Origin: Neocallimastix sp. 'constans'
Lineage: Eukaryota
DNA: 64,000 nucleotides
Direction: 5' to 3'
NCBI GenBank assembly: GCA_050613775.1
Contig: JBODTK010000117.1
Coordinates: 310,001-374,000 of the forward strand
Shown here piece by piece: positions 1-64,000 of this stretch (its first letter is position 1; every line of letters starts with the position of its first letter). Position numbers and translations under genes: made by a program. Below the pieces are notes generated by a model. The model was not told the origin of the DNA. It saw nothing but the letters and a program-made list of their open reading frames with translations, and ran no database searches.

Positions 1-665
1 TAATTTTTATTCTATAACCTCCTTACCATTACAATTAATGTTCCTATTATAATTAATATTTTTTTAATATTTTAGTTTAATTAATAAATATAAATACTTA
101 TTTTATTAATATAAATGTTTTTATTAATATTTAATATTTTTTTATATTCTATTGATTAATTTTTTTTTTTATTAAAAAAAAATTAAAATAAAATAAAATT
201 TTAATCTTAATAAACAATAAATAGTAATAACTATATAAATAAATAATTATTAATTAATATTATGGTATTAAAATATATTAAATGGTTTATTTTTATTAAA
301 AACAAATAATAATTCAAACAATAATCAAAGCAATTATTACAATTCGTTTTGATAAACCAATATAATTTAATTTTATGATAAAATATTAAATATAAATAGA
401 CTTCAAAGCGAATAGTAGTTTACCAAAAAATAGAATTATAAAATAGTCTTTTTTTATGGTTTAATTAATTATAATTTTAAAAAATATTTTTTTATTACTA
501 TTTAAATACTACAATAGTTAATTATTTAATACTTAATATATGCATACAATGTATACATATTAAATTATCTATTAATTTTTTTAATAATTAATGTACATTG
601 ATATATATTCATAAATTGCATAAAAGGGCAACGAAAATATTTGTTAAATCTTCAAATGATAATTA

Positions 666-1114
666 AGAATTACGTGGGATCGGGCCAATGGTTAACGCTT
701 GGGGTCAATAGTCCGGAGTTGGATTCCACCTTACCACTCAAAATTAACCCAATTGAATAAGACATCGTCTACACTATGGTCATGCTTCTCAGATGTACAT
801 ATACATACCTGAAGCGGGGTGATTCTGGGTATTGTAAATCCTCATTAGTTAACGTGTTAGATTAGATTTCCTAATTTGGTAGATACATAATGTTATAGTG
901 TATGTGGTTGTGGCTTGCCATATCCAACATCACCAAATCTTGTGGTTCCATAATTCGTCACTAAGAGTATCGATGCCGAAAAGGTATGGCATGGGAGCAC
1001 TTTAAGTGGTCATCCTTATACAACCCCGCTATAAAGTTTATCTGATATTAGTTGTCTGTTTTTGCTAGGATAATATGATCAGACTTGCAAGGGAATGTCT
1101 AAAAAAAAAAAAAA
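666..1114 (+). mobile_element. tRNA-derived SINE-like non-autonomous retroposon (~450 bp)
   Basis: GC-richer island. Head GTGGGATCGGGCCAATGGTTAACGC...GGAGTTGGATTCCACCTTACCAC resembles tRNA A and B boxes with GTGG/CCAC closure. Ends in A14 (1101-1114). Flanked by a 15-bp direct repeat with 1 mismatch: TTCAAATGATAATTA (651-665) and TTCAACTGATAATTA (1116-1130). Confidence 0.75.
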
Positions 1115-1510
1115 TTTCAACTGATAATTATTTTAGATTTGTATAAAAATAATAAAATAAGACTTATACGACTTATACAATAAATAAATTTTTTAATAAA
1201 CAATTTCAAACTTAAATCATTAATGATTTTTATTTGATAAAGTTTTTTAATCATTAACTAAATTTATTTGATAAAATTTTTAAAGTAAAGTGTAGCATTT
1301 ACCAAATATTAAATTTTGTAATAAGCCTTAAATAATAATATTTCAACCTACTTCGTAAAACCATTATTACAAAATTATTATATAATATTACATATCATAT
1401 GTCTTTAATTTTTTCTTATTCTTAATATTTATTATAATATAGTTGTATAAAATATATATATATATATATTAATAAATCATGGGAGAAAAATAAAATAAAA
1501 CATTTTGCTT

Positions 1511-1655
1511 ATCTAGGTTCAAAAATATATTGAGAGAAAAATAGAAATAATTCATCACATTAATCTAGGTGCATAAATATATTGAGAGAAAAATAGAAAT
1601 AGTTCATTTTATTAATCTAGGTACAAAAACATATTGAGTGAAAAATAGAAATAGT
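1511..1655. repeat. 52-bp tandem repeat, ~3 copies
   Basis: ATCTAGGT..AAA.ATATTGAG.GAAAAATAGAAATA starts at 1511, 1563 and 1615. Confidence 0.9.
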
Positions 1656-2400
1656 ACACCATCAATAATATATATATCAATTCCTTTACCAGCAGAACTT
1701 GGATAATAATAATTATTATCATATGGATGTGATGAATTTAAAAAATACTTATCTGGGACATTATTAATAATGAACTATTACTAAGACTGAAATCAAATTT
1801 ATTTTCTTGAATACTGACTTCCTTCCATTTAGTTTCTTTTATGATATTCGTTTTTATCATAATATTTGTTAGAATAATGATTTTTAAATATTGTAGATAT
1901 AGTACAAGTAATAATATTTGGTAAATTTTCAATCTCATTAATTATTCTTTCTGGATATAGATAAGCAATAATAACGTAATAGTCTAATATAGGTCATATA
2001 TGTCTTATTAATTTTGATTCAAAAAGAATTAATTCATAATCATCATAATTATCCTCTTTAATAGAATTTAATGATATTGAATATAAATATTTTTGATTTC
2101 TATTATAGTTAACGAACGAAATTTTAGATTTATTATTTATGCGTTACTTTAGATTAGAAAAAAAAAAGTTAATTCTTCTATTTTTTTATCACTTCCGCAG
2201 GCGTTTTATTTTCAGAAATAATATTATAAATTTCATTCATACTATCATTAACGAAATTATCAATTTTTTTTTTTTAATTTTTTTATTAACTTTATCGTAT
2301 TCCCCAAATTCAGAATTCCCTTTAATAAATATGAGGTAAAATTGATTTATAACTCGTACACTTTGAATAATAATTATTATTAATAATATTTGAATTAGGT
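1656..2400 (-). pseudogene. Subtilisin-like S8 serine protease pseudogene (prodomain to first catalytic Asp only)
   Basis: Minus strand reads IKETKWKEVSIQENKFDFSLSNSSLLIMSQ and then PYDNNYYYPSSAGKGIDIYIIDG, the G.G(I/V)D(I/V)Y(I/V)ID motif of the S8 catalytic Asp. Upstream fragments (IDNFVNDSMNEIYNIISEN, FESKLIRHI*PILDYY) are broken by stops and frameshifts. His and Ser motifs are absent. 5' boundary approximate. Confidence 0.75.
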
Positions 2401-3058
2401 AATATTTCATTTATTTTTGTATCTTTGTTATGACTACTATTGATATTTTGTTTTATTTTATATTATTTTATTTATTAATATTTTATTTGATAGTATTTTA
2501 TTTATAATATTTTTAATAAATTTTTATATTTTATATTATATTAATTTATTATATTTTTTTTATTTAATAATATTTTATTTTTATAATATTTCTTTTTTTT
2601 TTTTTTTTTTTATTTTTATTTTTAATTAAAATATTTTATTTTATAATATATATATATATATATATATATTATAAATCTTTTAGAATTAAAATTTTCATAT
2701 ATTCTGTATATAAATCTATATAAATTATTTATTAAAAAGTAAATCTACAATATTGGACATATCATAATAATATATATTAAAATTATATATATTATGATAT
2801 GAATTGTGTCTGTATGACTAAATTTACTTTTCTTTAATTTTTATTTAAATATTTAATAATAAAGTTTTATAGAAATAATAAAACAAAATAAATAGTGAAA
2901 TAATAAAAATCATGTAAAGTATTAATAAAAAATAAAAAAAATAAAATAGAATAAAATAGAATAGAATAAAAATGTGTAATTATATTAAGTTATAATAAAA
3001 TCTATATTTGTAATATTCAAAAAATATTATATTTAATAATAAATTATTTATAAATCAA

Positions 3059-3203
3059 ATTAAAGTTCACATAATATATTTAAAATTTTAAAGTTTTATT
3101 TATTAATATAAATAAAGTTCTAAAATACTCAATGGATCATTAAACATTTTTACTTAATTTTTATTTTTTAAAAAAATATGTTGATAAATAGTATTGAAAT
3201 ATA

Positions 3204-3241
<38 letters not shown>

Positions 3242-6200
3242 AAATATATAAAAAATGTTTATTTTTTTTTTTAATTTTACTTTATAAATATTTGTAAATA
3301 TTTGTAATATGTTACACAAACTTTTAATAAATTTTATTATTTATTTAATAAGGTTTAGATGTACGAATATTATTGTCATATATGCAAAACTAAAGGTCAC
3401 TCTACTGATCATTGTAAATATAATCTTTTAATTAGAGAAAATAATAAATCAGATGATAATAATAAAAATTATAAAAATAATAATAATAAAAATAAAAATT
3501 ATTATAAAGGATATAATAACAAAAGTAATTATTACTCTGGAAATACTATTAATAACAACAATGATAAATCTAATAATAATAACAATAATTTTTTTGAAAA
3601 TAATAATGAAAATGAAGATGAAGTATACTTTGATTTTACAGGAAATATTTTAGTAATTCAAAATTGTAATTATACAACAATAAATAATAATAATAATTCC
3701 ACACATTGGATGATTAATAGTAGTACTGGTATCAACTTAACTAATAACATCAATAATTTAAACAATTTAAATAAAATAAATAATAAAAATATTATTTATC
3801 CAAATGGTGATTTAGACAAAGTCGAAAATGTAGGTACTTACAATGGTAAATTTAAAAATAAAGATTTTATATTATCAAATGTTTATTACGCGTCAAATAT
3901 TCAAAACAATCTAATTTCCACTCATTCAATATTAAAAAATAGATGTACTATTATAATGAAACGCATAAATAGCAAAGACCGTTTACAAATATACAAAAAT
4001 AATAATTTAATTGCAAATATTTTTGCGAACGATGAAAATTTGACTATAACTCTAGACCTGATATATTTTTGGGATATGCACCTGACTCTCTTGGCTACAA
4101 AATTTTAGATATTTCTACTAACTCTATAGTTACTTCAAGAGATGTTTATTTTATGGAAGATATGCCTGGGACTATAAATAGTACATTCTTTTGTGACAAA
4201 TATATTGATTCTATTATTAATTTTAAGGATTCTTTAATTGAGGGGGAAAGTATTAATGATAATAATAATATTCATTCACAATTAAATAATCCTTTAAATA
4301 ATAATAATAATAATAATAATAATAATTATAATTATAATAATAAATATAATAATAATAATTATGATAATAACAAAGATATTTATAATAATGACAACATTAA
4401 TACTTGTGATAATTACTAAGATATTTATAATAATGACAATAATAATAATAGTAATAAAATTATTAATATTAATAATGAAACTAAAATAGAAGAAAATGAA
4501 TATGATAGTGAATCTGATAATGAATTTTTAAATGAAAGAAAAACTTAAATAAGCAAGAAAAGATCACATAGCAATAATTCAGATGATTCAGATGAAGAAA
4601 ATTTAACTTTCAGAAAAGAAAAATTACAATCAGAAAGTAATAAAAGATTTAAAATTTTAAATATTAAAACAAACGTCCCAACAACGTATCAACAAGCTAT
4701 TAATTCACCAGAAAGTGAAGAATGGAAAGAAGTAATAGATGACGAATTAAAAAATATGAACACAACAATGTTATGAAAGTGGTAAAAAAACATACCAGCT
4801 GATGTAAATATAATCGGTACTAAATGGGTCTTTGCCGAAAAGGATAATAAGAAGAAAAAGGCAAGACTAGTGGCTCTTGGTTGTCAGCAAGTTGCTGGAG
4901 AAGATTTTATAGAGACAAACTCCATAACAGTCCAAGCAGATAGTCTAAGACTTACGATCGCTATTGCATCAAAGTTCAACTAGGATATGAAGCAATTGGA
5001 TTTAAAAGCTGCTTACTTGAATACAGATTTGGAAGAAAAGATTTATACAAAGATTCCTTATGGTGATAAAAATTTTAATACTAATAAATTCTGGATACTT
5101 TAAAAAATTCTTTATGGTTAAAAACAAGCTGGAAGAATGTGGTATAATGAAATATCACATTACTTAGTAAGTATAGGTCTTAAAAAATACAAAACTGACA
5201 AATGTCTCTTTGGGAAAATATAATAAAAATAATAAATTAACATGTTTACTAACATTATATGTAGATGATATTTTAATAACAGAAATTAAAAATGAAATAA
5301 ACTATACTGTAAATAAATTAAAAGATAAATATAAAATTTCTAAAGATTCTAATGCAATTAAAATAATAGGTATAAAATATTTATAAAACAAGTGATGGTT
5401 GTAAAATAAATCAGATAGTTTATATTAATAAAATAATAGAAAAATATGATATGAAGAAAATAAAACAAATAAAAACACCGTGCAGGAAAATTACGGAATA
5501 TGAAAGAAATAATTCAATTTTAATAGATCCAAAAAAAAATAAATCTTTACTTGGTGCGTTACTATATATCGCTGTAAAGTCAAGGCCTGATATAATGTTT
5601 TCTGTAAGTAAAACCTCAAGAATACATGAAAATCCAACAGAAGCTGATTATAAAAATTTAATGAATATGTTACAATATTTAAAAGGTACAAAAAATAAAT
5701 TTATATATTATAATAAAAATAATAAATTTATCGGATACTCAGATTCAGATTTTGCTAACGATGAAAAGACGAGAAAATCTACAAGTGGATATATATTTTT
5801 ACTTGGAAAAAGCCCTATTTCATGGAAATCTCTGTTTCAGAAAAGCGTAACTTTATCTACTGCTGAAGCTGAATTTGTTAGTTTAACTGAATGTACTAAA
5901 CAAGCTTTATGGTTCAAAAATTTATTTAAGGAAATATTTAATCAAGATATAAAATTTAAAATTATGGTAGATAACAAAGCATGCATTGCAATTGCTCAAG
6001 ATACAAATTCTAAAGGAAGAAGTAAGCATATAGACTTAAGATATAAATTTGTTCAAGAAGAAATTATGAAAAACGAAATTGAATTAGAATACATTAATAC
6101 TGAAAACATGTTAGCTTATCCATTAACTAAAAGTATCGCAGGAGTAAAATGACAAAAAATACAAATTTAATTTTCAAAGAATAATATTTCTTTAATTGTA

Positions 6201-6470
6201 TATAGTTTTAAAAAAAAAAAAAAAACTTGTATATAATAATTAAAATATTATATAATACTTAATGTAGAGGAAATGTTAAAGTTCAACATAATATTTAAAC
6301 TTTTGTACATTAAAGTATTATAAATATTTATAATATTTGATTATGTAATAATTTGTATGTAAAATATAAAAAGAAAATTTTTTTATGAAATTAATATTTG
6401 GAGTCTTTTAAATACTTTATTAATTCATATAAGTTAATATATAATAAATAAATTTTAATTGAATAATAAT
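3059..6470 (+). mobile_element. Degenerate Ty1/copia LTR retrotransposon
   Basis: Gag zinc knuckle CHICKTKGHSTDHC, decayed protease motif WMINSS, integrase C-terminal remnant GYAPDSLGYKILD..TSRDVYFMED, frameshifted RT (TKWVF, KARLVA, LYVDD) and RNase H GYSDSDFA..RKSTSGY..LSTAEAEF..SKHIDLRYKF, in copia order. Purine tract GTAGAGGAAA precedes TGTTAAAGTTCAACATAATA at 6274, similar to TTAAAGTTCACATAATA near 3060. LTR limits approximate. Confidence 0.92.
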
Positions 6471-6681
6471 ACATTTTGCTGTGTACACACTATATTTTAT
6501 TTATATATATGTCCATTAAATATTTAATACTTAACTTTATGTATTTAAATTTTACATTATATAAATATTTTATTAATCTATATTATTAAATTAATAATTT
6601 ATATTTATTTATTTTTGATTCATTTCATTATTAATTTTATCTGTATTTTACATTTATATTTATTTATTTATTTTTATTTAA

Positions 6682-6838
6682 ATTTCATATATACATTTCA
6701 TTATTTATTTTATTTATATTTCATATCTACATTTCATTATTTGTTTTATTTATATTTCATATCTACATTTCATTATTTGTTTTATTTATATTTCATATCT
6801 ACATTTCATTATTTGTCTTATTTATATTTCATATATAC
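6682..6838. repeat. 36-bp minisatellite, ~4 copies
   Basis: Unit ATTTCATATCTACATTTCATTATTTGTTTTATTTAT repeated in tandem. Confidence 0.9.
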
Positions 6839-7439
6839 TTTTTTTTTTTTTTGTTTCATTATATTAATATTTTAGCTATTTATACTATTCAATTATATTT
6901 ATTATTTTTCTATATTTTAAATTTATATTTACAATTAATAATTATTTCATTAAGTATCTATCTAGTTAAATATTTATAATATAACTATGTATCTATTTGG
7001 TTAAATATTTATATACATATTAATATATCTATTTAGTTATATATTTATATATACTATTTATGTATATATTTAATTATATACTTTTGAATATTTTTTTTAT
7101 ATATATTATTTTTATTATTTAATATAAATGTATAGTTTTTTTTTTTTTTTTTTTTTTATAATTATAAAATATCTTATATATTTATTTAATATAAATTTAT
7201 TATTATTATTATAATTTAATTTAAATGGGTTTCCATAATATTAAAGTAGAGTATTCTAACATTTAATATGATATGAAGATAACACAAAAAAATAAAATAT
7301 TATTTATAGTCTATTCATTATTATAGCGATTAAATTTTGTTTTAATTAATTTATTTATTCATTGTAATAATTTAAATATATTTTTATATATGAAAATTTA
7401 TTTAAAATAAAATTGAAAAGAATTTAATTTATCATATAT

Positions 7440-9290
7440 ATATTACATTACTTTGTTTATTAAATACTTACTAATTTTGACAATATTTGCTTTATAACGA
7501 TTGGAATGCAAAGTGCTTTTAAGCTTTTTCAAAGCTTCGCATAATTTATGATACTGAGTAAATTGATCTAAATATGCATCCATTGAAAGGCAATCTGAGA
7601 AAGGTTTAATATTTTCATATGCAAAATGTTTGGCAATTGAAATCTTCTTTATATACTCTAGGCAGTAGAAAGCAGGACCTTTAAATTTAGAGGGAATAAA
7701 AGCTTTAATTTCTTTACCAACACTGATTGAAGTATTAATAAATTATTAAACCATATCATCTGCTCATATTTCATCAAATTTGGATTCAAGATTACTTGCT
7801 AAAACAGAAAAATAATTATGAGACAGTATATTTGTATTTTAAGTATTACAAATATGTTTAGACTATTTGAAAGTTTTCTTAAGTTTATTAAAACCATCTG
7901 AAAGATTTTTATTGCAAGATAAGAAAATAAGATAATGATCAGAAATATCATTTACAAATGAGCAAGCAGAAGATAAATATACATGAAGAATCATAGCTTT
8001 ATTATAGATAATATGGTCGATACATGAAGATTTTGGAACCTTTAGAATAATAATAATAATACTACTCTAAGTAAGATTAGCAACAGTCCAATCAGGGAAT
8101 ATTTTGAAAATATACTTCTTAGGTTTTTCAAAGGACATATTAAAATCACCTAAAAAAACTACAGGTGAATTTTCCTTATTATAACTACTTCACCATTTCT
8201 CCATTTCAGAACTATAAATGAGCTTCAGGCCATCTATGTTGAGGAAAGTAGATATTTCCAATAGAACATTTTTGATTCCAACCATTCATACTCCAGCTAG
8301 AGCATAAATTGAAGAAAGAAGTGCTAGAATAAAGATGATATGAATAGAAATCTCTGGGAATACCAAAAAACGATTTAATTTTTCTCTTGATTTTTTTAAT
8401 TTTTTAACTTTATTATAATTGGATTTGCGGTCATTAGAATTAGAATAACCTTCACATTCTTTATAGTTAATTTTAACAGACAATTGTAAAGTTTTTTTTA
8501 CTGACCAATATTTGAATTTATGAATGAATATCATATAGAATTTCTTGAATACACATCGGTATTGTCGGATGCCATGTTAAAAGTTTAAATAATATAGAGT
8601 TGAGTTCATAGTACACAATAATTGTAAGATATCTAGAATAATAATACTGTATTATTTGAAATATTTTAAAGTAAGAATTCATATAAAGTAAAAGAATAAA
8701 GATAATAAAATATTAACATAATAATCAGTAAAGTAGAAGAAAGGAAAGATAAATATTCAATTCATTCATAAAGAGAAGAAGAAAGTAAAAGGAAAAAAAT
8801 AAATCAATAAAAAAAGAAAATGAAGGATGAAGGAATAGAATGAAATAGAATAAAAAGAAAAAAGGAAAAAAAGTTATACTTACCTGGCTCAGACAAAACG
8901 ATAAAATATATATATATAAAAGGTTAAAATGAAATATAAAGTATATAAAAATATTAAATATAAAAGTATATATAAATATAGATATATATTAAAAAAATAA
9001 TAAAAAACAAAAGATAAAAGAAGTAAAAAAGTTAGAAAAAAAAATTAAATAGTTCCAAGATCCTTTATGATAAAAAACTAAAAATAAAAAAAAAACTTTG
9101 ATTAAAATAGAAATAAAAATGAAATGAAATAGGTAAATTAGATTTCTAAACTCCTACAAACCGATCATAAATATTAATATTATATATGAACTAGTATTCC
9201 CTGAACCAAGGGAAATACTGATAGTAATACCCCCTCAGAGACCCCACTTCTGGCGATACCCTCCTCAGGGTGAGTCTCTGACATATAATT
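7440..9290 (-). mobile_element. Decayed 5' part of an APE-type LINE (copy A)
   Basis: Minus-strand fragments NLCSSWSMNG, IGNIYFPQ, GDFNMS, SCIDHII and DHYLIFLSC match the endonuclease motifs of the LINE at 15345-16208. IFIHKFKYWSVKK matches IFIHDLQSWSVSK of that copy. Many frameshifts and no RT. The 5' limit is inferred from the structured GC island at 9190-9285. Confidence 0.8.
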
Positions 9291-9299
9291 CTTAATTTT

Positions 9300-10050
9300 C
9301 TTTTTTTATAGTCACAATTATTGCGAACTTTAGTCTTTATTCATTTATTAATTTATTAATTACACTAATATTTTTAATTTTAATAAAAAAAAAATAAAAA
9401 AACGTAGAATTAATAAAATAAATAAATATTATTTGTCCAATTAGAACATAATAATATTTAAAGTAGTAACGTGAAATAAAAAAAAGTAATATTCAAAAAT
9501 AAAGTGTATAAATAAATTCAGATAAAAGCACATATGTAACGAACCTCATTTCCTTATGATTTAGGGTTTGAATTGACTATTTTAAAAGAAATTATTGTCT
9601 TCTCCTTCAGAGGCATTGGCCCTCTGCTAGCCTGTCTTACTGCATTTTCAGCGTTGACACTCCTAGTTAGTTTGCGCTTATACTTTCGGAATAGTAACCC
9701 TTGCCTTGTACTAGCTCGAGGCATAATTTCTGTTACTTTATATGAGTAAAGTTAATTCCTCTTGCAGGCGATTTATTATACATAAATCGAGTACACCCCT
9801 GCTCGGGGTACTATTTCTACTATTATTAACAATATTAATTCTATTGTTAATATTATTAATATTATATACTTCGTTACTACTATCAGAATCAAAACTTAGT
9901 TCTATATTATTCATATCTGTGATAACGGTGTCTACATTACTATTAGATATTGGACATCAGAATCACAGAAAGCTGTAATTAGTACACCTGATATAGGTTA
10001 TTCCTTTTCCATCAACCCTCCATGGACCTGGAAAAAACAGTCCACATCAT
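9300..10050 (-). mobile_element. Composite non-autonomous LINE derivative, copy 1
   Basis: T-run (poly(A) on minus), then the LINE 3' end shared with 10052-10470, a unique ~70-bp segment, an Asn/Ser-rich LINE segment and the CATCAGAATCACAGAAAGCT module. Closely similar to 17430-18118. Confidence 0.8.
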
Positions 10051-10051
10051 T

Positions 10052-11150
10052 GTTTTTTTTTTTATAGCTGCAATTATTGCGAACTTTAATCTTTATTTAT
10101 TTATTCTTATATAAAATACATGATTACTTTTAATTTTAATAAAAAATAAAAAAACACAGAATTAATAAAATAAATAAATATTATTTGTCCAATTAGAACA
10201 TAATAATATTTAAAGTAGTAACGTGAAATAAAAAAAAAGTAATATTCAAAAATAAAGTGTATAAATAAATTCAGATAAAAGCACATATGTAATGAACCTC
10301 ATTTCCTTATGGTTTGAATTGACTATTTTAAAAGAAATTATTGTCTTCTCCTTCAGAGGCATTGGCCCTCTGCTAGCCTGTCTTACTGCATTTTCAGCGT
10401 TGACACTCCTAGTTAGGTTGCGTTTATACCGTAGGAATAGTAATCCTTGTCGAGTACTAACCCGAGGCATAATATCTTTAAAGAGAGTCGCAGATCGCAC
10501 CAAGAATGGTGTTTTTGAATAATCACCAGAAATAATTTGGTTCTTAAACAAAATGTTCCATTTCTTTTAATAATTTATATCAATAATATCTGCATCTCTT
10601 CCACCAAAAAGGAAGTTATACAATCGGTCCCACGTCATATATATATTTACACACTCATTATAAAGAAAATTACTTAAATTAACACGATTTTCACCAATTG
10701 AACTATTCACTACATTAGTAGTAATGATATTATTATTTTCACTATCACTAATATTATTATTTCTATTTTCATTATCACTAATATTATTATTTCTATTTTC
10801 ACTATCACTAGTTCTACTATTATTAACAATATTATTTCTATTGTTATTAATATTAATATTAAAAACTTAATTACAACTATCAGAATCTGTACTTGATTTT
10901 ATATTATTCATATCTGTGACAATAGTGTCTATATCGCCATTTGATATTGGACAATATTTAGAAATTATATAAAATTTTTCATAAAGCAATTCAATATCCA
11001 TAAAATATTTCATTCGAAATTCAGGGAAAAGATAGCATTTAGAAAGCCATTGTTCCAATCGAGGATTACTATTTTTTTCTATAACAACAAGGACACCTTT
11101 CCAGACAATCTTATTATTGATAAGAGATATACCACGATAGTTATTACAAT
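10052..11150 (-). mobile_element. LINE 3' remnant with internal deletion
   Basis: Poly(A) end at ~10053-10063, C-terminal coding remnants (KTPFLVRSATLFKDIMPRVSTRQGLLF; EQWLSKC) and an RT N-terminal scrap CNNYRGISLIN at ~11115-11150. Homologous to 61200-62400. Confidence 0.8.
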
Positions 11151-11179
11151 AAACAATTTAATTAATAATTACTTATAAA

Positions 11180-11385
11180 CTTTTTTTTCTAGACTAGGAA
11201 GAAAATACACTTCATGTACTTTATTAAATAGATTAAAATAGTTTTATGTATTACATTTTTAAAAAAATATATTTTATAATTTAAAGTTAAAAAAAAAATG
11301 TATGAAAAAGAATAAGTAAAATAAAAAAAAAATTTTAATTAATCATAAAAAATATTTGATTTAATAAAGAATAAAAATAAGTTCT

Positions 11386-11420
<35 letters not shown>

Positions 11421-11960
11421 CGGCGTGATGTATACTATGTACAATAGCATGATCACTAGTTGGATCTAAAATAATAAAATAAAGAAATAACATCTTTGAA
11501 ATAGATAGTGTTGTATCCACTAAACTCCCCCCTGGACCACAAAAAAGATCATCAAAAAATTGAATTACTTATTATAGGTTCTGCGTTCGGAACTGTGCTA
11601 TTAGTAAATATGTATTGATGAGAATTAACAGGACTTCTAACTGCACTATTTCTTTGCCATATCGGTACGACATCGTCACTCTTGGAAATAAAAGTGTTTT
11701 TGCCAAGCCTCTCAAAAAGTAAATCAAGAGAGCTACTGATGATTGATATTGTATTAGCAAGATATTCAGCAAGCACCACAATATACGGAATAGTAGACCC
11801 CTGTGAACTTTTTAGGAGTTGTTCACTTAAATGTCCCCGTTCCCTTGTATCGAATTGTAGTTCATCTATTTCTGAAATTCCATCAAAAAGGAATATATAA
11901 AAAACCTGTTTATGAAATTTTCGTATTCTATAATATTAGAATAAGAAGGAAGTAAGGAAA
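11180..11960 (-). mobile_element. LINE 3' end fragment (family also at 53070-54338)
   Basis: Reverse complement matches 53440-54320 (GGAACGGGGACATTTAAGTGAACAAC; GAAGTGTATT.TCTTCCTA.TCT terminus); encodes LAEYLANTISIISSSLDLLFER. Confidence 0.85.
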
Positions 11961-12101
11961 GACTATAAAAAGATTCCCATCCTTTAAATAATATCCTAAA
12001 CACAAGCTTTGGTGTGAATCAATCTTCTTTATTTCCATTTTACAATAGCTACATAAGAGTTTAAATGAAACTATAGAAAATTACATATAGAAAATAATGC
12101 T

Positions 12102-12140
<39 letters not shown>

Positions 12141-12343
12141 GATTCATTACAATGATAATATGTAGAAACTACATAATATCATTAATTATACAATTCCAAT
12201 GTTACTATATATCCAGTTTAGACAATATAAAGCATCAGGTTCACTTTCCACGGTCTTCCAGTATTCCAATTTACATTCTTCTTACTAGAAATCACTTTAG
12301 AAAGGATAACCATCGATTATCATCAGAATCACAGAAAGCTATA
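11960..12343. repeat. ~380-bp dispersed repeat, copy 1 (probable 3' end of another LINE family)
   Basis: Aligns by eye with 17070-17424 from GAC.ATAAAAAGATTCCCATC to GGATAACCATCGATTATCATCAGAATCAC, with scattered substitutions. Confidence 0.85.
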
Positions 12344-15300
12344 ATTTTTTTTTTTTTTTTTTTTTTTAGACTTAGAGAAAACTTTATTTAATTCATAATA
12401 ATTATAAAATTACTTGATTTTAATGAAAAATAACAAATAAAATACATGAAATAAAATATTATATATTATAAAATTATAAAAGTGCGTTAGAAGCAATAGC
12501 CTCTAACTTTTCCCATTCCTCGATAATAACACCACGTCCATTATTGCGAGTAATAATTTCAGTATTAGTGTTATCAATCGAATCTGTATCTGGAGGTGAA
12601 AATCCATGCCTTATCATTTCAACGTCGACGCTCTCGGCAATAGTAGATTCAACGGAATACCATTTCATCATCAAACTAAAAGATCGACAAATTAATGGTA
12701 TTACGTTTGTTAGAAACTCCGCAATCCCCACAAAATACGGAACAGTTGACGAAGTTTAACTTTGTTTAAAAATATTGTCAACTAATTGTCTTTGTTCCCC
12801 ATCATTAACTTTAATTTTTGAATATATTGAACGCCCACCAAGAAGTGCACTCAATATATAATAATAAATATTATTATCATAATCGTTTTCTGAATCTAAA
12901 GAAACATCCAAGGATTTTTGTTCAATTATCAATGCAAACTTCAAAAAGAGATCATCTAGAAAAGGTAAAGATTTATTTCTGTAATATTCCAATTCTTTAC
13001 AGGTAAAGATCCAGTGAGAAAAGCTAGGTACACTAACACCACAACAAGGGCAACATTTAGGGCAATCTTCTGAGACGATTTTTCTTTTAATGGAAATACT
13101 AATGTCGAATTTAAAACCACACCAAATTCGAGAAATCCAAAAGAATCCCAACTGATACATAGAATGTTGAAATGTTAAATTTCTGATTTCTGAAATAAAT
13201 CCAAAATCATTCTCCTTGTAAATAATTGCTTTTTTTTAGCTTTTGAGGGTTTGAAGACATCTCTTTCCCAATAAAATTTTTTTTTACTTCACTTGTTTTT
13301 TTACCATTTAATTTCTTATCCAAAGTCCTTGATTCTTTAGTCTATGAGTAATGTTATATAGTATGAATATTATTAGTGAGATGATTAATAATACATGATG
13401 AATTTTTCCATTTTCTAAAGCATCGTAATTGAGATATTGCACAGATAGCTGAAAGAGGAGGTATTTCAATTCACGAATAATGTTATAGAGACTAACAGAA
13501 GAATTATGAGATTTAAATCCATAACACCAATAAAGTCCTCTATTAAAAAATTTTTTTGAGCTTTAGAACATCTGCTCTTATTTGAACCAAAGAGAGGAGC
13601 ATAATATATAACAAGACTAAGAATAAACGAAATTAAAACATATTTCTTCAATGGGAGAGGAATAGATTTATTAATAAGAAATCGAAAGTATGAATTTAAC
13701 TTGACATTAAATTACTGTTTAATTTGGATTGTATAGGTTTCAATGATAAAGATTCATCAAAAGGAATACCATGATAAGTATAGTTGTCAGTTTTAGGTAA
13801 TTTGTTACTACCAATAAAGAAAGATGGATCTTCATAGTTTATCGGTTTAACAAAGTTAATCGGTTTTACAACAAGAGTAGCACACTTATTAATTCCAAAA
13901 GTCATTTCATTTTTAATAGCCCATTCATGAACTATATTCAAAATTTTCTTAAGAGCTTGTTTAGATGGATCAACTAAAACAATATCATCCGCAAAAAGTC
14001 CACCACAACAATATTGAGAATCTAAATATACACCATACTTATCACAATTATGCAGTACATCATTAATGAACAAATTGAATAAAATAGGAGATAGAGGGCA
14101 TCCTTGTCTAACACCACGATTAATCGAAAATTCTTCTGAGAGATTACCATTAAAAAAAGCACGAGCTTTAGAAGATAGATAAAGATTCTTTAAAAACAGA
14201 TGACATTTATCTCTAATTCCTAAGTTATATAATTTGGTCAAAATATTAAAGATAGGTACTGAATCATAGGCTTTTTTAAGATCGAGAAAAGCAAAATAAG
14301 TAAAATTTCCTTGAAATTTTCTTCTTTGACATATCTCTCTAATTGAAATATATAAACTGCATTCTTCTTTATTTCTAAATCCAAATTGTTCAGGTCTAAC
14401 AAATTTATGTTCAAGGGCATATTTAGCAATTCTATTAGTAACAATCTTTGAAATAATTTTTAAGCCAACATTAATAAGAGAAATACCACGATAATTATTA
14501 CAATCCGAAAGATCTCCTTTTTTTGTAATTGATATTATAGAAGCCGAATTCCACTCTTCAGGGAAATCACCATCCCAGATTTTATTAAATAATGAAAGTA
14601 TACATTTAGCACACTTAGAGTAGTGATCATCTGAAGAATCATCTTGATTATCGGATAAATCAGATTTACTAAAGAAGGCTTTAAAAAATTCAATCGAAAT
14701 ACCATCGGGTCCAGGAGCTTTATTATTTTTCATTTCAAGCACAGTGTTTTGGATTTCTTCCATAGTAATAGGATCATTAATATTCCAAGTAGGATTATTA
14801 TTAGGATTAGTTCCAAATAAACTTACCCAGTATTCATTATCCAAACTGTGTTGAGTAACATCAGAAGCTAGTTCACTGTAATGTTCAGCAAATCGATTTA
14901 ATTGATCCGAATGAGAGAATAAAAAGTTACCCTGCTTGTCCTTTAAAACGCTTGACGAAATAGAATTAGAGTACATAGGGTGAGATAGCTTCTTCAATTT
15001 TAACCAAGCACTCCTAGCATTTTTATTACGAAAATCATTACATGTAGATTCTATTGACTGATGAAATTGTTTTGATTTAATAGAAAACTTAATTGATCTG
15101 ACTTTACCACATATATTTTTATATTCACGAAGCAAATTTAAAAATTCATCAAGGTTTTCAAGATTAGAACCTAAAGAAAAATTTTTGATTTCATTAAATG
15201 CAACATGCTTTTCATGAGAAAGTTTCTTGATATAATAAGGGCAGTGGAAAGCTGATCCTTTAAGATCACAAGGAACTCTAGCATGAACTTTATCATCAAC

Positions 15301-17030
15301 TTTATTAGCTGTTTCTATAAATTTATTGACCATTTCATTAGAACTTAATTCTTTATTATCATCAAATCATTAAGAAGAATTGAGAAGTAGTTACTTGAGA
15401 ATATTTCATTATGCTTTTCATTACACATGCGTTGGGACCACTTGAATCTTCTAGAAGGAGTAGGAACACGAAAACCTTCTGAGTCATCTTTCTTACAGGA
15501 AAGGATAAGAGGGAAGTGGTCAGATTTATCATTGAATGTACTACAAACAGATACCTTATTAATGTATTCCTTCATTTTACAATTAAATAAAACATGATCA
15601 ATACAAGACGATCTACCATCTCGAGCCCATGTAAAATCGAGACCTGATAAGTTTTTAGTGATCCACTGATGTGATGATTTATTAAGTAAACTATCTAATT
15701 GAGATTTAGACATATTAAAGTCACCTACAAGAATAGAAAGTGTATTAGTATGTTTCTTTATCCAATTAGTAATTTCTGAAAAGGCATTCTTTCTTTCTTT
15801 CTTATAAGTGACCGTAGGAACATAAATATTACCAATAGTGCATTTAATTCCCCAAAAAGAAGTAATGTTGACAGAAATGATATACTTATATTCAAAAGGA
15901 TCAGGAGAAAATGAACAAGAACGATGTACACTTATACTAAGACCTCTCATACCGGGTATATTTGGATCAGCTTTACGTAAAATTGTATTATAGTGACAAA
16001 GAAATGGGTAATTATTTGAATGTACATTAAGATATTGGCTATTACCGACCTCTTGCAAGCAAATATAGATGGGTTTAAAAATTTCATTAAAGTATCTAAT
16101 ACCATCACGTTTTTCATCATTCCATCCATTAATGTTCCAACTGACACAAAGATTAAAGAACTGAGTAGACGGTGAGTAAATACTACTATAAAGAAAATCT
16201 TTAACCATTGATTTAGTTTCAAAAGAAGAAAATTTGTTGTTAAATTTCTTAACTTCACTGAAAGTTCAGATTTTGTTGGTTTGGATCCAATTAATTTTAT
16301 TGATTGGAAGGCAATGGGTAAGAAGAAATAAAATATTTAGGTAATAAGTGGGTTTATCATAGTTTATCCTTAAAATGAAGTAATTTTCCATATTAGGTGT
16401 GTGTTTTTTTTGTAATTCCATGAATTATTTCATTGCAATTGGAAATACTCTTACTAAGAAATTCCCAAAGTTTACTAACAGACCATGATTGAAGATCATG
16501 AATAAAGATAAGAATGAAATCTTAATTCAGAATATCGTATCTTCGAAGGCCTCGCCGCAAAAATAGGTATAGTTGCAGAATTTGAAGAAGTACTATCCAT
16601 TTCAAGAAAGCCTAAAAAAATAAAATAAAAGAAGTATAAAATAAAAAAATAATAATAATAAAAAATAGATAAAAAAATTTTTTTTTAATATATATAATAA
16701 AACAAAATAAAAATAAAAGAGAAAGTAAATTCCCTTTAAATAGTATATAAAAAAAATTGGTATTGAATATATGAAAGCTTGAAATATATATAATTGTTCT
16801 TGATGATTTAATAGTTTTTAGATTTTGTGTGTGATTGATTTTATCGGTATTGCTGATATAATATTTATAAATTTACACAAGGGTTAGAAATATATAGATA
16901 CAAGATTACTTGTATATACTATTAAAATGAATAATCGCTTCTTTTTATCTTTTGACTGATTGTAATTCATTCAATTAATAAAGCTCTTTATGAAGATAAA
17001 ATTTTTCTGTTGAATAATCATAAATTAGCT
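12344..17030 (-). mobile_element. Near full-length APE-RT non-LTR retrotransposon (copy B), frameshifted
   Basis: APE domain 15345-16208 (SWNING, CLQE, GDFN, IDH, SDH), RT 13696-15333 (KAPGPDG, NYRGISL, FLDLKKAYDSV, GVRQGCPLSP, LFADD), C-terminal Zn finger CPCCG..HWIFTC (12756-13160), 3' UTR and poly(A) at ~12344-12367. One original ORF now split by frameshifts. 5' limit approximate. Confidence 0.95.
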
Positions 17031-17069
17031 AAAAGTATATATGAAAAAGAAAAAAATATTAGTAGAGAA

Positions 17070-17424
17070 AGACCATAAAAAAGATTCCCATCAGTTAAAT
17101 AAAGTTTTAAACACATGCTTTGGAGTGAATCAATATCCTACATTTCCATTTTACAATAGCTACATGAAAGTTTAAATAATATTATAGAAAAATACATATA
17201 CAAAATAATGTTAAAATAAAAAATACAATAGATTCATTGCAATGATAATATGTAGAAACTACATGATATTATTAATTATACAACTCCAATGTTACTACAT
17301 ATCCAGTTTAAAGCAATATAAAACATCAAGTTCACTTTCTGCGGTCTTCCAGTATTCCAATTTTCTCTCTTCGTACTAGAAGCCACTTTAGAAAGGATAA
17401 CCATCGATTATCATCAGAATCACT
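17070..17424. repeat. ~360-bp dispersed repeat, copy 2
   Basis: Direct-orientation paralog of 11960-12343. Confidence 0.85.
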
Positions 17425-17429
17425 TTGTT

Positions 17430-18118
17430 TTCTTTTTTTTATAGCAGTAATTATTGCGAACTTTAATCTTTATTTATTTATTCTTATATAAAATACATGA
17501 ATACTTTTAATTTTAATAAAAAATAAAAAAACACAGAATTACTAAAATAAATAAATATTATTTGTCCAATATAAACATAATAATAAAGAAATAGTAACGT
17601 GAAATAAAAAGTAATAATCAAAAATAAGTGTATAAATAAATTCAGAAAAAAAGTTCATATGCAACGAACCTCACCTCCTTATGGATTAGGGTTTGAATTG
17701 TCTATCTGAAAAAAATTATGGTCTTCTCCTTCAGAGGCATTGGCCCTCTGCTAGCCTGTCTTACTGCATTTTCAGTGTTGACGCTCCTGGTTAGTTTGCG
17801 CTTATACTTTCGGAATAGTAACCCTTTCCGAGTACTAGCTCGAGGCATAATTTCTGTTACTTTATAAGAGTAAAGTTAATTCCTCTTGCAGGCGATTTAT
17901 TATACATAAATCGAGTACACCCCTGCTCGGAGTACTATTTCTACTATTATTAACAATATTATTTCTATTGTTAATATTATTAATATTATATACTTCGTTA
18001 CTACTATCAGAATCAGAACTTAGTTCTATATTATTCGTATCTGTGATAACGGTATCTTCATTACTATTAGATATTGGACATCAGAATCACAGAAAGCTGT
18101 AATTAGTACACCTGATAT
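17430..18118 (-). mobile_element. Composite non-autonomous LINE derivative, copy 2
   Basis: Same modules and junctions as 9300-10000, including GCAGGCGATTTATTATACATAAATCGAGTACACCCCTGCTCGG. Confidence 0.8.
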
Positions 18119-18125
18119 ATATATA

Positions 18126-18526
18126 TTTTTTTTATAGCCGCAATTATTGCGAACTTTAATCTTTATTTATTTATTCTTATATAAAATACATGAATACTTT
18201 TAATTATAATAAAAAAAATAAAAAAACACAGAATTAATATAATAAATAAAAAAATTATTTGTCCAATTGAACATAATAATAAAAGAAATGGTAAGTGAAA
18301 TAAAAAGTAATAATCAAAAATAAGTGTATAAATAAATTCAGAAAAAAAGTTCATATGCAACGAACCTCACCTCCTTATGGATTAGGGTTTGAATTGACTA
18401 TCTAAAAGAAATTATGGTCTTCTCCTTCAGAGACATTGGCCCTACTAGCCTGTCTTACTGCATTTTCAGTGTTGACGCTCCTGGTTAGTTTGCACTTATA
18501 CTTTCGGAATAGTAACCCTTGTCGAG
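18126..18526 (-). mobile_element. Truncated further copy of the same LINE 3' end
   Basis: T-run then GCAATTATTGCGAACTTTAATC...GGAATAGTAACCCTT, closely similar to 17430-17832; interrupted by the poly(A) of the next element. Confidence 0.85.
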
Positions 18527-20460
18527 TTTTTTTTTTTTTTTTTTTTTTTTTTTAACGGCAGCAAACTTGTTTCATCTTTATTAATTAAATATTTGATAAA
18601 ATACATGAAATACAATAATAAAAAAAAAAAAAATAAAAAAATAAACAAATAGATATAATACTTGCTTCATTCCAAATTCTTGAGTATATCTTCTGTAAAC
18701 AATTTAAACCAGAAGAAGAATTATTTACTGAATTTTCGTCATCCGGAGGAATTAAAGCTTTATAAAATTCAATAGGAATTCCATCCGGGCCTGAAGCTTT
18801 ATAATTTGGAGTAGCTAAAATTGCTTCTCTAATTTCTTCTATACTGATGTCTTGATTTATATCCCATTCATTGTGTCTCGTATACCTAATTGTTCCATTG
18901 GAAAATTTATTAGACCATTCTATTAATGCACTATTGATATCAGAATGGCTTGAAGCAAGTTTTTTATAGTGATTGTGCCATACTTCTAACTGTTCTTTAG
19001 TAGAAGTAGCTAGTTTACCATTTTTGTCCTTTACTGGAGAATTTGACATATTTTTAAATTTATCTACTTTTGCTGTTGTTTTAAGCCATTTCCAAGCTTT
19101 CTTAGGGTTATGAGATTTCATATATTCACATCCTGTATTGATCCAATGTTGGTATTCAGTTTTCCTATAAATATTACACATATGATGAATAATTTTGCAC
19201 ATTCTATTATATTTTTCAATTAATTCTTCAAATTCATCTAAATTATGATAAGAACCTCTTCTTTTAATGGATTTATATAATTTCATTTTGAGTTTTTGCA
19301 AATTAAATATTCTCTGCGACATATGAAAAAAAGATTTCCTAACTTCTGATATTGACGTGATATTAAGTTCCTTAGCAATATTGAATGAAGTTGAAATAAA
19401 ATTCTTAGAAATATCATCAATACTAATATTAAGATCTGGAATCACTTCCTCTAAAACACTAAAATAGTTGTTGTCAAAAATTGATTCTTTTTCATTTATA
19501 CATTTTAATCTATTCCATTTAACTGTCTTTTTAGGCAGAGAGAAAGAATTATCTGAATTAACTGATGAAAAACATTTATCTTTTATTAATAAAGGTTTAT
19601 GATCCGAAATGGGGGGAAAGTCAATAAAAGTACCATATGAAAGTAAATCTAACATATGATCATTGACAATCGCATGATCTATATCAGATTCTCTATTACC
19701 TCTACTCCATGAAATTGGGGAGCCCCATAAGGGAAGAATTTTCCAATTACTAAATTTAGAGAGCAAATTACCTAATTTCTCAGTAGGTAAATTAAAATCA
19801 CCAACCAACATTGAAGGATGAGAAGAGTGACTATTTAACCACGACAATATTTCAATTCTAGCAGCTCTAGCATGAAGGCTATGGCCACTATGAGGTACGT
19901 ACACATTACCAATAGAACATTTAATGAAATTCCAAAAATTATAAGTATACAAGGAAATAATATACTCATAAGTGTTGTTTTCAAGAGAGGCTTGACAAGA
20001 ATTATGAAACCCAATATAAAGACCTCTTTTACCGGGAATTTCATTATTAGCTTTTTTGAAGAAATGTTTGTAGTTTTTTAATGATACTCGACATGGATAT
20101 TTACTGCTAGAACCTGAACCATTTCCTGTTTCCTGAAAGCATAAGAAAAGTAGTTTGTACATTGAAATAAAGAATTCAACACTGTCTTTTTTATCAAAGT
20201 TCCATCCATTAGTATTCCAACTGACACATAAAGAAAATTCTTTAACTGTATTATTATTAATATGAGTGTTATTAATATTATTGGAATTATTATAATTGAT
20301 TGAACTGGAATTTGAATTTGAATCTGAAGTTGAACTGAATTTAAATATAAATTTGAAATTGAACTTGAACTTGAACTTGAACTTGAACTTGAACTTGAAC
20401 TTGAACTTGAACTTGAACTTGAACTTAAACTTGAACTTAAACTTGAACTTGAAAAAAAAA
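18527..20460 (-). mobile_element. APE-type LINE (copy C): open endonuclease/linker ORF, RT deleted
   Basis: ORF 18585-20162 plus in-frame upstream SWNTNGW; motifs CFQE, GDFN, IDH, SDH, KASGPDG. Ends at IWNEASIISI and jumps to a 3' UTR and poly(A) at ~18527-18553. Confidence 0.92.
20359..20452. repeat. (TTGAAC)n hexanucleotide microsatellite
   Basis: About 15 tandem units at the 5' edge of LINE copy C. Confidence 0.95.
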
Positions 20461-20589
20461 AATAAAAATAAAAATAAAAAAAAGACTCAAACTATGTAAT
20501 TTTTCACACATTATTCATTGGTGATCAGTTCCAAAGGAATTAGGAACATTTAACATAGAATTTTTATTTCATCGTCAATTACAGGAATT

Positions 20590-20661
20590 AGGGGCGTTCC
20601 GGATTTGAACCGAAGACCTATTGATCTGCAGTCAATTGCTCTACCGCTGAGCTAACACCCC
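20590..20661 (-). tRNA. tRNA-Cys (GCA), intronless
   Basis: GGGGTGTTAGCTCAGCGGTAGAGCAATTGACTGCAGATCAATAGGTCTTCGGTTCAAATCCGGAACGCCCCT folds as a cloverleaf: acceptor GGGGTGT/ACGCCCC, anticodon arm ATTGA-CTGCAGA-TCAAT, T loop TTCAAAT, U73 discriminator. Confidence 0.97.
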
Positions 20662-21443
20662 CTTTTCCTGAATTTATATATTTTACATCATTTTTCACTT
20701 TTTCATTAAAAAAAAAATTTACGAAATGCAAAGCTTTATATACTTTCGAATTAATAATAATTTTATTTATTTTTTTTTTTTTCTTTTAATATTGTTTTAT
20801 TTGCTTTTTTATTATTTTTAAGTCAAAATGAAAAAAAATTTTTTAAATTCTTTTTGTTCTAATTTTTTTTTAAATTAGAAAAAAAATTAAATTTTACTGA
20901 AGAAAAAAAATAGAAATAATTTTTTACTATTAATTATTTACTAAATTTTTTCTTTTATTAATTTATATTACATGCTTATTAATTATTAAAAAAAGATTGA
21001 ATTTTTTATATTTAATTTTTATTTATTGCTTTTATTAGGTAGTTTGAATATATATTTATGTTTTTTTTTTTATTTTGGATATAAAATTAAATAATTCATA
21101 TTTTTCCTTTAGGGAATTTCTTCTTTATTTTTTTATACTTTAAAAAAAAATTTCTTTATCAAAAAAAATACTACTTTTTATTTCTTTTATTAAATTAAAT
21201 TAACTTTTAAAAAAAATAAATTTAAATTTATATCTAATTATTTATATTTATGTACTTTTTTTTATTGCTTTTTTTTTTTAAACTATATTAATCAAAAATG
21301 ATTCATCAAAAAATAAAATATCCAACAATAAATAATTATTATAGGGTTTATAGAAATAATTCATAAATCAAATTATATTTTTTTTTGATAGATAATTAAA
21401 ATAATTTTGATTTAATCCATTATTTTTAAATTTTCTTATAATT

Positions 21444-21638
21444 TTATTGCTTTTTTGGCTTGTTTTTCATTCTTAATGGGAAGAAACAACAAGTCAATGG
21501 TGGAGAATTTTTATTTGGTTTTGATTCTTCTTTTTTGTCATTAGTTGGTGTTTTTGTGGTTTGAACACTTTCTTCTTCAGTTGTCTTTGGAACTTCTGAA
21601 GTTTGTTCTTTTTTATCTTCTTCGGGGGTACCATCTAG
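21444..21638 (-). CDS. Putative stop-codon readthrough extension of NDK (64 aa)
   Basis: In frame after TGA-CTAG: LDGTPEEDKKEQTSEVPKTTEEESVQTTKTPTNDKKEESKPNKNSPPLTCCFFPLRMKNKPKKQ then TAA (21446-21444). Coding-like composition stops at the TAA. Confidence 0.7.
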   Translation of the reverse strand, partial: LDGTPEEDKKEQTSEVPKTTEEESVQTTKTPTNDKKEESKPNKNSPPLTCCFFPLRMKNKPKKQ

Positions 21639-22266
21639 TCACTCGTAAATAATGTTATCAAGAGCACGTGGGTAATCCTTAACACCTTCTGGGAACCATA
21701 AGTTAATTTCTCTTTCGGCACTTTCAACGGAATCAGAACCGTGAACAACGTTTCTTCCAGAATCAATACCGAAATCACCACGAATGGTACCTGGTTCAGA
21801 CTTTAATGGATCAGTCTTACCGAGCATAACACGTCCGTAGGCAACAACACCCTTACCTTGCCAGACCATACCAACAACTGGACCACTTAAGATGTACTTA
21901 ACAATCTTTGGGAAGAATGGCTTACCAATGTGTTCTTCGTAGTGCTTAGTTATAAGTTCTTCATCAGCTTGGAGCATCTTAATACCAAGAAGCTTGAAAC
22001 CCTTGTTTTCAAAACGCTTAATGATTTCACCAACAAGACCACTATATTTAAATAATAATAAAAAAAAATTAATATATATTCCTAAAAAACACAATAAAAA
22101 ATTTTCTACTAAAACTTTCATTCGTAAAATTAATCAATTTAAAATTTTTTAAAAAAAAAAAAAAAAAAACACATATATATAAACGTAAATGTTTAATTAT
22201 TTCATTAAATATTTACCGGGCAACACCATCTGGCTTGACCATAATGTAAGTTCTTTCAGTAGCCAT
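21639..22266 (-). CDS. NDK1: Nucleoside diphosphate kinase (group I NDPK), 2 exons: 22266-22217, 22041-21639
   Basis: Spliced product [24 protein letters not shown]...PGTIRGDFG...[21 protein letters not shown]...IIYE with the catalytic HGSD. GT-AG intron in matching phase. Confidence 0.97.
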
Positions 22267-23591
22267 TTTAGTTATCTTTATTAATTTTATAATTTAATAA
22301 ATAAAAAAAGTTATTACTTTATATTTTTTAAAATAATCAAACAATTTATTTTTAAAGTTTATAATCTTTTTTCTTTCTTTCGTTCTTTTTTCTTTTTTAT
22401 TATTTATATATCTTTAACTTTTATTTAATAAAATCTTTATGAGAGTATAAAACTAATTATACTAATATATGTTTTATTTTTCTTATAAATAATTCCCTCC
22501 TTCTCTTACTAATTTTTTCTTATTATTAAATATTTATTTTTGTTTATTTTTATTTCTTTGATTGATATTTCATAAAAACTTATTTTCTTTCCATTCCATT
22601 TTGTTTACACTTTACTTGTTAATGAAAAATTAAATATATATATATATATAAAATTTTATATATTTACTTTTTGTTTTTATTTAAAAAAAAAAAAACTAAT
22701 TTTGATAGAATAAAAAAAAGTTCTTTTTATAAAGTTATTTTAAAATATTTTTCAATATTTATTGAAATTTGTTGTTGAAGAAGAAAATAAAAAATTAGAA
22801 AAAAGTTTTTTCTTTTATACTAAAAATTTGAATTAGTATATATGATATATAATTATAAATTATCTATTTACATTAACATTATATATGGCAATCCTTATTT
22901 AATAATAATAATATTATTATTAATAATAATTTAAATAAATTTTAATAAATTAATATTAATATTAAATATAATGGTATTTATTATAATAATTAATATTTAT
23001 TATTTCATCTTAATTAGCATAATGTATTTAATATTTGTAAACTTCTTTACTCACTCATAAATTTATCAAAGAATGTAATATTTATACATTTAAATAATAT
23101 TTAATTAATTTATTTATTTATTATATATCTTCATTTATATTAATTAAATTAAAAATTTAATAAAAAAGAATGAATGAATGAACCATTCGTTTGATAATAA
23201 ATACAATTAATATATTGTTTTATATACATTTATCAAGCATATGATTAAATCAATTATTTAAATATATTATATATAAAACATTTATATTATATATATATTT
23301 TAATATTTTAATATATGATCTATATATTCCATTATTTTGAACTATTTTTCATTTCAAATTAAAATTGGTAATAAAAATATTCTATTTTTCAATAAAATCT
23401 TGAAATAATTGAAATTATATATGTCATAATATATTAAAATATAATAATTTTAACTATTTACAAAAAAAATAAAGTTGAAATAAAAATAATAATTAAATAG
23501 TAAAAATTAAGGAACGTAGATAAATGAATATTAAGTAATATATATAAAATTAAAGTTAAATTACCATTAACTAATCATTTACAATAAGAAA

Positions 23592-23626
<35 letters not shown>

Positions 23627-24428
23627 ATATTTAATAAATTAATTATATAATTGAATTGATTTTAATACTTTCCCTTTAAAGAAATTGTTAATAATTAAAA
23701 AAAAAAGTAAATTAAACCGTATCTTTTAAAATCTATGAAAAAAAACGAGTTAAAATTTATTAATACTCTTTTACTTAACTTTATAAATATATATTATAAA
23801 ATATGAACTAGTCCATTAATCTACTATTTATTTGTCTGTTTATTTATTTTGAATTTGATCAAATTTATATAAATGTTTTTCATCACAATAAATAAACCTT
23901 ATGTAAAATTATATATAACAATTATTGATTAAATTACATTTATGAATCATACTTTAGAATCTATTTATTTATTTGCTTATTTATTCATTTATTTATTTAC
24001 TCATTCATACATTATTATTTTCTTTTGTTTATTTTAAGTTATTATATTACTTTATGCTAATGAATTTTAATAAAAAGAATATACAAATAAATAAATCCAA
24101 ATAAAGTATTATTAAATTTATAATTAAAATTTTTAATTTATAAATATATATTAGGATTAGATTAAATATTTTGTTCATTTTAATAATATTGAAAAGGTTA
24201 GGGTTAAAATTCATAATTATGTGTTTTATGTTTTATGCAAAAAAATAAAAAAAAAAGATAAACTACCATTTTTAATTTCAAAAAATTATTTATGCTTTCA
24301 AATAAGAATATAATCTTTCATAAAAGATAAAGAAATCATCATACTTCATTATTATAATGATTGCTAAAAATAATTCTTATCTATTATTTTATTTTATTTT
24401 TTTATTTATTATAATTTTATTATTTATT

Positions 24429-24530
24429 ATATATATTATTTATGATTAAGATTTATTGTATTATATATATTATTTATGATTTAAGATTTATTGTATTATA
24501 TATATTATTTATGATTAAGATTTATTGTTT
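24429..24530. repeat. ~34-bp tandem repeat, 3 copies
   Basis: ATATATTATTTATGATTAAGATTTATTGT repeated. Confidence 0.85.
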
Positions 24531-26342
24531 ATGATTTATTATTTATTATTTAATAGTTTTTATTTTTCTTATTTCTTATTTATTAATATTATTATTATTA
24601 ATTTACAGAAAAAAAATATATATTATATATTACCTTTAATTATAATCATTTTATAACCTTTCTAATCAATGAAAACAATAATTATTCTATAAATATATTT
24701 AACTTTCAATTATTAAAAAATATTTATGTATAATTTAATTTTATTTGATTATTTTATAACTAATAATTTTATTATTATTATTTCACTATTTAAAATTTTT
24801 AAGATTTTAATTTCGTATACTTATTGTAATATATAAATATAATATGATATGCTTAATTTATTATATGTATAATAAATTTAGTCATATTTAGATTTAATTA
24901 TTCGTTATAATCTTTTATTTTTATTCAATGTTCTTTTTTATTGATATTATTTATTTAAAGAGAAGCTTTAAATCTATTTTTTTTTCTAAAAGCCAACCGT
25001 TATTATAAAACGGCAACTACCATTCTGACACAATTAAATTTTCGAAATCATTGTAAAATAAGGATATTCAATATTACTATATATTATAGTTTAAAAAATT
25101 GTTTCATCTAATAAAACCAATAAAAGAATTTTTATTAAATATTATATTGTAATATATAAAATCAATAATTATTTCATTATTTAACAAATATATTTATTTA
25201 TATTTATTTATTTACTTATATATATTTTATTTATTTAAATTTATTTATATATATTATTAGTATTATTATTTGTTTATTTATATATATATTTATTTATTTT
25301 AATATTTTTTTATATATTTATTTTGTTTTACATATATTTATTTATTTATTTTGATTCAATTTTTGAAATTATATTTACAATTATATTTATGTCAATATGG
25401 ATTATTATCCAATAAAATATTAAAAAAAGGCTCAATTGACTATCTGTTATATTTATATCATTAAAATATATTAAATAGGTTTTGAATTGATTTTATTGTT
25501 CCAATATTTACTATTTAAAAAAGGTGATGATCTATTTTTGATAAATAAATAATAAATAATATATATATATATATTTTTTTTTATCTTTAAAGCTAATTTT
25601 ATTTAATTTTTTAATTTGTTATTATTTTTTTTATTTGTTTCTTTTTCCAATTTTACTATGGACATTTTATAATATATAATTAATAAATTATAATATATCA
25701 ATGTAAGCATGTTACTTAATAATAAAAAAAAATTGATATATTTTTAGTTAATTTGCTTATTTGTTTCATTCAAAATAATTAATATATTATTTATTATACA
25801 TATTTATTAAAAAAAAAGACTTTTATTTGTTTATTTTTTTATCATTAAGATAAATATGTTTATTTTTTAATATCTAGAAAAAGGAATTCTTTTTTTATTA
25901 CCACTTTTATAAAAATTATCAAAGTCAATAATATTACAATGAATAATTTTCTTGTTTGATATTTTATATAATAATTTGTTATTTATTGACTTCTTTACAA
26001 CAATAGATAAACAAATAAATATATATAATTTTATTTTATTTATGCTTTCAAGTCCACCCTTGTTTTTGTTTAGCTTATTTATTTTATGAATTTATTAAAT
26101 AATATATGCTTATGTAATAAATATAAATGATCATGTGAATGAAATCTTCAAAAATATATACAAGAATTCCTTAATATAGGAAGAGAAAAATGTCTATTAT
26201 AATTAAATATATTATAATATATAGAATCAATATGCTATTATTTATATAAAAAAATTGATTTAATTCTTTCTAAAGATGGAATTTTTAAAAAATCCATAAC
26301 TTTTTTATTAAAAAGAATGAAAGAAAAAAAAAGTTTAAAATA

Positions 26343-26760
26343 TAATAAATAATAAATAATAAATAATAAATAATTAAATATTAAATAATCAATATTAAAT
26401 AATTAATATTTAATAATCAATAATAAACAATAAGTAATAAATAATAAATGATCAATAATCCATAATAAATTATAAATAATCAATAATAATCAATAATCAA
26501 TAATCAATAATTAATAGTAATAAATAATAAATAATAAATAATAAATAATAAATAAGTAATAAATAAAAATAATAAATAATAAATAATAAATAATAAATAA
26601 TTGAATAATAAATAATAAATAATAAATAATAAATAATAAATAATAAATAATAAATAATAAATAATAAATAATATATAATAAATAATAAATAATAAATAAT
26701 AAATAATAAATAATAAATAATAAATAATTGAATAATAATTAATAAATAATAAATAATTTA
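26343..26760. repeat. (TAATAAA)n / (TAATCAA)n heptamer satellite
   Basis: About 400 bp of degenerate 7-bp units. Confidence 0.9.
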
Positions 26761-27140
26761 ATCATAAATCATATATATAATGATAAATAATGACTTTTAA
26801 AAGAAAATTACAATAAATAATAAAATAAATAATATATAATAATATAATAATTTATATATATTTTAAATAAATAAATGTAAATATTTATAAATTATTTGTA
26901 TTTAATATATTTGAATAATTTCTTTTATTTTAACATATTGATCTATAATTATAAATCCTTATTCAATAAAAGTAATGGTTAATGAAAGAAAAATTACTAA
27001 AATTGCATAATAGCAATACATCAAAAATTATATCATTATACAATATATACATTAATTGAAAAAAAAACACATATATATTTATTTCAATAGAACTAATATT
27101 TTAATTCTAATAAAAATTAACCACAATAAAAAAAAAAATT

Positions 27141-27268
27141 AATTTAATTTTATTATAGTTATAAATTTTTATAATTATTTAATACTTTGGTTTTGATTTT
27201 TTTTTATTTAATTTTATTATAGTTATAAATTTTTATAATTATTTAATACTTTGGTTTTGATTTTTTTT
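27141..27268. repeat. ~65-bp tandem duplication
   Basis: TTTAATTTTATTATAGTTATAAATTTTTATAATTATTTAATACTTTGGTTTTGATTTTTTT occurs twice in tandem. Confidence 0.9.
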
Positions 27269-28209
27269 ATAATATTTTTTTACTATTTTAAACGGAACTT
27301 ATTAGAATTTTGTATAAATAACATATATATATAAAAATTTTATTTTAAAAACATTTTTTAATAATAAATATCTTACGTATAAATGTTTTTAAGAATTTTT
27401 TTTTTTAAATATATTATAAATATATATTTATGTATGCTCATTATTAATTATGTAAATAATTATAATAGTATAGTTAATTTCTAAATATTATTTTTTTATT
27501 TATTTACTTTTTTTTATTATACTTAATTTCTTTTTTTTTTTATTTAATAAATTTCCATATAATTGAAAAATTTTATATTATTATTTTTACTAATAATTTA
27601 ATCTATCCTTTTTAGTTTCATAGTTTAATTAAAAAAAAAAAGAAACAATTTAAAAAAAAATAATTTAAAAAAAAAAAAGAAAAAAATTAAATAGACAATA
27701 ATTAATAAAAGCTTTCATTTAAAAAATAATAATTTTGACTTGTTTTATAATTAATTAATTATATAAAGGATTTAATACGTAATAAAATATTTTTAATTCA
27801 TTATTTAAAAAAAATTGACTTCAAATTACATTTTCTGTAATTTAAATAAATAAAAAATATATATATTAAGTATTAAAATATTTTTATTTAATTCTTTTTT
27901 CTTTTTAATTATTACTATGAATCATTCATTTCAAAATAAAAAAAAAAATATATATATATATATATATTTAATATAATTTTATAGTTACATAGTAGTGTAA
28001 TTTGCAAAAAAAAAAAAAAAAAAAAAAAAGTACATGATATATTATTTATCAATTTTAATTATATTATAATAATAATAATAATTATCAAAATATTTATTCA
28101 TATTTCATTATAATGAAAATAAATTAATGAATAAAAAAATAATGTGTATATGGAAGGTACTCTTTATGTAAGTTTTAATGTTCATTATATTAAAATAAAT
28201 AAATAAATG

Positions 28210-28240
<31 letters not shown>

Positions 28241-29201
28241 AGGATATTTTTAAATAAGGTAAGCAAAGTATAAAGGAATAATAGAATTAGTGGTTCATTA
28301 ATAATTTGTGATTTATATCACTAATATTTCTTTTAATTTATAATATATTAGTTATTTTAATCATATGTATCATTGTTAATATTGTAAAAACAAATATTAA
28401 AAAAGTATAAATTTTTTAATAAAATTTTTTTTTGTTTGCTGTACTTTTATTTTCTGTTTAATATTATTACTTTTACTATTTTCATTTCTGTAATTAATAT
28501 TTTTAAATAATTTAACCATATATGAGATATGAGATTTTTTTTTTGTAATAAACGAATTTTAATTAAAAAAAAAAAACAATAAATAAAATTAAAAATTATT
28601 AAAATTATCTTGTATATTGAGAATATTTGACAGAAATATATATTAATTTATTATCATATTTTAAAATTTTTTTAATTTTTCTAAGGATTTATATGATTTA
28701 AAGATATATTAAATCTTATCATATTTTTGATTTGATTTAGTAATACTTAAAGTTGATATAATTAATAAATTGATACTGTCATACAATGTAAAAATTTAAA
28801 CGTTATGTATTTCTATTTTTATTTATGTATAAAATATTTTTATTTGTTACACAATAGTAAAGAATAATGATTTCTTCATTATTATGTTAAATTTTAATAC
28901 GTTTTAAATTTTTATTTTTTTATTTCAATGAAATTTTCCATTTTAAAGAATTATCTAAGATAATAATATTAAAGTAAACTTTATATTTTTATTTTATTTT
29001 TGAAATAAGAATCTATTTATGAATTCTTGTTCTATTTATTTATTATACTTTTAAAATAAAATGTTATATTGAACATTGATATCTAATAATTTAATGTTTA
29101 AAGAAAAAAATACTATGCAATATTTGTGTTTAGTTAATAGAGAGACTGCTGTGTATAAATATTTTATGTAGGAAACACCTGCAAAAAATAGACCTGGATC
29201 T

Positions 29202-29357
29202 AGTTCCTCAACAGACGATGAAACCTCTAGTCGTAATAAGGTCAATTAAGGAACGTATAGGAAGTTAATTATTTGAAAATAGATACGAAGTCACTAAAAT
29301 GGTATGTCCACTGATTATTTAATAAAGGTTGCACCGTCCGTTGAGGATTGAGGAACT
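29202..29357. other. Imperfect ~25-bp inverted repeat enclosing ~100 bp (MITE-like or structured RNA)
   Basis: AGTTCCTCAACAGACGATGAAACCT versus AGGTTGCACCGTCCGTTGAGGA(TTGAGGA)ACT inside an isolated GC-richer island. Confidence 0.55.
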
Positions 29358-29524
29358 TCAACAATATAATTTTTTTATTTATATTCATTCATTTATTTTA
29401 CTTTTATTAAAATTTAATTTCAAAATAATTATTATTTTTTTCCCCTTTTTTGGTTTAAATTTTTTTTTTTTTAATAATTATCACCGATTATTTATTAAAA
29501 CTTTTATTATTTTTAAATAAATAA

Positions 29525-29555
<31 letters not shown>

Positions 29556-30642
29556 TAATGCTAACTTTGTTAGGATATATAATACATTTATTATTATTTA
29601 TTTTTGAATCAAAGTATAAAAATATTACATAATAACAACTAAAAAAAAAAAAAAATAAATGAAAAAAAAAAGAAATATAATTAATACTAGAATTATAATA
29701 TATAAAGGACTATATACAATATGTTTTAAAGATTTTTCTATTTTTAAAGAATATAATAATTTTCTATTCATAATTTTTTTTATAAATATATATATCTACC
29801 TATTTATTCTATACTTTTTCTAGTATTCAAAATTATGATATTTAAATTAATCTTAAAAACAGAAAGCAAAAAGTATATTTCTGCTTGATTGATTAAAAGA
29901 AAAATATTTTTAGGAAAAGAGAATAATAATAATATTTATTTAATTATTATTACTACTATTATTAGTGTTATTATTATTAATTTATTTTCTAATATGAAGG
30001 AAAAGCAATAACTATTGTTACTATTAAATTTATGCCATTACATAACTTTTTATATTAGTTATATATTGAATATAGAAAATTATAAATTGGTCGAAACTAT
30101 TTAATTAAAATTTCATTGTTATAGAAAAAAGGAGGATGAAAAATTTAATTTATGAGAATCAAGCCAAAATAATAATTACATTGTAAATATGAAAATTTTA
30201 ATTAATAATAATTATATCTTGCAAATATTACTTTAAAAAAGTTTTTTATTATACATTATAATAAAATTTTCGATAATAAATAAAAAAACAGAAAAGTTGT
30301 TAAAAAATACAAAAATATAATAATAATAAAAAAAAAATCTTAACCACCAGAAAATTAAAAATATATAGAGGACTTGTTAATATTTAATAAATGGCAGTAT
30401 TTACAAATCCTTCAAAAACTTCATAATATATCACTAAAAAAAAAATTTTAATAAATTAAATTGATATATTTATTTTAATTACATATTATGGGATAGTTTT
30501 AATATGTTTAATATTTTAATTTGCTTAGTTTAAGAGAAATATAGCATTTTATTATAATTTGTTTTAACAAACATATGGTTAAATATAAAATAAAATTAAT
30601 CAGAGAATAATTATATATTAATAATAAAAAATAAGATTTAAT

Positions 30643-30687
<45 letters not shown>

Positions 30688-31360
30688 CATTTAAACATGG
30701 TAAATTAAAAGACCATTAAGTAATATTAATAATCCCTTTTCAAATGACTAATTATCATTTTATAATAAAAATACTTTTTTTTTTATTTTGAAAAAGACAA
30801 TTATTTTAACAATTTTTTTTTTTTTAATTATTTATTACTTTTATTTTTTTTTTTAACAATTTCTATAATATCAATAAAATAAATAAATAAAGAAAAAATA
30901 TTATATATATTTTTATGTGTAACCTTGGAATTTATCAAAAAATTTTTAAACACCGATATAGTGTTAATTTTTTTTATTATATCTTTAATATTCTTATTTT
31001 ATGGTATTAAATACTTCATATTGTATTAGTATATTTATTAAACAATATTTATACAATTCTTTAAGGCAATTATTACAACCTATTTTAAAATAAAAATACT
31101 TTTATTATAATATTCCTTTTATTTCTATTTATATAATGTTTTTAATTCTACTTTTTTGTTTATTTAAATATTTAATAATTCATTTAGTTCATTTTTTTAT
31201 AGCATATAAAATATTAATTACTTTGATAATACATTAATTCTGTACATAAAAAATTAAAAAATTAACCAAAAATTAGAAATTATTTTTAAGAATTTTTTTA
31301 TATAATAAAAAATTGACCAATCATTGAAAAGAAGGTATATATTCCTATTTTGAAATCTTA

Positions 31361-31454
31361 AGCCTCACTCGAGTCTTTTATATTATTTTATTTCATAGCC
31401 CTACACAAGCCCAAAAAAGCCCAAAGAGCAAATTTACGCCCAATTTTGAGCCTC
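31361..31454. promoter_or_regulatory. Cluster of CDRE-like (Crz1/Prz1-type) motifs
   Basis: AGCCTC at 31361, TGAGCCTC at 31447 (GAGGCTCA on minus) and three AGCCC in between, ~1.8 kb upstream of the Crz1-like gene. Confidence 0.45.
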
Positions 31455-31491
31455 AAATTTAGCAAAACCTTCCCATAATAAAATTTATTTT

Positions 31492-31541
<50 letters not shown>

Positions 31542-33270
31542 TAGTAATTAAAGTATTAAAAAAAACAACAATCATTAGTTTAGTAAGATAGAATAAAATT
31601 ATATTTGAAATAATAACAAGAGTAATAATAATAACTATAGTAGTATTAAAAAGAATTTTTATTTTATATATATATATATATTTTTTTAAAAAAAAAATCA
31701 ATAAAAAATCAATAATATAATAAATAAAAGAAAAGTCAATTGAAAAAGAAGAATTTATATTAATTAAAGAGTAAATTAATTAAAATAATTTTTTTCTTCT
31801 CAAATTATTATAGTAAATATAATTGCATCAATATATTTGTAAATAAATATTTAGGTTTATATCGGCATTATTTATTTTAAGATCATATAATATATCAGTA
31901 AACAAAATTAAAAAGCGGACATTATTTAATCAAGAATTATAATTATTTATTTATTAATAAAGTTATTTATTTATTTTAACTTATTTAAATAGAATATTTA
32001 TTAATTATAATAACCAATTAAATTAATAATATAGAAATAGATTTTTATTTATTTTATATTATATTAAAATATAAATCATTTAAATAGTATATATAAAGGT
32101 AGTATAAATTAAAGAAAGAAAAAAAAGAACATTGTTCATAAGTATTTTCTTTCATAATAAAAATATTAATGTATTCTCAAAGTATAAAGCAATATTTTAT
32201 ATCAGAAAAAGAAAATACGAATTTAATATCATGACGTAGAAAACAATTTTAATTTAATAAAGAAATTTTAAGTAAAGAAGTAAAATTAACAATAAAATTA
32301 AATAATTTGGTTCATAATAATAATAAATATATTTAGAATTATAAGTAATTTCAAAAAAAAAAATTGTTTTATTTATAAAATTGTAATATATTCAAAATAA
32401 AATAATCAAATAAAAGATTTAATTAAAATTTATAATTAAAAAATTAAAGTATTTAATTAATTATTTTTTAAATATTAGTAATCAAAATATTATAAATTGG
32501 GAAATTTGTTAAAAAGAGGTAATAAATTTGGGATTGATAATAGTAATAATAAACAGTATAATTAAAAATATATATAATTTGAAAGAAAAAGGTTTAGGGA
32601 TCTATAATAAATTGGTAATTAAATATTTAAATAATAATTAATCATTGTAAAGCACCATTATTTTTGAGTTTTTTAAGTGAATAAGGTGTTTAATTAGTAA
32701 TTAAATTTTTGTAAATAAGGCATGGATAATTTTTAAAAAGTAATTTTTGAAATATAGTTATAGTATAAATAAATTTAGTTATATAATGAATTATTTTGAT
32801 TTATTAGTTAATTTGTAGAAATATGGATAATTTCAAATTGGAAGTGTAATGCATACATTGAATATATTTTATTAGTATAATGGAACTATTATATATTGAA
32901 TATAAATAGTAGTATTTTTTTTTATTTCTTATTTTTATTTTTTATTTTTTTATTTTTTATTTTATTTTATTTTATTTTATTTTTTTGGTTTTATTAAATA
33001 TTAAAATTAGTAAAAGGAAAATTAGTTTTTGTAGAGTATTGGAATTGTAGAATAATAGTTTGTTTAATTATAATAATAATAGTAATAATATTATGTTTAA
33101 ATAAGTTAACGGAAATTTTATTATTAATTATAATAAAAGAAAAAAGTAAAAATAAAAAAAAAAAAAAAAAAGAAAAGAAAAAATATATTATTATTATACT
33201 GAATAATCTTCTCCATTTTTTCAAATAATTAAAGATTTTATTTAATATAAAGTAAGTTATACATGTAAAT

Positions 33271-36701
<3,431 letters not shown>

Positions 36702-38704
36702 AGAAATTAAAATATAATAATAATAATAATAATAATAACAATAGCAACAATAACAACAATAACAACATATAATATAATAATTATAGAAGCATAAAATAAT
36801 TATTTTGGAAATATATATATATATATATATATATATACTTTTTTTTTAAAATATATTCTAATATAATATTTTATATTAAATCAATAAATCAACAATAATC
36901 ATCAAAAAGGAAAATAGAAAATAAAGTAAGAAAAGTGAAGATGAAAATTAAATAATATTCAACATCAATATAAGAAATAAGGATATATTTGTAATAAAAG
37001 GCATAAACGTAAAAGTTAAACTTTAAATAATTAAGGGAAATATGGGATAAAAAAAAATCTTTAAATAATTTTTAAAATTTAAAAGAAATTCATTAATTTA
37101 GATAGAAAAAAAAATTATTTTATTAAAAAAATATAAAAAACATGTAATAATAATGATATTAATAGATTTATATAATTTTATTTAACATATGAATTTAATT
37201 CATTTTTTTTTCTTTTTCATTTATATAAATATTTATCTACATTTTATAATAATTCATATTAAAATTTTTCTTTTCTTTTTCTTTTTCTTTTTTAATATTA
37301 AAAAAGAGTTATTTTTTTTTATTTAATATTATTATAATAATTATAATTATAATTGTTTTATTTTATTTTATTATTATTTTATAATTATTTTTATATTTTT
37401 GAATATGTATATTTTTTTCTTTTTTTTTTTTTTAAATTAAGTTTTTAATAATCATTTTTTATTTTTATTTTTTTTTTAAACTATTAATGGTAATATGTAT
37501 AATAATTTTATAATTATTATTATTATTATTATTTTAATTTTAATTTTAAATTTATTTTTATGTATAAAAGACAATACAAAAAAAAAAAAAAAAAAAAAAA
37601 ACAGAATAAAAGCAAGCATTTAAATAAATCATAGTAAGAAATTTTTATATATATATTTTAAAGAAAAAAAAAATTATTATTATTTATTAAATATTTTTTA
37701 TTTAATTAATATTTATTTATTTATTTATTTTTAATAATCGTTTATTATTATTAGTAATAAATATTATAATTTATTTATTTTTATTGTTATTTTAGCTTCT
37801 ATATAAGTTTATTTTTTTATATATAAATTTATTTTTTTTTTTTTTAATTAATTTTTAATTTTAAAATTTTAATAATAAAATAATAAAATATTAAAACTTT
37901 ATTAAAAGTAAATAATTATAATATATATATATATAATTTTTTTTTTTTTAAAAAAAAAAAAAACTAATAAAAAACTATATCTATATATAAAAAAAAAATT
38001 TCATTCATTTGTACCATCCTCCATTAATTAATTAATTATTATAAAATAAAAAAAAAAAAAAATTTAGATATTTTAATAAATTTGTACATAGTAAAATCAT
38101 CATAATAAAAATAATTATTTATTTTATTTATTTATTTATTTATTATTATTATTTTTTTTTTTTAAAGAAAATTAGATTTCCAAATTTAAAAAAAATCATT
38201 TTCATTTTTTTTATAATGATTTTTTAATTATTCATTTTTTTTAAAAAAAAACTTAAATTCAAATTCAAAATAAAAAAAAAAAAAAAATCAATAATTTGAA
38301 GTCTATCTCTAACATATATCTATTCAATGATTTTATAACAAATAAAAATAAAAATAAAAATAATATAAGAACATTATTTTTATAATAAATATTTTAAAAA
38401 ACCTTTTTATTTTATTTTTTTTTTTTTAATACTTTTTTTTTTTTAATAGTTGGATTAATATTTTAAGCATTTAAAGTGACTTTTGTTTTTGTTTTTGTTT
38501 TTTTTTTTTTTTAAAAAACAAAAACAAAAGATATTGTTTAATTTAATTGTGTGCTATCTTTTTTTTTTTTTTTTTTTTTTTTTATTATTTTCATTTTTTT
38601 TAATATACATTAAAAAAAAAAAGAAATTTAAAAAAGTTAAATCAATAAAATAATAATAATAAAAAAAAAAAATAAGGTAAAATAAAATAACAATAAATAA
38701 TAAT

Positions 38705-38889
38705 ATGGCACCACTTTTAGCTTCAGCAGATTCTAATGTTATAAAATTATGGAATTGTGGATATAATAAAGACAATATTAAAGGCAATTTATTATTTCAA
38801 CTTAGAAATACGTTTTCTCCTTTTGATACTTCACTTAATATTAGTTGCATTGAATGGAGTCAAGATTGTAAATATCTATAATGATAATA

Positions 38890-38920
<31 letters not shown>

Positions 38921-38994
38921 GAAATTTTATATATAGATATATTTATTGAACTACAAAAGAAATTCATAATAATTTAATTTTACTAATAATAAAA

Positions 38995-39034
<40 letters not shown>

Positions 39035-39288
39035 TTTTTTTTCTATTATGTATATATTATATTATATATATTATATTATGTTATATATATATACTTTAAT
39101 AATTTTACAAATAAATATAATAATTAATAAATAATTTTAAAATATTTAACAATAAAAATATAGCAACAAAATTAGTTATTGGAACATTTGAAGGAGAAAT
39201 TATATTAATTGATTTTGAAAATTCTACTACTCAAAAAATATTAGTTGTAAATTTTTTATTTTTATTTTATTTATTATTATTTTTTCTT

Positions 39289-39358
<70 letters not shown>

Positions 39359-39508
39359 CTTTTTCCTAGTTATTAAGAGGAAAAAGAGTAATAAAGTTAT
39401 ATTAAATTTTTATTTTTTAATCTTTAAATGGGATTGTTATTTTTTTATTTTTTTTTAATTTGAATTTCAAATGAATATTATATATATATAAAGTTAATTT
39501 AGTAACAT

Positions 39509-39556
<48 letters not shown>

Positions 39557-40257
39557 TATATATCATTTAAATTAATTAAAATATATATAAAATTTCTGGA
39601 AATAATAGGAAAAAGAAAAAATATGTTCAGTTCGATTCTTTCAAAAGTCAAAATATTTATTAATATCAGGAAATAAAAAAATTATAAGATGGGATATTAA
39701 AGAAAAGAAATTTTTAAATTCATTAGCTGTAATGAATCTATTAATAACTTTACAATCGATATATAATTATAATTATTATTTATTTATTATCTAAATTTAG
39801 AATTTTATTACTAAATTTATTATATATATAACATTTTAATATTATAATTTTTATTAATAATAATAATTATTACTATTTACTATTTATATAATTATTATAT
39901 ACTTATATACTTAATTATCAAAAATAAATAAATAAAACTATAATTATTTTTTAAAAACAATAAATAAAATAAAATAAAATAAAATTAAAAGGGAAGCAAA
40001 ACTTCAGCAGTAGTATTAATTTCAACTAATCCAGAAGAAACTCAAATTGCTGCGGGTTCGTCAGATGGTAGTGTCATTTTATTTAATTTTGAAAGTGGTA
40101 CAAAAAAATTATTAAAAAATAATACTAGACAGGTACCTTTTTACATATAATCTTTTTTTTTTTTTTTTTTTTTTATTATTATAATAATTAATAATATTAA
40201 AAAAAAAAAAAAAAAGAAAAAAGAAGCAATAATAACACCAAAAACACACACATATAT

Positions 40258-40288
<31 letters not shown>

Positions 40289-42078
40289 AAACAGACAATC
40301 CAACAAATATTTATACATATTTTAATTTTAAATTTTTTTTATTATATATATATATATATTTATATTTTATCTTATTCTTTATTCTTCTTTTTCTATTTTT
40401 TTCTTCTTCTTCCTCTTTTTATTATTATTTTTAATAATATTATTTAAATGTATAAATAAAATAATAGGCAATAAATTGTATTGAATTTTCAAGACCAAAA
40501 ACACATTATTTAGCAACGGCAGGAGATGATGGTAATATTTATATCTATAGTGTACGACAAAGTAATAAACCTACTACCGTTCTTGAAAATGTTCATTATG
40601 CACCAATACAAAGTATTCAATTCGATCCAAAGGATAAAGATAAAATATTTAGTGTAGGTCTTGATAAACGTATTGTTATCTCTTCAATTGAGGAGAAAAG
40701 AACTCTTCTTTCCTTTGATACTCCTTATACTTTATACCATGTCACTACTAATCCAGAAGGCAATGTTTTAGCCTGTAGTACTGAAACAGGTACGATAAAT
40801 TTATTTTCATAATAATAAAAACAAATGAACAAACAAACAAACAAACAAACAAAAAAAAAAAAAAAAAAAAAAAAAAAGAGATATATAAATGTTATCAAAT
40901 TAATTTAAATATTATACTATAAGTTAGAAACTAATTTTTTAAATTATTTATTATTACTATTATTACTATTATTATCTTTTTATTTTTTTTATTTTTTTTT
41001 TTTTTATTTTTTTATTTTTTTTTATTTTTTATTTTTTTTTATTTTTTATTTTATTTTATTTTATTTTATTTTTTGTTTTAAAAAAAAGGTGAAATCTTAT
41101 TTTATGATTTAAGATTTAAACGTTTGGTTGGTACAATACCCGCATATGATAATCAACCAATTAAAGGATTATTATTCCAAGTAAATCTATAATTTATATA
41201 TAAAAATATATATTTGATTTATAAAATAATAAAAATTAAATAAATAAATAAATATAAATATAACTATAAATATAACTATAACTATAACTATAAATATAAA
41301 TATAAATATAAATATAAATATAAATATAAATATAAATATAAATATAAATATAAATATAAATATAAATATAAATATAAATATAAGTATATAAAGAGAATAT
41401 AATAAAAATGAGATAATACTAATAAATATATGATATAATACATATACCCATATACCTATATAATTGTTATTTAATAATATTTAATTTGATATATAATTAT
41501 AAAGTATACCAAAGTTTCACCCGTTATTATGAAACAAATGTCAAAGATACCATTAAATGCTGAATCAAATGACACCAAGGTTCCAAATCCAGGTATTTTT
41601 TTTTTTTTTTTTATATATAAAAAATTATATTAAATCTTATAATTAAATATTTAAAATATGTGATATATATATTATATTATTAATATAATGTTATATATAC
41701 TAGTAAAATTTTATATCTATTAGTAACATGTTATATATTAATAGTATAAAAAATAAGTCATTATATTAATTCATTAATGCATATCATTACATATCATATA
41801 TCATATGTTATTATTATAGTTTTATATTAAAATTAGTTAAAGGTATTATTTAATTTACACAAGACTAATTTTTTTTTTTATTTAAAAAAATGTATATAAT
41901 TATATTTATTTAATACTTTATTTAATTATAAATGCAGCCTCTATAAAGGTAATAATAATTTTTCTTATTTAATATCATTTAATATATATATATATATATA
42001 CAAATTATTTATATTAATAAATATTTATTTTTATTTTTATTTTTATTTTTTTTTTTTTATTTTATTTTTTATTTTATT

Positions 42079-42174
<96 letters not shown>

Positions 42175-43946
42175 TCACCAAAATTAATAATTAAAAGGAA
42201 AATTATAATAATTCATCAGGTAACATTTAACAAATAGAATTAATATATATATATTTAAATATGAATTATTTTTATAAATATAAATCTATGTATTATAAAT
42301 TAATCTATTAAATATATATTCACCTATCTATATATCTGCCTATATTTTATAATTGAATCATTTATTAAATGTATCTCTATATCTCTATATAATCTCTATA
42401 AATATATATTAAAACAATTTTTATATTAATATCTCTTAGTTATGAGTATGTTTTCACCATTAAAAAATGATGAAGAAACCAAAAATAATAATAGTATGAA
42501 TCAATCTATTTCAGGAAATAATTTAAAAACAAATATAGAAAATACAACAAAATTAATTTCGAATGAAATAAAATATTCATTACCATCTCGTAGTAATTCT
42601 CTTTTCAATAAAAAGTCAAGTTCTTCACTCTCTTTAAATCGTTATAATTCTAATGAAAGTTTAGAATTAGGAATAGGATTAAATCAAAATCAAGGTCAAG
42701 GTCAAGATCAAGATCAAAATCAAATTCAAAATCAATTAAATGATATGTCACCTACTTTACCTTCACCATCCCCTGTAGGAAATGACTATTTAACAAATCA
42801 TAGTCGAAGAGGAAGTGCTTCAAGTATAAGTAGTTTTCTTAGTAATTCTGAATCAATTAATAAACAATATCAACGACAGATGCGAATTGAACAATTAAGA
42901 AAACATTTAAAACAAAGTTCTAGTAATAGTAGTTTAAATAGTAATTTAAAATCTAATTCAAATGGAAGTAATGATAAAATTAATGGTAATTTGAGAGATA
43001 AAGGATCAGCAGATTCACTATCTCTTTCTTCTTCCCTTAATAATAATAATAATAATTTGAAAGGTACTAATGTATTTAATCCACCAGGACAACCTATGGG
43101 GTTAATAGAAAGATCTCAAACTCCTCCCATATCTTCTTCTACAACTTCAAAATTATTCAATTTAGAAAAACGTAATAGTCTTTCCAATATTAAACCTCAT
43201 TCTTCAAATCTTTCTGATTTAATGACCACGTTGAAACGATCTCAATCTTTTGCCGATAAAACTAAATCAAAATCTCAATCTACCTTTTCATCTTCACTTT
43301 CTCCCAGCCTTTCTTATTCTAATACCAATCTCAATAAAAATATCAATACCAATACCAGTAGTAGTTATTCCAATATTAATAGTAATACCAATACCACCAC
43401 TACTTCAACCTCAAATCTTTTTAGTGGTAAAAATAGTTATAGCAATATAGAAGGAGGTGTTTTAAAATTACGAAAGTTATCTTCCTCTTCTTCTTTTGGC
43501 GGTAGTGGTGGTGGTAGTGGACCTTCCGATATAGAGTATAGTACATCTTATAATACCACAACCGCAACTTCAACCAATACCAATTCACAATATTCTTTAC
43601 AAAATTCATTAGGTAATACAAAATAAAAATGAAAATAATTATGATAATAACAATAATAATAACAATAATAATATATATATCTGTTATTATAAAAATATAT
43701 CTATAATATTATTATAAATATATTTAATTTAATTTTATTAAAATTTATTTATTAAAATTTATTTATTTTATTATTCTATTATTTATATTTATATTTTTAT
43801 TTATATTTCTTTTTTTTTTTTTTTATTTTATATATATATATATATTTATTTACATTTTTTTTTTATTTTATTATATATATATATTTTATTATATTATATT
43901 ATATATATAATTTTATATTTTATTATATATATATATATATATATAC

Positions 43947-43990
<44 letters not shown>

Positions 43991-45784
43991 TATATTTTAT
44001 TATATATATTTTTATATTTTATTATATTTTTTATTCTTATTTTTTCACATGAAGATTTAGCATCCAATAATAATTCTAATTCATCTCTGTCCTCTGGTAT
44101 TAAACCATCCCAATTTCAATCCATTTATAAACCAATATCCCTTTCAAATTCGAATTCAAATTCAAATTTACCACCTACTTCCCCTTATTCATCCCATAGT
44201 ACCAATTCAAGTTCAAATGATTTTATAAAACCACCTCCAATTAAATCTAAATTATATGGATTAAATCATAAATCATCCTCTTCATTTTCTGTTACATCCC
44301 CTCTTGCTCGTACTTCTTCCACCATAGATATGGATTTAGATAAAACAATGAATATGAATATGAGTGATAGTATTAATTCCATAGATAATCTCAATCTCAA
44401 TAATATTAATCATTATAATCCAGTCTATCAAGCAAATCAAAATAATAATAATAACAATAATAATAATAATAATAATAGTCATCCATTTGATGATCCTGTC
44501 AATTTAAATCTATTTCAAGATAATAATAATGGCAATAACAACAATAATAGTAATAAAAATAATAACAAAAATATTAATGAAATTAATAATAATATCAATA
44601 ATGTTAATAATAATCGACCTAATGAAGATACTTATTCAGAATCAAGTTATAATCCAACTATTCGTGGTGGTGGTGGTGGTGAATATACCACTAATGAAAT
44701 TTTTGATCCACTTTTCCCTAATTCTTTAGCTTATGAAAAAGCAAATCATTATCGAAATCATACCTATTCTACACCACCTCCTCTTGGTACATCCTCAGGT
44801 TATATTATTGAAGGGGATAGTATGATTTCTGATACAAGTACTATTACTTCATCCATGGTTAAAAAACATGCCATATCAAGCCCTCATTCTCATTCACAAT
44901 CTCATTCTCAAACACAACCTCAACTTCAACGACAAAATCCCTCAACTACACCTCATCAACAAAATCAAAATCAAAATATAAATGTGAATATGAATTTAAA
45001 TTTACCACTTCCGAGAGTTAATAGTATTAATGATTTTATTCATTATCAAGAATCACGTCGTCAACCTCATACACAACCATTCCATGGAGGTGGCGGTGGT
45101 TCTACTTCTGCTTCACCTTCTTCTCCTCCTCTTTCACCTACTAATACTACTGTTCGACCGGCGCCATTCCAAACTCCGGGATTAGAAGGGGATTATATTC
45201 GTATTGAAGATGTTCAAGAAATTGCAAAACATTCCATTCCACATAAAATGTTATTAAATGCTCTTGAAAATTCTGTTGAAAAAATTCGTGATGATTTCCA
45301 AGAAGATATCACCAATATGCATCTTGAAATTATACGGCAATTTCATATTCAAAAGGTTTCGTATAAAATTTTTTTTATTTTTTATTTTTTTATATTTTTA
45401 TTTTTTTTTTATTTTATTTTTTTTATAATTTTATTTTATTTTTTTAATTTTTTAAATTAAAAGAAAGAAAAAAAAAAAAAAAAAAAAAAAAATAAAAATA
45501 ATAAAAATAAATATGAAATAATATGTTATATATAGACAAATAAATATTTTAATTTTTTTTTTATTATATATTATTTATTCTATTTAACTACTTATTAAAT
45601 ATAATATAATCTAATATAATAATATAATAATAATGTAATATATACATATATACATATACATATATAATGATAGATTGAATTTGAAAAAATGTTTAATCAG
45701 TATTCGGTTTTGTCTAATATTCAAAAAGAAATTGATTATTTAAGGGAAGAAAATCTTCGATTAAAAAATATGCAAAATAATTAA
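38705..45784 (+). CDS. NEDD1: NEDD1/GCP-WD-like gamma-tubulin ring complex targeting protein, 12 exons
   Basis: Exons 38705-38867, 39164-39246, 39609-39728, 39992-40132, 40468-40789, 41089-41180, 41505-41592, 41938-41948, 42198-42219, 42440-43612, 44055(or 44061)-45355 and 45674-45784 join in frame. N-terminal WD40 repeats (IAAGSSDGSVILFN, LATAGDDGNIYIY, FSVGLDKRI, GEILFYDLR) and C-terminal helix EDITNMHLEIIRQFHIQKIEFEKMFNQYS..EIDYLREENLRLK characteristic of NEDD1. Confidence 0.88.
41262..41382. repeat. (ATATAA)n intronic microsatellite
   Basis: About 20 tandem hexamers in a NEDD1 intron. Confidence 0.9.
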
Positions 45785-46559
45785 AAAAAAAAAAAATAAA
45801 AAAATAATAGTCAATAATAAATAATAGTCAATAATAATAGTGAATGATAATAACAGTGAATAATATTAATATTCTAATAATGATAATAATAAATGATAAT
45901 TTTAATAGAAAATAGAATTACATTTCTTTTTTGACATTATACATAATATTATATAATATAATACATCTATATAAATATATAACTATTAAAATATATAACT
46001 ATTAAATATATAAATATATAAATATATAAATATAAATATAAAATATTAATTAAATTGTAAAAATTATAATAGAAAAATGAAAGTAAAAAAAAAAAAAAAA
46101 AGTATAACTCCATTTAAATTAGTGTAAAATGTTTAGAATAAAATAAAATAAAAAAAAAATTATAAATTTGTAATCATTATAAAAATAATAATTATTTTAT
46201 AAATATAATTATTATATATTAAAGAAACATGATATTAAAAAAAATAAAATAAAATAAAATAAAATAAAATAAAATAAAATAAAATAAAAGCATACACATT
46301 AACAAATTAAATAACTAATATAAATAATATAAATAATATAAATAATATAAATAATATAAATAAATAAAATAAATTTTATAAAATTATATCTATATAATAC
46401 ATTTAAAGTAATGTGTGTATATAGTAGAAGATATTTACATTATTATTATTATTATTAATATTAATAAAAAAAAAAAAAAAAAAAAGGTTTTTAATAATGA
46501 TACTTTTTTCATTCATCATATAATATAATATATTATATTTGAGACAGTTTTACTATTAT

Positions 46560-46591
<32 letters not shown>

Positions 46592-48961
46592 ATTTTATTT
46601 TTATTTTTATTTTACTTAAATATTTATATAAAAATTAAAGTATTGCAATTATTACTATTATTAATTAATATTAGATATAGTAATAATATTTAAAAATTAC
46701 CGATATTAATATTAATATATATATATATATTTTTTTTACAATAAAGATTCAAAAAAATTCACTCCAAAAGAAAAAAGAAAAATTATATGTTTATTATTGT
46801 TTATTATAAAATTTATAATTTTATATATATTTTAAAAAAATTTTTTTTTTTTCTCTTTTTTTCTTGTCACAAATTCAAATAAAATAAAAAAAAATATAAA
46901 AAAAAAATTTTTTTTATTTTTATTTTATTGTATTATTAAATAGATTAATGGATATATATTAAAATATATTAAAATATATTAATGAATATATATTAAATAG
47001 TATTTATTTTATTTTATTATATTTTTACCAATAAATAAATAAATAAATATATATATATTTTTATTTAATAATGATAATTCTTTATTTTTTTTTTATAAAA
47101 AAAAAGTGGATTTTTTTTTTTTTTTTAAAAAAAAGTTATTCAATAGCAGTAATTATAATAATCCGTAATTACTATATATATATAAAAGAATATTGAAAAT
47201 ATTTAATAGAATATGAAATGAATATAAAAATAAAAAAAATATTATTACTTTATTTTTTAATAAATTAATTAATTGTTGTATAAGTTTCTTATATATAGTT
47301 TTATATTATTATTATTATTATTATTACTATTATTATTATTATTAATAAAAAAAAAAAGAAAATATTAATCTTTTGATGTTTCCAGTTTAGATAAGATAAA
47401 AATTTATTTAACAATAATTATTTCATTCATTTATTAATTATTTATAAAATTAATTAAGATTAGATCTTATCAAAAATTTGATAAAAAAAATTTATTATGT
47501 GTAAAACATATCACATATATTATTACTGTATTATAATATATTATTAACAAATTGACTATAAATTTTCTTTTTTATCTTTTTTTCTTTTCTTTTCTTTCTT
47601 TTAATATATTAAATATCTATATTAAATATATTTATAAATTTTCTTTTTTTTTTTTTTTTGTTTTTTGATAGCATAAATTATTAACAATCCAAAAAAAAAA
47701 AAAAAGATAAAAAATAAAATAATAAATAAATAATCCATTTATTATTTATTTTAATTATTTATATATTACATTATATATGAATATATGGATTTCATTCCTT
47801 TTAAAAAATTTTTTTTTTAACTAAGCAAAAAAAAATTAAAAAAAAAAAAAATAAAATGTTTAATTAATAATTAAAATAATTAAAATAATAATAAAAAATA
47901 AAATAAAAAAATAGATTAACAACAGCTAATAAAAAAAAATTAAAATTAAAAAGATAGGAAAAAGGAATTAAAAAAAATCAACAAAAAAAATTAAAGATGA
48001 AAATAAAAAAAGAAAAAAAAATTAATTAAAAATTTTGAAAGAGATAATAAAAAGTTAATTTATCCTATTTATTTATTTATTTATTTATTCATTTATTTAT
48101 TAATAAATGAATTTTAAATAATAATATTAATAATAATAAAAATATATCATATATAATATATAAAAAGAAATATCATAATAAATAACAAAATAATTATATC
48201 TATGAAATTATATAACTTATTAGTAGATATGTCATATAATGTTAAAAATAACATTTTAGATATAATTATATAATGTTTTATAATTTAATAATTTAATAAT
48301 TAATCATCTATAATCCATAATTAATAACACATTGTAAATTATAAATTAATTTTGTATTTATTAATGATGATTTATTTTGAAAAAGAATTAATAATGAATA
48401 TCTTATAATTATTTAAAAATATACATATACATATAAAATAATTTTTATGAATAATTAATTATATATACATATAAAATAATTTTATGATTTAAAAAACATA
48501 CAATAAGAAATTATTTTTAATGATTATTATCACTACTTTTCTTATTAATATATAAATATTTAATTTTAAATAAAATCTTTTATTAATTTTAGTAAAAAAT
48601 ATATGTAATATATATATATATATAAAATTTCTTAATTATATTATTCAAATTATATTCCCACTTTTTATTGAATTTATTTTAATACTAAGAATATTTAATT
48701 AGATTTAACTTTTGAATTGATATTTTAATTAATGAAACTAATAACAAAAATTTTATAATTAATATTTTATTTCATTTTATTTTATTGGATTTTTTTTTAA
48801 TTAATATAATATTTTAATTCAAAATTTGAGTGAAAACAGTATATACTAATTTTTAGGTTATATGTTTTAGATTTTGGTTATATATTCCTTATTATATATC
48901 TAGTGGGCACACTTAATAAAAAATATATAGGTTATAATTTATCTTTATTAATTTAATGAAA

Positions 48962-48992
<31 letters not shown>

Positions 48993-49196
48993 ACAAAGAA
49001 ATATGAAGATCAACTAATAAAATAAATTTAAAATGGAAACATATAAATTATGTATATTTTCTTTGTTCATTTTAATCACATAAAATAAAAAAAAATATAG
49101 AAATGAAAAAGAAAAAAAATATATATATATATATCTAAATAATTATCAATTAATTTTTGTTATTAATTAATTTTTAATTTTCACATAATATATTTA

Positions 49197-49227
<31 letters not shown>

Positions 49228-50654
49228 AGTTTCTTAAACATTAAATGTCTTTCTGTTATAAAACATTCCCTTTTTAAGTCTTCTTCTTTCATCAAATAAA
49301 AATAAATATAATTTTTTTTAAATTATAATTTTTTTTTATTAGTATAATTATTTCTATACAATCTTAATATAACTTTTTAATACTTATTATTTATTATTAA
49401 CAATTAACATTTATTTTTTATAATTATTATTATTATTTTTATTTTTTGATATTTGATAAAATATATTTCCTATATGGAATTTATAATTGATTGGTTGATA
49501 GTTTTTATCTTTACATTTTATGTATTCATATTTATATATATTAATAATATATTAAATATTATAAAATTATATATGATTAACATATATAATTTTTGAATAT
49601 TTAATAAAGTTCAAAGTAAATTTGTTTTTTTCTATATTTTTTTTAATTTTTTTTTTTTCTGTTTAAAGGTCAGAAATATTATAAAAGAAAAGAAAAATCC
49701 TTTTAAAATAATTTTACACTTTAAAAAAAAAAAAAAAAAGAAAAGAGTAAATGAAATAAAAATAAAAGTTGTAAAATAAATAAATAAATAAATAAAATAA
49801 TAATAATAATAATAATAATAATAACTAATATTAAATAAAAGAAAAACTATAATTAATTTAATTTTTTGATATATAGATATTAAAAATTATATAAATGTAT
49901 TAAAATATAATAAATATATAAATTAATATAGTAATTAATATATTATTTTAGCATTAAATTTGGTTATTAATCTTATAAAAAATACATTTCATTCTTTTTT
50001 TTTTTTTTTAAAGTGAATAAAATATTTATATATATGTCTATACAATTATTTAATAATAATTAAAATAAATTATATATTTAAATTAAATAATAATAATAAT
50101 AAAAAAAAAAAAAAGTTATATAATAAATTTATATAATAAGAATTCTCAAGTTAAAAAAAAAAAAAAAAAAAAAAAAAGAAAAGAAGAAAAGGATATTACA
50201 TAATAAAAATAATTTTATTATAAAATTAATATAATTTTTTATAAATACATAAAAAATTAAAAAAAAAAAAAATAAAATTAAAAAAAATAAAAATTTTAAT
50301 TCCAAATTTTCACATTTCAAAATTTTATTATATATATTAAATTATTTAAAATTTAATATATAAAATATAGAACCTAAATAAAAAATTTATATAAATAATA
50401 ATAATAATAATAATAAATTATTTAGTTTTATTTATTAAAATATACCATAAATTATTTATTTGTATACAAATTATCAATATATCAATATATATATATACTT
50501 TATATTTATTAACAATACTTTATTCTTTTTAAAGGTAAAAAAAAAAAAAAAAAAAAAAATACAATAAAAGGAAAAAATTCATAAATTTTTTTTATATATA
50601 CCTCAAAAATTAAAACAATCGAAAAAATTATCAATAAAATAAAATAAATTAAAA

Positions 50655-52331
50655 ATGTTATCAGTTTGGCAAGTAGTAGGTATGATATTAACCATTTTGG
50701 TTATTGCTTTAGTGGGTTACTTTTCAGGAAAAAAAGTAAAAAATCCTAAAGATTTTGCCACTGGTGGTGGTAAAGCAAATACCATCGTTGTTGCTGGTAT
50801 TATTTTAGGTACTTTAATTAGTGGTCAAGCTACAATCGGTACAGCACAACTTAGTTTTGCAAATGGTATTTGTTCTCTTTGGTTTGCTGTTGGTTGTTGC
50901 CTTGGTTGTTTAGTACTTGCTTTCCCATATGCTGTGCCTATTCGTCGTAGTAAGTGCACTACTGTTATGGAAATTATTTCTAAGGAATTCGGTCGTGAGG
51001 CAGAATACTTATGTTCTGTTTTATGTTCAATTGGTATTTTCATTAGTGTAATTGCTCAAATTATTTCAGCTACTGCTTTATTAACTACCATTTTACCAAT
51101 TGGTAATGTTGCCTCATCAGCTATTGCTATTGTTTTAATGGCTGTCTATGTTGTCTTTGGTGGTGTTTGGGGTGCTGGTTTTGGTGGTATTGCCAAATTA
51201 ATTTTCGTATACATTTCTTGTATCATTGGTGGTATTATTGTTTTAGTGAAGTCTCATGGCTACAACAATTTAATGAATGATATGATTAATGGTATGAGTG
51301 GAACCCCATTAGGTGCTGTTAATAACATTTATAATTACGATGAATCTTCTTTTCATTTCAAAAATGTTGTTGCTAGAGGTCCATTAAAGGATATTGGTAA
51401 TGGTCTTTCTGTTGCTGTAGGTATTATTTGTACTCAAACCTATGCTCAAGGTGTTTGGTCTGGAAAGAGTCATCGTGCTGGTGTTGGTGGTACATTGATT
51501 TCAGCACTTTTAGTTCCACCAATTAGTTTTGTTTGTATTATCATTGGTTTCTTTATGCGTGCTTATTTCATTACTGCTGATGAAGTTACTGCTATTGAAA
51601 AGATGGGTCAAACCGTACCCTCTAATCTTGAACGTATTGATCGTTCCTCTCAAGCCTTCCCAATGTTTGTCTACCATAAAATGCCTGATTTCCTTGGTGG
51701 TATTGCTTTAGGTACTCTTTTAATTACTGTTGTTGGTGGTGGTGCAGGTTTATCCCTCGGTGTAGCTACCATTATTCATAGAGATATTTTATCAAAAATT
51801 TTCAAGATTAAGGATCAAAAGAAATCTTTAATTATTATTCGTATCATCATTCTTGTTATTCTTGTTGCTGCTGCAGTCATTGCTGATTTAATGCCAGGTA
51901 CTTTAATTAATGATTACGGTTTCTTGTCTATGGGTTTACGTGGTACAGTAGTATTACTTCCATTAACAGTTTCCCTCTTCTTCAAGAACAAGGTAAATAA
52001 AAATCTTTGTCTTCTCTCTATTGTTGTTGGTCCCATTGCTGTTTTAATTAGTAAATTCTTTTTCGATTTATCCTTTGATCCATTATTCATTGGTATTGGT
52101 ATTTGTCTTGTTATCTTTATCATTGGTTTCATTGTTGGTCCAACTAAGCCAAAAGAGAATGGCACCACGACAAAAGATATAAAAGGAGGAGAAAGTAAAG
52201 AAAATATGATTAAAGAAAAAAATAGTTCAGATAATATTATTAATATAGAGAGTGGATCTAAGGAAGAAGAAGCTGATATTACTTCACAGAAAGATTTATC
52301 AAATACTAATGTAGAAATTAATATACATTAA
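50655..52331 (+). CDS. Sodium:solute symporter (SSS/SLC5) family transporter, intronless
   Basis: 558-aa ORF with roughly 13 hydrophobic segments. N-terminal pattern KVKNPKDFATGG...GTLISGQATIGTAQLSF..G...W, then TTVMEIISKEFG and YVVFGG typical of SSS proteins; charged C-terminal tail. Confidence 0.9.
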   Translation: MLSVWQVVGMILTILVIALVGYFSGKKVKNPKDFATGGGKANTIVVAGIILGTLISGQATIGTAQLSFANGICSLWFAVGCCLGCLVLAFPYAVPIRRSKCTTVMEIISKEFGREAEYLCSVLCSIGIFISVIAQIISATALLTTILPIGNVASSAIAIVLMAVYVVFGGVWGAGFGGIAKLIFVYISCIIGGIIVLVKSHGYNNLMNDMINGMSGTPLGAVNNIYNYDESSFHFKNVVARGPLKDIGNGLSVAVGIICTQTYAQGVWSGKSHRAGVGGTLISALLVPPISFVCIIIGFFMRAYFITADEVTAIEKMGQTVPSNLERIDRSSQAFPMFVYHKMPDFLGGIALGTLLITVVGGGAGLSLGVATIIHRDILSKIFKIKDQKKSLIIIRIIILVILVAAAVIADLMPGTLINDYGFLSMGLRGTVVLLPLTVSLFFKNKVNKNLCLLSIVVGPIAVLISKFFFDLSFDPLFIGIGICLVIFIIGFIVGPTKPKENGTTTKDIKGGESKENMIKEKNSSDNIINIESGSKEEEADITSQKDLSNTNVEINIH

Positions 52332-52817
52332 TTTTTAATTTTTTTTTTTTTATTTTAAAAAAGATTATCATAGAAAAAAAAAAAAATTTTTTTTATCTAT
52401 TTTGGTTCAAAAAATTATTTTATTTTAATTTAAAAGTAATTGGGTATATAAAAATATAGAATTATTTATAAGTGAGTAAAAAAAATAAAACATAAAAATA
52501 AAACAAAAAAAAAAAAAAAAAAAAAAAACAATAAACAAAAAAAAAATTTATCAAAATCATCTGTTAATATATCAAAAAAAAATTTTTTTTTTATATTTAA
52601 TTTATAATCAGTAAATTAATAAATCTATAATAATAGTAATAATACTAATTCTAATACTATTAATAATAATAACAATAATACTAATAGTACTAATAGTACT
52701 AAAAATACTAATACTAATACTAATAATAAAAAATATTATAAAAATTAAAAGATCTCTCTTTTTTTTGTTATTTTTTTATTTTTTTATTTTTTTATTTTTT
52801 TTTTTTTATTTTTTTTT

Positions 52818-52865
<48 letters not shown>

Positions 52866-53069
52866 TTTTCCTTGGTTTTGTTATGTTTTATTAATTGTTA
52901 ACATAATTGTAAAAATAATTGAAAAAAAAATTTTTTTTTTTTTCAATAATTTCATAGAAAATACAAAATCAGAAAATATTGAAAATAATTATATATCTAA
53001 TTATGATTTATTATTATTATTATTATTATATATATATAATAATAATAATAAATCATAATTAAAATTTAA

Positions 53070-53942
53070 AGGTCAATTCACATATGAGGTTTTTCTTGAT
53101 TTGAAAAAAAAGCCTACGACTCTGTTTCCATTTTCAACATTCTTAACAAATACTAGAAATTTATTCAAGCTCAGCCTTGATTACCCTTACTTACTTAAGT
53201 TTAGGTTTTAACTGGATCTTAAGATTAAGAGCTGGTGATAGATGTAATTCCATTATTGCGATTAGAAGTGGTAGAGTTTCTGACGATTGTCCTAAATTCT
53301 GCCCTTGCTGTGAAAATGGTGAACCATCTTTTATCCATTGGATATTTGAATACTCTACCTTTTTTTTTTTTTTATGTCGTTGTAAAATCTTTAGATTTTA
53401 TTGATGATTTATTCATTTTTATTTTCCAATAAAGTAAGGGAATCTTTCCTTACTTCCTTCTTATTCTAATATTTTAGAATATTAAAAATTTTATAAACAG
53501 GTATATTTATATATTCCTTCTTGGTGGAATTTCAGCTTAAGATGAGCTACCATTCGATACTTGGGGAACGGGGACATTTAAGTGAACAACCCCTAAAAAG
53601 TTCACAAGGGTCTAGGTCTTCTGTTTCGTATATTGTGGGGCTTGCGAAATATCTTACTAATACAATACCAATCATCAATAGCTCTCTTGAGTTACTTTTT
53701 GAGAGGTTTAGCAAAAAAAAAAAAAAAACACTTTCATTACCAAGAGTTCCCCGACATCGTACCGATATGACAAAGGAATTAGTGTAGTTAGTAATCCTGT
53801 TAATTCTTATCAATATACATCTACTAACAGCACTGTTCCGGAACACAGAACCCTTAGTAAATAATTCAACTTTTAATGATCTTTCTTGTGATTCAGGGGG
53901 AAAGTTTAATGGATACCATATACTATCTATTTTAAAGATGTT

Positions 53943-53978
<36 letters not shown>

Positions 53979-54338
53979 TATTGTTAGATTTAACTGGTGA
54001 ATCATGTTACTACACATAGTATGGTATACATTAATCACACCGAAATTTTTATTTTAACTTTTGAATTTATTTATAATTATTTTTATTTTTTTATTACATT
54101 AAATTTTCCATGATTAATAAAAATTTGTTTATGTTTAAAAAATTTTTTGTTTTTTTGTTTTACTTAAATTTTTTACATACATTTTTATTTTTATCTTTAA
54201 ACTATATAATGTTTTTTTTTTTTTTATTTTAATTATTTTTTTTTTTTAATAATGAAATACATAAAAATTAAATTATCTATTTAATAAAGCAATGGAAGTG
54301 TATTCTCTTCCTAATCTTAAAAAAAAAAAAAAAAAAAA
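53070..54338 (+). mobile_element. Internally deleted LINE remnant
   Basis: RT scrap GQFTY.VFLDLKK/AYDSVSIFNILNK joined to LGFNWILRLR..CPKFCPCCENGEPSFIHWIFE (Zn finger), 3' UTR and poly(A) at 54319-54338. Confidence 0.88.
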
Positions 54339-54637
54339 TCATCATTCATATATACCAGTACAAAGGTTAAATAAAAAGAAAAAAAAATTTAAAAAATAGA
54401 TTTTTTACATACATTTTTATTTTTATCTTTAAACTATATAATGTTTTTTTTTTTTTTTATTTTAATTATTTTTTTTTTTTAATAATGAAATACATAAAAA
54501 TTAAATTATCTATTTAATAAAGCAATGGAAGTGTATTCTCTTCCTAATCTTAAAAAAAAAAAAAAAAAAAAATCATCATTCATATATACCAGTACAAAGG
54601 TTAAATAAAAAGAAAAAAAAATTTAAAAAATAGATTT
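54170..54637. repeat. ~233-bp tandem duplication spanning the LINE poly(A) and flank
   Basis: TTTTACATACATTTTT...GTACAAAGGTTAAATAAAAAG...TAGATTT occurs twice, differing only in homopolymer lengths. Confidence 0.9.
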
Positions 54638-55435
54638 CAATTTCTAAAGAAATATAGATCATGAAAGAAGATTTCCCCCAAAAAAAAAAAAAAAAACTCA
54701 TCCACGCTATCATTGAAAATAATATTTAATATTACCAATGATCATAGATACTGTTAAAATATATATATATATAATTTATTTAAAATATAATTTAATTAAT
54801 ATATATATATATATATATTATTTTTTATTTTTACTATAGAATTATATATATAAATATATATATTTTATTATTTTCTTTTTATGGAATTATGAAATTATAT
54901 TGTTTTTACTGTGAAATTATATATAAATATTTTATTTATTTATTTATTTATTTATTTTTTTTTTTTTTTTATTTTTTTTTTAAACATTTATTTAATATAT
55001 AAATATTAATAGGCGGTGTATATACATTTTTTTTTTTATTTTTATTTTTTATTGTTCTACCTTTTTTTTTTTTTAACAGTTAATTTTTTTTTTTTTTTTC
55101 ATTATTATAAAGAATTCCTTAAAATGATATAATATATATATTATATAATAATAAAAAAAAAAAAGGTTATATATATAATATATAATATATAATATATATA
55201 TATTATATGTAAGTATAGTGAAAAAAAAAATATTGAACAATATTATAAGGGTGTAATGTGTGAATTTGTATAATATTTATAAAACAATAACAAAACAAAA
55301 CAAAAAAAAAAAAATATAAAAAATTAAAAATATAAAATAAAAAAAAAATAAAAAATAAAAAAAAAATAAAAAAAAAAATATAAAATAAAAAAAAAATAAA
55401 AAATAAAAAAGTAATAAATTAAAAAAGAAAAAAAA

Positions 55436-55730
55436 GAATTTCGTCTAGTAACTATTATTATAAGCAGATATAGGTTCTTACTCAAGCCAGCTATCTCAAT
55501 CACCGTACCAAGCGAGTGGTTTTCGCTGCTCTGTTACCAGCCTCACGCGTTGCCCACTTCGTTAATAACCTTGTCAAAGGACCTACATCCCTTAACGAAT
55601 GTTAACTCGGTACTTGAATAAGACCGACTCTCTACATAAGAAAGTCCTATATCACATTCTTATAACTCATACCATCCCACATTCAGTTGTTCAGAAGTTT
55701 AACTTACAGGTATACACCACTATACCCAAC
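55436..55730 (-). ncRNA. Signal recognition particle (7SL) RNA
   Basis: 5' GTTGGGTATAGTGGTGTATACCTGTAAG matches the Alu-domain pattern (GGGYRYRGTGGYGYRYRCCTGTA). Helix 8 GAGGCTG-GTAA-CAGAGCAG has the SRP54-binding motif with a GNRA loop. Helix 6 TTCGTTAA...TTAACGAA and long helix 5 pairing (GATATAGG/CCTATATC) are present. ~295 nt followed by an oligo-T Pol III terminator. Confidence 0.93.
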
Positions 55731-56245
55731 TGCTTATAAAATGAATAAAATTTTATTTATAAAGAGGTTATATTTTTTAATAATAATATTTTATGGGTCA
55801 TTTTACAATAAATATGATTGGATAGAATAATTTTATCTATCATTAATTTCATCAAGGTAAATTTTATTATATATTTATAATTTATATATTTTAAATAATC
55901 TACAATATTAGCATAAATAATTAAGTTGAATGGCTTTAATAATAATACTTTAAAAATTTTTTATATTTTTTAAAAAAAAAGAGAAGAAAAAAAAAAAAAG
56001 GAAAAAAAAAAGTTTAATGTAAAATAAGAATTTTTTTTCATTTAAGGAATATATATATATATATTTTTATTTAATTATCGATTTTTATATGTTAATCATT
56101 TTTCTTATTATAATAAATATTGATAAATATATAACGCCTTTATTATTTTTATTTTATTTAATTTTTTCTTTAATAGATATTCTTTCTTTAATTTTTTTTT
56201 TTTTTTTTTTTTAAAAAATATAATAGTAATAACAATAAATATTTT

Positions 56246-56282
<37 letters not shown>

Positions 56283-56467
56283 AAATAAAAATAAAATAAA
56301 ATAAAATAAAATATTAAATAATTATTATAATCTATTATATATATATATTATTTTATTTTATTTTTTTGGTATGTTTATTATTTCTTTTTTTTTTTTTTTT
56401 TTTTTTTTTTTTGTTTTTGTTTTTGTTTTGTTTTATTTTGATTTTCTTTCCTCCTTCTGATTGTAAC

Positions 56468-57861
56468 CTACTTTTTATTGGTGGATGATGGGAAACAATT
56501 CTTACAGAGAACTAGGTGGTCCTCCGTTATCCTATATAAATCATTAATATTTTTATCTTTACCTCCGGTGATCACCAGTTTAGATATAGGATTTTTACAG
56601 TGACTACAAAATACATGATTAATATGATAAAATTTATCCTCTATTCTTACTCTCCTAGTAAACTTTGGTCCAAATTTTTGAATAAAACTTTTTTTACAAT
56701 AATCACAATGGGAGGCAACACTAATATGATCGGTACAATAGGGTATATTATCAATGGATTGGAAATCTTCACCATTTAATTTTTTATGACATATCTTAAT
56801 AGATAAAGTATTAAATTTAACATATATATATATATATACATTTAATTGTTGGTTTGTTTTTTATTATTTATTTATAAACATATATAATAAATATATTTAA
56901 TTGTTGGTTTGTTTTTCATTTTATATATATATATATAATGAATGTATTTAATTGTTGATTTGTTTTTCATTATATATATATATAATGAATATATTTAATT
57001 TTAATTTTAAATATATTAAAAGAATAGGTTAAAGTTTTAATAAATAGAATATATATATATATATATAAAGCAATAAAGTTAATAAATAATTTAGTATTGA
57101 ATTGAAAAAAAAAATATATATATATACATATATATATATATAGAGAGAGAGAGAAATAACAATAATATAAAAAAATATATATAAATATATAAATAAACAT
57201 ACATCACAAACAAAACAATTAGAATGCCATGTTTGACCAAAAGCTTGTATTTCTTCTTCGATGCAACTGATAGGTTGAAGACATTTATCACAGATGGTGT
57301 CCGATATCATTCCAATATCCTGATCACAATAAAATCTTCCTCGAAATTTGTTGGCTCCTTCATCCCCAATGGCTCTCTTACATACTGCACAGAATACATG
57401 ATTCATATGCCATTTTTTACCAAAGGCAACAATATATTCCTTTTCAATAAATAGTTTAATATTATTAATATGATGATTATTCATTTTCATTTTCATTTTC
57501 ATTTTCATTTTCATTTTCATTTTCATTTTCATTTTCATTTTCATTTTCATTTTCATTTTCATTTTCATTTTCATTTTCATTTTCATTTTCATTTTCATTT
57601 TCATTTTCATTTTCATTTTCATTTTCATTTTCATTTTCATTTTCATTTTCATTTTCATTTTCATTTTCATTTTCATTTTCATTTTCATTTTCATTTTCAT
57701 TTTCATTTTTTCATTTTCATTTTCATTTTCATTTTCATTTTCATTTTCATTTTTATATTATTTTGTTTTTGTTATATATATAATTAGTATTGTTTTGATT
57801 TATATATTATTCAGATTCATAAATTATTACATAATAATTATATTAATTTGTATTTTTTAAA

Positions 57862-57902
<41 letters not shown>

Positions 57903-59043
57903 TATATTTAATTAAAAATTTATAATTTTATTTAGATTTACACCATGTTATTATATATATATATATATAAATAACATAGTTTAATAAAATATCAATTTTT
58001 TATTTATATCTCTAGAGATCAAAATTATTATTACAATTTTATACTTACTTTTTCCATAATCATTTCATTACAGTAACCACATATTTTACCAGATCTTCTG
58101 TTATAACAATCATCACAGTATGGCATATCATTATCATAATATTTTTGTACCCCTCGAGGAAGTGGACATCGACATTCATTACATACAAAGTGTTGCGGAT
58201 GATAATATCTATTTCTAAAACCCAAAAATTTACCAGAAATACCTTTTAAACAATATTCACAATAAATCGGTTTAGATGGATCTGGTGTAAATATTTCGTA
58301 TTTTTCCATAATTTGTTCATTATTAGGAATAGTAAGATTGGATGTACTTTTAAACTTTATATGACTACTACTACTCATACTATTCATACTACTCATACTA
58401 CTTGTATTCCTATTTAAATTTATATCTTTTTTTTTTAAACTACTAAACTTTGGATCTTGATGATGATGATTTGTTATATTAAGATTAGAATCAATACTAA
58501 AACTACGTATATTTCGACCATTCTTTAATTCTTCTCTAATTGAATGTATAATGGAATCAATACTTGCATTACGAGCATTTCTATCATCACTATTATTATC
58601 TCTTTCTATACTATTATCTTTATTATTTTCATTATTTTCATTATTACTTCCATTATTTGTATTATTTTCATTATTACTTTTATTATTTGTATTATTTTCA
58701 TTATTTATCTTATTTTCATTAGTTGTATTATTTTCATTATTACTTCCATTATATGTATTTTTTTCATTTTTATTAGATTCATTAATACTACTACTGCTGC
58801 TACTATTGTTTTCATCACTTTTTTTCTCATCTATTATTTTTAGAAGAGAATCAACCGTAGAGTTATTCTTTAATCTATTTTCATTTTTCAATTCATTTCT
58901 TATGGAATTGACGATAGAATCCACATTGGAACTTGCAATATTTCTACAGTTCTCCTCACTTTGCAAAATTAATGAATTAAAATCCGTTATTATGGATTCC
59001 TCCTTCAATTTTTTATCGGATTCATTAATTTCTTGGAATTCAT
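56468..59043 (-). CDS. Paxillin-like protein with four LIM domains; exons 59043-58049, 57439-57203, 56794-56468; first exon(s) not identified
   Basis: Four CxxC..H..(H/C)..CxxC..Cxx(C/D/H) LIM domains read in frame across two GT-AG introns. The N-terminal Asn-rich region has repeated VDSIVNSI, VDSLLKII and IDSIIHSI motifs reminiscent of LD motifs. Ends in TAG. Confidence 0.88.
57478..57752. repeat. (TTTTCA)n intronic microsatellite
   Basis: About 45 units; source of the spurious MKMKMK and FHFHFH ORFs. Confidence 0.97.
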
Positions 59044-59629
59044 CTATAGAATTAAATATATATGTATTTTTTATTATTGTTATTATTGTTATTATTATTG
59101 TTATTATTGTTATTATTGTTGTTATTATTGTTATTGTTGTTATTGTTGTTATTTTTGTAATTTTTAATTTGTTTTATTTAAAAAATATTTACATATATAC
59201 ATTTATATATTTCATATAGAGAACACAAATTAGTATAATATTTAATAAAGTATTTATTTTTTTTATATTAATATTTATAGGAATAAATATATATTAAAAA
59301 GATATATATATATATTTAAAAAGAATCATAAATTATAATGAAAAAAATAAAGATAGTAAATAATATCTATTATATTTATACCAAAATAACTCATTTTATT
59401 TAATTTTATTTTATTTTATTTTATTATTTTTTTTTTTTTTTCATTTATTTTAACAACTGTATCATCAAATATATAAATATATAGTTTATATACGAAGTAG
59501 GGTTTTATTTACAATGATCGATATATAAAAGTTAATACTTTCAAAAGTTATTATTTAATTTTCATAAATTAAAAAAGTATTAACATATTATCTATTACTT
59601 TTCATAAATTGAAGAAAATATATTATATT

Positions 59630-59723
<94 letters not shown>

Positions 59724-60519
59724 TTGATGATTAAATATATTTAAAGTTTTTTTCATATTCATAATTAATATTACATAATTAATATATATATATAATGTTT
59801 TTTATACTATAGGGTAAATAATAATTTAGGTTTTATTATTGAATAAAATTTATAATGATTTCTTTATTTAATTAATTTATGTAATTATTATCATTTTTTA
59901 TTTATTTTTAATATTTTAATTATTATTATTATTTTGATAAGAATTCATAAAATCATCTATAATTATTGGCATACTTTAAACGTATATTATTAATTAAATT
60001 GTATCAATTTTAAAAAAAAAAAAAAAAAAAAAACTATATTTTTACTCAAATTTAAATTTAAAAATATAATATCCAGGATCATCATTATTTTTTATATATA
60101 TATATATATATAAAATAATATTTTGAAATAAAATAATTTATTACAAATTATATAAAAACAGAAAATAAAATATATATATTTATTATATATGTCTTTTTAT
60201 ATCTTTTTATTAATATTAATGATATAAAAAAAAAAAAATTAATAATATTCTTTAAATAGTTCATTTTATTATAAAATTGTAAATTATAAATTTCTTTAGA
60301 ATACTTATACATATATATTACATATATGTGTTATTTTAATTTATATTATTTATATCATGTCAAAAAAAAAAAATAAAAAAAAAAAAATAAATAAATAAAT
60401 AATTGACCATATATGGATATAATATAATTATAAAAATTTAAAATTATTTTAAAATCTATATACATGTTAAGTCTTTTTTTTTTTTTTTTTTTTTTTTATT
60501 TTTTTTTATCGCATAATTT

Positions 60520-60580
<61 letters not shown>

Positions 60581-60662
60581 TAAATTATAATAAATAAGAA
60601 AAATTAAAAATTATTATTCATTATAATATTATTACTTTTTTTATCCTATTTATTTATTTATT

Positions 60663-60707
<45 letters not shown>

Positions 60708-61193
60708 TATTATTACTGTGATCAAATATCAATGATGATTACTTTATAATTTTTTTTTATTAATCTCTCATTACATAAAATCATCAATTTTTGAATATCT
60801 TATTACTGTCATTATTAATTCCTTTCTTTAATAACATAATTAAAGATTTATATTTATATATATAATTATAATTATAATTATTGTTTTATTTTATTTCTTT
60901 ACTTTTATAAAAAATTATATATATATATATATTCATTTTGAAATGGGGAAATATTAAAAGTTATATATATATATATATATAATATGAATAAATAACATAG
61001 TATGATATAGAAAATTAAATAAAAAAAAAAAAAAAAAAAAAGAAAGAAAGAAAAGAAAAAAATTAAAAGAATAAATATGAATAAAATAGATAGATATACT
61101 TTTTCTTCTTCTTCCTTTATATGCATATATATTACTATTATACTCTATTTTTTTTTTTTTTGTTTTCATTATCATATAATATTCAATTAAATA

Positions 61194-61199
<6 letters not shown>

Positions 61200-61240
<41 letters not shown>

Positions 61241-61466
61241 GTCTCAATTAATTAAAATCTTTTAACTTTATTTATTTACTCATTTATTAATTATATAAAT
61301 ATATTTTTTTTTAAAAAAAAAAAAAACACTCAATTAATAAATATATAAATAAGAAAATATGATTTGTCCTATTAGAAAATAATAGTATTTAGAATAGTAA
61401 CGTGAAATAAAAAGTAATATTCAAAAAGTAAAGTGTATATAAATAAATTCATAAAAAGAAAGAAAG

Positions 61467-61505
<39 letters not shown>

Positions 61506-62400
61506 ATAGGCATCGAATCTCACCACAAAAATTATAAGATTTCTGTTTTAAAAAGGGAATTCTTATTCCGAATTAGGGTTTTGAATTGACGATCTGAAAG
61601 AAATTTTGGTCTTTTCCTTCACAGAGGCATTGACTCTGCTTGCTTGTCTTACTGGCTTTTCAGCGTTGACACTCCTGGTTGATTTTGCGCTAATACCATA
61701 GGAATAGTAAACCCTTGTTGAGTACTAAGCTCAAGGCATAATTTTTGAAAAGAAAGCCATAAATCACAGCAAGAATGACACATTTAGAATAATCACTAGA
61801 AATGATTTGATTCTTAAATATCCCATCCCATCCCATCCCATTCCTTTTTTATTTTTATTTTTTTTTTTTTTAATAATAATTTAAATCAATAATGTTTGCA
61901 TTCTCTTCCACCAAGAAGGAAGTTATATCATCGGTACCACATCATATATATATATATATATTTACATATTCATTATTCAGAAAATTACTAATATTAACAT
62001 AATTTTCACCAATTGACCTATTCACTACATTTATTAGTAACGATATTATTATTTTTCACGATCACTAATATTAATATTCCTATTTTCAATATCAATACTA
62101 TTACTTTTATTAAATAATATTACTTTTATTGTTATTAATATTAATATTATATACTTCGTTACTACTATCAGAACTTGATTCTACATTATTTATATTTGCG
62201 ACAATAGGGTTCACTTTATAATTTGATATTGGACAATATTTAAAAATCACAAAAATATTTTTCATAAAGAATTTCAATATCCATAAAATATTTCTTTTGA
62301 AATTCATGGAAAAAGTAAGCATTTAGATAATTGATGTTCCAATCGAGAATTACTATTTTCTCTATAACAAGGACAGCTTTCTGGATAGTCGTCTTCAATC
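61200..62400 (-). mobile_element. Diverged LINE 3' remnant (same family as 10052-11100)
   Basis: Poly(A) at ~61200-61237; shares TAGTAACGTGAAATAAAA, TTAGGGTTT..GAATTGAC, TTTTCAGCGTTGACACTCCT and TGTTCCAATCGAG with 10052-11100. Confidence 0.85.
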
Positions 62401-63157
62401 ATATCATAATAAATAATTGGGGATTATAAAATAATTATAGAAATAAAATAAAAAATATATATATATATATCTATTATTATAATTTTCTTATATCAATAAC
62501 TTTTTTTTTTTTTTTTTTTTTAAATTATAATTTTTTTCATATAAATAATTTTTTTTTTTCTATTTTTTTTTTTTTAATTTTATAAATTCATCATTAAAAT
62601 ATATATTAATTTATAAATAATTATTTTCAATTACTAAAAATTTTTTTTATTTTTTTTTTTTTTATTTTTTATTCTTTATTTTATTTTATTTTTTTTTTCT
62701 ATTATTATTTTATTATTTATTTAATTTATTTATTATAATTACAATGAGAAATGTTTTTTCATTTTTTTTAATTAGTATTAATTATTTTTTTTTTTTTTTT
62801 TTTTAAATTAATTTCCTGTATTTTATTTATTTATTTATTTATTTATTTATTTTATACTATTTTATATTATATTATTTTATTTTAATTTGTTTTGTTTTAT
62901 TTTATTTGTTTAATCTTTTTAATAAAATTATATATATTATTTAATTTTATTTTATTTTTATTTTATCTTATTTATTTTAAGGATCAAAAATATTATTATT
63001 ATTATTATTATTAGTGTTAAATTTAATGTGGAAAAAAAAATTAAAAGTTCTTTAAATTATTATTGATAATTATTATTATTATTACTATTATTATTATCAT
63101 GAAAACTAATTTGTTATTTTTTATTATTATTATTATTTATCATGATAACAAATTAAG

Positions 63158-63192
<35 letters not shown>

Positions 63193-63202
63193 AAAATAAA
63201 AT

Positions 63203-63237
<35 letters not shown>

Positions 63238-63305
63238 TCATAAAGTTTTTTTTTTTTTTTTTTTTTTTTAAGGGTAATTAGATATAGTATTATAGTTAAA
63301 TTAAC

Positions 63306-64000
63306 TTATAAAAATCCAGATTCTTGAAGTTTTCTAGCAATAACTTCATCTTCTCTTTCTCTTGGTTCTAAAATAAGTGACATATTATATAGAGTAGTTT
63401 CATCAACGGTTTCATTTAAGCATTTTAGTACGAAATCGCATATTTCTTTAACAGGATTTAAATTATATGGTTGATTTTGGTATTGCTGAATTTCTCTAAT
63501 GACTTCTGCGGTTTTATTTTGTTTACTGAAATTAATAAGTTGATTATTTGTTTTTAAGTTATTAGTATTACCATCTTCAATGAAGGTTAAATCAGTTAAA
63601 TAAACACCAAGGAATGGTACACATGGTGGGTTAACAGAGTGAAGATTTTCACGATATTGAGCATAATTCTTTTGTGGATTCATAATTTCTTCAAGATTAT
63701 CAAACATATCTTTCATCTTCTTTGATAATTGTTCCCATGTACGCTTTAATCTATGAATTGGTGATGAATTAAAACCTGCAAGAATAGACATAACAGTATT
63801 GAAATTATTTAAGCTATAACATCTGTCGGCAACCAAGATGAAATGCTTTAAAACATTACAACGACGTTTTAATTCATTTTCTCTTAAAATAGCAGTAGCG
63901 ACCCAACCGGTAGTTTTATTCGAAAATTCAATCATAGCCTTAACATTTATAGCTGGAGAATTTTCCCTTTCAGACCAAGCTTTATTTAAACATTCAATAG
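63306..64000 (-). CDS. Ras guanine-nucleotide exchange factor (Cdc25/SOS-type catalytic domain), 3' part; gene runs off the window
   Basis: LNNFNTVMSILAG..IHRLKRTW, PPCVPFLGVYLTDLTFIEDGN and LINFSK are RasGEF signature motifs. The frame continues to the window edge. Confidence 0.95.
   Translation of the reverse strand, partial: IECLNKAWSERENSPAINVKAMIEFSNKTTGWVATAILRENELKRRCNVLKHFILVADRCYSLNNFNTVMSILAGFNSSPIHRLKRTWEQLSKKMKDMFDNLEEIMNPQKNYAQYRENLHSVNPPCVPFLGVYLTDLTFIEDGNTNNLKTNNQLINFSKQNKTAEVIREIQQYQNQPYNLNPVKEICDFVLKCLNETVDETTLYNMSLILEPREREDEVIARKLQESGFL

What the first reader, a model, noticed from the sequence alone, without database searches (positions are those of the whole stretch)
21444..21641. 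Candidate programmed stop-codon readthrough giving NDK a 64-aa tail with a Cys-Cys plus polybasic membrane anchor
Seen: the NDPK domain ends normally (IIYE) at TGA, followed directly by CTAG and 64 more sense codons to a TAA. In this AT-rich DNA non-coding frames usually close much sooner, and the composition falls to intergenic AT levels right after the TAA. The other host genes here end in TAA (4) or TAG (1). Established: UGA-CUAG is the strongest known readthrough context (mammalian MDH1, LDHB, AQP4; UGA-CUA in fungal PGK peroxisomal isoforms). Inference: the tail is an acidic/Thr-rich flexible linker ending TCCFFPLRMKNKPKKQ. That is not a PTS1 or CaaX but resembles a palmitoylation plus polybasic anchor, so a minority of extended subunits could tether NDPK oligomers to membranes for local GTP supply. 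I know of no described readthrough NDPK isoform of this kind.
Basis: partly seen in the sequence, partly recalled or inferred. Interest (0 to 1): 0.9.

Follow-up and report, generated by a model that had tools for sequence, protein, structure and literature searches.

The report
Leaky stop gives kinase membrane tail
In anaerobic gut fungi the gene for the nucleotide-recharging enzyme NDK ends in a stop codon of the leaky type followed by a conserved in-frame tail, so ribosomes likely read through it now and then and add a tail predicted to be a lipid anchor, which would tie a share of the enzyme to membranes.

Summary
Observation confirmed. The window holds a Neocallimastix-type NDK gene (minus strand, one intron). 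Its 150-aa frame ends GAG-TGA-CTAG and stays open for 64 more codons to TAA. RNA contigs from five studies carry the TGA and tail unchanged, with no splice joint or edit there. All 6 gut-fungal loci fetched (5 distinct sequences with the window) keep an invariant 21-nt context. It uses codons these genes otherwise avoid (GAG 0/52, CTA 0/45, CCC 0/35). Tails are stop-free (neutral simulation P 0.001-0.009) and their indels keep frame. All 10 gut-fungal protein clusters have a tail-bearing member. Eleven distinct tails share LDGTP, an acidic linker and P-x(2-3)-CC-[FL]?-FP plus basic residues. That motif resembles the palmitoylation signal of casein kinase 1 gamma. The same motif ends a gut-fungal xylose isomerase record, apparently with no stop before it. 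Against: tail pN/pS is only 0.83, and no readthrough product, lipidation or location has been shown. Programmed readthrough is about 0.88 likely, a lipid anchor about 0.65 given readthrough, and local GTP fuelling is a guess. New variant of a known kind.

The parts
22217..22266 (-). NDK coding exon 1 (ATG at 22266-22264)
   Evidence: spliced CDS translates to P0122 exactly
22042..22216 (-). 175-nt GT-AG intron
   Evidence: RNA joint 22041-22217 in runs X1 and X5
21642..22041 (-). NDK coding exon 2 up to the last sense codon (GAG); catalytic His117 codon at 21743-21741
   Evidence: Pfam PF00334 E 7.7e-56
21639..21641 (-). TGA stop of the 150-aa NDK; inferred leaky stop
   Evidence: unchanged in RNA contigs of 5 studies
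21624..21644 (-). 21-nt invariant stop context GAG TGA CTA GAT GGT ACC CCC; inferred extended linear readthrough signal
   Evidence: invariant in 5 of 5 distinct DNA sequences and built from otherwise unused codons; no covarying RNA structure
21447..21638 (-). 64-codon in-frame extension: LDGTP, acidic Thr-rich linker, Cys-Cys and basic end
21447..21527 (-). predicted membrane-anchor motif (CC codons 21491-21486, then FFP and a Lys/Arg-rich end; net charge +6)
   Evidence: resemblance to the CK1-gamma signal; same motif on xylose isomerase P0146
21444..21446 (-). second stop codon TAA; GC falls to 0.12 after it

Best explanation
The single NDK mRNA makes the ordinary 150-aa enzyme and, by likely programmed readthrough of its UGA-CUAG stop, a predicted minor 215-aa form whose conserved Cys-Cys plus basic end is probably palmitoylated and would tether mixed NDK oligomers to a membrane. 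Shown: the gene structure, the unedited stop in RNA contigs, conservation of the stop context, the frame and the terminal motif across gut fungi, and the same motif on a second enzyme record. Inferred step 1 (about 0.88): a near-cognate tRNA decodes the UGA in a few percent of terminations. Inferred step 2 (about 0.65 given step 1): a DHHC acyltransferase S-acylates the two cysteines and the basic residues bind acidic lipids, while the 25-41-residue acidic linker acts as a spacer. Inferred step 3 (about 0.4 given step 2): one tailed subunit anchors a whole hexamer. At 1-5% readthrough and random assembly, 6-27% of hexamers would carry a tail, giving a membrane pool that regenerates GTP next to membrane GTPases, as NME3 does in mammals.
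For: Context: 21 nt invariant in 5 of 5 distinct DNAs; GAG 0 of 52 Glu, CTA 0 of 45 Leu and CCC 0 of 35 Pro codons in the same five coding regions. UGA CU(A) alone drives readthrough in Ustilago and HeLa, about 1% for LDHB (PMC4207609); UGA CUA G gave 1.0-2.3% in HeLa reporters (PMC4359377). Frame: no stop in five tails, simulated neutral P 0.001 on the tail tree and 0.008-0.009 on the third-position tree. 24 of 26 pairwise tail gaps are multiples of three against 5 of 24 in the UTR (pairs not independent). Variability by codon position is 0.29, 0.17, 0.33. Breadth: 10 of 10 gut-fungal clusters have a member called through the stop, including the deepest branch P0009. Motif: 11 of 11 tails; CC lies 7-13 residues from the end in a segment of net charge +4 to +8. 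The CK1-gamma signal A/TKCCCFFKR is needed for membrane location (PMC7531007, PMC10166522). Xylose isomerase P0146 matches tail P0132 at 16 of 18 residues. Membrane-anchored NME3 that may recruit NME1/2 into hetero-oligomers is described (PMC8658066). Hexamer arithmetic.
Against: No ribosome or peptide data, so readthrough is unobserved. Tail pN/pS is 0.83 pooled, 0.64 around the motif and 0.89 in the linker, with 2 of 10 pairwise ratios above 1. Invariance of the five third positions after the stop is not significant by itself on the third-position tree (P 0.065; 0.017 on the tail tree). Database proteins with a tail are selected for having TGA and an open frame. For 3 of 14 gut-fungal rows in the tree no 3' sequence was seen. 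The motif has two cysteines and a proline, unlike the CK1-gamma signal, and the likeness is by eye. The longest invariant run in the alignment (29 nt) lies inside the CDS, so invariance alone is not unique. The xylose isomerase record has no DNA in hand and could be a chimera.
Confidence: 0.6

Rival explanations
1. Readthrough is real, but the tail is not a lipid anchor. The CC-FP motif binds a partner protein or a metal, acts as a redox or degradation signal, or routes the subunit to an organelle such as the hydrogenosome or flagellum.
For: All conservation evidence shows a selected peptide, not its chemistry. The invariant FP and upstream K-P and P-S look like a linear binding motif. A xylose isomerase has no obvious need for a membrane.
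Against: Two adjacent invariant cysteines beside aromatic and basic residues at the end of a flexible linker match known S-acylation sites. The end is not a PTS1 or CaaX in any of 11 tails.
Confidence: 0.26
2. The tail is reached by minor alternative splicing to the TAG at 21637-21635, for example from the phase-1 donor at 21685. That would remove a 51-nt in-frame segment holding the stop and the last 16 NDK residues.
For: Eleven phase-1 GT sites upstream would join the tail in frame, and TGAC before TAG resembles a branch point. Logan contigs can drop rare isoforms.
Against: No joint near the stop in 5 covering runs with depth 1,088-10,425, while side contigs of depth 5-10 were kept. Spliced contigs L001, L003, L004 and L006 keep the TGA. 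Ten of the 11 donors would delete His117. The Gly codon that supplies the remaining donor is absent from tail-bearing P0011 at protein level. Splicing does not explain why the stop is always TGA.
Confidence: 0.06
3. A-to-I editing turns UGA into a Trp codon in some transcripts or life stages.
For: Stop-codon editing is known in some ascomycetes (recalled). Contigs can collapse single-base variants, and the life stages sampled are unknown.
Against: No other letter at the stop in 5 covering runs. The context is the known ribosomal readthrough motif.
Confidence: 0.03
4. The conserved product is a small peptide started at the ATG just after CTAG, in the +1 frame, by reinitiation.
For: That ATG is invariant and opens 46 or more codons in all five sequences, with indels that keep this frame too.
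Against: In the window this frame stops 9 codons earlier than in the other four. Substitutions are lowest at position 2 of the NDK frame. Conserved codons continue past the +1 stop, and changes in the motif are synonymous in the NDK frame.
Confidence: 0.02
5. The tail is untranslated or neutral, or the UGA is selenocysteine or a genome-wide Trp codon.
For: pN/pS near 0.8. Gene callers translate it with TGA=W.
Against: Neutral simulation P 0.009 or less. Trp is TGG in all NDK regions (2 per locus) and in 12 of 12 Trp codons of 7 other long frames, which were picked as open under the standard code. Selenocysteine is reported absent from Neocallimastigomycota (PMC9457484), and Rfam finds only a tRNA in 20400-22400.
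Confidence: 0.03

Closest known systems
UGA-CU(A)(G) readthrough giving peroxisomal isoforms: Ustilago Tpi1, Art1, Rpe1; human LDHB, MDH1 (PMC4207609, PMC4359377)
   Same: Same stop and 3' context, an abundant oligomeric cytosolic enzyme, and a conserved in-frame extension ending in a likely address signal.
   Different: No PTS1. The extension is long (46-70 residues as called), with a spacer and a Cys-Cys/basic motif. Invariance spans -3 to +15 nt rather than +3 or +4. The lineage is an anaerobic, hydrogenosome-bearing fungal phylum.
Casein kinase 1 gamma C-terminal palmitoylation signal A/TKCCCFFKR (PMC7531007, PMC10166522)
   Same: A cysteine cluster near the C-terminus, often preceded by K, followed by Phe and basic residues, on a soluble kinase.
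   Different: Two cysteines rather than three, an invariant Pro, no homology shown, and encoded behind a stop rather than in the main frame.
Mammalian NME3 and red-algal DYNAMO1, membrane-associated NDKs that fuel dynamin-family GTPases (PMC8658066, PMC10822820)
   Same: A group I NDK with a proposed membrane pool in mixed oligomers.
   Different: NME3 is a separate gene with an N-terminal hydrophobic anchor. Here one gene would give both forms, and the anchor is C-terminal and predicted to be a lipid.

Membership tests
UGA-CU(A)(G) functional translational readthrough | UGA stop followed by CUA(G) | tested here: met
UGA-CU(A)(G) functional translational readthrough | stop and context conserved in orthologs | tested here: met
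   6 of 6 gut-fungal loci, 5 distinct sequences with the window
UGA-CU(A)(G) functional translational readthrough | in-frame extension under selection | tested here: met
   no stops, frame-keeping indels, invariant motif; pN/pS only 0.83
UGA-CU(A)(G) functional translational readthrough | stop present unspliced and unedited in the mRNA | tested here: met
   dominant contigs of 5 covering runs; rare forms not excluded
UGA-CU(A)(G) functional translational readthrough | extended protein detected | not testable with these tools
   needs ribosome profiling, mass spectrometry or a reporter
Cryptic peroxisomal (PTS1) readthrough isoforms | extension ends in an SKL-like tripeptide | tested here: not met
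   ends vary (KKQ, RKQ, AKK, GKK, KSK, TEN, TEQ, TDN) across the tails; judged by eye, no predictor run
Prenylated tails (CaaX or Rab-type terminal CC) | Cys within the last four or five residues | tested here: not met
   CC is followed by 7-13 residues
CK1-gamma-type S-acylation anchor | Cys cluster followed by aromatic and basic residues near the C-terminus | tested here: met
   pattern in 11 of 11 tails against the motif quoted; two Cys, not three
CK1-gamma-type S-acylation anchor | S-acylation and Cys-dependent membrane location | not testable with these tools
   bench test needed
Group I nucleoside diphosphate kinase | full NDK domain, catalytic His in HGSD, C-terminal YE | tested here: met
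   PF00334; aligns 3-150 with human NDK A; His117
Group I nucleoside diphosphate kinase | hexamer assembly, also with extended subunits | not tested
   assumed from family knowledge
NME3-type anchored NDK | N-terminal hydrophobic anchor | tested here: not met
   no in-frame upstream ATG before a stop in the window or 6 of 6 loci
Selenoprotein | SECIS element and Sec machinery | tested here: not met
   no Rfam hit but tRNA; Sec reported absent from the phylum; machinery not searched, as no genome was held

The most novel reading that the evidence does not exclude
Anaerobic gut fungi own a portable C-terminal lipid-anchor module (KP-x-x-x-PSKxCCFP-basic). On NDK it is gated phylum-wide by an extended 21-nt linear readthrough signal and stands in for the NME3-like N-terminal anchor seen in some other zoosporic fungi. 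It has also been grafted, without a stop, onto a copy of the bacteria-type xylose isomerase, so these fungi place chosen soluble enzymes on a membrane by reusing one hidden tail.
Probability: 0.25. Interest if true: 0.85.

Novelty: new variant of a known kind. Interest (0 to 1): 0.7.

Why it matters
Functional UGA-CUAG readthrough is documented mainly as a route to peroxisomes. A phylum-wide case that adds a predicted palmitoylation anchor to a core enzyme would widen what readthrough does. It would also show a convergent way to make an NME3-like membrane NDK from one gene. Named public records stop at residue 150, so the isoform is missing from those annotations. The invariant -3 to +15 context, built from avoided codons, is a ready natural test of whether bases beyond +4 tune readthrough. 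The tail is directly testable in yeast as a small membrane tag, and a tailed xylose isomerase would interest pentose-fermentation work.

Tried and rejected
No whole genome was held, so TGA-CTA could not be surveyed genome-wide and DHHC or peroxin genes could not be searched. Runs X9, X10 and X11 did not lay on the gene although listed as holders; this is no evidence either way. RNAalifold gave only a weak hairpin over the stop (-2.2 kcal/mol, 0 of 8 pairs covarying), so a downstream stimulatory structure is rejected. A tail profile against 1.84 billion representatives found only the NDK record P0003. Two ESM Atlas searches gave nothing usable. AlphaFold2 on 15 sequences gave mean pLDDT 57 with residues 144-215 under 50, but also 91-113, so it is only weak support for a disordered tail. 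A motif pattern in bacterial genomes gave 10 matches, treated as chance and not examined. The context pattern in viral contigs gave 0. The genomes behind the loci are not held. L007 (41% identity) is not a gut-fungal NDK and was dropped from all counts. L001 and L002 equal the window in the tail and were not counted as independent. The tRNA-Cys gene downstream is taken as coincidence. DNA for other chytrid NDK 3' ends and for the xylose isomerase could not be obtained.

Full report
Locus. The window is very AT-rich eukaryotic DNA. The NDK gene lies on the minus strand: exon 1 at 22266-22217, a 175-nt intron confirmed by RNA joints, and exon 2 from 22041. The spliced CDS translates exactly to P0122, which public sources name nucleoside diphosphate kinase of Neocallimastix lanati and N. 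californiae. It is a full group I NDK (Pfam PF00334; aligned over residues 3-150 with human NDK A) with His117. It ends in YE like the other homologues inspected. No genome was held.

Observation. After GAG-TGA the frame runs CTA GAT GGT ACC CCC and stays open for 64 codons to TAA at 21446-21444. GC is 0.42 in the CDS, 0.33 in the tail and 0.12 after it. A frame this long has probability 2.6e-4 at UTR composition and 0.011 in shuffles of the tail. TGACTAG occurs once in the window.

RNA. Of 22 runs listed, 8 were laid. X1, X5, X2, X3 and X7, from five studies, each have a contig through the stop and the whole tail with zero differences, at depths 1,088-10,425. They are spliced at the known intron and show no joint or other letter near the TGA. 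X9, X10 and X11 did not lay on the gene. Side contigs of depth 5-10 survive in these assemblies, but contigs can still drop rare isoforms and edits. The dominant mRNA therefore carries the stop and the tail.

Orthologs. A metagenome scan gave 7 loci: six gut-fungal and one distant (L007, dropped). All six have the same arrangement. L001 and L002 match the window, leaving five distinct sequences with 84-93% CDS identity. Tails are 56-67 codons. In the protein collection, gene callers using TGA=W have already translated through the stop. All 10 top clusters contain such a member, and seven of these begin with a 150- or 151-aa cluster mate letter for letter, including the Anaeromyces robustus record. 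These records are selected for an open frame; the DNA loci are less so, as 4 of 6 search patterns came from the kinase domain. In a tree of 30 NDK domains the 14 gut-fungal rows form a 100/100 clade. Eleven have a known tail, including the deepest branch P0009, and three have no 3' sequence in hand.

Selection on the signal. The 21 nt from -3 to +15 are invariant. In the same five coding regions GAG is used for 0 of 52 other Glu codons, CTA for 0 of 45 Leu, CCC for 0 of 35 Pro and ACC for 2 of 16 Thr, yet all four stand at this site in 5 of 5. Shared ancestry makes these five non-independent. Third-position invariance alone gives P 0.017-0.065, and a 29-nt invariant run exists inside the CDS, so the argument rests on the rarity of the codons. 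No covarying RNA structure was found. UGA CU(A) is sufficient for readthrough in Ustilago and HeLa cells (PMC4207609; parts 1-2 of 5 read). UGA CUA G gave about 1-2.3% in HeLa reporters, and LDHB up to 5% in one line (PMC4359377; passages).

Selection on the tail. Under simulated neutral evolution all five tails stay stop-free with P 0.001 (tail tree) to 0.009 (third-position tree), and lower at UTR composition. In frame-blind pairwise alignments 24 of 26 tail gaps are multiples of three, against 5 of 24 in the UTR. Variability by codon position is 0.29, 0.17, 0.33, which fits the NDK frame and not the +1 frame that starts at the ATG after CTAG. Against this, pooled pN/pS is 0.83 in the tail (0.64 around the motif, 0.89 in the linker) versus 0.28 in the CDS, so the linker drifts almost freely. 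Eleven columns are invariant in nine aligned tails: LDGTP, K, P, CC, FP. All 11 distinct tails match P-x(2-3)-CC-[FL]?-FP. Linkers carry net charge -2 to -8 and the terminal segment +4 to +8, with CC 7-13 residues from the end. For P0009 and P0136 a later W was taken as a second TGA, which is an inference without DNA.

What the tail resembles. It is not a PTS1, CaaX or Rab-type end. Its closest tested look-alike is the CK1-gamma signal A/TKCCCFFKR, whose deletion moves the kinase to the cytosol (PMC7531007) and whose Cys-to-Ser change removes function in C. elegans (PMC10166522; passages). This is a likeness of pattern, not homology. A profile of the tails also hit P0145 and P0146. P0146 is a full xylose isomerase that matches the 437-aa solved enzyme 5nh4 over residues 1-436 and carries 46 extra residues. 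These end in the same motif, 16 of 18 identical to tail P0132, with no W at the junction. It is seen on 7 contigs, plus 1 for the fragment. If genuine, the motif works apart from NDK and in an ordinary frame; without DNA a chimera or another code cannot be excluded.

Mechanism. Most ribosomes stop at the UGA and release the 150-aa subunit. A few percent likely insert Trp, Cys or Arg and add the tail. The tail is probably S-acylated and, with its basic end, holds the subunit on a membrane through a flexible acidic spacer. With random assembly 6-27% of hexamers would carry a tail at 1-5% readthrough. The precedent is NME3, which binds membranes by an N-terminal hydrophobic peptide, may recruit NME1/2, and fuels dynamin-family GTPases (PMC8658066, PMC10822820; passages). 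Five named fungal or aphelid NDK records among the 120 hits listed (Synchytrium, Hyaloraphidium, Cladochytrium, Smittium, Amoeboaphelidium) have hydrophobic N-terminal extensions. The window and all six gut-fungal loci have no in-frame upstream ATG. Replacement of an N-terminal anchor by the tail is a hypothesis: most other chytrid records show no extension, and these extensions may be signal peptides. Which membrane, and which GTP user, is unknown.

Rivals. A minor splice to the TAG after the stop is possible in frame but unseen. Ten of 11 candidate donors would delete the catalytic His. Editing is unseen. Selenocysteine is reported absent from this phylum (PMC9457484; passages), and Rfam finds only a tRNA nearby. 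Trp is encoded by TGG in the NDK genes. The main open rival is a real readthrough tail with a non-lipid role.

Novelty. Four full-text searches found no description: readthrough + nucleoside diphosphate kinase + stop codon + fungi, Neocallimastix + readthrough, readthrough + palmitoylation + C-terminal extension + stop codon and read-through + Piromyces + stop codon. Their few hits were judged from the listings, apart from passages of PMC10822820. The 7 text supplements of PMC4207609 hold no NDK. The library is open-access only, and supplements of other papers were not seen. Unchecked notes of this scan describe a readthrough CaaX tail on a fungal quinone reductase; this was not tested here and is not support. 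Verdict: a new variant of a known kind, interest 0.7.

Noticed in passing
proteins P0146 and P0145: A gut-fungal-type xylose isomerase record carries a 46-residue C-terminal extension ending in the same CC-FP-basic motif as the NDK tail, apparently in an open frame; possibly a membrane-tagged paralog, or a chimera.
   Followed up: partly
proteins P0014, P0016, P0043, P0079, P0094: NDK records of several early-diverging fungi have 40-45-residue hydrophobic N-terminal extensions before a second Met at the usual start, suggesting two-start, NME3-like or secreted isoforms.
   Followed up: partly
window 20589-20662 (-): A tRNA-Cys(GCA) gene lies about 780 nt downstream of the tail; tRNA-Cys is one of the near-cognate readers of UGA (Cys insertion noted in PMC4207609). 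Probably coincidence.
   Followed up: no
window 21634-21494 (-): An invariant ATG directly after TGA-CTAG opens a 46-codon +1 frame, longer in relatives; judged a shadow of the tail's codon use.
   Followed up: yes
window 3359-6152 (+): Broken frames that look like a Ty1/copia-type retroelement (zinc knuckle, integrase end, reverse transcriptase to RNase H), judged by eye from translations.
   Followed up: no
window about 7000-20490: A long stretch of raised GC (0.23-0.30) with several long minus-strand frames ending just after the tRNA gene, possibly an inserted element; not identified.
   Followed up: no
proteins P0136 and P0009: Tails called with TGA=W contain a later W that probably marks a second TGA stop; in P0136 a small indel relative to L005 shifts the end of the tail.
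   Followed up: partly
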